Positions 1 through 64,000 of a DNA stretch of 64,000 nt are shown one piece after another. The notes below the pieces were generated by a model. It did no database searches, was not told the origin of the DNA, and saw nothing but the letters and a program-made list of their open reading frames with translations. The DNA lies in contig JBMRGM010000035.1 in the NCBI GenBank assembly GCA_052327205.1, positions 13,702,001-13,766,000 on the forward strand. Reading direction: 5' to 3'. Source of the DNA: Somniosus microcephalus (lineage: Eukaryota). The position numbers were made by a program, and so were the translations under genes. Position 1 is the first letter of the stretch, and each line of letters opens with the position of its first letter.

Positions 1-3000
1 ATAGTGTGCCGCCAGTGTTACACAGCTTCTCTCCTCCCCCAGTAGGAATGGGAGTTTTTGGTTGTCATTCAGATTTCTGAATTCAGGGCATATTTGTGAG
101 AATTTTTGGTAGAAATTCTCCCTGATGCCCTGATATTTTCCACAGGCTGTGAGGAAGTGCATCTCTGTCTCCACTACTCCCTGACTGCAGTGAGAGCATA
201 TCCTGTCCTCTCTTGGCAGCCTGGTCTGTCTGTGTCTGCCTTTTTCGATCGCTAGGCTATGTTCGCTAAGTCTGTACCTTGTCAAGGTTCTTCTCAGTTT
301 GTTATCCTTTACCATGGTCAGGTAATCAGCTATGTTGTATTGTCTGTTTAGGGCCAAGTAGGAATTGAGTTTGCTTTGGGTTTTTGTTGTTTCTGCCCAA
401 TATGTCAGATATTTTTCCTTTTGCTTTGCGACGATTGTGTTGGGTCGAATTCTTTGTGTTACCCTGTCACTGTCCTGGGGCTGGTTATTGTTAGTAGTTA
501 CTTCACTGAGTCCCAGGACTAGTTGACTGAGGGTATTCTTCTTTATGGTCAGCTCTTGGCATTTCAGGGCGTCGTAGTGATAGCATTGGGGGTTGCTCAT
601 TTGTAGGTGATTCCAAAATTTGGTGGCTCTTTTTTGGATAGTGATTATTAATGGATATTGGCCTAGTTCCGCCCTGCATGCATTGTTTACTGTTTTCCTT
701 TGAGTCCGGAGGATACTTTTACAGAATTCTGCATGTAGGATCTCAATTGGGTGTTTGTCCCATTTTGCAAATTCTTGTTGTGTTAGCGGTCCCCATACCT
801 CACTGCCATAGAGTGCAATTGGTTCAATTACTGATTTGAAAATTTTTAGCCAAATGCTAATTGGGATTTCTATTTGGATTGACTTTTTGATGGCATAGAA
901 AGCCCTTCTTGCTTTCTCTTTCAGTTCATTCACAGCCAGTTTGAAGTTTCCCGTAGAACTGATCTTTAAGCCCAAGTATGTGTAGTTAGTGATTTGTTCA
1001 ATTTTGGTTGTTCCTACTGTGAAATTTATTTTGGGTCCCTGATGTTTGGATCTTTGCTGGAACACAAGGACTTTGGTTTTTGGGGGATTTATTGTCAGGG
1101 CCCAAGTCTGGCAGTACGACTCCAGCAGGTCCAGATTCTGCTGTAGACCCTCCTTAGTTGGTGACAGCAGGACCAGGTCGTCTGCATAGAGGAGGAATTT
1201 AACCTTGGATTCATATAGGGTGAGGCCGGGTGCTGTAGATTGTTCAAGTAGTTTTGCTAATCCATTAATGTAAATATTAAAGAGTGTCGGTGAGATTGGC
1301 GAGCCCTGCGTCACCCCCCGCCCCTGTGGGAAGTATTTTGTTTGTTTGTCTCCAATTTTAACTGCACATTTGTTGTTTGTATACATTGATTTAATTACAT
1401 CATATGTTTTCCCTCCTACCCCGCTTTCGAAACGTTTCAGGAATAAACCGTCATGCCAGATGGAGTCGAAAGCCTTCTGGAAATCAACAAAGCATGCGTA
1501 GATTTTGCTTTTGTTATGGTGAACGTGTTTGTCAATTAGGGTCTGTAGGGTGAAGATATGATCGGATGTTCTATAGTTTGGCAGGAATCCAATTTGGCTT
1601 TTACTCAAGACATTGTACTCCACAAGGAAGTTTATAAGTCTTTTGTTTATGATGCTACAGAATACCTTCCCCAGGTTACTGTTTACACAGATGCCTCGAT
1701 AGTTGTTTGGGTCGATTTTGTCCCCACTTTTGTATATGGGCGTTATGAGTCCTTTGTTCCAGATGTCAGGGAAATAACCGACACTCAGAACCAAGTTGAA
1801 GAGTTTTAGGATAGCCAGTTTCATTTTGTCGTCTGCGTGTTTAATCATCTCGTTTAGTATGCCGTCTGTCCCGCAAGCTTTTCCTGGTCGCAGGTCCTTG
1901 AGTTTTTCAAGAAGTTCTTTTTCTGTTATTATGGCGTCTAGCGGGTTTTGGTTATCTTTTATGGCCATTTCTAGCTTTTCCAGTTTTTTGCATATTTGGT
2001 GTTGCTCTGGCCTTAGTGTGTTTTTCTGGTATAATTTTTCAAAGTGGTTTACCCATGTGTCCCCATTTTGAATGGACAAATCGTCGTGTTGTTTTTTGTG
2101 TAGTGTTTTCAAGTTGTCCCAGAAAAAATTGGAATCAATGGATTCCTCCATGGAGCTGAGTGTATTCTTAATATATTGCTCTTTTTTGGTTCTGAGTGTG
2201 TTTCTGTATTGTGTTAGTGTCTGACAATAAGTAAGGCGTAATTCCTCGTTTTCTGGATGTCTGTGTTTTTGGTTTGATATTTTTCTAAGCTTTTTCCTCA
2301 TGTTATGGCAATCTGGGTCAAACCATTTTTCATAGTTTTTTGTTTTGGGTTTGTTCTTGCGAGCTTTCAAGTTTGCACTTGTTGCCAAATTATCAAAAAT
2401 ATTGTTTAGGTTAATAACTGCCCGGTTTACGCCTTCTTTATTGTGAGTGTATATGTTACCCAGAAAGGTGTCTAAGAGAGCTTGAGTTGATGCATTGCTA
2501 ATTGTTTTCTGGTATTTTTCCGTGTCGTTTTTGGCCCATCTGTACGATTTTTTGGTGTTGTACAGTTTACTGCGTTGTGTTTCTATGTTGTTTGTTTCTG
2601 TCTTTTTGAGATACATAGTAATATGACTGTGATCTGAAAGTGTTGTTTGTGGTTTGACTGTGAATGCTCTGAAAGAGGATGGGTCAAAGTCTGTAATCAT
2701 ATAGTCTACTGTGCTGCAGCCAAGAGTTGAGCAATAGGTCGATCTTCCTAGGAGGTCTCCTATGAACCTACCATTGACAATGTACAGACCCAGGTTTCGA
2801 CAGAGCTGTAGTAGCTGTTTTCCGTTGGTATTTGACTGCTTGTCGCAGTTATGCCAGTATGGAAGGGAAGGGATGTCAAAGTGGTTATTCCCGAATACGT
2901 AATTGTTTACCTGATTATTGGTGAAGTCTGGTTCTTCACCCGCTCTTGAATTGAGGTCCCCACAGATCAACACGTTCCCCTGGGCCTGGTATTGGATAAT

Positions 3001-3426
3001 TTCCCCCTCCATGTTGCAGAAGGTGTCCTCTTTAAAGTGCGGGGAATCAATTGGAGGGATATAAAGTGCGCAAATGTAAACATCTTGGGTTTTTGAGATA
3101 ATCTCCCTCTCAAGTTTGAGCCACATGTGGTTTTCGCCCTTTTTTATAAATTTGATGTAATTCTTAAGTTCTGTTTTAAACCAGATCAGTATGCCTCTGG
3201 AGTCTCTGCCTTGGGTTACACTTGGTAATTTATTGGAGGGGACCACCAGCTCAGTGTACCCTTGGGGACAGCCAGTGTGTCCTTTTCCTTTATACCAAGT
3301 TTCCTGTAAAATGATAATATCTAGATCTTTAGTTTCATCTATGAACTCTGGGGTCCAACTCTTCACGTCTAGCACCGAAGAGCGTAGACCTTGGATATTC
3401 CAGGTCGAAATATATAAGGATTTCAT
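1..3426 (-). CDS. LINE ORF2 (AP endonuclease + reverse transcriptase), apparently uninterrupted for at least 1142 codons; runs off the window edge
   Basis: ATG at 3426 gives MKSLYISTWNIQGLR...DIIILQETW. GDLNSR is at about 2960, NYRGICV at about 1700, FQKAFDSIWHDGL at about 1470 and FLLYADDLVLLS at about 1190. The same frame reaches base 1 (..TLAAHY). No closed ORF is listed for this frame in the track, consistent with no internal stop. Confidence 0.85.
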   Translation of the reverse strand, partial: MKSLYISTWNIQGLRSSVLDVKSWTPEFIDETKDLDIIILQETWYKGKGHTGCPQGYTELVVPSNKLPSVTQGRDSRGILIWFKTELKNYIKFIKKGENHMWLKLEREIISKTQDVYICALYIPPIDSPHFKEDTFCNMEGEIIQYQAQGNVLICGDLNSRAGEEPDFTNNQVNNYVFGNNHFDIPSLPYWHNCDKQSNTNGKQLLQLCRNLGLYIVNGRFIGDLLGRSTYCSTLGCSTVDYMITDFDPSSFRAFTVKPQTTLSDHSHITMYLKKTETNNIETQRSKLYNTKKSYRWAKNDTEKYQKTISNASTQALLDTFLGNIYTHNKEGVNRAVINLNNIFDNLATSANLKARKNKPKTKNYEKWFDPDCHNMRKKLRKISNQKHRHPENEELRLTYCQTLTQYRNTLRTKKEQYIKNTLSSMEESIDSNFFWDNLKTLHKKQHDDLSIQNGDTWVNHFEKLYQKNTLRPEQHQICKKLEKLEMAIKDNQNPLDAIITEKELLEKLKDLRPGKACGTDGILNEMIKHADDKMKLAILKLFNLVLSVGYFPDIWNKGLITPIYKSGDKIDPNNYRGICVNSNLGKVFCSIINKRLINFLVEYNVLSKSQIGFLPNYRTSDHIFTLQTLIDKHVHHNKSKIYACFVDFQKAFDSIWHDGLFLKRFESGVGGKTYDVIKSMYTNNKCAVKIGDKQTKYFPQGRGVTQGSPISPTLFNIYINGLAKLLEQSTAPGLTLYESKVKFLLYADDLVLLSPTKEGLQQNLDLLESYCQTWALTINPPKTKVLVFQQRSKHQGPKINFTVGTTKIEQITNYTYLGLKISSTGNFKLAVNELKEKARRAFYAIKKSIQIEIPISIWLKIFKSVIEPIALYGSEVWGPLTQQEFAKWDKHPIEILHAEFCKSILRTQRKTVNNACRAELGQYPLIITIQKRATKFWNHLQMSNPQCYHYDALKCQELTIKKNTLSQLVLGLSEVTTNNNQPQDSDRVTQRIRPNTIVAKQKEKYLTYWAETTKTQSKLNSYLALNRQYNIADYLTMVKDNKLRRTLTRYRLSEHSLAIEKGRHRQTRLPREDRICSHCSQGVVETEMHFLTACGKYQGIRENFYQKFSQICPEFRNLNDNQKLPFLLGEERSCVTLAAHY

Positions 3427-3613
3427 GTTAAGTTTGATCTTTTACTATGATAGGTTAAAGAGTGGTACGTGTTTGTCGTGTCTAAGTGTGGGAAAAAAAG
3501 ATCACCTCAGTTGTCTATAAAAGTTAATACTATTTGGTTACAGTTCTTTCTATTAAGTAGTCCTTGATCCATAAGGCGGAAGTAGATGCTGCTGCACATC
3601 TGCTTATTGTCTC

Positions 3614-5554
3614 TTAATGGATTGTTTCTGTCTGAGGTATTGCGTACGTCCTGTGCATCTCTCCCTCTGTCTGGCTGGGAGCGGTGGTGCAGGTCTGATA
3701 TTGTTGTTTTGCATGGGGATCCTCTCTGGTCTCGGTTGGTGTGGTGGTGGTCTTTGTAGTGTTCCTGATATGTACCCCGCTGATCTCTGGTGGTCGGGGG
3801 CGGGGTCCTCTTGGAGTCTGGGTATGGACCCGGTTAAAAGTGACGTCCTTCAGGGCTTTAGCAAAGATCGATATTCTTTTCCTTTGGATGTGGACGTGGT
3901 CGTAAAGACATTCCTCATCGAGGGTGGGGTGTTGGGCCAGGTGCACGTTGTGGTTTGATTCGCAGTCTCTTGCAATGCTGGCATTTATCTCATGAATTGT
4001 GTTGTTGTTGAAGTCTGTTCTCGGCAATATTGTGGAAACAGTGATTCTAGTGTTTGGGAATGTACTGCTTGCCTTCCTAATCATTGCTCTGAGCGATGTT
4101 GCTACCTCTTTCTGTTGGGCCTTTAGGTCATTTGTGCCCGTGTGTATTATTATGTGTTGGGGGGAGCCTAATCTGGCTTTGGTCAGCCATCCCATGGCTC
4201 TGTCTGTTGTTGGGCAGCAGATCTTTTCTACTTTACTTCTAGGGAAGAGCTTTTTCTCCCAATAAAAATTTCCCATTTGAGTCTATGAGTATTACGATGT
4301 CAGCCTTGTTTGTGTTTACTGTCTGGTGGCTTTCGCCTGGACTCATAGTGTGTGTGCTGGGCTGGGGTGTCTGGTGTGTGCATACCTCTTGTGAGCGGCT
4401 CGCTTGTGGTTCCACGGTGGTGGGGGAAGATTGAGAATCAGTATGCTGGTCGGTCTGTGTGGCACCCCTTGTATTGTGTGTCTGTTGCTTTTGTTCCGTG
4501 TGCAAGTGCAGCCGTTCCGTCCGGCGCTGTCTTGTCTTATCTCTAGCCTCTGGTTGCTGGTCTAATGGTGTTATCTCTCCTCTATGGCTCTCTTCTTTTT
4601 CCTGCAGCTCTTTCACCTGATTCCTAAGTAGATTCACCTGGTTCTCAAGTAGATTCAGCTCTCTCTTGTGTCTCTCCCTCTCCTGCTTTTGTTCGTGATT
4701 CATTTTGAGGAACTCCTCTCTAAGTTTAACCATCTCTATCTCTAATTGATTAAATTTATCTTTTGGTTGTATCTGGCTGTGTGATCCCGGGGTATGTGTC
4801 TGGTCGGCCCTGGAAGGCTCACTCACTTCCTGGCTATGCTGCTCTTCTCTTGGTGAGCTGGGATTGGTAGGGGGACTATGTGTGGCTTCCTCCCTGGTAG
4901 TTATGCTGGGGTTTGTCAGTTGTATCGTGTGGCTGTGGGTCCCTGGGGTGAGTGTCTGGTTTGAACTGTGTGGCTCGTTCACCTCCTGACCAGGCAGATT
5001 TCCTCCTGGTAAGTTGTCAATGTTGGGGGGAGTGCGGGCCACTCTGGGGCTGTTCCTTCCCCTCTTAGTTAATTTTTTCAGTGTCCTGAAGGCAGTTGCA
5101 AATTTGTCGAGGTTGCCTTGCACTAATATTGTTCCGGTATTAAACGCGTTGACAGTCGTGGTTGAACTGTCTCCTGGTGTGTTAATTTCATTTTGGACCC
5201 ATTTGCGGTATTTTCTATCTTAACACTGGTATAGTGTGATTTAATTGCTGTGATCCAAGCCGCTGGCTGATCTGAGTAGAAAATGAGGTTACTTTTTGTC
5301 CCATTGATGTACCAGTCAGTAAAAAGACTTTCTGCGTTTTCCCTCATCTGATCATGTTTGATCGCTTTTATAGCTTTTTTTGTGGTGTTGGGGGGAATCT
5401 GGAAGCGGTTGCTCTCAGTGTCCCTCGGGGGCTGTTGTGGATCTTCTGATTCGCTCATTTTTGGTAAAGTATTGTTGATCTTTGAATAAGCTTTTCTGGG
5501 GCCCCGGGTTTGGTGTTTCCCTCTCCCTGTTCGCGACCTTTCCCGGTCCCCCAC
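3614..5554 (-). pseudogene. LINE ORF1 (coiled coil + SGNH/GDSL esterase), split by two frameshifts
   Basis: ORFs 5123-5554, 4239-5123 and 3614-4276 join in order. Motifs: NTGTILVQG, coiled coil FNQLEIEMVKLREE, VILIDSNG, IIIHTGTNDL, LYDHVH. Confidence 0.75.
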
Positions 5555-5949
5555 CGACCCCGTGGTCCCTGGGCCTCGGCTCCTGGGTTCACCCTTCTCA
5601 GGTCTGAGTCTGTGAGCCGCTGTTTCCCGGTGCCTTTGGGCTGTTCCCCTCCCCCTCAGAGGTCTCTGGGCCTCTGTCTCGGCCTGGCTCCTCGGGCCTT
5701 TCCCTGGCTTCAGTCTCCCTCCTTGGGTCCTGTACTCACAGTCTTGGTTTGCTTCTGGGAGCCTTCTGGTTGCTCCCCTTCTCCTCAGAGGTCTCTGGGC
5801 CTGGCTCCTCGGGCCTTTCCCGGGCTTTCTATCCCAGCCGCCGCTCGGGCTGTGCCTCGTTCACCGTTTGGATGCTGGATTGCGGCCGTCGCTCGGGTGC
5901 TGGACTGCGGCCGCCGCTCGGGCCGTGTCTCGTTCGCCGCTCGGGATCC

Positions 5950-6135
5950 CTGAGTCACCTCGCTCCGGCTGCCGCTGCGTCTCCGTGCGGCCTCCCCGAT
6001 TCGCCTCGCCTCGTTTCCCGAAGCGGCCTCCCCGAGTCACCTCGCTCCATCTGCCGCTGCGTCTCCGTGCGGCCTTCGCTGAGTCACCTCGCCTCGGTTC
6101 CCGATGCGGCCGAGTCACCTCGCTTCTGCTGCTGC
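5950..6135. repeat. Short tandem repeats inside the LINE 5' UTR (GAGTCACCTCGC...GCCGCTGCGTCTCCGTGCGGCCT)
   Basis: GAGTCACCTCGC recurs at about 5952, 6034, 6080 and 6112. The region is CpG-rich. Confidence 0.7.
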
Positions 6136-6470
6136 TGTGGCCCCGTGCGGCCGCTGTTCGGGTTCTTCTATGGGTTTGTATATTTCTTCCCTTATTTCTT
6201 TTTGCTTTGGCTTTTTTTTTTCTAATTTCCTCTGTTTTTTTTTTTCCTTTGGTGTTCTTTTTGGCAGACTTTTCCTTCCTTACTTAATCTAGACTAATCT
6301 AAACTTAAACTTAACTAAACAAAACTAAGCTAACTTAACTAGAAATAAATTTAACTTTAAAACCTTTTAAAACTTGAAATGAAACTTTTTTCCCCACTTT
6401 AGACACTAAAAACACTAAAATCTCAGCAGCCCATCTTCAGCGTGTGTATTCACTCCGTCTGCTCACTCAT

Positions 6471-6898
6471 CTTTGTCTCTTTGTCTTTGTCTCTCTCTCT
6501 CTTGCCATCATTCTCTGTCTCTCTCTTGCCAGCTTTCTCTCTCTCTCTCTCTCGCCTGCTTTCTCTGTCTCTCCAGGTTTCTTTCTCTCACCAGCTTTCT
6601 CTGTCTCTCTCTCTCCAGCTTTCTCTGTCTCTCTCTCTCCAGCTTTCTCTCTCTCTCTCTCGCCAGCTTTCTCTGTCTCTCTCTCCAGCTTTCTCTGTCT
6701 CTCTCTCCAGCTTTCTCTGTCTCTCTCCAGTTTTCTCTGTCTCTCTCTCCAGCTTTCTCTGTCTCTCTCCAGCTTTCTCTCTCTCTCCAGGTTTCTCTGT
6801 CTCTCTCCAGCTTTCTCTGTCTCTCTCCAGCTTTCTCTGTCTCTCTCCAGCTTTCTCTTTCTCTCTCTCCAGCTTTCTCTCTCTCTCTCCAGCTTTCT
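6471..6898. repeat. CT/GA-rich minisatellite (CCAGCTTTCTCTGTCTCTCTCT)n, block 1
   Basis: Direct inspection; 20-26 bp unit. Confidence 0.95.
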
Positions 6899-8818
6899 CC
6901 AATTCCAATTCCAATTCCAATTAAAATGCTTTATTGGCATGAAAGTTTACAGAGAACCATATTGCCAAAGCTTACATAGCAAAAAGGTACAGTTTTCCAA
7001 CATTCTGTAGGTGTCAATCGATTTGACATTTGTTGGGTACATACAATATTACTTTTAAACAATATTAATTTTAAACAGTCTTTGTACTTCATTTGGTACG
7101 TTCAATATTAATTTTAAACAGTCTTAATTTTAAACAGTCCTCAGGTTGTGACATGTTGTTACATATTTGGCCCCAAGGTATGGTCTGTCTCCTTCTCCTA
7201 GGACTAATCTCAATTTTGACAGATCATCCAATTCCTTGAAATCTGGGGTTGTTTGGCTTAGCTTGTTGAATAATATGTTTCTTGATGTGTTGAATTTTTC
7301 GCATTTTAGGAGGAAATGCATTTCTGTTTCAACCTCGCCAGCCAGACATTGATCGCATATTCTATTCTCTCTAGGCTGCCAGGATTTCTTGTATCTGCCT
7401 TTTTCAATTTCCAGTTGGTGGTCGCTTAGTCTGTACCTGGTGAGGGTCTGTCTCTGTTTTGTGTCTCTGATGGTCGTGAGGTAGTCTGCCAGTTTATATT
7501 CTCTTTTTAGGGCCCGGTAACATTCTAATCTGCTTTGGCTTTCGGTTATTTTGTTCCAATGTTCCAGGTAGGTTTCTTTGCATTTTTTAATGATTTGGTT
7601 CACTCGGATTGGTGTTTGGGCGGCTGTGTTGGTCTGGGGCTGGTCAGGGTCCGGCTGAGTACTTAGTTTCCGTAGCAGCTGACTCAGGGGACTCTTTTCT
7701 GGGTTTAGCTCTTGGGTCTGAAAGGCTTTGAAATGAAGGGTGTCTGGGGAGCTAGATTTGAGGTGATTTAGGAAGTTTAGTGCTCGTTTTTGGATGTTTA
7801 TTATCAGTGGGTATCTGCCTAGTTCGGCTCTGCATGCATTTGTTGGCGTTTTCCTTTGGGTGCGAAGGATGCTTCGGCAGAATTCTGCATGTAGGGCTTC
7901 TATTGTATGTTTTTCCCATTTAGTGTAGCTTTGGTGATTTAGCGGGCCCCATACTTCACTACCGTACAGTGCAATGGGCAGGATTATGCTGTCAAATATT
8001 TTGAGCCAGATTTTGATTGGGATTTGGATGTTGTAGAATTTTCTTTTTATTGCATATAGGGCTCTTCGGGCTTTTTCTTTTAGTGCATTCACTGCTATGC
8101 TGAAGCTCCCTGATGCTGTAATAGTTAGACCAAGGTAGGTGTAGCTCATAGTGTGTCCTATAGTGATATCACTGAGGGTAAACTGGTATTTGTTTTCCTG
8201 ACATCTGGGCCTTTTTTGAAAAATCATGATGTTGGTTTTCTTTAGATTTACTGTTAGAGCCCAATTTTGGCAGTATTTGTCGAGTAGGTCTAGTTGTTGC
8301 TGTAATCCCTGTTCTGTGGGAGACAGCAGAACCAGGTCGTCTGCATAGAACAGGGATTTCACTTCTCCATCTAGGAGACGGAGACCTGGTGACTCGCTTT
8401 GCTCCAGCATGTCTGCTAATTCATTTATGTATATGTTGAACAGGGTCGGGCTCAAATTGCAGCCCTGCCGGACGCCTCTTCTCTGGGTGAAGAAATCGGT
8501 GCGTTTGTCTCCAATTTTGACCCCGCATTTGTTTTTCAGATACATTGATTTAATAAGGTCATAGACTTTGCCCCCTATTCCACATTGAAGAAGTTTATAA
8601 TAGAGCCCTTCGTGCCATATAGAGTCAAAGGCTTTCTTGAAGTCGATGAAACAGGCGAATATTTTCCCATTTTTTGTTTGGTGTATATGTTTTTCAATGA
8701 GGGTGTGAAGGGTATAGATATGGTCGGCGGTGCGGTGTTTTGGAAGAAAGCCTATTTGGTTTTTTCTGAGGATATTATGTTTGTTAAGAAAATCAAGTAA
8801 TCTACTATTTAGAATACT
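6899..8818 (-). mobile_element. 5'-truncated RTEX-like LINE (family B, copy 1): RT C-terminal half, 3' UTR and (TTGGAA)n tail
   Basis: ORF 7130-8545 contains LFYADDLVLLS and a C-terminal RICDQC..EMHFLLKC. The 3' end reads CATGCCAATAAAGC followed by a repeat tail at 6899-6922. Truncated at AGAATACT (8818). Confidence 0.9.
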
Positions 8819-9648
8819 CTTTCTCTCTCACCAGCTTTCTCTGTCTCTCTGCAGCTTTCTCTATCTCTCTCTCCAGCTTTCTCTGTCTCTCTCTCCAGCT
8901 TTCTCTGTCTCTCTCTCCAGCTTTCTGTCTCTCTCCAGCTTTCTCTATCTCTCTCTCCAGCTTTCTCTGTCTCTCTCTCCAGCTTTCTCTGTCTCTCTCT
9001 CCAGCTTTCTCTGTCTCTCTCGCCAGCTTTCTCTGTCTCTCTCTCCAGCTTTCTCTGTCTATCTCGCCAGCTTTCTGTCTCTCTCCAGCTTTCTCTATCT
9101 CTCTCTCCAGCTTTCTGTCTCTCTCTCCAGCTTTCTCTGTCTCTCTCCAGCTTTCTCTCTCTCTCTCTCCAGCTTTCTCTGTCTCTCTCTCCAGCTTTCT
9201 CTGTCTCTCTCGCCAGCTTTCTCTTTCTCTCTCTCCAGCTTTCTCTTTCTCTCTCTAGCTTTCTCTGTCTCTCTCTCCAGCTTTCTCTGTCTCTCTCGCC
9301 AGCTTTCTCTGTCTCTCTCTCTCCAGCTTTCTCTGTCTCTCTCTCCAGCTTTCTCTGTCTCTCTCTCCAGCTGTCTCTCTCTCTCCAGCTTTCTCTCTCT
9401 CTCTCTCCAGCTTTCTCTCTCTCTCTCTCCAGCATTCTCTATCTCTCTCTCTCGCCACCTGTCTCTCTCTCTCTCGCCAGCTTTCTCTGTCTCTCTCTTG
9501 CCAGCTTTCTCTGTCTCTCTCTCACCAGCTTTCTCTGTCTCTCTCTCTCGCCAGCTTTCTCTGCCTCTCTCTCGCTAGCTTTATCTGTCTCTCTCTCTCC
9601 AGCTTTCTCTGTCTCTCTCTCCAGCTTTCTCTGTCTCTCTCTAGCTTT
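8819..9648. repeat. CT/GA-rich minisatellite, block 2
   Basis: Same unit as block 1. Confidence 0.95.
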
Positions 9649-12617
9649 CCAATTCAATTCAATTCCAATTCAAATGCTTTATTGGCATGAAAGTTTACAG
9701 AGAACCATATTGCCAAAGCTTACATAGCAAAAAGGTACAGTTTTCCAACATTCTGTAGGTGTCAATCGATTTGACATTTGTTGGGTACATACAATATTAC
9801 TTTTAAACAATATTAATTTTAAACAGTCTTTGTACTTCATTTGGTACGTTCAATATTAATTTTATACAGTCTTAATTATAAACAGTCCTCAGGTTGTGAC
9901 ATGTTGTTACATATTTGGCCCCAAGGTATGGTCTGTCTCCTTCTCCTAGGACTAATCTCAATTTTGACAGATCATCCAATTCCTTGAAATCTGGGGTTGT
10001 TTGGCTTAGCTTGTTGAATAATATGTTTCTTGATGTGTTGAATTTTTCGCATTTTAGGAGGAAATGCATTTCTGTTTCAACCTCGCCAGCCAGACATTGA
10101 TCGCATATTCTATTCTCTCTAGGCTGCCAGGATTTCTTGTATCTGCCTTTTTCAATTTCCAGTTGGTGGTCGCTTAGTCTGTACCTGGTGAGGGTCTGTC
10201 TCTGTTTTGTGTCTCTGATGGTCGTGAGGTAGTCTGCCAGTTTATATTCTCTTTTTAGGGCCCGGTAACATTCTAATCTGCTTTGGCTTTCGGTTATTTT
10301 GTTCCAATGTTCCAGGTAGGTTTCTTTGCATTTTTTAATGATTTGGTTCACTCGGATTGGTGTTTGGACGGCTGTGTTGGTCTGGGGCTGGTCAGGGTCC
10401 GGCTGAGTACTTAGTTTCAGTAGCAGCTGACTCAGGGGACTCTTTTCTGGGTTTAGCTCTTGGGTCTGAAAGGCTTTGAAATGAAGGGTGTCTGGGGAGC
10501 TAGATTTGAGGTGGTTTAGGAAGTTTAGTGCTCGTTTTTGGATGTTTATTATCAGTGGGTATCTGCCTAGTTCGGCTCTGCATGCATTTGTTGCCGTTTT
10601 TCTTTGGGTGCGAAGGATGCTTCGGCAGAATTCTGCATGTAGGGCTTCTATTGTGTGTTTTTCCCATTTAGTGTAGCTTTGGTGATTTAGCGGGCCCCAT
10701 ACTTCACTACCGTACAGTGCAATGGGCAGGATTATGCTGTCAAATATTTTGAGCCAGATTTTGATTGGGATTTGGATGTTGTAGAATTTTCTTTTTATTG
10801 CATATAGGGCTCTTCGGGCTTTTTCTTTTAGTGCATTCACTGCTATGCTGAAGCTCCCTGATGCTGTAATAGTTAGACCAAGGTAGGTGTAGCTCATAGT
10901 GTGTCCTATAGTGGTATCACTGAGGGTAAACTGGTATTTGTTTTCCTGACATCTGGGCCTTTTTTGAAAATCATGATGTTGGTTTTCTTTAGATTTACTG
11001 TTAGAGCCCAATTTTGGCAGTATTTGTCGAGTAGGTCTAGTTGTTGCTGTAATCCCTGTTCTGTGGGAGACAGCAGAACCAGGTCGTCCGCATAGAACAG
11101 GGATTTCACTTCTCCATCCAGGAGACGGAGACCTGGTGACTCGCTTTGCTCCATCATGTCTGCTAATTCATTTATGTATATGTTGAACAGGGTCGGGCTC
11201 AAATTGCAGCCCTGCCGGACGCCTCTTCTCTGGGTGAAGAAATCGGTGCGTTTGTCTCCAATTTTGACCCCGCATTTGTTTTTCAGATACATTGATTTAA
11301 TAAGGTCATAGACTTTGCCCCCTATTCCACACTGAAGAAGTTTATAATAGAGCCCTTCGTGCCATATAGGGTCAAAGGCTTTCTTGAAGTCGATGAAACA
11401 GGCGAATATTTTCCCATTTTTTGTTTGGTGTATATGTTTTTCAATGAGGGTGTGAAGGGTATAGATATGGTCAGCGGTGCGTTGTTTTGGAAGAAAGCCT
11501 ATTTGGTTTTTTCTGAGGATATTATGTTTGTTAAGAAAATCAAGTAATCTACTATTTAGAATACTGCAGAATAACTTCCCTAGACAACTGTTGACACAGA
11601 TGCCGCGGTAGTTATTTGGGTCTGATTTGTTTCCACTTTTATATATGGGGGAGATTAGTCCTTGGCACCAGATATCGGGAAAACAGCCTGAGCGTAATAT
11701 GATGTTGAATAGTTTGAGTATCGCACCCTGCATCTCCATATTGCTGAACTTGAGCATTTCATTTTTGATGTTGTCTGGGCCACAGGCTTTCTTTAGGTGG
11801 AGAGATATTGTTTTTGTGGCCAGTTCTTTCCATGTGATTGGGGAGTCTAGAGGGTTTTGGTTGTCTTTAATTGTTGCTTCTAATGTGTGGAGTTTTTCTG
11901 TGACCTGATGTTGACTTGGGTTTGTTTCGTTTATTGGGATGTCTTTGTAGAGGTTTTCAAAATGTGTTCTCCAGATGTCGCCATCTTGGATTGGTAATGC
12001 TTGCAATTGTGTTGTACTCAGGTTATTCCACATTTCCCAGAATTGTTTTGGATTGGTGAAGTTTTCAATTTCTTCGAGTATTTTGTGGGTATAGTTTTGT
12101 GTTTTGTTCCTAATGGTGTGTTTATATCTTTTGAGGGTTTCATTGTATCTAGTACGTAGGTCCGGATTGTTTGGTTGGCGATGCTTTTGGTTTGATATTT
12201 TTCTCAGGTCTTTTCTGGCATTTTTGCATTCGTGGTCAAATCATTTCTTATTTTTATTTTGTCTTTTGTGACGCTTCCTCTTCTGTTTCACAAGGTCGGC
12301 TTTTACAGCTGCCTCATGGAAGATCATATTTATATACTCTATGGCCATGTTTAAACCATCTCTGGTGATCTCGTATGGGTTTTCTTTAAATTTTGATATT
12401 TTACTTGTGAGATCAGGTGACATTAGTGCTGTGATGAATTTTTCTCCACTGTCTGGGGCCCATCTGTATGTCTGGTTTATTATATGGAGCTTACTGGGTT
12501 CCTTTTTTGTGTCTGTAGTTTGGGCAGAAAGTTTAAGGTACATATTTATTTGGTTATAGTCTGAGAGGGGGGATTGCTGCCTGACAGTGAATGAGTTGAT
12601 ATCACAGGGGTCCAGGT
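9649..12617 (-). mobile_element. 5'-truncated RTEX-like LINE (family B, copy 2), near-identical to copy 1, with stops and a frameshift; (TTGAA)n tail
   Basis: ORFs 12241-12543, 10906-12033 (NYRGICVNSCLGK, YADD) and 9872-11011. The 3' UTR matches 6920-7130 almost base for base. Confidence 0.9.
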
Positions 12618-13330
12618 CTCTGTCTCTCTCTCCAGCTTTCTCTGTCTCTCTCTAGCTTTCTCTGTCTCTCTCTCCAGCTTTCTCTGTCTCTCTCTCCAGC
12701 TTTCTCTCTCTCTCCAGCTTTCTCTCTCTCTCTCTCCAGCTTTCTCTCTCTCTCTCCAGCTTTCTCTGTCTCTCTCTCTCGCCACCTGTCTCTCTCTCTC
12801 TCTCGCCAGCTTTCTCTGTCTCTCTCTTGCCAGCTTTCTCTGTCTCTCTCTCACCAGCTTTCTCTGTCTCTCTCTCTCGCCAGCTTTCTCTGCCTCTCTC
12901 TCGCTAGCTTTCTCTGTCTCTCTCTCTCCAGCTTTCTCTGTCACTCTCTCCAGCTTTCTCTGTCTCTCTCTAGCTTTCTCTGTCTCTCTCTCCAGCTTTC
13001 TCTGTCTCTCTCTCCAGCTTTCTCTCTCTCTCTCTCCAGCTTTCTCTCTCTCTCTCTCCAGCTTTCTCTCTCTCTCGCCAGCTTTCTCTGTCTCTCTCTC
13101 TCGCCAGCTGTCTCTCTCTCTCTCTCGCCATCTTTCTCTGTCTCTCTCTTGCCAGCTTTCTCTGTCTCTCTCTCGCCACCTTTGTCTGTCTGTCTCTCGC
13201 CATCTTTCTGTCTCTCTCTCTCCAGCTTTCTCTGTCTCTCTCTCTCGCCAGCTTTCTCTGTCTCTCTCTCCAGCTTTCTCTCTCTCTCTCGCCAGCTTTC
13301 TCTCTCCCTCTCTTTCGCCATCTTTCTCTT
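12618..13330. repeat. CT/GA-rich minisatellite, block 3
   Basis: Same unit as blocks 1 and 2. Confidence 0.95.
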
Positions 13331-13334
13331 GTCT

Positions 13335-13432
13335 GGCTCGATGTCAAATTTTGTTTTATAACACTCCTGTGCAGCTCCCTGGGACGTTTAACTACATTAA
13401 AGGCACTATACAAATCTAATTGTTGTTGTTAT
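13335..13432 (+). mobile_element. L2-type LINE/SINE 3' tail relic
   Basis: ..GGGACGTTTAACTACATTAAAGGCACTATACAAAT..TTGTTGTTGTT, similar to the tail of the L2 copy at 20552 in the opposite orientation. Confidence 0.55.
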
Positions 13433-13725
13433 TTCTCTCGAGCTTTCTCTCGCTCGCTCTCGCTCTCTTTTTGCATTGCAACCGAATTTTTCCCCCTTAA
13501 CATAAAAAATGCAATTGGATTTGTCGTTATTTTAAATGTTGAGACAGAAACATTTCAGAATACATTTTATTCAAGATTAAAGCTGAGATAGAGGGAAATA
13601 ATCAAAGAGAGAAAGCAGATGAGTGAATGAAAAAAAACGGCAGAGATGGGGAGCTAGATAGGAGCAGAGAGAGGGGGAGATAGAACAAGCGATGGGGAGA
13701 GAGAGGGTGGGATGCAGATGGAGGT

Positions 13726-14200
13726 GACTGTTAAATGCCAGAAGTGGGAGATGCTATTTTAGATCTGGTAATGTGTAATGAGACAGGATTAATTAATGAT
13801 CTCATAGTAAAGGATCCCCTAAGAAAGAGTGATTGGTAGAATTTCAAATTCATTTTGAGGGTGAGAGACTTGGGTCTGAAACTAGTGTCCTAAACTGAAA
13901 TAAAGGCAATTACAAGGGTACGAGGACAGAGTTGGCTGAAGCGGACTGGGAAAATAGATGAAAGGGTAAGACGCTAGCTCAGCAGTGGCAGACATTTAAG
14001 GAGATATTTCATCAATCTCAGCAAAGGTGTATTCCAGTGAGAAAGAAAGGCTCTACGAGAAGGATGCACCATCCGTGGCTAACTAAGGGAGTTAAAGATG
14101 GGATCTCATTGAAAGAAAAGGCAGACAATGTTGCCAAGATTAGTGTTAGGCCAGAGGATTGGGACATTTTTAGAAACCAGTAAATGATGACAAATCAGCA
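13726..14200 (+). mobile_element. CR1 ORF2 internal fragment (endonuclease C-terminus/linker), decayed
   Basis: Translates ILDLVMCNETGLINDLIVKDPL..LNKGNYKG..WQTFKEIF..PWLTKGVK, paralleling the CR1 at 39960-40330. Confidence 0.7.
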
Positions 14201-14574
14201 AAAAAAACTCAATTTCCTGGGTCAGAGCAGTGCATGTAGTTTTTTAATTCATTGCGTGCTTTCTTTTAATCAATTTTCATTTCTCTCTCTCCAGAAGCTG
14301 CAACGTGACGATGCAGAGAGAGAGTCTTTTGGGAGGTGGAATCCTGGAGAAGTGCTTCCTTCAGAGGGAGGAGAGTGACCGAGCCCCTCTCAGCACAGGC
14401 TGCCTGCCTGGCCCCCAATGTGTCTGTTTATCACCCTGCGGATCATTGCCATCGCTTGCTCCCCCCAATGTAACTTGTACATCTTCCTGCACCACCCTCT
14501 CTCTCTCTCTCTACCTCTGTAGAAAAGGCACTGAAGATGGCAGACTAGATACTTTCCTTTATTAGCTGTGAGGA

Positions 14575-14850
14575 AAGACTGGATAGGCGGGGTTGGTTTT
14601 CTTTGGAATAGAGACTGAGGGAGATTAAATGGAGGTGTATAAAATGATGAGGGGCCTAGATAGAGTGGATGGGAAGGACTGCTTTCCCCCAGCAGAGAGG
14701 TCAATAACCAGGAGCCATATATGCACTAGAAGTGCCGTAAGCGATAAGGCGACGGACCCAGAGCAGGAGAGTGGGATTAGGCTGGATAGCTTTATAAATC
14801 GTCCGGCGCAGACATGAGGGGCCGAATGGCCTCCTTCTTTGCTCTAAACT
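14575..14850 (+). mobile_element. CR1 3' end fragment
   Basis: ORF 14629 reads EVYKMMRGLDRVDG; the tail is GGGCCGAATGGCCTCCTTCT. Confidence 0.7.
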
Positions 14851-15517
14851 TGTCCCATTCCCTCTCTCTCTCTCCCTATTTCCCCATCTCTCTGTCTGTC
14901 CCTTACAGCCTGGGACCAGTGACAGAGATACACGCAGGCCAGGCTGTACAGTCAGAGACACCTGTTCCCGTAGACACATGGGGGGCTTGAATTTCCACTG
15001 GAGTTAGTTCTCCCGATCGCCCACTGTAAGCTGTATATTCCACTTTCCACCTCCCTCCCTCTCGAGTCACATCTCTGTATCGGCACATCTTTCGTTATAT
15101 CTGTATCTCTACGTCAGTCTCTCTCTCTCCATTGTTCTTTATCTCTTCCTGCAACGTTAATCTTTGCATCCCTTCATCTCCCTCTCGAATCTTCTTTCTA
15201 TCTACGTCTTTCTTGATATCTCTGCCTCTCCAACTCTTTCTCTGCAGCACTCTCTGTCTTTCTCGATCTCCAACTCTCTATTTCTGCCTCTCTCCCTAAC
15301 TCTCTCTCTCTCTCTCTCTGCCAGCCACTCTCTCCCTCTCTCTTTGTCCATCTGCCTCTCTTTATAATTTGAATCTCAGTTTCTCTGCCTTCTGATCTCC
15401 GCTCCTCTCACTGGTTCTGGCTCCCTCTCTCTCTCTTATTCCCAATCTTGCTCCCTCTCACTCCGTTCTGCCTCTTTGTCCTTCTCACTTTCCGTATCTC
15501 TGCTTTCTGCTCCTCAG

Positions 15518-15961
15518 TCCCTCTCACTGGGCCAGATGTTGACCCGCTGCCATAGTGTGAACCCAGTGACAATAAACCTGCATCCTGCGTCACATCTCTC
15601 CCGAGGTTGATTTCCATCAATGTTACAATAGGGCGAGATGTGAAACGGGAGGCTGATTCACCATCACCCGATTTGTTGTATAACGCCAAGTCAAACAGTT
15701 TCTTTCCCTCTACGTCTCTGCCTCTCTCCTGTGGGTAAATGGAGTCGAGGTGCAGATCAGCCACAATCTAACATTGGTGGGACAGGCTCGAAGGGCTGAA
15801 TGGCCTCCTATGTCACCCAAATCTCTGTGTGTCTTTTCTCTGTTCAGGGACACCCAGCTCAGGTTTTGTTTCCCACTACACTGATGGGGGTTGGCGGGGG
15901 GGGGAAACACCTTCCTGCAGTGAGGAACATACCTGGAGCTGGGACGGTACTGTGCGGGAAG
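15518..15961 (+). pseudogene. Possible decayed Ig C1-set-like exon pair
   Basis: A polypyrimidine-AG acceptor at 15517 is followed by PLTGPDVDPLP*CEP..(frameshift-corrected) VTITCILRHISPEVDSINVT..DLLYN. A second acceptor at 15847 is followed by GTPSSGFVSHYTDGGWRGGETPSCSEEH. The call needs assumed frameshifts. Confidence 0.3.
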
Positions 15962-16121
15962 GTTGGGAATGTCCCTCATCTCTTGCTCCACGTCTGCACC
16001 CCCCTCTGATCTCTAATGCCCCCCATCTCACACTTTCACCCTCCTTTATTCCCAGGCTTCTCAATCTCTCTCCAAATATGTTCCAGACACTCATTTTACA
16101 GCCACCGACTGAGTGAGCGGC

Positions 16122-16384
16122 CACAGCCATTTTTTGCTTGGTGCGGGGGGGGGAGGCAGCCATTTTGTGCTTGGTGCAGGGGGAAGCCATTTTGTGCTCG
16201 GTGCGGGGGGGCAGCCATTTTGTGCTTGGTGCGGGGGAGGCAGCCATTTTGTGCTCGGTGCGAGGGGTCAGCCATTTTGTGCTCGGTGCTGGGGGTGGCA
16301 GCCATTTTGTGCTTGGTGCGGGGGGAGGCATCCATTTTGTGCTCGGTGCGGGTGGGCAGCCATTTTGTGCTCGGTGCGGGGGGA
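16122..16384. repeat. About 29-bp tandem repeat, 9 copies, most containing a YY1-type motif (GCAGCCATTTTG / CAAAATGGCTGC)
   Basis: The unit GCAGCCATTTTGTGCTCGGTGCGGGGGG was counted directly. Confidence 0.9.
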
Positions 16385-16491
16385 GTGTTTTACATTGTCT
16401 GTTTGTTTGGACGTGAATTAAAGCAAATTAAAGAGAGTTATGATTTGGAGCCACACCAGGTAAGTGAGTGATTCACACACGGGGCAAAATA

Positions 16492-16970
16492 AAGTTTCAC
16501 CAGCGGTGGGGAGGGAGATTGACAGGGCGGGCAGGATTATACATGGATGGAGGATATGGGGCTCTTATACAGGGGGGGCTGTGGAGTTTCACCAGCGGTG
16601 GGGAGGGAGATTGACAGGGCGGGCAGGATTATACATGGATGGAGATATATGGGGGTCTTATACAGTGGGGGGCTGTGGAGTTTCACCAGCGGTGGGGAGG
16701 GAGATTGACAGGGCGGGGCGATTATACATGGATGGAGATATATGGGGGTCTTATACAGGGGGGGCTGTGGAGTTTCACCAGCGGTGGGGAGGGAGATTGA
16801 CAGGGCGGGCGGGGGGATTATACATGGATGGAGATATATGGGGGTCTTATACAGGGGGGGCTGTGGAGTTTCACCAGCGGTGGGGAGGGAGATTGACAGG
16901 GTGGGCAGGATTATACAGGGATGGAGATATATGGGGGTCTTATATAGGGGGGGCTGTGGAGTTTCACCAA
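16492..16970. repeat. About 93-bp G-rich minisatellite, 5 copies
   Basis: TTTCACCA recurs at 16495, 16587, 16681, 16773, 16869 and 16962. Confidence 0.9.
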
Positions 16971-17279
16971 GGGGGAGGAGGGAAGGAGTTTCACAGAGGG
17001 AGAGAGGTACAGGGGGCGGAGTGTACAGGGAGATGGGGTGAATTATACAGGGGGAGTTATTTTACAGGAGTGGCACACGGGTGGACAATACAGCAGGGGG
17101 GGCGCAGGAGATAAGCGAGGGGAATTCTACAAGTGGGGGGAATTCAGAGGGGGATTAAATGGGGGGGAAATTATAGGTGGAGAGTTTCACGGTGGGGTAA
17201 CTTCACGAGGGTGTAGTACGCAGGGGTATTATGGGGGATTTTAATGGGTTGTATTATAGGGGGGATGTCACGGAGCTAT

Positions 17280-18290
17280 AGTCACAGGGGTATTAGACGG
17301 GGGAGAAGAGAGTATCACGGGTATTAGACAAGGGAGAGAAGAGAGTATCACGGGTACTGGGGGAGAAGAGAGTATCACGGGTATTGGGGGGGAAGAGAGT
17401 ATCACGGGGGTATTAGACGAGCTGGGGGGAAGAGTATCACAGGGGTATTAGACAAGGGAGAGAAGAGAGTATCACAGGGGTATTGGGGGGGAAGAGAGTA
17501 TAAGGGTATTGGGGGGGAAGAGAGTATCACGGGGGTATTAGACGAGCTGGGGGATGAGTATCACGGGGTATTAGACAAGGGAGAGAAGAGAGTATCACAC
17601 GGGTATTGGGGGGGAAGAGAGTATCACGGGTATTGGGGGTAAGAGAGTATCACGGGGGTATGGGGGGGAAGTGTGTATCACGGGTATTAGACGGGGGGAA
17701 GAAGAGTGAATCACAGGGGTATTAGACGAGCTGGGGGAAGAGACTATCACACGGGTATTAGACAAGGGAGAGAAGAGAGTATCACAGGGGTATTAGGGGG
17801 GAAGAGAGTATCACGGGGGTATTAGATGGGGGGAAGAAGAGAGTATCACGGGGGTATTACACGGGGGGAGAAGAGAGTATCACGGGGGTATTAGATGGGG
17901 GGGAAGAAGAGAGTATCACGGGGGTATTAGATGGGGGGAAGAAGAGAGCATCACGGGGGTATTAGACGGGGGGGAGAAGAGAGTATCACGGGCATTAGGC
18001 AAGGGAGAGAAGAGAGTATCACGGGTATTGGGGGGAAAGAGTATCACAGGGGTATTAGACGGGGGATGAAGAAGAGAGTATCACAGGGGTATTAGACAAG
18101 CTGGGGAAGAGAGTATCACGGGTATTAGACGGGGGAGAAGAGAGTATCTATCACGGGTATTAGATGAGCTGGGGAGGAGAAGAGTATCACGGGGGTATTA
18201 GACAGGGGGAAGTGAGTAGCTCAGAGGGGAGAAGAGCGTATCACGGGTATTAAACGGGGGAGAAGAGCGTATCATAGGGGTATTAGATGG
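17280..18290. repeat. Degenerate 25-36-bp purine-rich minisatellite (GAAGAGAGTATCACGGGGGTATTAGACGGGGG)n
   Basis: Direct inspection. Confidence 0.9.
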
Positions 18291-18424
18291 GGGAATTGAG
18301 TAGCGTGGGGGGAAATTCAGTGGGAGGGAATTCGGCGGGAGGGAAATTCGGCGAGGGGGATAATTCGGCGGGGGGGAATTCGGTGGGGCGGAAATTCGGC
18401 GGGGGGGGGGGAATTCAGCGGGGG

Positions 18425-20525
18425 GGACTCACCACTGGAAACACCACTGTTCATAGACACCGGGACGGGGGACTCTACTTGAAACACCACTGTTCATAGA
18501 CACAGGGACAGGGGACGCACTACTGGAAACACCACTGTCCATAGACACCGGGACAGGGGACTCACTACTGGAAACACCACTGTTCATAGACACCGGGACA
18601 GGGGACTCACGACTGGAAACAGCACTGTTCATAGACACCGGGACAGGGGTCTCACTACTGGAAACACCACTGTTCATAGTCACCGGGACAGGGGACTCAC
18701 TACTGGAAACATCACTGTTCATAGACACTGGACAGGGGACTCACTACTGGAAACACCACTGTTCATAGACACCGGGACAGGGGTCTCACTACTGGAAACA
18801 CCGCTGTTCATACACACCGGGACAGTGGACTCACTACTGGAAACACCACTGTTCATAGACACCGGGACATGTGTCTCACTACTGGAAACACCGCTGTTCA
18901 TAGACCCCAGGACATGGGTCTCACTATTGGAAACACCACTGTTCATAGACACCGGGACAGGGGACTCACTACTGGAAACACCACTGTTCATAGACACCGG
19001 GACAGGGGACTCACTACTGGAAACACCACTGTTCCTAGACACCGGGACAGGGGACTCACTACTGGAAACACCACTGTCCATAGACACCGGGACGGGGGAC
19101 TCACTACTGGAAACACCACTGTTCATAGACACCGGGACAGTGGACTCACTACTGGAAACACCACTGTCCATAGACACCGGGACAGGGGACTCACTGCTGG
19201 AAACACCACTGTTCATAGACACCGGGACAGGGGACTCACTGCTGGAAACACCACTGTTCATAGACACCGGGACAGGGGTCTCACTACTGGAAACACCACT
19301 GTTCATAGACACCGGGCAGGGGACTCACTACTGGAAACACCACTGTTCATAGACACCGGGACAGGGGACTCACTACTGGAAACACCACTGTCCATAGACA
19401 CCGGGACATGGAATTCACTACAGGAAACACCACTGTTCATAGACACCGGGACAGGGGTCTCACTACTGGAAACACCACTGTTCATAGACACCGGGACAGG
19501 GGCTCACTACTGGAAACACCACTGTTCATAGACACCGGGACATGGGACTCACTACAGGAAACACCACTGTTCATAGACACCGGGACAGGGGATTCACTGC
19601 TGGAAACACCACTGTTCATAGACACAGGGACAGGGGACTCACTACTGGAAACACCACTGTTCATAGACACCGGGACAGGGGACTCACTACTGGAAACACC
19701 ACTGTTCATAGACACCGGGACAGGGGACTCACTACTGGAAATACCACTGTTCATAGACACCGGGACATGGAATTCACTACAGGAAACACCACTGTTGATA
19801 GACACCGGGACAGTGGACTCACTACTGGAAACACCACTGTTCATAGACACCGGGACAGGGGACTCACTACTGGAAACACCACTGTTCATAGACACCGGGA
19901 CAGTGGACTCACTACTGGAAACACCACTGTTCATAGACACCGGGACAGGGGACTCACTACTGGAAACACCACTGTTCATAGACACCGGGACAGGGGACTC
20001 ACTACTGGAAACACCACTGTCCATAGACACCAGGACATGGAATTCACTACAGGAAACACCACTGTTCATAGACACCGGGACAGTGGACTCACGACTGGAA
20101 ACACCACTGTCCATAGCCACAGGGACAGGGGACTCACTACTGGAAACACCACTGTTCATAGACACCGGGACAGGGGACTCACTACTGGAAACACCACTGT
20201 CCATAGCCACAGGGACAGGGGACTCACTACTGGAAACACCACTGTCCATAGACACAGGGACAGGGGACTCACTACTGGAAACACCACTGTCCATAGACAC
20301 CGGGACAGGGGACTCACTACTGGAAACATCACTGTTCATAGACACCGGGACAGGGGACTCACTATTGGAAACACCACTGTTCATTGACACCGGGACAGGG
20401 GACTCACTACTGGAAACACCACTGTTCATAGACACCGGGACAGGGGACTCACTACTGGAAACACCACTGTTCATAGACACAGGGACATGGGACTCACTAT
20501 TGGAAGCATCCTTGTTCATAGACAC
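18425..20525. repeat. 45-bp minisatellite, about 46 copies (GACTCACTACTGGAAACACCACTGTTCATAGACACCGGGACAGGG)
   Basis: Period of 45 counted from 19681 to 19726. It produces the 15-aa repeat ORFs in the track. Confidence 0.97.
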
Positions 20526-20551
20526 AAGTGCAGGGGAACTCGATGCTGGAA

Positions 20552-21342
20552 GCAACAACAATAACAACAACTTTTATTTACATAGCACCTTTAAAGTAGT
20601 AAATCGTCACAAGGCACTGCGCAGGTGCATAAAAAGACAAAAAACAACACAGAGATGCATAAGGAGAAATTCGGGCAGGTGAACAAACGCTTGGTCATAG
20701 AGGTAGGTTTTAAGGAGTGTCTTAATGGAGGAAAGAGAGGTAGAGAGGCGGAGAGGGTTAGGGAGGGAATTCCAGAGCTTAGGGCCGAGGCAACAGAAGG
20801 CACGGCCACCAATGGTTGAATGATTATAATCAGGGATGCTCAATAGGGCAGAATTAGAGGAGTGCAGATAACTCGGGGGGTTGTGGGGCTGGAGGAGTTT
20901 ACAGATATAGGAAGAGGCGATGCCATGGTGGGATTTGAATATTGTGATGGGAATTTTGAAACCGAGTCTTTAAGCCGGAGCCAAAGTAGCTCAACGAGCA
21001 CAGGGGTGATTGGTGAACGGGACTTGGTGCGAGTAAGGACACAGGCAGCTGAATTTTGGATAACCTCAAGTTTACATAGTGTGGAATGTGGGAGGCCAGC
21101 TAGGTGTGCGATGGAATAGTGAAGTCTAGAGGTAACAAAGGCATGGGTGAGAGTTTCAGCAGTGGATGAGCTGAGGCAAGTGTGGAGACGGGCGATGTTA
21201 CTGAGGTGGAAATAGGCGGTCTTCATTATGCTGCGGATACTCGGAAGCTCATTCCAGGGTCAAATATGACTCCAAGGTTGTGAACAGTGAGGGTCAGCCT
21301 CAGACAGATGTTAGGGAGAGGGATGGAGTCAGTGGCTGGGAA
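20552..21342 (-). mobile_element. L2 LINE 3' fragment
   Basis: ORFs read ETLTHAFVTSRLHYS..IQNSAACVLT..ITPVL and GGRAFCCLGPKLWNSLP..KTLLKTYL; there is a (TTG)n tail at 20552-20572. Confidence 0.85.
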
Positions 21343-21944
21343 CGGAGTTCACCACTGTTCATCGGCACAAGTCCAGGAGTCTCACTATAGGAAACAACAT
21401 CGCTTTAGTTCCAATAAATCCCACAGTCCCACCGGTGATGGAGGAGCTGTTCACGAGCTAGAGAAAGTAAAAGTCCAAAGACAACACAGGCTGATTGTTT
21501 TACTGATCTGTTTATTGTTCTCCAGGCAATCCACACACATAAGCCGCCACAGTTATTGTTCATGTCCTTATATTATTTAGATGTTAATTACAGACGGGCT
21601 TATTCTCCTTTCACACTCAACTGGTGTAACCCACGTGTTCTGACGCTCATCCAGCAATCAACGTCCCATTCTCACATCAGCCTAAACCTCAATGCTGGGT
21701 CTTGTATTTCTTTGTGTCCAGAGTTTGATTTAATCCAATTAAACCCCTACCGCTTTTATAACCTTACCATCCACATGATGCTAGCTCTTCTACCTTGCTC
21801 ACTGACTCTTACATGGGAACACACGGGCCTTGTCAGATAGAGGCCAGCGTTATATCTGGAGGAACCTAGGGCAGAGATGGAGCCTGTTGGGGTTCCGGTA
21901 AAAGATGCAAGAACTCAGGATGGGATATGAGATGCAATGCAGGT

Positions 21945-22876
21945 CTAATGCTGGGAATTCCTCCGATCTTTTCGTTGCTTAACTAATTTAAATATTATTC
22001 TCAGTGGATATTTAATCCCGATCTTCAGCTCCTCTCTGAATTTAGTCTGTGTTACTGCATAAATACACGTGTTTGTGCAGCAGCTCAATAGCAGGAGCAT
22101 ATAGCCGGTCCGATCTGCGATATACATCGGGTCATTGAAGCCTGTTAAATAATAACCGTTTGTAATTCGCAATAATAAGAAATATATCACGTACGTCATC
22201 CTGAGCAGTATGAAGTTTCCGGATATAGCGAAGAGTAGAATAATGGATTTCCTTCGGTTCTCCATCTCCTGATCATTGTGATTGGCATCACTCTTGCTGC
22301 TCCTCAGCCTCCTGCGGACTCTACTGGCCGCCAAAATGTGTCCTACGGTCAGAGCATTGAGCAGCAGCATCAGGAATATTGGGAGCAGTGGGTTGAAACA
22401 GCGATCAATCCAGCTAAATACTACCCACGCAGTTACAGTGTAATACTCTAGTTTTGAATCACAGCCCCATGGCACGTTGTCGATTGTATACCAGGGTTTA
22501 AGTGGAAAGTACCAGGGAATGTTTTTCAAACAGAACAGCAGACACACGGTTCCTATAACCACGGCTGCAGATTTCTCGGTGCAATATTTAGTCCTCAGGC
22601 TCTGGCAACAAATGGTAACAAAACGATCAAAAGTGAAAGCGACTGTTAACCAGACAGAAATATCTGTGACTGCACTGAGCAGGACAGCGTGGAAAGCACA
22701 CACAGGTGTGATGAACAGGAATGTAGTCGGGATATAATATTGATTAATCCGAACTAGTATCACATCAGTGATAATGACCAGTAGATCCGCCGCCGCCATG
22801 GCCACCAGATAGCGGGTGATACACCTGGATAGACCGCACTTTCCCCGGGACAGGATCACAATCGTCATCACGTTCG
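21945..22876 (-). CDS. Class A GPCR, GPR139/GPR142-like, coding exon 2 (end of TM1 to C-terminus)
   Basis: ORF 21945-22871 has 7TM motifs: LVAMAAADLL, TVAFTFDRFVTICC, PWGC, PLLP, RRKSIILLFAISGNF, CCTNTCIY, TKFREEL. The acceptor tttacag| is at 22877. Confidence 0.92.
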
Positions 22877-23665
22877 CTGTAAATGGGAAACAGACAAAAA
22901 CAGGGAATCAGCCTTCAGGTTACAGCAAGGGAGCCAGTTTCACAGTATTTGATGTGAAATGTACTTTACTGCAGGATCTGGGAATGGGAACTGAACTCGT
23001 TACCGCTGCTAGGATTGGGCAGTTGACAACAATTTTAACATAAAATTGCAATGTTCAGTATAAGAGAGTCTGGAGTAAATAAGTGAAAATAAACGCCTCC
23101 AGCAAAGAGTAAAACATGAACAAAATGGATTCTCTTGGAATTTCCTCAGAGCTGCTCCTCTTCCACCATCACAGCTTCATCGGAAGTGCAAGGAATCCTG
23201 ACGAGTTCCGAGTAAATTACCGGACGTTAAATTGTATGAGCAAATGGACAGCCAGATAATGAGTTATAATTAATAGCAACAAGTAGCAGTTCAGTGACGG
23301 AAGAACGAATGAAAACAAAACGAAAGAAAAGTGATTGAAAATAAGTACTGAATGGTCAGTTATAAATTGGGAGATAAATGATGGGTGAGGAGCAGTGAGA
23401 ATGAAGCCGGCCCGAAATGCGGTAAATAATAAATGGGGAGCACCGAAAGTGAGATCATCGCCGGGTTTGCATCCGTGGCCAGGAGAGGGGAGCAGATACC
23501 AGGCGGGGGTCAGAACAGGCTCGTATTTGTCAGGTTGGATTCTCAGACTGGGGGGAATGACTAAAAACTGTTGAAAAGACAAATGTCAAACACCATGTTA
23601 CAAAGCGACTTGTTGTGGGTCAACTCGACCAGTTTCTGTTTACAAACCACCAGATGGACGTTTCA

Positions 23666-23812
23666 ACAAAAGCAAAATACTGCGGATGCAGGAAATCTGA
23701 AATTAAAACAGAAAATGCTGGAAATACTCAGCAGGTCAGGCAGCACCTCTAGAGAGAGAAACAGAGTTAACATTTCAGGTCGATGATCCATCGTCAGAAC
23801 TGGAAAAAGTCA
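23666..23812 (-). mobile_element. Penelope-associated terminal repeat relic in the GPCR intron
   Basis: AAATACTGCGGATGCAGGAAATCTG..AATGCTGGAAATACTCAGCAGGTCAGGCAGC, recalled as the end of shark Penelope-like repeats. Confidence 0.5.
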
Positions 23813-24839
23813 GATGGACAGTTCACCTGATCAACTGACTTCCCCTCGCTGGAAACCCCAGGTCCTGACATCGGTGCCTTGAACAGTTCAACATCATCTG
23901 GGCAAACTCCAACAATCACCACAAGGGGGAGAATGTCAGATGTGAGCAGCAACAAACAAGCTGACCTTGTTCTGTGATCCCAGTAATAATTGAACCTTCC
24001 AAAGTACACGAAGTAAGACGGAGCACATTCCCGACCTCGCTTTTGTCACCTCTGATAATAAATGAAACTTCAGAGGGAGGTGATGGCGGTGATCCCGTGC
24101 TCGCAGCAAAGACCAGTGCAAGTGACAACAGAGGCTGCAGTCCAACCCAGGACAATAAAGCACCTGCCGATATTCAGCTTCAGAAAGGTTGAGTGGGAAG
24201 GTTGTACCTCTGAATTGGACGAATCCATCTGTAATATTAATCCGACACATGAGAAATATTGAGAATCTGTCACCCTGGTGTGTTAAGATTTAACAAAATT
24301 ACATCCCAGCAGATATGGGAGATATATAAAACTGAACATTCGGGAAAAGCAATCAAAAATATCAGAGTTTGACTCAGGATAATGTGTCATATGGCAGGTT
24401 GTCAGCTTGACATGGAAAGAAGCGTCAAGGGTTAATTGGTACAGAATAAGGAAGAGGGAGAGTGTGTGGGAGAGAGAGAGAATGAGAGACGGATAGAACG
24501 AGATAGGGAGAGGCGAAAAGAGAGTCAGCGAGAGAGAGAGGGGAGACAGAGGGCGAAATAAAAATTGAGATTGAGAGGCAGAGCGAAATACGAGAACTAT
24601 ATATATCAGACAACTCTGTGCAGAAGGAAAAGCCTTTGCAAGATAAGGTAGGTGAAGTAGAAATAATTCACTGTCTTCCTGCAGAACCGACATTAGACAA
24701 GAGATTCTTAGGTGGAAATGATATGACATGATTTTAGGAGTGTATAATTTTTAAACAGTTAAGCAGCTGTGGGGCTCTCCATGGATACAGAAATATATTG
24801 TAAAGTTACTGCCCCTGAATCAGAGTTAAGAGATGTGAG

Positions 24840-24980
24840 GGGCTGTCCAGTGACTCTGAGCAGGTTGAGGTGGACCTTCTGCTTGAACCGCTGCAGTCCA
24901 TGTGGTGAAGTTGCTCCCACAGGGCCGTTAGGGCAACACTTCCAAGGTTTGGACACAGTTACTATGCAGCAAAGGTGACG
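24840..24980 (-). mobile_element. LINE 3' fragment, same family as 54090-54890
   Basis: TSPHGLQRFKQK matches PSPHGLQWFKKG at about 54780. Confidence 0.55.
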
Positions 24981-25784
24981 GGATAAATTTTCCCAATGTT
25001 AACAATATTTTGTAATGATTCAAACAGTTCAATAATTTATTTATCTAAGATATGCAGCATTATACAAACTTGCTAAAATTATTTGTCACGTTTATAATTC
25101 ACTAAACCATTAATCGATTCAACAATTGGAACTGATTTCAATGATTTATTAATTATAGTCCTGCCTTACTTAGTGTCACACTTTAAACAGTGGTGACACT
25201 TAATTAACAAATGATCTGGTTACACAATGATTGCCGTCAATTACAGTTGTCTCTATTTCCAAGTGCAATGACGGGATATGAAGAAAAGAATATCCACCAC
25301 TCCGAGAATCCAAACACCAATGTTGTCAATTAAAAATAAAAATATAATTACTGCTGTGCCTTAATATTTCTATTTCCCCAGCTCTCCGTTCCATCAGTCT
25401 CCGAGCTCACTGTCCATGCAATGTCCCGAATTTAACCCATAAACACAGAACATTATAATATCAATAAGCATATCGCAAAAGGAAGAGGGAGGATAGTTAG
25501 GGCGTGATATTCCCGGATTTTCAGAAACTGACCCGTAATCAGTAAAATAATCACCTCCGGGCAAACGCAGCAATGGACCAGACCCGCAAGGAGAGCAGTA
25601 ATACCAAGAGACACGGACTTATACAATCAATAACCGGTTACAATGGCTCACCGGGAACTCCACGGGCAACAAGGATAACTTCAGAAATCACTTATACCAG
25701 TTACACTGGAAATGGACACGCGATTAATGGAACTCCCATTGCAGAAATGACAATGAATTGGGAGCTTGACGCACAGTTACACAG

Positions 25785-26525
25785 GGACACAGGAGGAGTT
25801 CATTCAGCCCCACAAGCCTTTTCCGACATTACATTAGACCCTGGCTGATCAGCACCTTAACTCCATTTACCCTTCTTGGTTCCATATCCCTTGATACCCA
25901 TTCCATAAAAAGTTATATCCATCACAGCCTTCAAAATTTCAATTGACCGAGCATTGACGGGCTTTTGGGAAAACGAGTTCCAGAAAACACTGCCCTTTGT
26001 GTGAGAAAGTGTTTCCTGATTTACCTCCTAAATGGCATAACTCTCATTTTAAGATCATGTCCCCTCGTTCTCCACTCTCCACCAAGGAAACAGTTTCTCT
26101 ACATCAACATTATCGAATCTCTTTATCATTTTAAATAACTTGATTATATCACCGCTCAACATTCTAAATACAAGGAATACAAGCCAGATTTATCCAACCT
26201 GTCCTCACAATTTAACCCTTTTTGCCCCGGTGTAATTCAGGTGAACCTGCGCTGAACTCCCTCCAAGACGAATACATGTTTCCTGCGATGCGGTGCCCAA
26301 AACTGAACCTCCTGCTCCAGCTGGGGTCTGACCAAGGTTCGATTTAACTGAAGCATCACTTGCTCACTTTCGAATTTAAACACCCTTGAGAAAAAACCCA
26401 AAATCCCATCAACATTTATCCCTACTTTTTGTCTCCTTCCTCGCAAGCAACTACTGACCCGTCTCACAAGGTTACCTCCAATACAGTGCAATCTCACTTT
26501 TGTTAATAATTTCTGTGTGAAACCT
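25785..26525 (-). mobile_element. CR1 3' fragment, decayed
   Basis: ORF 26237-26497 reads LVRPQLEQEVQFWAPH..LEGVQRRFT. Confidence 0.75.
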
Positions 26526-27419
26526 TATCTGAAGCAGAGAAATAACTGACACTGTATTACAACTTGAGAATATGGGGATCAACATTCTATTGCATCGTGT
26601 GCTGACGATATTTACAGTTAAAATTACACCCACTGACAGGACATTGAATGAAGATAACAATTGGAGCTTTTGCTGGACATTATAAGTGCATTATGAACTC
26701 AATGAACATATCACTCAAGGAAGATGGCGGACAGGGAGGAAATTTCAATTAAATTCTGACATTGATTTGGAAAAAGCAAAACAAATTCTTCAGAAGGAAC
26801 AGAAAAGATATCGGACATGTACAAAGATCAGTGACACACATAAACCCTGATTCACAAAGTCAGTAAGTTCAGAATCAGTTAGCGGGAACACCAAATACCG
26901 CTTGTAGAACAGGAACATGGCAAACAGATATACAATACATTCCACTTTATTTATCTCTGAGAAATGATGGGGACTCTTGGTGCAGGACACCGAGCCACAA
27001 TGGACCCTGTGAGCTGTAATATTCAGAGAAAGACTTATTAATACAGGAGCGAAGCTTCCAATGGGAGCATTAGGCTGCATTGTTCCTGAGATTTGTGAGA
27101 GTCAGTGGGACAGTGAGACAACTCACTTCACTATGTCCTTACTGAGTAACATCTTTAAACAGACCTGGCAGAGTTTTAAAAACCAATAGTAGAAATATTG
27201 GAGTTTGATGCCGATCACATTTGTTGAAAAAGCAACCTGGAACTTTTAGTAGCAGCGGGTGTTGGGAACTCATTCCACTGAATGTGAGATTTCAGTTTCC
27301 CAGCTGAAGGAGAGAATTTGATTCCTTGTAATGTAGGAGTTAAAATACACCGGTTTCATACCCAGGGCTCAGTCACACTAAGCTATGAATCTGAGCTAGA
27401 GGAATGTAACACAGACACA

Positions 27420-27725
27420 GATTACAGGGCGATATGATCAAAGTGTTTAAAATGTTGCAAGGATGGGAGAAGGTAGATAGAAGCAGACTGATTCCAGCAA
27501 ATGATTGGGTCAAGAACGAGGCATCATAGATACAAGATTGAACAGAAGACATTCGGTACATTGGAAAAGGGAGCGGTAGAAACATCTTTACAAAGAGAGT
27601 TGGGAGGCGGTGGAGTTCAGTTCCAGGGTTAGTGGTTGAGGCAGAAGCTATGCTCAGTTTCAGAGTAGAGTGGATAGGTTGATGGAGGAAGAGGTAATGA
27701 AGGGATATCGGGACAGGCTGGTTAA
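27420..27725 (+). mobile_element. CR1 3' fragment, decayed
   Basis: Translates GDMIKVFKMLQGWEKVD..TRHHRYKI. Confidence 0.6.
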
Positions 27726-28793
27726 CTGTCTTTACAAATATCTTCTAACTGTAAGGATCAGAAGGGAACTAAATATAACTTGGTAGTGAGCAGCGGTTTG
27801 ACCGGGCGACCAGGCTTGCTGAGAGTTCAGCCGCTGTTATATCAACATGCAAGTGTATGATCTGAACAATAAAAGTGTCCGGTTTGTATAAAGGGACCAG
27901 AACCCGGCTTCTGATCGGTGCTCTGGGCAAATGCAGGTGATGGAAGCTGAAACGGATTTTTCAAAATGGGGACAAACCCAGGAGAGTTTCACAGAGCGGT
28001 GCTGCTTTGTTTCAACCGCTCTCTCACTGCATTGGATTCCCGGACTGAGCTGTTGGAAGGGATGTGACAGGAATGAGCTGGCTGAAGGCAGCACAATGCC
28101 CGCCTGGTGGGTGAAGAGGAGTATGAGAACAGGCTGGTGACCGGTCAGGGGAGAAGATCAGGGGGAGAGTCTGTGTCTCTGCATGGAGCACAAACCCAGC
28201 CTCGGCATGGATTGTGATCACCAGGAACAATATCCAGCACTTTGCTGGAAACAGACCGAGAAGAGTGGGAAGATTCTGATTAATGAGACTGAACAAATCC
28301 CAGTCCTGACTGTCCGGATTCCCAGGTATATATCCAGGAGCGGCCAACAGTCGATCGATCCCCAGCGGGAGTCAGAGGGGGAAAAACTGCAGCATTTTAC
28401 AACACAGTGAATGTTCAGTAAAATATAGACCTTGTCAGATATTACCGAATGTAGCCGGAAAACGTGGAGGAGAGAAAATCTGGCCGGGCATGGAAACAAT
28501 GGAATTAAAATATTCCATGGAATCACACATTGCACGAGGTCTCAGTTAAAATGGAATCATTGGAAAGGCATTAAATGCAGAAAATAACCTGCAGTTTTTA
28601 TGGGGTTTAAAGAATCTTAAAAATGCAAAAAATTATCAGTCAATGAACGAGGTACAGCGGGAAATACAGTCACTGAATTTCTGCCTTTCAATTGACTTGT
28701 GAAAAACAGTGAGAAAAGGACACTTACCGAGATAAGAGCAGAAACAGAGTTAACCCTGATTCACAACTTTAGTAATGGAAGATAATCACTTAC

Positions 28794-28860
28794 CGGGGAT
28801 TCCAATGGCTGCTATAATCGGATAGTAAATCATTACTGCCTGTACAACTGGCGGTAACAT
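28794..28860 (-). CDS. GPR139-like GPCR coding exon 1 (MLPPVVQAVMIYYPIIAAIGIP)
   Basis: ATG at 28860, 67 nt, donor G|gtaagt. The phase-1 join gives ..AAIGIPANVMTIVIL.., restoring TM1. The total of 999 nt equals 332 aa plus stop. Confidence 0.85.
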
Positions 28861-28975
28861 GGTAAATGGAAACACGCTGTACGGAACTCTCATTCTGTCT
28901 GTGAAGTGATGGTGACTCTGGCACTGGACACAGGGCTCAACTTAATCTGTGAGATGAGAGATTAAGATAAAACCA

Positions 28976-28981
28976 TTTATA
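28976..28981 (-). promoter_or_regulatory. Candidate TATA box of the GPCR gene
   Basis: TATAAA on the minus strand, about 115 bp upstream of the ATG. Confidence 0.45.
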
Positions 28982-29769
28982 ATTGAGGGACACTTCCCAT
29001 GGGATCAGGAAGCATCAGGAGTATTGACATTACTTCCAGTCATTTGGGCAGCGCGTCAACTCCCTACACTGTCATGTTTGTGCTGCACTAATTATATCCA
29101 AATTGATATTACAAATGTTTTGAAATGAAACCGCCCAAAGACTGGATTAATATTTTGCCCACATTTCTCTCTGTCAATGTACTGAAAGCCGGGCTCTGAT
29201 GGCATCGCTGCAACACCTTCAACAGAAGCAGCTTCAGCTTCCCCTCTGTGACGTCACAGGGCTCAGTCCTGTCGATGCACCAACTGAATTCCCCCAATTC
29301 TCAAACATCTTTCAGTGTTTACACCGCCCCCGGCGATCCAAACTCAGCCCTTTGAATGTGGGAGTTTAGGCTGGCAATTGAATGAGGGATTTATGTCTTT
29401 AGGACGGGAAGAGTTCGGACTTTGCACCAACACCTGGAATAAATTAAATGTGAAATCTCAGGTAGAAAGATGTAGCCATGGACACGGGCTCGGATTCACT
29501 GAAATCTATACTCTATAAAGGTTAAAGGTGATGTTAAAGCAGAGCCCTTTCAGTTTTAAGAGAGATAACCCGGGTGTAGCGCACTGTACAATATTGAAAT
29601 AGGTTGGGCCACATTTGGAGCAGAATCGCTGTGGAAATCACCATCCCCCAGGATTCTGTGGGCTGCGGTGGGGATTAGAGTTTCTGCTCAGTTCATTATT
29701 TTCTATTATTATCCCATTCCCAGTAGTTCCACTTTGATCTGTCCAGTGATATTATCGAAGGTCAGGCCG

Positions 29770-30485
29770 TGGAACACAGGTGCATTCAGACCAGGAGTAG
29801 GTCATTCAGCGTCTCGGGCCTGCTCCGCCATTCAATTTGATCATGGCTGATCTGCAGCTCAGCTCCGTTTCCCCAGCTTTGCTGCTTATCGCTTCAAATC
29901 CTCACCTTACAACAATGTATCGATCACAGCCATGAAAGCTCCAAATGATCCCGAGCATCCGCAGCTTTTTGTAGGTTAGGTTTTCAAATTCCCACCAGCC
30001 ATCGTGTGACAAAGTGCATCTTGATTTCGCTCCTGAATGACATAAATCTAATGTGAAGCTTATTGTATAGAATTACATATAATATACAGCAGAGAAACAG
30101 GCCATTCGGCCCAACTGGTCCATGCTGGTGTTACTGCTCTGCCAGTCTCCTCTCACCCCATCACCATGGCCTTCTATTCATTTCACCCTCCTGTGTTTAT
30201 CTAGCTTCCCCTTAAATACATCTGAGCAACTCGATTCAACTAATGATTGTGGAAACGAGTTCGACAATACGTCCCCTTGTTCATGATTCTTGCACCAGAC
30301 AGAATTGTTTCCTGGTATCTACCCTATTGAATCGTTAGACATTTTAAGCACCTCTTACAGGTCAGCCCTCAATCTCCTTTACTCAAGGGAATGGATGCCA
30401 TATTTTTGCAACCTGTCCTCGTAATTTAACCCTTTTGCTCAGGAAAATTTCAGGTGATTCTGCGCTCCACCCACTCCAAGGCCTA
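29770..30485 (-). mobile_element. Nested CR1/SINE 3' tail fragments
   Basis: CR1-type tails such as GGCCATTCGGCCCAAC.. and CTGCTCCGCCATTCAAT..ATCATGGCTGATCTG. Confidence 0.55.
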
Positions 30486-30639
30486 TATATAATCAGTGAG
30501 GGCATCGGGAGTCAGGGGAAGAAGGGAAGACTGGAGAATGGGGTTGGCCGGGGAGATTGTGGCCTCGTGTAAAGAGAGGGGCAATGGGAGTCGGAGGATG
30601 GGGAGAGTAGAGAATGGGAGGTCAGAGAGAGGATAATGG

Positions 30640-33440
30640 AGTCAGCCAGAGGGGGACTGAGGGTCATGACAGGGAAATGGGATCAGAGAGAGGGGGCACG
30701 AGGGTCAACAGCAGGGAAATGGGGCCAGAGAGAGGGGGAGTGGGTCAGCAGCAGATAAATGGGGTCAGAGAGAGGGGGAAGATGGTCAGCAGCAGATGAA
30801 TGGGGACAGAAAGAGCGGGAAGAGGGTCAGCAGCAGGTAAATGGGGTCAGAGTGAGGGGGGGAAAGGGTCAGCAGCAGGTAAAAGGGGTCAGAGAGAGGG
30901 GGAAGAGGGTCAGCAGTAGGTAAGTGGGGCCAGTGTGACGGGGAAGAGGATCAGCCGCAGGTAAAGGGGATCAGAGAGAGTGGAAGAGGGACAGCAGCAG
31001 GTAAATGGGGTCAGAGAGAGGGGGAGGAAGGTCAGAAGCAGGCAAATGGGGTCAGAGAGAGGGGGAAGAGGGTCATCAGCAGGTAAATGGGGTCAGAGAG
31101 AGGAGGGAGGAAGGTCAGCAGCAGGTAAATGGGGTCAGAGCGAGGAGGAGGAAGGTCAGAAGCAGGTGAATGGGGTCAGAGAGAGGGGGAAGAGGGTCAG
31201 CAGCAGGTGAATGGGGTCAGAGAGAGGGGGAAGAGGGTCGGCAGCCGGTAAATGGGGTCAGAGAGAGGGGGAAGAGGGTCAGCAGCAGGTAAATGGGGTC
31301 AGTGTGAGGGGGAAGAGGGTCAGCAGCAGGTAAATGTTGTCAGAGAGAGGGGGAAGAGGGTCAGCAGCAGGTAAAAGCGTCAGAGAGAGTGGGAAGAGGG
31401 TCAGCAGCAGGTAAATGGGGTCAGAGAGAGCGGGAAGAGGGTCAGCAGCAGGTAAATGGGGTCAGAGAGAGCGGGAAGAGGGTCAGCAGCAGGTAAATGG
31501 AGTCAAGGAGAGGGGGGAAGAGGGTCATCAGCAGGTAAATGGGGTCAGGGAGAGCGGGAAGAGGGTCAGCAGCAGGTAAATGGAGTCAAGGAGAGGGGGA
31601 AGAGGGTCAGCAGCAGGTAAATGGGGTCAGAGAGAGGGGGAAGAGGGTCAGCAGCGGGTAAATGGGGCCAGAGAGAGGAGGAAGAGGGTCAGCAGCAGAT
31701 AAATGGGGTCAGAGAGAGGGGGAAAGAGGGTCAGCAGCAGGAAAATGGGATCAGAGAGAGGGGGAAGAAGGTCAGCAGCAGGTAAATGGGTAAGAGAGAG
31801 GGGGAAGAGGGTCAACAGCAGGTAAATGGGGTGAGTGTGAGGGGGAAGAGGGTCAGCAGCAGGTAAATGGGTCAGAGAGAGTGGGAAGAGGGTCAGCAGC
31901 AGGTAAATGGGGTCAGAGAGAGTGGGAAGAGGGTCAGCAGCAGGTAAATGGGGTCAGAGAGAGCGGGAAGAGGGTCATCAGCAGGTAAATGGGGTCAGAG
32001 AGAGCGGGAAGAGGGTCAGCAGCAAGTAATTGGAGTCAAGGAGAGGGGGAAGAGGATCAGCAGCAGGCAAATGGGGTCAGAGAGAGGGGGAAGAATGCCA
32101 GCAGCAGGTAAATGTGGTCAGAGAGGGGGGAAGAGGGTCAGCAGCAGGTAAATGGGGTCAGAGAGAGCGGCAAGAGTGTCAGCAGCAGGTAAATGGGGCA
32201 GAGAGAGGGGCAAAAGCGTCAGCAGCAGTTAAAAGGGGTCAGAGAGAGAGGGGGAAGAGGGGCAGCAGCAGGTAATTGCTGTCAGACAGAGGGGGGAAGT
32301 CGACCAGCAGCAGGTAAATGGGGCAGAGAGCGGGGGGAGATGGTCAGCAGCAGGTAAATGGGGCCAAGAGATGGGGGAAGAGGGTCAGCAGAATGTAAAT
32401 GGCGTCAAAGGGAGGGGCAAGAGGATCAGCAGCAGGGAAATGGGGCCAGAGAGAGGGAGAAGAGGGTCAGCAGCAGGTAAATGGGTTCAGACAGAGGGGG
32501 AAGAGGTTCAGCAGCAGGTAAATGGGGCCAGGGAGAGGGGCAATGTGCTGAGCAGCAGGTAAATGGGGTCAGAGAGAGGGGGAAGAGGGTCAGCAGCAGG
32601 TAAATGGGGCCAGAGAGAGGGGGGAGGAGGGTCAGCAGCATTCAATTGGGGTCAGTGTGAGGGAGAAAGAGGGTCAGCAGCAGGGAAATGTGTCAGAGAG
32701 ATGTGGAGAGGGTCAGCAGCAGGTAAATGGGTCAGAGACGGGGGAAGAGGGTCAGCAGCAGGTAAATGAGGACAGTGTGAGGGTAAAGAGGGTCAGCAGC
32801 AGCAAAATGGGGTCAGTGAGAGGGGGGAGAGGGTCAGCAGTGGGGAAATCTGGTCAAAGAGAGGGGGAAGAGGATCAGCAGCAGGTTAATTGGCTCAGAG
32901 AGAGGGGGAAGAGGGTCAGCAGCAGGTAAATGGGGTCAGAGAGAGGGGGAAGAGGGTCAGCAGCAGGTAAATGGGGTCAGAGAGAGGGGGAAGAGCGTCA
33001 GCAGCAGGTAAATGGGGTCAGAGAGAGCCGGAAGAGGGACAGCAGCAGGTAAATGGGGACAGAGAGAAGGGGAAGCAGGTCAGCAGCAGGTCAAAGTGGT
33101 CAGAGAGAGGGGGAAGAGGGTCAGCAGCAGGTAAATGTGGTCAGAGAGAGGGGGAAAGAGGGTCAGCAGCAGGTAAATGGGGCCAGAGAGAGGAGGAAGA
33201 GGGTCAGCAGCAGGTAAATGGGGTCAGAGAGAGGGGGAAGAGGGTCAGCAGCAAGTAAATGGGTCAGAGAGAGGGGGAAGAGGGTCAGCAGCAGGTAAAT
33301 GGGGTCAGTGTGAGGGAGAAGAGTGTCAGCAGCAGGTAAATGGGGTCAGAGAGAGGGGGAAGAGGGTCAGCAGCAGGTAAATGGGGTCAGTGTGAGGGGG
33401 AAGAGGGTCAGCAGCAGGTAAATGTGTCAGAGAGAGGGGA
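30640..33440. repeat. 41-bp G-rich minisatellite, roughly 65-70 copies (GAGGGTCAGCAGCAGGTAAATGGGGTCAGAGAGAGGGGGAA)
   Basis: Unit counted directly. Confidence 0.97.
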
Positions 33441-33645
33441 ATCTCCAGAGGGCTGTGGATGCTCAGTCGATGACTATCTTCATGACTGAGATCGATAGAT
33501 ATCTGGGCACTAACTGAATCAAGGGATATGGAGATCGGGCAGGAAACTAAAGTTGTGCTGGAAGTTCAGCCATGATCTTACTGAATGGTGGAGCAGCCTC
33601 GAGTGGTTCTATGTCCTACTCCTGCTCCTTTTCCTTATGTTATTA
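33440..33645 (+). mobile_element. CR1 3' UTR fragment
   Basis: CCAGAGGGCTGTGGATGCTCAGTC..CAGCCATGATCTTACTGAATGGTGGAGCAG..CCTACTCCTGCTCCT. Confidence 0.65.
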
Positions 33646-33649
33646 TGAA

Positions 33650-33968
33650 ACGTGGCAGCCAGTTTGTGCACTGCAAGCTCCCACAAACGGCAATGTGACA
33701 ATGACCAGATAATCTGTTGTTTTGAGTTGATTGAGGGATAAATATTGACCAGGTCACCGGGTAACTTCCCTGCTCTTTTTCGAAGTAGTGCCATATGTGA
33801 TCTTTTACGCCCACCTGAGAGGGCAGACGGGGCTTGGGTTTAACGTCTCAGCTAAAACATGGCAACTCCGACAGTGCAGCACTCCCTCAGTGCGGCACTG
33901 CAGTGCTCAAGTCACTGAACCAATATCTTTCTGATTCAGGGTGTCACCAACTGAGCCACGGTTGACAC
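33650..33968 (-). mobile_element. Deu-domain SINE (SacSINE1/AmnSINE1-related)
   Basis: The minus strand reads GGGAGTGCTGCACTGTCGGAG..GAGACGTTAAACC..CCCGTCTGCCCTCTCAGGTGGGCGTAAAAGATC..GGCACTACTTCG, the recalled Deu core. Confidence 0.7.
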
Positions 33969-35149
33969 ACGGCCTCCCTGAAGGCCCGCATCATTGTATC
34001 AAAACGGAGCTGGAGCTTCCCGGATTGTTGGAACCGACAGGTTGCAGGAGTCCTGTTGAGCGAAAGAATCTCTCTGAGAAGAGCGGGAAGCCAATTGGGG
34101 AAATTAAAGGGAGTGGTGAATCAGTGACCTGCCAGACACCCAATCCGGGAATGACGGATTGAACCAAATATAGGAAAGAAGGAACTCTACGGGGACCTGT
34201 TCGGTAATTCTTCAACATCGTAAAACCATCCCAAGTAATTCTCCCGGTGTCCTGGTCGATATTTCCACCTTATGTTAATTTCACGGAAACTTTGACTATA
34301 AATCACACAATAGTCAGAAGAGGGCAGCGTGAATCTACATTGCAGCTGAATGTATTGTCATGTATTGTGTTTAAAGTTACCTCACACTATTTATAAAATG
34401 GGGCACACAGTTAAGATGAAGAGGGGCCGTCGGACGGTGGATTCCACCGCGGCTGCTGCTCAACAATAATTGCCTTCAGTGTGTACAGTGAGCAGAAAGG
34501 AATTGCTGCTGTTTCTTCACATTTCCCACTGCATTCATTGTCATTCTGCTTTAACAGAACCAGCTTGGATCTCCAGATATATTTAAACAATAAACCTCTG
34601 AGCTGATAGAATAATACTACAATAATATGAACATCATGTGCTTTCAATGGAGAAGTGTTTTCCACCTGCCGTGAGCAGAGAGCTTGGTGAAGACAGCGTT
34701 TGGTGAATCTGCTAAACTGAGTGGTGATGGGAAGTTGGTGAGAGTGGGACTTCGGTGCAGAGTGGGAAGGAGATGCTCAGTAATTTAAATCAAGGAACAA
34801 CAGTAAATACACAAAATAGTGTAACTAATTAGATCTAGGGATAAAATTAAAATTAACTAGGTTCAGGTTAGCAACATTAAAGGAATCTGAACTGCATTAA
34901 ATAAAAATCTGATAAACATCAAGAATTAAATAATAATTAGGATTAAGGGGTAATAAACGAATATATATATACAGAATAATAGAATAGAATCATAGACTCT
35001 TACAGCACTGAAGGGGGCCATTCGGCCCGTCTTGCCAGTGCTGGCTCTTTGAAAGAGATGCGAAATTTGAACCTAGACCCCAGCGTTTTACTAATAACCC
35101 TGGAAATTAGTTCACTTCAAATACATGTCCAATTGTAATCAAGATCAAG

Positions 35150-35970
35150 TGGCAGCTGAGACCCGTTGCCTGCAATTCTTGTGGCATTTAGCAGCTCCAG
35201 AAAGTTTCCCGTGTCCTGGACAACCACGTGTGCAGGAAGAGCCTCCAGTTGCTCGAGCTCAGGTTTTCTGAGATGGAGGAGCGGCGGGAGTCACTGCTGG
35301 GCATTCGGGAGGCTGGCAATTCCCCGCAGAAAAAACTGCAGGAGGTGGTAATCCCGCAGCTACAGAGAGTTCAGGTGAGGAGTAAGTGGGTGGCCAGCCG
35401 GCAGGTTAGGAAGAGGCAGGCCCTGCAGGAATATACCGCGAATCTGGCACTCTCAACCCGGTTTTCGATGCTGATACCGGTGACGGTGACAACACCTCGG
35501 GGAGTGCATCCTAGAGCAAAGAGTTTGGTGAAGGGAGAGTTGGGTGAATCTGCTAAACGGCTTCGTGGGGCAAATGGCTGCACAGGGGCGTAGCAAAGCG
35601 AACACATTCAGTAGCCCTTTGGGATTCGATATTCAGGGGGGATAGACAGGCGTTATAGCATCAGTCGTCGTGATTCTCGCAGAGTGTGTTGCCTCCCTGA
35701 TGCCAGGGTGATGGACATCACTGGTAGGGTGCATAACATTTTGCGAGGGACTATTGAAATGCCAGCAGCCATGATCCATGTTGGATCCAATGACGGTGAT
35801 AGGAAACGGGCTGTGGTCCTACAGACAGATTTTCCAGAGCAAGGGAGGAAGTTAAACTGCAGGACCAAAAAAGGTAGTAATCTCTGGATTACTCCAAGTG
35901 TCACGTCCTGGAGTGTATAGGAGAAGTAAGATAAGACAAGTTAAAGTGTGGCTGGAGAACTGGTGCTGAT
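35150..35970 (+). mobile_element. CR1 ORF1 relic (Cys-rich, coiled coil, esterase)
   Basis: CRKSLQLLELRFSEME and CCLPDARVMDIT..MIHVGSNDG parallel the CR1 ORF1 at 38886-39314. Confidence 0.7.
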
Positions 35971-36204
35971 GGGATCTGTAACACGTTCTGATTGTCTGAC
36001 AGTTTATAGAGTTCAGACCAGTGTAACAGCCAACACAAAACCCAATGAATCTGTGAAACTTCTATTACTTAAAAATCCACAAGAAGTTACAAGTAATTAC
36101 CAGAATACAAGCTGTACTCAATACATGTAATTATCACAAGCAAGTATCTAAAATCATTTACTTTAAGCTCAGGTGATTATAAGCAAAACCACATACGTAC
36201 AACA

Positions 36205-37460
36205 CCTGGTTGGGTATTGGAGCTGGGGGGCATTGGGTGAATCTTTGGGTATTGGAGTTGGGGGATCTGTGGGTGAATGTTTGGGTATTGGAGCCGGGGG
36301 GCAGTGGGTGAATGGTTGTGTATTGGAGCAGGGGGGCAGTGGGTGAATGGCAGGGTATTAGAGCCGGGGGAGGCAGTTGTTGAATGGTTGTGTATTAGAG
36401 CCGGGGGGCAGTGGGTGAATGGTTGGGTATTGGAGTCGGGGGTCAGTGGCTGAATGGTTGGGTATTGGAGCCGGGGGGCAGTGGGTGAATGGTTTGGTAT
36501 TGGAGCCGGGGGGCAGTGGGTGAATGGTTGGGTATTGGAGCTGGGAGCAGTGGGTGAATGGTTGGGCACTGGAGCCTGGGAGCAGAGGGTGAATGGTTGG
36601 GTATTGGAGCCGGGGGGCAGTGGGTTAATGGTTGGGTATTGGAGCCGGGGGGCAGTGGGTGAATGGTAGGGTATTGGAGCCGGGGGCAGTGGGTGAATGG
36701 TTGGGTATTGGAGCCAGGGGGCAGTGGGTGAATGGTTGGGTATTGGAGCCGGGGGCAGTGGGTGAATGGTTGGGTACTGGAGCTGAGGGTGCAGTGGGAG
36801 AATGGTTGGGTATTGGAGCTGAGGGGGCAGTGGGTGAATGGTTGGGTACTGGAGCTGAGGGGGCAGTGTGTGAATGGTTGGGTATTGGTACCCGTGGGCA
36901 GTGGTTGAATGCTTGGGTACTGGAGGCGGGGGTCAGTGGGTGAATAGTTGGGTACTGGGGCCGGGTTTCAGTGGGTTAATGGTTGAGTATTGGAGCCGGG
37001 GAGCAGTGGGTGAATGTTTGGGTATTGGTACCGAGGGGCAGTGGTTGACTGCTTGGGTACTGGAGCCAGGGGTCACGTCTGGTGCAGTGGGTGAATGTTT
37101 GAGTATTGGAGCCGAGCGGCGGGCGTGGTGCAGTGGGGGGATGGTTGAGTATTGGAGCTGAGGGGCAATGGTTGGGTATTGGGGCTGGGGGCAATGGTTG
37201 GTCATTGGAGCCGGGGGTAATGGTTGGGTATTGTCGCTGTGAGGGAGCAGTGGCTATATATTGGAGCCGGGGGCAATGGTTGGGTATTGTGGCTGTGGTG
37301 GGAACAGTGGTTGGTTATTGGAGCCGGGGGCAATGGTTGTGTATTGGAGCCGGGGGCAATGGTTGTGTATTGGAGCTGGGGCAATGGTTGGGTATTGGAG
37401 CTCGGGGCAGTGGTTGGGTATTGTAGCTGTGCTGGGAACAGTGGTTGGGTATTGAGCTGG
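36205..37460. repeat. About 35-bp G-rich minisatellite (GGGTATTGGAGCCGGGGGGCAGTGGGTGAATGGTT) shifting to a ~26-bp unit after about 37150
   Basis: Direct inspection. Confidence 0.93.
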
Positions 37461-37464
37461 GTGG

Positions 37465-38870
37465 CACTGCCAAATGCAATAAGATGGCCATTGATTCCTT
37501 GGTTGAAAGTGAGGAAAAAAGGAGAACCAGATGTTCGAGGGCCAGGAAGGGGAGATTAGACAGGTGTTGATCTCAGTGATGGACCGAGTTTCCAATGAAC
37601 ATAAAATGCCAGACAGAATTAGTGCACCATCCAAGTGGATGCTCAGGCTTCAATTGCTGCCTCAAAGGGAGTTGCTTGTAGCATGTATGGGGTATTCCTT
37701 CTTTCCCCCAAATAAACCAGGGATTGGGTGATATCAAGAACAACCTAATCCCCAACTTGGTGACAAATAAACAGCTGGCAGAATGGAAGGTGTCGACGTC
37801 ACGCTTTCCATTGTGAACTCAGGAGGTTGGGCAGAGTCTGGGCAACGTCTCACCCGTGCCATGGTAAACTGAAGTGTCTGGGAGGGAGCATTCCTGCCCT
37901 GACAATACAAGCGACCCATGGATCCATAAAAGTATGGTCAGTAGAATCAGTTCTGATATTGGAAGAGAAATTGCATCATGAATATCAGCCCTTCCCACCG
38001 TACGTCATTCAAGTAAATGAAGGAAAGACAGTGCCAGACATGGCAGGTTGGTCTTTAATCAAAGGATGTGTTGATATCACCTGAGGGAAGTTAATGAAAC
38101 ACTATGGGGGGTTTATTTGGAATAAAGAAACTCCAAATTGCACCATGTCTGGAACAAGCTGGCACCAGAGATAAACTAAAGCTAGTTGTGTCGCACAGGG
38201 GCACTATTGTGTCGCTACGGCAGCAGCCTCTGTGAATATGGACACCTCACCTGCCCTGTCACCCACTCCTCTTTCTGCATTGAACCAACCCAGATCACCA
38301 AGATAGTTCATGGGATCCTGATACCAGTGACCAAGCATGATGTTACTAACAGCACAGTGCACGGTGATATGCTCTCAGACACTGACAAAATATTGATTGG
38401 ATTTGGATATCCACTGGACGCCCCTCGCCACCCCACACACGACACTAAAACTAAAATAGATTAGAGAACGAACCGAGATCTCAGTAAAACACCTGCACCA
38501 ACTACACCAGGAAAATGAAAACCTGCTAACAAAGCTAGAGGGAGTGGGAAGGAAATCACGGTGCGAGCAGGTCAATAACATCTTGATACACCCGTTGTTC
38601 AGAATTATTTCACAACTGTTAATTATTTTCCAATGCCGTCTACTGGTCCTGGTCATCATCGTGTACGTATTGCTTCGAGAAGGCCTTACACAATTGAAGA
38701 GGAAATCAAGGAGCCGGGTCAGCAGAAAGCTTTCCCAAGCCTGGAGTGCGGGGGAACTCAGGAATAATTATCAACCAATGAAATAAGAACAAAGGAACCA
38801 TTGGAGCCGTGCGGACATGTTCGGTGTGCTGACATCAATGTAACAGTAATCGACTGTAAACTCCAAGCAG
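37465..38870 (+). pseudogene. Decayed env-like gene fragment homologous to the ERV env at 46570-49045
   Basis: LGDIKNNLIPTW matches LAQIQRGEVPDW. GHYCVAT..EYGHLTCPVTHSSFCIEP matches GEYCTAT..QYSNLVCAITMPNF*FTP. IHPLFRIISQLLIIFQ matches IHPWIRIISHIIVIVQ. A TM helix and a basic tail follow. Confidence 0.75.
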
Positions 38871-38885
38871 ATCAACGGTAAAGAC

Positions 38886-41800
38886 TGCCTCCCTGGTGCC
38901 AGGGTCAAGGATATCACTGAGCGGCTGCAGGGCATTCTGGAGGGGGAGGGTGAACAGCCAGAGGTCGTGGTCCACATTGGTACCAACGACATAGGTAAAA
39001 AGAGGGATGAGGTCCTGCAGCAAGAATTTAGGGAGCTAGGTGAAGGATTAAAGAGCAGGACCTCAAAGGTTGTAATCTCTGGATTACTCCCGGTGCCACG
39101 TGCTAGTGAGTATAGGAATGGGAAGATAGAACAGATGAATGCGTGGCTAAAGGGATGGTGCAGGGGGGAGGGCTTTAGTTTCCTGGATCACTGGGTCTGC
39201 TTCTGGGAAAGGTGGGACTTGTACAAGTCGGACGGTTTACACCTGAACCAGAGGGGAACCAATATCCTTGCGGGGAGGTTTGCTAGCACTGCTGGGGGGG
39301 GGGGTTTAAACTAATTTGGCAGGGGGATGGGGTACAGAGTGGAGCTTTAGCAGGGGGTGATTTACAGCCAAATACAGAGAAAAAAACAAGGCAGAGCAAA
39401 TATGTGAAGGCAAAAGGGAATACGGCAGGGCTGGAAGGCATTTATTTTAATGCAAGGAGTCTTGCCAATAAGGTGGATGAACTGAAGTTGTTGTTGAACA
39501 CATGGGAGTACGATATTGTTGCTATCACGGAGACATGGTTGAGGGAGGGTCAGGACTGGCAGCTCAATATTCCGGGTTATAGAATCTTCAGGCGAGACAG
39601 AGGGGGGTGTAAAAGGGGAGGGGGTGTTGCAATATTAATTAAGGAGTCAATTACTGCTGTAAGGAGGGATGATATATTAGCGGGTTCCTCTAATGAGGCC
39701 ATATGGGTAGAACTTAAAAACAAAAAGGGGGCAAGCACTTTGCTGGGAATGTACTATAGGCCCCCAAACAGTCAGGGGGAGATAGAGGAACCGATATGTA
39801 GGCAAATCTCAGAAAAGTGCGAAAATAATAGGGTAATAATAGTGGGGGATTTCAACTTCCCCAATATAAATTGGGATAGTCAGAGTGTGAAAGGCTGAGA
39901 GGGTGCAGAATTCTTAAAGTGCATCCAGGAGAGCTTTTTGAGCTAACATGTAGAAAGTCCTACAAGAGAGGGGGCGGTACTGGACCTAATTCTGGGGAAT
40001 GTAGCCGGGCAAGTGGTGGAAGTGTCAGTAGGAGAGCATTTTGGCGACAGTGACCATAATTCGGTGAGATTTAAGGTGGTCATGGAAAAAGACAAAGACG
40101 GCCCGGAAATAAGGGTTCTAAATTGGGGGAAGGCCGATTTTAATATGATAAGGCAGGATCTGGCCAAAGTGGACTGGGAGCAGCTCCTTATAGGAAAATC
40201 CACATCAAAACAGTGGGAGACTTTCAGAAGGGAAATAGAGAGAGTACAACGCCAACATGTTCCTGTAAAGGTCAAGGGTGGGACCAACAAGCAAAGGGAA
40301 CCTTGGATGACAAGGGATATACAAAAATGCATTAGAAATAAAAGGGGGGCTTTTGGCAGTTACAAAAGACTAAAGACGGAAGAAGCCCTAGAGGAGTATA
40401 AAAAGTGCAGGGGCATACTTAAAAAAGAAATTAGGAGGGCGAGGAGGGGCCATGAAATAACACTGGCGAGCAAAATAAAGGAAAATCCTAAGATGTTTTA
40501 TAAGTATATTAAGGGCAAGAGGATAACCAGGGAAAGGGTAGGGCCCATTAGGGACCAAAGTGGCAATCTGTGCGTAGAGCCAGATGATGTAGGCGGGGTT
40601 CTAAATTAATTTTTTGCATCTGTGTTCACTATGGAGAGAGACGATGCAGACATAGAAATCGGGCAAGGGGACTGTGACATACTTGAACATATTAGCATCG
40701 AGAGGGAGGAGGTGCTAGCGGTTTTAGCAGGCCAAAAAGTGGATAAATCCCCAGGCCCGGACGAGATGTATCCCAGGCTGCTGTGGGAGGCAAAGGAGGA
40801 GATTGCAGGGGCTCTGACACAAATTTTCAGAACCTCTCTGGCCACAGGGGATGTACCAGAGGACTGGAGAACAGCTAATGTAGCACCATTATACATGAAG
40901 GGTAGCAGGGATAAACCAAGGAATTACAGGCCAGTGAGCCTAACATCTGTGGTAGGGAAATTATTGGAAAAAATTCTGAGGGACAAAATTAGTCTCCACT
41001 TGGAGAGGCAAGGATTAATCGGGGATAGTCAGCATGGCTTTGTCAAGGGTAAATCATGTCTGACAAACCTGATTGAATTTTTCGAGGGGGTGACTAGGTG
41101 TGTGGATGAGGGAAATGCTGTGGATGTGGTTTACATGGACTTCAGTAAAGCTTTTGACAAAGTCCCGCATAGGAGACTGGTCAAGAAGGTAAGAGCCCAT
41201 GCGATCCAGGGTGCCTTGGCGCGTTGGATCCTAAACTGGCTGAGTGGCAGGAGGCAGAGGGTGATGGTCGAAGGATGCTTTTGTGACTGGAAGCCTGTGT
41301 CCAGTGGGGTACCTCAGGGATCGGTGCTGGGTCCCTTGTTGTTTGTGATCTACATAAATGATTTGGATGAGAATGTAAAAGGTATGATCAGTAAGTTCGC
41401 AGATGGCACGAAAATTAGTGGGGTGGTAAATTGCGAGGAGGAAAGCCTCAGGCTACAGGACGATATAAACGGGTTGGTCAGATGGGCGGAAAAGTGGCAA
41501 ATGGAATTTAACCCTGAAAAGTGCGAGGTGATGCATTTTGGACGGACAAATAAGGCAAGGGAATACACAATGAGTGGTAGGACCCTAGGAAGTACAGAGG
41601 GTCAGAGGGACCTTGGTGTACATGTACATAGATCTCTGAAGGCAGCGGAACAGCGGAACAGGTAGATAAGGTGGTTAAAAAGGCATATGGGATACTTGCC
41701 TTCATTAGCCAAGGCATCGAATATAAGCTGGTGAGGCCACAGCTGGAGTACTGTGTGCAGTTCTGGTCGCCTCACTATAGGAAGGATGTGATTGCTTTGG

Positions 41801-42302
41801 AGAGGGTGCAGAGAAGATTCACCAGGATGTTACCTGGGATGGAGTGCCTCAGCTATGAAGAAAGACTAAACAGGCTGGGGTTGTTTTCCTTGGAGCAAAG
41901 ATGGCTGAGGGGGGACATGATTGAGGTGTACAAAATGATGAGGGGCATAGATAGGGTAGATAAAGAGGAACTTTTCCCCTTAGTAGGTGGCTCAATAACA
42001 AGGGGGCATAGATTCAGGGTAAGGGACAGGAGATTAAGAGGGGATTTGAGGAGGAACTTATTCAACCAGAGGGTGGTTTGAATCTGGAACTCACTGCCTG
42101 AAAGGGTGGTAGAGGCAGGAACCCTCACAACATTCAAGAAGCATTTGGATGAGCACTTGAAATGCCATTGCATACAAGGCTATGGACCAAATGCTGGATA
42201 ATGGGATTAGACTGGACAGGGATGGATGGGCGGTGCAGACACGATGGGCCGAAGGGCCTCTTTCTGTGCTGTAAAACTCTATGACTCTATGACTCTATGA
42301 CT
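38886..42302 (+). mobile_element. Long CR1 LINE (ORF1 esterase end + ORF2 APE/RT with several stops), ending in a (CTATGACT)n tail
   Basis: Motifs VHIGTND, DGLHLN, YFNARSL, ITETWL, GDFNFP, NYRPVSLTS, DFSKAFD, GVPQGSVLGP, KFADG (second catalytic D mutated). Octamer tail at 42275-42302. Confidence 0.95.
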
Positions 42303-42489
42303 GAAAGAAAGTTAATTGGCTCAGAGTGATTGCTCAAATTCTGGGTCTAAAAGGGGGAAATGTTAGAATGATTTAAGATGATTTATGTTAGAATGCTTTT
42401 AGATGATTCACTGGTCCAACTATCCCAGCGTCCTTTCACTTAGGTTTGCATTATTATATCAACGTGGGAGATCCAAGCATATTAATAGT

Positions 42490-43370
42490 AACTTTCAAAA
42501 GTGAATTGAGGTGTTCCTCAAAGCAATCACCCAATCTCTGTGTGGTCTCCCCAATGTAGCGGAGTCTGCAGCAATTACAGTTTACTAAGTTGCAAGAAGA
42601 AAAGTAAATCGTTGTTGCACCTGGAAGTTGTGTTTGGGACCCTGGACAGTGAGAAGGGAGGAGGTTAAGGGGCCGGTGTTGCAACTCCTGCGCTTGCACG
42701 GGAAGGTGTCATGGGAAGGGGAAGGGGTGGTCGGGTGATAGATGAGTGGACCAGAGTGTCGCAGAGGGAGCGGTCTCTTCCGACTGCTGAAAGGGGACGG
42801 GAGGGGAAGATGTGTTTGGTGATGGGATCATGCTGGAGGTGGTGGAAATGGCGGAGGATGATCCGTTGAATGTGGAGGCTGGTGGGGTGAAAGGTGAGGA
42901 CAAGGGAAATCCTATCATGCTTCTGAGAGGAAGAGGAATGGGTGAGAGCAGAAGTGCGGGAAATGGAACAGTCGAGAGTCCTGTCCACCATGGTGGAGGG
43001 GATTCTTTGGTTGAAGGAAAAGTAAAACATATCGGAAGGTGGCATCATCAGAAGAGATCCAATGGAGATGGAGAAACTGAGAAAAAGGAATAGAGTCCTT
43101 ACAGGAATCAAGGTGGGAGGAAGTGTCGTCAAGTTAGCTATGGGAGCAGCTGGGCTTATTTGGCTGAAGTGAATGGATTCAAAGGAGAATTAGTTCAATG
43201 TATTTTCAATACAAGGGCAGCCAGGCGGAGGAGGGGCTGGTGGATGGTGACTGTGTTGGCCTCCGTTCAGGGAAGAAGCGGAGGGCCCTCCTGCCGTCCT
43301 GGTGGCTGATGGAGGTGTAGAGGGATTGGACGCCCACAGTGAAAGGGAGACGGTGAGGACCAGGAAACTG
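42490..43370 (-). mobile_element. Penelope-like element fragment (GIY-YIG end)
   Basis: RYIGETTQRLGDCFEEH and DRISLVLTFHPTSLHIQRIILRHFHHLQHDP..RDRSLCDTLVHS. Confidence 0.8.
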
Positions 43371-44742
43371 GAAAGTAACTGTTGTTTTTTCCCACAGCAG
43401 CTTTCAAATCACTGGCATTATCAATGGATTGGTATGTTGATGTGAAAGGGATTTGTTGAATTGTGTACAACTGCGCGTCGCTGTTTAAATCAGCAGGGCG
43501 GTTGAAGGATTCCTGTTAAAGATCGAGTGTACTTCAGTTCGTGTGGTTTCGAGCACTGCTGCCGGTGGATGTGATAATTCGTCCGAGAATTGTAACCATT
43601 GCAAAGGAAGTTTTAATATTTATATCTCACATTTCCAGGCAGCGTTCCTACATTTACAGCAGGCTATCCGCTGATTGACAGAAAATAGAAACGGGAGTGG
43701 GTCATTTAACCCTTCGAGCCTGTTCCGGCATTCAGTGAGATCATGTCTGACCTGGATCTTAACTTCACCCACCTGCTTTGACTCCAAATCAATCCCTATC
43801 TTGTCCAACAGAAAACTATCAACCTGAGCTTTAAATTATTAATTTAATTGGCAATAGAGCGCGAGGTGAGATGAGATTGCTTTATTACTCAGACGATAAG
43901 ATTGTATTATTACTCAGACGGTAGTTATGACCTGGAATGCATTGTCTGAACTGTTGGTGGAAGCAGATCCGATCGCTGATCCAATAGTCACTTTCAGCGG
44001 GGAATTGGATAAATACTTGATGGCGAACAATGTGCAGGGCTGTGGGGAAAGTGCGTCATTCTATGGTTCTATGATGCGACAATCCTCTACCTCAGTGAGC
44101 TTGTGTTTTCATCGGTAAACGTCAGGTCACGGCTTTAATTCTCGTCCGAGCCTGCAGCGACTTTCTCACCTTTAATGTGATGTTTCTCTTTTTCTCGCTC
44201 TATGATTCGCTCTATTTCTCTCTGTTTCTGTTGTTCTTACCATCTGTCAGTCTCTCTGTATGTCTCACTCAGTCTCAGTCACTTACTGTAAGCTTTTCTA
44301 ATTGGGTCTCTGATTATCCCTCCAACTATTACTTTGTCTCGGTCACTCTCCCCATCGCTCCCCCACAACATTTTACTCTGCACCTTATAATATAACCCTT
44401 TAAGCGCTGGCTCAGTTTAGAGCTTGCTGATCCTGGGTGTTTGACCTGCATTTTAACATTCTTCCTTCAAAGGTTTTCAGTGTTGATGGGAGGGTTACAT
44501 GTTCTGTGGGCTAAAAGCCGAGGGGTTTCTTGTCTAGTTACGAACGGTCAGCTCAATGCGTTACTTGCCCAGCTGCTGTGCTTTTGCAGTTCAGCTTTTC
44601 ACCGTCTGTAGTTTTAGAAAATGTCTTTATCCTCTCACATTTTCAGATTATGCTGACGCGTAGTTTGCTCTGCGCTGAAAACTAAACTTAGTCAGCAAGG
44701 GATTTGTCGAATTTTAAAGCACTGCACGGCTGGGTTTTTATC

Positions 44743-44827
44743 ACCAGGGTGGCCGAGTGGTTAAGGCGTTGGACTTAAGATCCAATAGACGGTGTGTTTG
44801 CTTGGGTTCGAACCCCACTCCTTGGTA
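44743..44827 (+). tRNA. tRNA-Leu(TAA), probably degenerate
   Basis: ACCAGGGTGGCCGAGTGGTTAAGGCGTTGGACTTAAGATCCAAT..GGGTTCGAACCCCACTCCTTGGTA. A and B boxes and the anticodon arm are intact; the variable arm and stems have mismatches. Confidence 0.8.
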
Positions 44828-44964
44828 GATGCTAAGGCAACGAGGTTGAAAGTAAAAACTAAAGCTATTTTTGGTATGAAAACGCTTATGATCTCTGCAA
44901 AGGATGGTGCCATATTTATAATTCACCCTTCAAGACAGCGTTTCTTCATTTACAATTGGTGTAC

Positions 44965-45875
44965 TGAACATAGGAACCGGAGGAGGCCCTTGAGCCTGTT
45001 CGCCATTCATTGAATTCCTGTCTGAGCTGTGTCTTAACTCCATCCAGCTGCTTTGGCTCCAGATCATTTTAACGCATGTGTAGCAAAAACGTACCGATCT
45101 CAGATTTACATTATTAGTTGAGCTGGAATATACTCCTATTTTGTGGGAGAGAGTTCCACACTGCTACCAACCTTCGCATGAAGAAATGTTTCCTAACTTC
45201 TTTCCCGAATGGCCTGCCTCTGATTTTACGATTATGTCCCCTTGTCCTCGGCTCCCCCACCAACGGCGAAAAAAGGTTTATCTCTATCTAGCTTATCAAT
45301 TCGTTTCAAAATCTTAAAAACCTCAATCAAATCCCCACAACCTTCTATATTCCAGGAAGTACAAGCCCAGTTTATGTAATCTCTCCTCATATTTTAACCA
45401 TTGGAGCGCTGGTAAATTTCTGGTGAATGTGCACTGCACTTCCTCTAAGGTCAATCTATCCTTTCTAACAGGCGGTGCCCAGAACTGTACACAGAACTCC
45501 AGATGTGGTCTAACCAGGTCTCTGTATAGCTGTAGAATAACTTCATCTCCTTTCTATTCTATTTTTTTGATTATTTTTGTACCTTACTGCTACATTTCAG
45601 TGGTCTGTGTACATGGACCCGAAACCCTTTTGGAACTCCACTGTTCCGAGCTCTGCACCATGTAATTAATATTCGGATCTACTTTTTAGGTCTAAAATGA
45701 ATGACGATATACTTACCTGCGTTGAAATCCATCAGCCACTGTTTCGCCCATTCACTTAATCTATAAATATATCTTTGTAATTATATGCTGCTGTCTACAC
45801 GACTTACCATACCACCAGCCTTTGCATCCTCGGCAAACGTGGATATAGGAATTTTCTAAGTCATTAATAACTATA
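44965..45875 (-). mobile_element. CR1 3' fragment, abutting the ERV 3' LTR
   Basis: The minus strand reads LVRPHLEFCVQFWAP, followed by a CR1 3' UTR. Confidence 0.7.
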
Positions 45876-45879
45876 GAAT

Positions 45880-46538
45880 TGTTGTGGAATATTTTAAACC
45901 AACACTTGACACAAGGTTTTTGCATCGATAATCAAGTTGTCTTTATTACACCAGTGGGGAGACAATCTGCTCTGTCTTAGCCAGACTTCTCCAAATTGGT
46001 ACAGCAAGCCCTACATTTTTATACATTACAACATATATGTCCAGCTCATTCAAAATTCATTCCTACCACCTGATTGGTCCTTGACCCGTATACATATTCA
46101 CTGATTGGTTGCCTATACTGCGTTATATTAAAGTACCGCCTTTATTATCGGAAAAGTACATGTCCATTATCCCCCAAGCTGTTGTTGCACCTATGACCTT
46201 TGTTTATGCCAGATGGGGTCTCATCAACATTGCACTTCTGACTCATTGTCCTCCTTTCCTGCCTCTCTAGGCCTCTTTACTTCCAACTCATTGTTTTACT
46301 TTCCTGCCAGAACAGAGCTTACATCCTCTAGGCCTCTTATGGTTTCCCCCTCCGACTATTTGAAATTGTCTCTTAGTGACAAAGTAAGCAGTTCTACAAC
46401 TACTGCTTAGGTTATCTCAACTGCCAGTTCAGCAATTTAGAAAAAGCTTACTACTGCAAAGACCTATTAGATTATTCTCTTTATTACACCATTCAGTGAA
46501 GCTGCCAGCGATGTCAGTTTAACTCATTCCCCACTGCA
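45880..46538 (-). repeat. ERV 3' LTR (659 bp), with PPT AAAAAGGGGGAT at 46539-46550
   Basis: Direct repeat of 53207-53863, roughly 10% diverged by eye. Confidence 0.92.
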
Positions 46539-46569
46539 ATCCCCCTTTTTGGTACTTGGGCACTACCCA

Positions 46570-49045
46570 AGTTAAACAACATGTATAAGCATTGCTGTGC
46601 CTCCTGCCCCATGTGGTGATCAGGCGCTGGCTCGGGAGGCCCTGCATACCCATCATGTCTAGAGCAAACTTGTTTTTTCCAGCACTTTCCGCTTCGCTTT
46701 AGCTCTTTGTTGGTCCGTTTCTTGTTACAAGCGGTGCATGCTGCTATTCCCCATCATATAGCCATGAATAACTGTACTATCACTATTATATATGGGAAAT
46801 GATGCGGATCCATGGGTGTATGTTGACATTCATTCCCCAATCCCACAGCTTCTCATACCACGGGAACTCCTGTAGCTCTATCTCTATGACCCTTTCTAAT
46901 TCCCCAAGGTCCCTTGCAGCACTATGTATTGTTTCACCATCTTACTTAAATCCTCTTTCAATTCTTGCAGATCCTCTTGCAGGTGGGGTATTGCGGTCCC
47001 TTCTGGCACTTCATAATTGACCAACGCTTTCTTTAGACTATCTGGCACATTTAGCTTTATCTCCTCCCTTGAATGTACATACACCAGTCTGGTGTGTCCA
47101 ATTGTGACAGGGACCTTTGGCGTAAATCAGAAGTTAGGCATTGTGATTGCACATACAAGGTTACTATATTGGTACTCAGCCTCTGTGGTGGCTGTACAAT
47201 ACTCCCCTTCACCTTTATATCCCGAGCGGGTGTGATGGTGATCAACATGTGATAAGTCCAACACACACTCTCTGTCTTATTATAGGCGCACTCATCCATA
47301 GGGCCTTCTCCTACTGGATGTGGGCACATCGTAAGCGTGCCTTTCCTGTGGCATCCGTTTAGGGAGACTCCTCTCATAGTATCATTCTTCCTGATGGCAT
47401 AGGTATCAATTGAATAGTATTGGAGGTATGTCTCACCCCTCACTATGCCTATGTTTGTTAACTGGTTCTGTGGGTATGCAGCCATGTCTAGTCCCACCAC
47501 TGGCATCAGGAGTACCATGCCTATCATTGCTGTCACTTCTGCTTTACATTTTCGTATCACTGGATATACTCTGGTCATCCCTTTGAGGGTACAAGCAGTC
47601 AGAGGGCCTGAATTCTGGCTCAGGCCACAGAGCTGTGGGCTGTTAATCCAGTCTGGTACCTCGCCTCGCTGTATCTGTGCCAGATTATGTTTAACTGTCC
47701 AGTGATCCATTGGCCATAGGCTTAACACAAGCCTCTTCCTACCCCGTCTTTTGCCTGTTCCTCATCTCTATGGTTTGGTTTGTTGATAATGCTAGCATAT
47801 TCCTCTGTAACCTTGATTCCCTTGAGTAACTTCCTTATCGTATGTCCTCCCAACTCTGATCCTTGTCGAACCAAACCAGTTTCCTTCTCTAAAATCTGTT
47901 GTATTACCCTTTGTATTCGTTCCACACTACTTTGGACACCTTGTATATCTAGGGCATTAATGAATGATGTCCCCGTATGAGCAGCACGGTGGCATAGTGG
48001 TTAGCACTGTTGCCTCATAGCGCCAGGGACCTGGGTTCGAATCCAGTCTCGGGCGACTGTCTGTGTGGAGTTTGCACATTCTCCCTGTGTTTGCGTGGGT
48101 TTACTCCAGGTGCTCTGGTTTCCTCCCACAGTCCAAAGATGTGTGGGTTAGGTTGATTGGCTATGATAAATTGATCCTTAGTGTTAGGGGGATTAAATAC
48201 GTGGGGACAGAGTGGGATATGTGTTGGTTGTGGGGATCGGGTGGGATATGTGTCGGTGCAGGCTCGATGGGCCGAAATGGCCTCTATCTGCACTGTGCGG
48301 TTTCTGTGTTTATTCCCATGGGCATATCGGTTACTAAGCTCCTCTTAATCCTTTGGTGAAATGCAGCATGTCCCCTAACGTCAGTCGCCCCTGTCACATC
48401 AGCAGCTTGGTTAGTTACCTTCTTTATCATATATGCATAGAATTTTCTAGATTTAGTAAACCTTTCAGAATATCCTGGCCATTGTAACATGGTTAAGTTC
48501 ATTAGTACCGGTACAATTTCGTGTCTCGCACTATCATACAATTGTTTTCCCTCAGTGAATATCACCAGTCCATTTTCAGGCCAAGGCGTCCATTTCGGAC
48601 ACCTCCGTTCTTCAGGTATTGATGTGATTGGGGGTGTTGTTGCTTCTAGGGTTAACCCTTGTGGTGTGGTCCTTGTTGTTGTTGGTTGAGGTGTTGTAAT
48701 GCCGTGTGCAAAAGTCCATCTTATACCATTTTCTGCGCAGCTCAGGACATATGCTCCCCCTAATTGAGCCAACACCTGCCAGTGTCTATTACATTCTACC
48801 ATATTGCTGGCATTTTTTCATTCTACAGGGTCCGCATGGTTGTTGATCCAAGTTCACTCAGGTACCGTTACACCTGTAACATAATTTTCCTTGTTTTTCA
48901 CACTCCTAACTGAGTGATATGATGAAGCCTCCATGAAGTCGCCATTATGGGATCTTAACCTGCAGTCCATTTCTTCCAGCCCGTTATTTGTACTTATAAA
49001 TGCTGTCATCAGGGTAGTTATGACAATCCATCTTACGGGATCCAT
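46570..49045 (-). pseudogene. env: ERV env with F-protein-like architecture, disrupted by stops, frameshifts and a SINE
   Basis: Signal-like MDPVRWIVITTLMTAFIS, furin site RIKR (48341-48352), fusion peptide SLVTDMPMGINTGTSFINALDI, heptad region, Cys-rich block, PWYEKLWDW and a TM helix at about 46740-46820. Confidence 0.8.
47979..48308 (+). mobile_element. HE1-type tRNA-derived V-SINE inserted in env
   Basis: tRNA head (GGTGGCATAGTGG, GGTTCGAATCC), V core CTGTGTGGAGTTTGCACATTCTCCC..GGTTTCCTCCCACAGTCCAAAGA, and a CR1-like tail. Confidence 0.88.
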
Positions 49046-49139
49046 GTTTATCTGTAATTTAAACAGAGCTCTGGCTGTCAGCAGAGGTAGCTCATCTCCA
49101 GTGTTTATTCCATTGTTTCTGTGGGACTTAAGATCAGAT

Positions 49140-51250
49140 GGGTTATTGTTGTACCGGTTTAGTTGTGTCCAATGTTTCCATCTATCCTTTCCCCTCATAT
49201 GTATACATGCGCACATATCGCTGGTCATGATAACCTCAAATGTTCTGGTCCATCGAGGTGAGACTCCCGATCTCTCTGGCAATATTTTAATAACTACCTG
49301 CTCGCCCACCTTGGGTAGGGGCTCCGAGGACCCCTACTTTTGTGTATTTTTATCCCTGATGTCTTGTTGTTCTTTAACTTCTTGTTAGAGCTCTTTCAAT
49401 TGATTATCCAATGTTTGTATGTATTTCATAATTTTATCATTTAATGGACCTAGTCCCTCGCTACCAGATGCTAATACTTCCGGCAGACACATTGCTTGTC
49501 CACTCATGAGTTCATATGGTGTCAGTCCGGTCATCCTGTTTGAGTTGGCTCTCAGCCTCATCAGGATACATGGAAGGACATCCACCCACCCATGTCCAGT
49601 TTCGGCTATGGCCTTGCTTAAGGCTTTTTTCAGGGTTCTGTCCATTCGCTCTACCATGCCTGAGCTTTGCGGATGGTAGGGGACATGCAACTTCTGTCTT
49701 ACTCCCAGTAACTTACAAGTTTCTTTCATTACCTTTCCCGTAAAGTGGGTACCTTGGTCTGAACCTATTTGTAACAGGATCCCCATCTCGGTATCACGTC
49801 GTATGCAAATATTCGGGCCACAGTCTGAGCACTACAGCAGGGAATGCTTCCACCCACCTTTTAAACTGGTCTATGATCACTAAACAGTATTTCTTCCCTC
49901 TACTGTTAGGTAGGGTTCCAGTAAAGTTTAATTGGAGGTTTTCCCAGTGGCCTTTCTGTCGTGGCTGGTGGGCTATTCTAACCTTTATGGGCCTACCTGG
50001 GTTGTGTTGTCCACAGATGATGCAGCGTCTGCAGTATCTTGCCACATCTTTTCCCATTCCACTCCACCACTAATCTATACTTAGCCTACCTATCATGCCA
50101 TTCCGCCCCCCATGGTCTGGCTCATGGTACATTTTCAACAAGTTCCCCTGTGACCCTTTTTCCATATTCCATCTGTACCTTTGGCTGTGCCTCTCTTGAT
50201 CCACTGCTCCTGCTCCTCCATTTCGGTCTCCTCTTGGATTTTTTAATGTTCACTTCTTCTGCTGTTATTCTACCTGCAGCTATTGGTGTAGGGATCTCTG
50301 TGTCCGCTGCTATTCTTGCTGCCTGATCAGCTAGCATATTTCCTTTTTGTTGCTCACTCACTACCTTGCGGTGTGCCTTTATTTTAATCACTGCTCCCTC
50401 TTCTGCTCCTTTTACCACTTCTACTAGTTCTCTCACTCCTTCCTCATGCTGTATTTCTCCTCCTCCGGAGGTTACATATCCTCTCATATTCCACGCTGTC
50501 ATATAATCATTCACTACCCCAAACGCATATCTACTGTCTGTGTATATATTTACTCGTTTTCCTTTTGCCAATTTCAATGCTTCCGTGAGAGTCACGAGTT
50601 CTTATCTGTCTGGTTTACCTACCGGCCAAATTGGTGAGTTTATGGTTGCTGTGGTTTCTTTTAACACTCCCTGTTTCAGTAACTCGGTTATTATCCTGAA
50701 TACGGCCTCTTTGGCTGCTGGTTTTATTGGGTATTGTCTATGCGCCTTGTGCTCCGGTCCGGGTATCATGATAGGGTTAATTGTAGTTAGTCCACAGTCC
50801 TATTTAGAGGTGACCCATACTCGTTCCACCACCTGGCATAGGACTCCCCATATTCCGTATTGTTCCCAATCCCTTTACTACCGATCTTTACCATATAACT
50901 GGCCATAATCCTGGCTTCAAATTTATCATCAATTACGCGCTTTCGTAATATTGTCTTATTTCATACATCTGTCACATGGTCCAGTTCACTTGTTTTATCC
51001 ACTCCTAAGACTGTTCCCTCTGGGTTATCACATGCCCATAACTGGAATGGGAGAAAAATTCCTCCTAGTTCCAATAATTGTGTCCCGTTTTTGTAAGCGC
51101 GATTGCTCTTCCCGCCCACTCCTTGTATCATTATACAGGTTTTGAGGTTTGTGTGTGCGGGAGGTCCAAATTGGTTATAGACACTGATGCCCCTGTGTCA
51201 ACGAACATATAGCACTGCTGGCCCCATAACAGTGCTGTTAGCTCCAGACG
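49140..51250 (-). pseudogene. pol: ERV pro-pol remnant: protease, RT N-terminus, RNase H, integrase
   Basis: FVDTGASVS at about 51195. RQYPIKP..INSPIWPVGKPD is joined directly to ELVTLTEAL..NIYTDSRYAFG..KIKAH..GNMLAD. Integrase motifs: CIICGQH, SDQGTHF, HPQSSGMVER. Confidence 0.88.
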
Positions 51251-51283
51251 GGGATCGGTGCCTGTACCGAGGGCCGATGACAC

Positions 51284-52666
51284 CTAGCGGGACTGTGACA
51301 GGGTTTGGATTAGTTCGATCAATTGAATCTTATTCATATTGGCCTCACCCGTTATCTGCTCGCTACACGCTGCCTCTTGTTGTCTTGAGCCTTGACCTTC
51401 CTTCCCCCCTCCCTTGGACCAAGAGTCTCGCTGTTCGTGTCCAGATTTATTACAGTTTTTACATCTCCTTCCTGTGTCTTTCCTAGTTAATGTGCAATGA
51501 TAACTCTTGTGCCCAAGCCTATTGCATTTTATACAGACTTCCATCTCCTTTACTGCAGCTATCTGCTCCTCCAAGGCAGCCACCTTAACTTTCTGCTGGT
51601 TGTCTACCTCAGTCGCCCATCTGATCAATTCATCAAAGGTCTGTATGGTGACCAATCCAATTTGTACTATGGCCTGATGGGCACGACTCAGCCCTTGTAC
51701 ATTTTCAAAAATGCCAAATTGTCTCGTTGTGGTGCTATTATACTGGAGTGGGCTACAAAACAATCCACTTCCGTTCTCCATAATCATGGGTTGACACCCC
51801 TTTCCCCTGACTAATTCCCATGACTAGTCCCCAGTTTACTGGTACTAATCCTAAAACTTGTGTAACAGCGGTCCTAAAAGCTGTATAATCCACATCTCAT
51901 TGCTGATGTACAGGGGCTACATCTTGACACCATGTCCCCTCCCTATATTGTTGAGGTAATTGACCCAACATATCTTCGCTCATTTTTGCCCTCACTAGTC
52001 CATCAACATCCCGGTTGTGGAAGTTGTGACATATTCCCATTTCTCTTAGTTTCTGCCAGAATATGGCAATACTCTGTCGGAGCTTTAGTTCCGGCAGAAT
52101 TTGAAGCAACTTTAATTTATCTCCTGTGGAGAAAGATACATAAGTGATTTATACCTGAACTGCTACTGCTGGGATCGCTACGGTGCCTGGGGGTGCCCCT
52201 ACAAGTATAGGCACCGCCGGGGTGACCGGAATAAATTCCACCTTAATAGGTGCCACTTTTATGTCGTCATATGGGGGCGAGATTTCCCCATCATTATAGT
52301 CGGGGTCATGTTCAGCAACTTTTCGGCTCAGCGCATCCCAGTCTATCCTGTCCTCCTCTACTCTTTTCACCTCAGATGGCGCTACAGGAGCTGTTGCCAT
52401 TATGGGTACTTGGGTACAATTTTGGCACCCGTTTTTGGTCCAAACTCGAGCACAGCTGCTCAACTCATAATATGCATGAGCCACTAAAATGATGGCCCTT
52501 TCTTCCTTTAATTTTGTTTCTTTAGCCCACCATTCTCTTTGTTTGGCCGGTGGGTCGTTCGGTTGCCAATCGTTATCAACAATTTTGTCATTGAATCTTT
52601 TATTTTTGTCCATTAAATAGTGTATCAGCGACCCCACCGAGCCCCCTCGAGTTTTTCACTTTCCAT
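51284..52666 (-). pseudogene. gag: ERV gag remnant with SPPY late-domain-like motif and two zinc knuckles
   Basis: ISPPYDD; CIKCNRLGHKSYHC and the degenerate CKNCNKSGHEQRDS. Confidence 0.8.
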
Positions 52667-52679
52667 GGTTAATTGTTGT

Positions 52680-52990
52680 CAGCGGTATGTCCCATCCTTT
52701 ACTCTCGCAACCGCAGTTGTCAGAGGTACCATCCTTGCTTTACTCTCACAGTGTGAGACGGTACTTGCAACCGCAGTTGTCAGAGGTAGCTCCCTTATTT
52801 ACTCTCGCAGGGTGAGTCCATACTTGCAACAATTTTGTTCGGGTAATTTGTTGTCAGATGTATGCTTAGCACTACTTGCAACTGGAGTTGTCAGAGGTAT
52901 GCTTAAACTTTCTGCATTGCTTGTAACTCGAGTTGTCAGAGGTACGCTTTAGACTTTTACTCCAAAGTTAACGCACTACTTGCAACACAT
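52680..52990. repeat. Tandem repeats in the ERV leader (ACTTGCAACCGCAGTTGTCAGAGGTA)
   Basis: GTTGTCAG recurs about 6 times between the PBS and gag. Confidence 0.7.
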
Positions 52991-53187
52991 ACCACGCCTA
53001 AAGTTCTGTGTATTTCACCTGAACCCCAAGACCGCTTGACTTATTGATTCAAATCTTTTAGTTCTTTGATTCCAAAGGGGGCGGTGGACAAGAGACGGTG
53101 TTGCCTTGCCCTAACTGTACGTGGTTTTTCAAAATAACTCACATTTTTGCTCAGCTTCACTCGTCCATGCCACCCATCCATGTGGGA

Positions 53188-53204
53188 TCCTGTTCGTGAT
53201 GCCA
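53188..53204 (-). promoter_or_regulatory. Primer-binding site, tRNA-Ser(CGA) type
   Basis: TGGCATCACGAACAGGA lies 2 nt from the LTR and is one mismatch from the complement of the vertebrate tRNA-Ser(CGA) 3' end (TCCTGTTCGTGACGCCA). Confidence 0.8.
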
Positions 53205-53206
53205 AT

Positions 53207-53863
53207 TGCTGTGGAGTATTTTAAACCAACACTCGACACAAGGTTTTCGGATCGATAATCAATCATCTTTATTACACTGGTGGGGAGACAATCTGCTCTG
53301 TCATAGCCAGACTTCACCAAATTGGTGCAGCAAACACTACATTTTTATACATTAAAACATATATGTCCAGCTCGGTCAGAATTCATTCCTGCCACCTGAT
53401 TGGATCTTGGCCCGTATGCATCTTCACTGATTGGTTGCCTATGCTGCGTTACATTAATGTACCACTTTTATTATCGCAAACCTATATGTCCGTTATCCCC
53501 CAAGCTATTGTTGCACCTATGACCTTTGTTTATGCCAGATAGGGTCTCATCAGCATTGTACTTCTGACTCATTGTCCTCCATTCCTGCCTCTGTAGGTCT
53601 CTTTACTTCCAACTCATTATTTTACTTTCCTGCCAGAACAGAACTTACATCCTCTAGGCCTCTTATGGTTTCCACATCCGACTATTTCCAATTGTCTCTA
53701 ATTGACACAGTATGCAGTTCTAACACTACTGCTTAGGTTGTCTCAACTGCCAGTTCAGCACTTTAGAAAAAGCTTACTACTGCAAATACCTATTAGATTT
53801 TTTCTTTATTACACCATTCAGTAAAACTGCCAGCGGTGTCAGTTTAACTCGTCCCCCACTGCA
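53207..53863 (-). repeat. ERV 5' LTR (657 bp)
   Basis: Direct repeat of 45880-46538. On the minus strand it contains two CCAAT boxes, TATAAAAA and AATAAA. Confidence 0.92.
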
Positions 53864-54089
53864 GAAGGAACCACTTATTTAATATCAACATTTATAAATG
53901 AGCCATGCTGGGACACCCTGGCACGATCTGTGGGGAGAGGAAGGTAGGGTTAAGGTTTCAGCTCGATGACCATCTGTTCCTACAAATAAACATCATGCAT
54001 ATGTTAGTCGTTTTTAAACAGTAAAAAAGAGATCTTGCACTCCTATAGCAACTTTCACGACCTTGGGACGTCCTAATGCTCACCAATGC

Positions 54090-54890
54090 TCAGTTTGAGT
54101 CCCGACAGGACCACTAGTTTCCAGACCTCATTACAGCCTTGATCCTAACATGGACAAAGGAGCTGGATTCTAAAGGCGAGGTGAGAGTGATTGTTCTTAG
54201 CAGCAAAACAGCATTAGACCAAGTGTTGCATCAAGGAGCCCGAGTAAAATTGAAGTCAATGGAACCTGTGGGTGGACACGGGGGAAGTCCACTGTTAGAG
54301 ACATACCTTGCATAAAGGAAGATGCTTGTGGTTGTTGGAGGTCAATCATGTCAGCACCAGGACATCACTGCAGGAGTTAATCTTCACCTGCTTCATCAAT
54401 GACCTTCCCTCTATCATAAGGTCAGACGTGGGGATGTTCAGCGATGATCGCAAAGTGTTCAGTTCCATTCTCATCTCATCAGATAATGAAGCAATCCTGG
54501 CCTGCATGCAGAAAGACCTGCACAACATTCCGGCTTGGGTTGATATGTGGAATGTAAAAATCGCGCTACACAAGTGCCAAAGCTTCTTCCACAGCACCTC
54601 CCAAAACCGCGACCTTTACCTCCTAGAAGGTCAAGAGCAGTTTGTGCATGGGAACACCACCACCTGTAAGTTCCCCTCCAAGGCATGCACCATCCTGACT
54701 TGTAAATATATCGTCATTCCTTCATTGTCGCTGGGTCAAAGTCCGGGACATCCTTCCCTAACAGCACTCTGGGTCCCTTCACCTCACGGACTGCAGTGGT
54801 TCAAAAAGGGGCTCATCACCACCCTCTCAAGGGCAAGTGGGATTGTGCAATAAATGCTGATATTGTTAGCGACATCCACATCCCATGAAT
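54090..54890 (+). mobile_element. Decayed CR1/L2-group LINE RT-to-3' fragment
   Basis: FTCFINDLPSIIRSDVGMFSDD..MQKDL. Confidence 0.7.
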
Positions 54891-55032
54891 GGTGATTTTT
54901 GTTTAAATTGCTTTACAGAAAATGAAGTACTTTTTGAAGCGTAGTCACTGCTTATAATATAAGAAAACACGGCGGCCGATTTCTACACAAAAGATCCCAC
55001 TGTGATGTTGTTGCTGTCCCTGTTTGGGCGCT

Positions 55033-55204
55033 GTTTTATGGCGCCGATGAAGATGGCTGCCGTCCTTGCGGGCTCCGTGTGTATCAGGTAGCAAAGTGTC
55101 CTTGCTGCTTGGTGCGCTCGGTTTGTTAAGGAAAAAGCATTTCACTTACTGGATTTCACTTGTTGTATTTGGTTACGTGACAAATAAAATTGAAATTGAA
55201 TTGA
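55033..55204 (+). mobile_element. Short non-autonomous element with a Rex1/Babar-like 3' end, nested in a Deu-SINE relic
   Basis: Starts ATGGCGCCGATGAAGATGGC and ends GTGACAAATAAAATTGAAATTGAATTGA. The flanks resemble the SINE at 33650. Confidence 0.35.
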
Positions 55205-55257
55205 TGTTGGCTGTCGGACACAGCTATGCCCAGGGCACCTAGGAAAATCAGTACCTG

Positions 55258-55990
55258 TTAGAATCATAGAATCTTTGAAATTTGCAACACAGAAGGAGGG
55301 TCATCGGCTCTGGTCGAAAGAGCTATCCAGCCTAATCCCACTTTCAAGCTATTGGTCCATAGCCTTGCAGTTTACGGCACATCAAGTACATGTCCAAGTA
55401 CTTCTCAAATATGATGAGGGTTTCTGCCTCTACCATCATTTCAGGTAGTGAGTTACAGACCCCACCACCCTTTGGGTGATAAAAGTTCTCCTCAACTTCC
55501 CTCTAATTCTTCTACCAATTACTTTAAATCTATTCCTCCTTGTTATTGGCCTCTCTGCTAACTAAAATGGGTGCTTCCTATCCACTATAGTTCGGCCGCT
55601 CATAATTTTATACACTTCAATTAAGCCTCCCCTCCGCCTCCTCTGTTCCAAAGAAAGCAACTCCAGCCTCTCCAATCTTTCCTCAGAGTCAAAATCCTCC
55701 ACTCCTGGCAACACCCAGACGACAACAGACGACATCGAATTGGAAAAGATCCAGAGGGGAGATGAGGAGATTTTCTTTTTTACATTACAAGTTATTATCA
55801 TCTTAATGCTCTGCCTGAAATTGTGGAGGAAGCAGATTCAATAGTAACTTTCAAAAGGGAATTGGATAAATACTTGAATTGGAAAATTTTGCAGGGGTAT
55901 GGGGAACGAACTGGGAATAATTGGATTGCTCTTCCAAGAGCACGACGGGGCAAATGGCCTCCTTCTGTGATGTATGATTCTCTGATTCTC
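55258..55990. mobile_element. Two opposed CR1 3' fragments
   Basis: Minus strand EERLERLELLSLEQRR..EVYKIM; a plus-strand CR1 tail ends near 55990. Confidence 0.65.
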
Positions 55991-56116
55991 TGAAAGGTTT
56001 TACGAAAAGATTCATCTAAATGAGGCGGTTATTTGCTGGCTCCACCATCTCATTTTATTCCCGTATACAAGTGTCTGTTCTGCCTTCCCTCAACCTCAAG
56101 GCAAAGGCTGATGTAC

Positions 56117-56189
56117 GGCGTGGTGGCCAGGTGGTAAAGCCATCTGTAACATAAGCCGGATATCATGGGTTCGACCCCCAACTGCGCCT
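56117..56189 (+). pseudogene. tRNA-Thr(CGT)-derived pseudogene
   Basis: GGCGTGGTGGCCAGGTGGTAAAGCC..GGGTTCGACCCCCAACTGCGCCT aligns with vertebrate tRNA-Thr(CGT); the anticodon arm is mutated. Confidence 0.65.
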
Positions 56190-56244
56190 GGGTGGATTTT
56201 ATCATATTTTCTTTTACATTTTTAACGTTTCTCCTTTTTTATCT

Positions 56245-57505
56245 CTATCAAAACCATTCATAATTTCGAATATTTCTATCAACTCTCCTCTTGACATTCA
56301 CTGCTCTAAGAAGAAAAATCCCAGCTTCTCCATTCTCTTCCCATAAATGAGGTCCCCCATCCCTGGTACCATTCCAGTAACTCTAGTCTGCACTCTCTCC
56401 AAGGCCTTGACTTCTTTCCTAATATGTGGTGCCCAGAATTGAACGCAATACACCAGTGCTTTATAAATGTTTAGCATAATTTCCTTGCTTTTATGCTCTA
56501 TTCGTCTATTAATAAAAGAAAGGAACCCTAATCATTTTTAACATCCTTCTCGCCTTGTCCTCCCACCTTCAAAGATTTGTGTGCACACAGCCAATGTCTC
56601 CCTGTTCCTGCACCCTCTTTAAAATTGAACCATTTAGAGCTGGTTAATAAATTGCAGGGGAGAGCATTCTGAGCAGTTTCGGGGCCAGTGATCTCCAGAG
56701 GGAGCTGATAAAAGGAAATAATCGGCCCCATTAAATTAGTACCATTTAGTTTACATTGCCTCTCCTCATTCTTCCGACCAAAATATATCACTTTGCACTT
56801 CTCTGCGTTAACTTTCATCTGCCATGTGTCTGCCCATTTCACCAGTCTCTTTCTGTTCATACTCCCTCTTTGTAGCTCTTACTATCTGCTCTTACTATCT
56901 GTTCTTTGTATCTTTCCCATTCGCCAGGGTCTGTGCTATGTTTAGCATTTTTGTATGCTTTTTATTTTATTTTAACGCTGTCTGTCTCTTACCTCTTTAG
57001 TCGTCCATGCCTGTTTTTTTGTCCAGTAGAGTTCTTGCCCCACAGGGATATAAACTGATTCTGTACTATGTTAAATTTATTTTGAACACCTTTCACTGAT
57101 CTTCTGTCATTTTACCTATTAACAGATTTGCCCAGTTTAATGTGGACAGTCTCTGCCTCATCCGTTGAAGTCGGCCCCACCCAAATCTAGAATCTTAGTA
57201 GTTGTGTCGCGTTTCTCCCTTTCAAACACTACGTTGAACTCGATCATGTTATGATCACTATTAAATAAATGTTCATGCACCTTTAGTCTGTTGAATAAAT
57301 CTGACTCATTACTCATTCCTAAATCAAATATGGCCTGCCCGTGTGTTGTTTCTAAGGCATATTGTTGTCGAAAACTATTCTGGATGCACTCAATAAATTA
57401 ACTTTCTGATAGGTGCTAGCCTGCTTATCCCTATCTATATGAAAATTTACATCCTCCATTAAAACCACTCTGCTTTTCCTACACGCTTGTCTAATTTCTG
57501 CTTTT
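56245..57505 (-). mobile_element. Decayed CR1 ORF2 fragments
   Basis: LVKWADTWQMKVNAEKCKVIYFGRKN; VVLMEDVNFHID. Confidence 0.7.
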
Positions 57506-58155
57506 ACTAGAACTAGGGAGCATAATCTTAAAATAATGGGCTGCTCATTCAAAACTGAGATGAGGAGAAACTTCTTCACTCAGAGGGTGGTAGGTTTGTG
57601 GAATTTGCTGCCCCAGAAAGCTGTGGAAGCTACATCATTAAATAAATTTAAAACAGAAATAGATAGTTTCCTAGAAGTAAAGAGAATTAAGGGTTACGGG
57701 GAGCGGGCAGGAAATTGGACATGAGTCTAGGTTCGGAATGGTCATGGCCCTGTGGGTAGTGGAGTGGGCCCAGGGGCCGTGTAGCCTTGTTCTGCACCAA
57801 CTGTGTTCTAATTCTGTGTTAGATTTCAGGAGATGGTTTTATTCCTGTTCCTGGCTGGGGTGGAGATCGCCTTTACAGAAGGTAAGTACTGTAGAAAATA
57901 TAGGGACAGAGTGATCTCCTGGAAGAATTTCGATCGCCTAGATGGGTCGGAGAGGAATTTCCCAGATTTTTTTCTCCCAAATTAGCCATTGGGCCTTTAT
58001 CTGGTTTTTCGCCTCACATGGGTTCGGGTGGATGCAGAGTGATAGAAGATTTGAGGTTAGGATCAGATCAGCCATGATCTTATTGAATGGTGGAGCAGGC
58101 TCGAGGGGCCGATTGGCCTACTCCTGCTCCTATTTCTTATGTTCTTATGTTCTTT
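57506..58155 (+). mobile_element. CR1 3' end with long 3' UTR, same subfamily as 62673-64000
   Basis: GCSFKTEMRRNFFTQRVVGLWNLLPQKAVEATSL..AGNWT nearly matches the end of ORF 62899-63810. Confidence 0.85.
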
Positions 58156-59659
58156 ATAAAATCTAGCACTTCACAGCTGCGATCAGAGGGCCTCTACTCA
58201 ACTCCCACTGCAGTCTTAAATTTTTCCTAGCTCTTAATTCTAACCATAAAGTCTCCATTGCCTGCTTATCTCTCATTATAGTCTCTCTTATGATTGAAGT
58301 GACTTCACGCTTAGTCACTAAGACTACTGCTCCCCCCTGTACCATTTCCCTATCTTTCCTGTAGACGTCCAGCAGACCTTCCACCACTCTGTATTACTGC
58401 CAACTTGAGATGAAGGCTACAATTCCATGAACCTTTCATCTTCTTTTGTACCTGTCCAGCAGTTTGAAGTAATTAATGTACGTAGACTTTTAACACTTTC
58501 TGCTCCTCCAGGGTTCCTAAATTCTCACCTTTTTGAATATACTCTGATCTATGTTTCTCAGGTCTAAAGTGGAAGATCTCACGGTTCTCCACTTTGAACT
58601 CAATCGGCTACAGTTGTGCCCACTCATTTAATCTATCAATGTTTCTTTGGAACTTTCTGCTCCCACCTGCACTACTTACTTTGCCGCCTAACTTAATGCC
58701 ATCAGCAAACTTGGTTATAGGATGGACGTCATCGAAATTGGAAAAAGGGCTTGGAATGGGAATAGATCAGCGGGCTGAGCTGACAGGGCATTGGAATTCG
58801 GAATGTATAAAATGCAGTCTCCAATGCTCCACTTATCTGCATCAGACTGAAAGTAATTTGTAAAACATCATCGATCCATACTGGTCGCTGTAGTCTGAGG
58901 TTGTAGCTCGGTGTTTCAGTTTGGAAAGGGTTGGGTCTCGTTGGCACAATCGGTTGACAAGGTCAGCTGTCAGCTCAAATAACTGATGGTTCCATTAACG
59001 ATCGAGTAATCTTTACCTTATTGTCTCACTGTTTCAGGTTTCAACGAATGAACACAAATGTGCTGCTAACATTGCCAGCTGGGCCCGGCTGATATTCCCA
59101 ACATTTAACCTGCAGTCGGATAGCAAGCACATCAAAAATATATAAAAGCCTGAGACTGGCTTCACGGAAATCAGAATTCATCTTAGCAGACTAGGCCCCG
59201 AAAGGACGGATGGGAGGCCGCACTGGCTGCAGGAGAGCTGGTTCACTGTGACATGGATATTTCCGCAGTGAGCCAGACCAGACTCTCTCCATGTTTCCAC
59301 AATGAAAGTCACACCGTTTATTTTAGAAAAGCAAAATGATATTCACATCCTCACTGGCTTCAGTTGATTTCTGAGAGATCATTATAAGATCCTGCAGGGC
59401 TGCCTCGGTTAATAACAACTGTTTTAAGCTACATTTCAGACACGGCAACAAATCTATCATTTTGTTGCTGTTTTCTAGAGCCTGGAATGAGTGAGGCCGC
59501 GAAAGCAGCTCTCTTCAATAACCCGCTGCTGGCAAATAGCAGCAAATGTGGCCTCAGACATCGCATTACAGCCCATTTCTGGGGAACAAGATACCACTGA
59601 AGCAGAGTTCTGCAGAGCTTTGCATCTCTCGCCTATAGGTGACACCATGGAGATCGATA

Positions 59660-60390
59660 ACATAGAATCATAGAATATTACAGCACAGTAGGGGGCATTC
59701 GGCCCATCGAGCCTTTGTAAGAATGAACCAATTAATCCCACTCCCCTGCGGGTTCCCCATAGCCCAGCATATTTTTTTTATTTCCAAGTGTTTATCTAAT
59801 TACCTTTTAAATGTTAGTATTGAATCAGCTCTGCACCTAACTGAAGTCTTTCATCACTGGTACCATTCCAGTAAATCTCCACTGCACACTCTCTGAGGGC
59901 TTGACATGATTCCTCACTGTGGAGCCCAGAATTGGCCACAATACTCCAGCTTGTGCCTAATTAGTATTTTATGAAGTTTGAACATAAATTCCTTGCTTTT
60001 TCCTCAAATCCTCGATTTATAAAGTCATGGACCGCGAATGCCCTCCTTACAGCCTTCCCAACTTGTCCCACCACCTGCAAATACATGTGAACATACACCC
60101 CCAGGTCGCTCTGTTCCTGCACCCACTTTAAATGAAACACGTGGTTTATTTTGACTCTCCTGATACTTCCTACCAAACTTAATTAATTTGTCAAATTTCA
60201 TCTGCCATGACCATTTCGCCGGTCTGTCTATGTCCTCCTGAAATCTGCCAATAACATACTCACTACTTATTACGTTGCCAACACATCCACAAACTTTGAA
60301 ATTTGACTCGCTATACCCAACTCCAGGTCATTTATATATAACAAGAAAAGAAATAATACTAATACCCATCGCTGGGGGACCCACTGCAGC
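59660..60390 (-). mobile_element. Decayed CR1 3' fragment
   Basis: QEQSDLGVYVH; LYINDLELGIASQISKFVD. Confidence 0.7.
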
Positions 60391-60555
60391 GAAAGCAGCG
60401 CATTACTGCCAGTGAAGCAAGATACCACATGGCCCAGCGAGGCCTCCTCATACACAGAACACATTGACAGTGAAATCCCAGGGCCTTCCAGCAACAGTTC
60501 GCGTTTTGTTTACCTCAGTGTGTAACTGCAGGGTCATTAGGTTTTGAATCAGGAG

Positions 60556-60638
60556 GTCAGAATGATCGAATGGTCTAAGGCGCTCTGTTTAGGTTGTAAT
60601 TTCCTCTAGAGGCGAGTGTTCGAATTCCACTTCTGACA
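60556..60638 (+). pseudogene. tRNA-Leu(CAG)-derived pseudogene
   Basis: GTCAGAATGATCGAATGGTCTAAGGCGCT..GTTCGAATTCCACTTCTGACA is colinear with vertebrate tRNA-Leu(CAG), with many transitions. Confidence 0.7.
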
Positions 60639-61219
60639 ATTTATCCTTTACTTATACAGAACGATTTTATCTAGATTTTTTGGAGGTAATTTTTCGGCCC
60701 AGTTGATTTATTCCTTCCAGAAAACGAAGCCCACTTCCATCCAAGGCAGGTTTGTTTCATTGGTTGTAAGTATGTATTGTGTTGGCAGTCAGCAGAACAG
60801 GGCCAGTGGAATCAATCCATTGTGCTTCAAACTTGCAGTTCCACATCATAAATTATCAGATGGGGCCCATATCATTCCACAGCAATCTCCAGTGGCTTTG
60901 GAAGAAGGCTAATGTAAACTAGCATATTTACTTCAGGACTTAAAGACACTCAATTAAAGTCTTTTTTTAGCAATCAATAACCTGTGATCCTTTTAAATAT
61001 ATTTAGATGTGCCCATGTTAGATACACGTGTATTTGCGAGTTGCAAATGTGTTGAATGTAAATGATTTTGCGTCTCTGTTATTTACTAATATAGTTAGAT
61101 GTGTCTGTATTATTATTTTTGTATTGGGTGGGGGATCTGTGTCAGTAATAAATGTAATAAATGTATATCTGAGCGCTGCAAATGTCCAGTCCGACACCAT
61201 TCTATCTTCCCATTGTCCC

Positions 61220-62670
61220 TGTTATGTTCATTAATAAATAGACATTCTTATTATGAATACAGCTAGCTTTTGCTAGTTACTTTATTGAGCTCATGTGGAC
61301 TGGTACAGTATCTGTAGAGGCTTCGATCTTGACTGCTGCCTTGTGGGTAGCCTAGTGCCTCATGGGTAATGTAGTCTTAATATATATACAGCTGAGTAGT
61401 GTAGTCTTATATACAGCTCTACACAGCTCTACGGCTCCACCTAGTGTCCACTATAGAATGACATGTTATTGATCGTTACATCCCCCTTTCTTTGAGGTTT
61501 AACAAAATCAATATCAATCAACTTTCAAGAAAACAATAAAGATAATATCAGTAACACTTTTGTTAGTGCTCTATAAACATAAACATTTTCAAAACAGTCA
61601 GCCCTATTCAAAGCTTTACATTGTACTCAAAGATTAAGTCTATCAGGCTCTTTTACTTCACGTGTGGATCTTCTCAACACGGGTAAGTCTGATGTGTCTT
61701 CATGACATTGTTCTGGAGGTGAATGACAAGATGCAGTTGCGGCATTCTCATCAATCTGGTCTTGAATAGATCGAGGTCTCCTTGCAATCTTTGCTTGGAG
61801 AGGGTTTCAGTGTTTCCTTCACTCTTCATGCCATAACTCTCAATGGAGTCAATGCGCTCTCGAAAAACTGCTGGCAGCTGGATCCCATCATACAGCATAG
61901 TCCTCTCAGCAGCCTCGGCTAATGGAACACCAAAGATTGGCCTGAGGGGAGAATGAGTATCCTCCGGAACTGCTTCCTGCTCTGGTGCAGGCTTCTTCTT
62001 TTTCTTTTTCTCTTTCCACTGCTTAACAACATCTGCTGCGGTTATATCTTTGGACTTTTTCTCCTTGTGTTTTCCTCTTTGTGCTTTTCTTCCTTTGGCT
62101 TCTCTTTGAACTTAAAGTATTTTTCCTTCTTCTTGGAGAAACTAGGCTTTTTGAAGACATGGATACCTTTCGCCTTTTCATCCTTGATGGGCTCTCTGCT
62201 TCATCACCTGAGTCATCTGGTCTGCTTATGGCACAGTTTATACGGTAGTCTCTCTTGACCAGTTCTAAGTCTTCACAAGCTTTGTCACCTAGTATCGAAT
62301 CAAGTCGTTCAGCCACAACAGAAAACAAGAGATGATGCACTTTGTCTTTGACTGTCACTTTAAGTCTGCATACACCTAAGCTATCTATGTTCTGTCCATC
62401 ATAGCTCTTCAGTAGTACTGACTTTTTCTGTATTTTCGGCTTTTCTTTCTTATTTTTTATGTCACTCATACTGATTAAGTTTGCTTTTGCCCGAGTGTCC
62501 AGTATCAATGTAACTAATGCTCCATTTATCTGCAGTGGGATCATCCATTTGTCCACTTTTACTGCATTGACTTTATGTTCAGCATTGTACATTTCTGAGG
62601 GCTGCACATTTTCTGTATTTTTTTTGATATCGTCACATGACACCATTCCTACAAAAAATGTCTCACTTAA
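61220..62670 (-). mobile_element. Internally deleted Gypsy LTR retrotransposon (protease, captured host segment, integrase tail, PPT, 3' LTR)
   Basis: Protease LILDTRAKANLIS..SILGDKACEDLELVKR; ORF end LRRSTREVKEPDRLNL*; PPT AAGAAAGGGGGA at 61481-61492; TG..CA LTR at about 61220-61480. Confidence 0.8.
61815..62217 (-). pseudogene. RALBP1: Captured RALBP1 (RLIP76) coding fragment, two frameshifts
   Basis: Translates DDSGDEAESPSRMKR/KGIHVFKKPSFSKKKEKYFKFKEKPKEEKHKEE/HKEKKSKDITAADVVKQWKEKKKKKKP..LRPIFGVPLAEAAERTMLYDGIQLPAVFRERIDSIESYGMKSEG. This matches the recalled vertebrate RALBP1 N-terminal basic region and the start of its RhoGAP domain. Confidence 0.9.
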
Positions 62671-62672
62671 AT

Positions 62673-64000
62673 CATAAGAACATAAGAAATAGGAGCAGGA
62701 GTAGGCCAATCGGCCCCTCGAGCCTGCTCCGCCATTCAATAAGTAATGGCTGATCTGATCCTAACCGCCAATCCACTATCACAGAAACATCTCCTGAATC
62801 TAACAGAATTAGACACACGAAATAGGAGCAGTATCAGGCTACACGGCCCCTGGGCCCGCTCCGCGACCCACAGGGCCATGACCGATCCGAACCTAGACTC
62901 ATGTCCAAATTCCTGCCCGCTCCACGTAACCCTTAATTCCCTTTACTTCTAGGAAACTGTCTATTTCTGTTTTAAATTTATGTAATGATGTAGCTTCTAC
63001 AGCTTTTTGGGGCAGCATATTCCATGGACCTACCACCGTCTGAGTGAAGTAGTTCCTCCACATCTCAGTTTTGAAAGAGCAGCCCCTTATTCTAAGACTA
63101 TGCCCCCTAGTTCTAGTTTCACCCATCATCGGCAACATCTTCCCCGCATCCACCCGATCCACCCCCTTCACAATCTTATATGTTTCAATAAGATCGCCTC
63201 TCATTCTTCTGAACTCCAATGAGTAGAGTCCCAATCTACTCAACCTCTCCTCATATGTCCATCCTCTCATCCCCGGGATTAACCGAGTGAACCTTCTTTG
63301 TACTGGCTCGAGAGCAAGTATGTCCTTTCTTAAGTATGGACACCAAAACTGTACGCAGTATTCCAGGTGCGGTCTCACCAATACCTTGTACAACTGAAGC
63401 AATACATCCCTATTTTTATATTCTATTCCCCTAGCAATGAAATCCAACATTCCATTGGCCTTCTTAATCCTTTGCTGCACCTGCATACTAACCTTTTGAG
63501 TTTCGTGCATCAGGACCCCCAGATCCCTTTGTACTTCAGCACTTTCCAGTTTCTTGCCATTAAGATAATAACATGCTCTACGATTTTTCCTGCCAAAGTG
63601 CATAACCTCACACTTTCCAGTATTGTATTCCATCTGCCAAATCTCTGCCCACTTACTTAGCCTGTCGATGTCCCCTTGCAGGTTGTTTATGTCCTCCTCA
63701 ATCACTACTTTCCCTCCCATCTTAGTATCATCTGCAAACTTTGATATGTTACACTCGGTCCCCTCCTCCAAATCGTTAATATAGATTGTAAAGAGCTGGG
63801 GCCCCAGCACTGACCCCTGCGGAACACCACTAGTTACTGATTGCTAGTCTGCGAATGAACCATTTAACCCAACTCTCTGCCTTCTGTTAGATAGCCAATC
63901 CTCTATCCATGCCAGAATATTACCCTCAATCCCGTGGTTTTTTATCTTAAGCAATAATCTTTTGTGTGGCACCTTGTCAAATGCCTTTTGGAATTCTAAA
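62673..64000 (-). mobile_element. Young CR1 LINE 3' portion (RT C-terminus intact), runs off the window
   Basis: ORF 62899-63810 LGPQLFTIYINDL..KFADD..LVRPHLEYCVQFW; tail TTCTTATGTTCTTATG near 62675. Confidence 0.92.

Follow-up and report, generated by a model that had tools for sequence, protein, structure and literature searches.

The window, a 64,000-nucleotide stretch of Somniosus microcephalus contig C35, contains near its end half of a 2.6 kb Gypsy retrotransposon, namely its 3′ half, which lies on the minus strand. Read inward from its 3′ end, the element is bounded by a 5 bp target-site duplication (GGGAC; positions 61215–61219), followed by a 261 bp 3′ LTR with TG...CA termini (61220–61480), a polypurine tract seen in the sequence (61481–61493), and the last ∼46 codons of integrase together with a 3′ untranslated region (61494–61769). 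Beyond these lie two adjoining fragments of the host gene RALBP1, namely 55 nt of its last coding exon (61768–61822) and most of its second coding exon (61816–62212, corresponding to residues ∼92–229), and then the end of gag and an aspartyl protease (62213–62674). The initial annotation had proposed that RALBP1 stands here, in the same orientation, in place of the reverse transcriptase (RT), RNase H and integrase core; every part of that arrangement was located where it had been placed, on the minus strand. The element is then split by a CR1-type LINE (62675–64000, minus strand), which carries an RT-like ORF (62899–63843) and continues beyond the window to C35:13768781. The 5′ LTR and the remainder of gag lie outside the window, past this 4.1 kb insertion, and the 5′ LTR, whose presence beyond the LINE had been anticipated, was found at C35:13769639–13769899. 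Aligned over 259 columns, the two LTRs show 10 differences, and GGGAC flanks both ends of the element. The Ty3/Gypsy features found thus comprise paired TG...CA LTRs, gag with a CCHC knuckle, an aspartyl protease and a polypurine tract; a stretch that starts with TGG, to which no tRNA was matched, follows the 5′ LTR as a candidate primer-binding site.

The protease region (62213–62674) shares 68–70% identity with Gypsy proteins from fishes of the carp family, a likeness that is high for such a distance and that may possibly reflect horizontal transfer. In the window copy the DTG motif of the protease reads DTR, and its Pfam gag-asp_proteas match (E = 2.5e-4) falls below the cut-off, which another natural copy exceeds. 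The identification of the adjoining ∼400 bp as RALBP1 was borne out: this part of the window copy matches PDB 2mbg (RalA-binding protein 1; E = 1.6e-16), the captured exon is 93% identical to the host genome's own RALBP1 exon, and the exon piece of another copy is 85–87% identical to shark and ray RALBP1, a likeness that by itself points to a cartilaginous fish as the host. Among the best 120 of 362 matches, no database protein spans both halves of the chimera (coverage ≤54%).

An ORF had also been described as reading without a break from protease into RALBP1. This ORF (62023–62760) indeed contains no stop codon from the protease into the RALBP1 segment, but its 5′ end lies within the CR1 tail, and frameshifts close to 62166 and 62070 carry it out of the RALBP1 frame after ∼13 codons. 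The window copy, being split by the LINE and frameshifted, is broken, and the in-frame fusion of protease to RALBP1 is a property of the family rather than of this copy. In the family chimera the second-exon piece is in frame with gag-protease. The chimeric ORF then reads the last-exon piece outside the RALBP1 frame and the tail of integrase outside the integrase frame, and terminates about 50 codons later.

The parental RALBP1 gene was recognized on contig C7 as the sole match to the Ral-binding domain in the genome (one of 51 candidates scored) and comprises nine coding exons (C7:32292493–32333446). Comparison with this locus, which the initial annotation had recommended, identified two exon pieces in the cargo. 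The sequence from the second coding exon (C7:32331042–32331455), most of which is present, had been recognized as RALBP1; the piece of the last exon (C7:32292492–32292546), which stops immediately before the RALBP1 stop codon, had been overlooked. The two source pieces are separated by 38.5 kb in DNA and by about 1.25 kb in the mRNA, and the cargo, 447 nt in total, replaces about 2.5 kb of pol rather than interrupting it. The second-exon piece spans a lysine-rich region and the start of the RhoGAP domain, which is truncated after about 40 residues; the cargo lacks the Ral-binding domain of RALBP1 and most of its GAP domain. One residue encoded by this exon is Leu in the host gene but Ile in the element, and Ile is also found in four of the five other sharks and rays compared. 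This replacement, one of those fixed in the family, probably arose in the host, with the element probably keeping the older host state, and the site is useful for dating the capture.

The element had been suggested to be non-autonomous and possibly amplified as a family; this reading is supported by the number of its junctions across the genome, by separate target duplications, and by the pol-bearing partners and microhomologies described below. A 29-mer spanning the inner joint (allowing ≤2 mismatches) gave 1,428 + 1,438 = 2,866 matches, and its reversed control gave none. An exact 22-mer from the protease end gave 7,627 + 73 = 7,700 matches, 2,352 of which run on into RALBP1; the cargo form makes up about 30% of the Gypsy family. 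For closer analysis we sampled 74 of the 2,866 cargo-bearing copies and compared them with 28 copies that bear pol. Contig C1 supplied 71 of the 74; 70 were the first exact matches to the junction on that contig, a manner of sampling that is biased toward younger copies, and the other four came from the similarity search that gave the closest matches of the window copy. An LTR pair was present in 38 of 44 full-length cargo copies, and 35 of these had callable ends; a 5 bp target duplication with no more than one mismatch flanked all but one of the 35 (34 copies, 32 of them with exact duplications). Median LTR divergence was 1.8% for cargo copies versus 2.4% for pol-bearing copies (16 of the 28, with one spurious pair; P = 0.12). 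Given their own target duplications and the similar LTR divergence, the cargo copies represent separate integrations of an age similar to that of their helpers.

The pol-bearing partner is about 4.6 kb in length, encodes gag-pol only (no env was seen), and has the domain order PR-RT-RH-IN (Pfam RVT_1, RT_RNaseH, Integrase_H2C2 and rve). The existence of such partners, together with the microhomology at the joints described below, agrees with a host-gene-carrying element that is non-autonomous, and we infer that the cargo form depends on these partners as helpers. No other deletion-derivative family was found among the 28 pol-bearing copies, so the notion that short elements spread better is not a full explanation for the success of this one. 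Odd continuations of the protease end had suggested that families with other cargoes might exist; this was rejected upon inspection of 20 such loci, of which 15 proved to be of the pol type (some with small deletions, and one interrupted later), four were of the RALBP1 type, and one was interrupted by an inverted fragment of the family itself.

Inspection of the joints offers a view of how the capture occurred. Adjoining segments overlap by 5 nt between protease and second exon, by 7 nt between the second-exon and last-exon pieces, and by 2 nt between last exon and integrase, the last of these being the weakest of the three; under a simple random model, summed microhomology of at least 14 nt has a probability of about 3e-5. 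The part of RALBP1 that was skipped contains the joining 7-mer at three places, two of them within introns, and it is the exonic occurrence that was used. The 5-mer at the protease/exon joint is present in only some helpers (one of eight compared) and is frequent in the wider lists of continuations. These microhomologies at all three joints point to template switching on an mRNA. Because the cargo contains no exon–exon splice junction, we infer its origin from RNA on the basis of the two exonic landings.

A different source of the cargo, in which a LINE made a RALBP1 retrocopy inside a Gypsy copy, was one of the alternatives raised with the initial annotation, and we considered it together with assembly error. 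CR1-type LINEs are abundant, and one lies within the window copy itself; however, the inspected boundaries of the cargo show neither a poly(A) tract nor a flanking duplication of its own, and pol has been replaced and not interrupted. Likewise, an assembly error is at odds with thousands of copies that have separate target duplications, and with the presence of the junctions in contigs under three organism labels (which may not be distinct species) and in raw RNA reads. Copy number, joints, target duplications and junction reads refute a retrocopy or artefact, to which we attach a negligible probability.

A cargo-bearing copy of the family is also found at C7:32357713–32361072, on the same strand as RALBP1 and 24–28 kb 5′ of its start codon. 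It has its own target duplication and is apparently nested in another Gypsy element. As a candidate ancestor of the capture it was ruled out, being an ordinary derived member of the family with its own target duplication and family alleles. The chance of one family copy lying this near to RALBP1 is about 3%, and the 150 kb examined around the gene contained no relic of the family other than this copy.

Microhomology is also a mark of DNA repair, and the capture might instead have taken place at the level of DNA, with a break in a Gypsy element repaired from genomic RALBP1 (or from a read-through transcript of an upstream copy) and the product then transposed. The lack of a splice junction in the cargo and the location of a family copy upstream of RALBP1 on the same strand would both be in keeping with such an event. 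Nevertheless, both captured pieces are purely exonic despite the distance that separates them in the genome, and where the joining 7-mer recurs in introns, at two places, it went unused; the upstream copy is a derived member whose proximity is expected by chance about 3% of the time, and the 150 kb examined hold no other relic. We consider capture at the DNA level to be very unlikely.

We therefore regard it as highly probable that the element is a non-autonomous Gypsy retrotransposon whose pol was mostly replaced by RALBP1, likely in one template-switch capture, and that it was likely spread by helpers. In the mechanism that we propose, RALBP1 mRNA would have been packaged together with element RNA, and reverse transcriptase would have jumped from integrase onto the last exon of RALBP1, then across about 1.25 kb of the same mRNA to the second exon, and finally back to protease, whether in one round or in successive rounds. 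The chimera would have retained its LTRs, polypurine tract, gag and protease, with RT and integrase supplied in trans, and later co-packaging with helper RNAs would have exchanged gag-pro repeatedly. The window copy is a broken insertion of this element that was multiplied afterwards by segmental duplication.

Patterns of variation within the family bear upon the proposed exchange with helpers. In the gag-pro region of cargo copies, 55 of 1,220 non-CpG sites are polymorphic (minor allele ≥10%), versus 1 of 420 such sites in the cargo (P = 1e-6), and both alleles at 50 of the 55 gag-pro polymorphisms also occur in pol-bearing copies. A tree of gag-pro sequences mixes the two types, and its well-supported branches require three or more changes of type; it was built from 52 of 72 rows (35 with cargo, 17 with pol) after removal of rows without anchors. 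A near-invariant cargo, joined to gag-pro polymorphisms that are common to pol-bearing copies, indicates one capture that helpers likely spread and with which it repeatedly recombined. The simplest reading of these sequence patterns is that a single cassette was recombined repeatedly onto helper gag-pro by co-packaging.

The window copy has itself been multiplied in a different manner. Of its 36 closest matches (from 40 candidates scored), 35 are on C35, at 1.2–28.1 Mb and including the window copy itself, and one is on contig C417. Among 30 loci compared, 28 have in common both the LINE and the sequence that flanks the element outside its LTR, and the other two have this flank in common. The possibility that the family is confined to C35 was considered and ruled out, since the copies on that contig arose by segmental duplication, as their common flanks and common CR1 insertion show. 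In the three copies followed further, the duplicated block is 21–30 kb in length and adjoins 1.6 kb tandem arrays of two intron-containing tRNA-like genes, for which the anticodon calls are unstable. On C35 the segment covers window positions 42299–64000 (with no strand assigned) and C35:13766001–13774000, is composed of mixed repeats, is duplicated at 95–99% identity, and carries the broken Gypsy copy as a passenger. Its appearance is that of a tRNA-array cassette that was dispersed and amplified recently. The broken window copy was thus multiplied a second time, about 35-fold, by segmental duplication. The initial annotation foresaw neither this origin of the near-identical neighbors nor the full scale of the family.

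The same duplicated segment includes, at 45940–53565, a broken endogenous retrovirus-like element with a pair of 90%-identical terminal repeats, RNase H and weak integrase matches, and pieces of an env-like ORF. Other features of the window are an intact single-exon ORF for a rhodopsin-family receptor of 320 amino acids (21945–22907, minus strand; Pfam 7tm_1, E = 1.6e-16), a lone tRNA-Leu(TAA)-like gene (44743–44827, plus strand), a 2.7 kb tandem duplication near 6900–11250, and minisatellite arrays at 6400–9950, 16150–20550, 30650–33000 and 36190–37430 with units of about 10, 28, 35, 41, 45 and 93 bp.

Transcription of the chimera was examined in two RNA sequencing runs chosen by species label (X7 and X8, in which 24% and 31% of the reads were examined, respectively). 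DNA contigs under the organism label of these runs show only 0–1 differences from the host RALBP1 intron, so the RNA comes from the same or a very close species. Mapping of RNA-seq reads had been recommended, and reads cross both junctions in both runs: those that depart from the host exon into element sequence number 129 and 129 at the two junctions in X7, and 113 and 92 in X8. At four family-fixed sites, sense reads with the element allele account for 249/252, 212/214, 143/143 and 158/164 in X7, and for 86/97, 61/74, 79/91 and 57/63 in X8. Element-type reads thus outnumber host-type reads over the RALBP1 exon in both samples; the host-only end of the exon has a depth of 1 and 3, exon ends being under-covered. 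Several variants are present at 10–20% among the RNA reads, which suggests that more than one locus is transcribed.

The X7 signal is unlike DNA carry-over, since about 90% of it is sense. In X8, roughly 25–60% of reads (depending on the bin) are from the opposite strand and may correspond to antisense RNA or to DNA. Within X8, 77 opposite-strand molecules start at one place in the 3′ region of the element, a strong signal that may represent an antisense transcript from the element's 3′ end.

We then asked what the sequences indicate about selection on the cargo. Changes private to single copies, relative to the host exon, give a dN/dS of 1.06, or 1.00 without CpG sites (71 of the 74 copies), and the decay of the cargo after insertion is neutral. 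Selection on the cargo is accordingly unsupported by these private changes; at the level of the family no purifying selection was found, a scale at which a single selected copy among 2,866 could escape. Frameshift-free versions, for which a search had been advised, were found: the exon piece has no stop or frameshift in 48 of 71 copies, and is open from the ATG in 5 of the 37 copies with a callable ATG. Stops and frameshifts common to two or more copies are often in homopolymer runs or CpG codons. The differences from the host exon that are family-wide amount to two replacement and three silent changes and the in-frame loss of one 15 nt repeat; set against private changes (172 replacement, 39 silent), the fixed counts give P = 0.052. 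Variants shared between copies have a dN/dS of 0.6–0.8 in the cargo, at very few sites, and of about 0.3–0.4 in gag-pro, where they are largely inherited from helpers. None of seven sister pairs of cargo copies is marked by a stop or frameshift, and among the indels common to several copies the only one to take in a sister pair preserves the frame (67 of 73 copies), which leaves room for selection on the reading frame during replication.

These observations can be set against a reading in which the origin is the same and the cargo aided the spread of the element, through membrane or RNA binding, particle assembly, or a host-like RNA that is less silenced. One cassette is found in about 30% of the family and across many gag-pro backgrounds; it is fused in frame, with most exon pieces intact and some open from the ATG, and the comparison of fixed with private changes gives P = 0.052. 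The captured exon piece is also basic (34 K/R in 137 residues) and covers a region of RALBP1 described in a review as polybasic and possibly membrane-binding, along with the R-Ras site (PMC8124665). However, private changes are neutral, some of the fixed differences come from the host side (such as Leu in the host, with Ile in four of five others), an in-frame fusion is expected by chance in one case of three, the RhoGAP domain is cut short, neither the last-exon piece nor the integrase remnant is in frame, and the reduced dN/dS of shared variants rests on very few sites. On balance a useful cargo appears unlikely. Since short derivatives without pol often spread well, the cargo is most likely a passenger.

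Most known cases in which an LTR element has captured a gene are low-copy, maize Bs1 among them. Defective retroviruses that transduce oncogenes carry gag–onc fusions in which pol has been replaced, and likely depend upon helpers. The RALBP1 chimera is like them in that a fragment of a host signaling gene lies in frame downstream of gag and replaces pol. Unlike them, it is a Gypsy element, with no env seen in its partner, that spread within the germ line; its cargo lacks the Ral-binding domain and most of the GAP domain, and it is known from sequence and transcripts.

LTR-mediated retrocopies in Drosophila, as presented in the sections of Tan et al. (2016) that deal with them, occupy 18 sites for nine retrocopies (two of them at multiple sites), with a median microsimilarity of 6 bp, more than two switches being possible and re-mobilization as a non-autonomous element as well (PMC5131818). 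Like them, the RALBP1 chimera has an internal ORF partly replaced by partial mRNA, both LTRs kept, and microsimilarity at the joints; it is likewise co-transcribed mostly in the sense direction and has transposed further, as seen from its junction reads and dispersed copies. It differs in being present in about 2,900 copies rather than at a few sites, and in joining two pieces of one gene, of which the first continues the gag-protease frame. Cartilaginous fish are not among the species that the same sections name. HERV-K/FAM8A1, which is cited there (PMC5131818), stands beside the gag–onc retroviruses as a comparison for the fused host fragment. In the account of maize Bs1 in the relevant part of PMC13317346, an LTR element carries pieces of three host genes in a chimeric ORF and became a new gene. 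The RALBP1 chimera also contains several host gene pieces within the chimeric ORF of an LTR element; unlike Bs1, it exists in thousands of copies with a cargo that decays neutrally.

For a large shark genome, the main text of a recent preprint describes, in its section on retrogenes, single-exon copies near LINEs or LTRs (bioRxiv 10.1101/2024.09.09.611499). The chimera resembles those retrogenes in that a host coding sequence was copied via RNA in a repeat-rich shark genome; in that main text the terms RALBP1, Gypsy and non-autonomous elements have no occurrences. We found no literature on RALBP1 capture in shark LTR retrotransposons or on RALBP1 retrocopies, in a search that left most subscription journals outside its reach. 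The mechanism, LTR-mediated retroposition, is already known, and the scale is unusual. What differs from the known cases is that scale, the use of two pieces that lie far apart in a single mRNA, the in-frame gag-protease fusion, and transcripts that swamp the parental exon.

In this lineage what was likely a single capture of an exon of an essential signaling gene has given rise to about 2,900 copies, with the parent, the helper and all three junctions still readable. Because element alleles dominate the sense reads over the RALBP1 exon (about 86–99% in the two RNA samples), estimates of RALBP1 expression and copy number in this lineage would be badly wrong. A stronger interpretation is that this was a genome-wide germ-line event similar to oncogene capture, in which the RALBP1 segment gave the element an edge over its helpers and/or the copies now act on RALBP1 itself, by way of small RNAs or a dominant-negative fragment; we hold this to be possible, though doubtful. 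Were it true, sense transcripts of the chimera, which exceed host RALBP1 mRNA over the exon, together with antisense RNA, would regulate the host gene, an outcome that we put forward only tentatively. The family provides a natural data set for asking why derivatives without pol spread, at what rate they recombine with their helpers (the cargo marking one lineage), and what happens to a host gene when the silencing of an element covers one of its exons.
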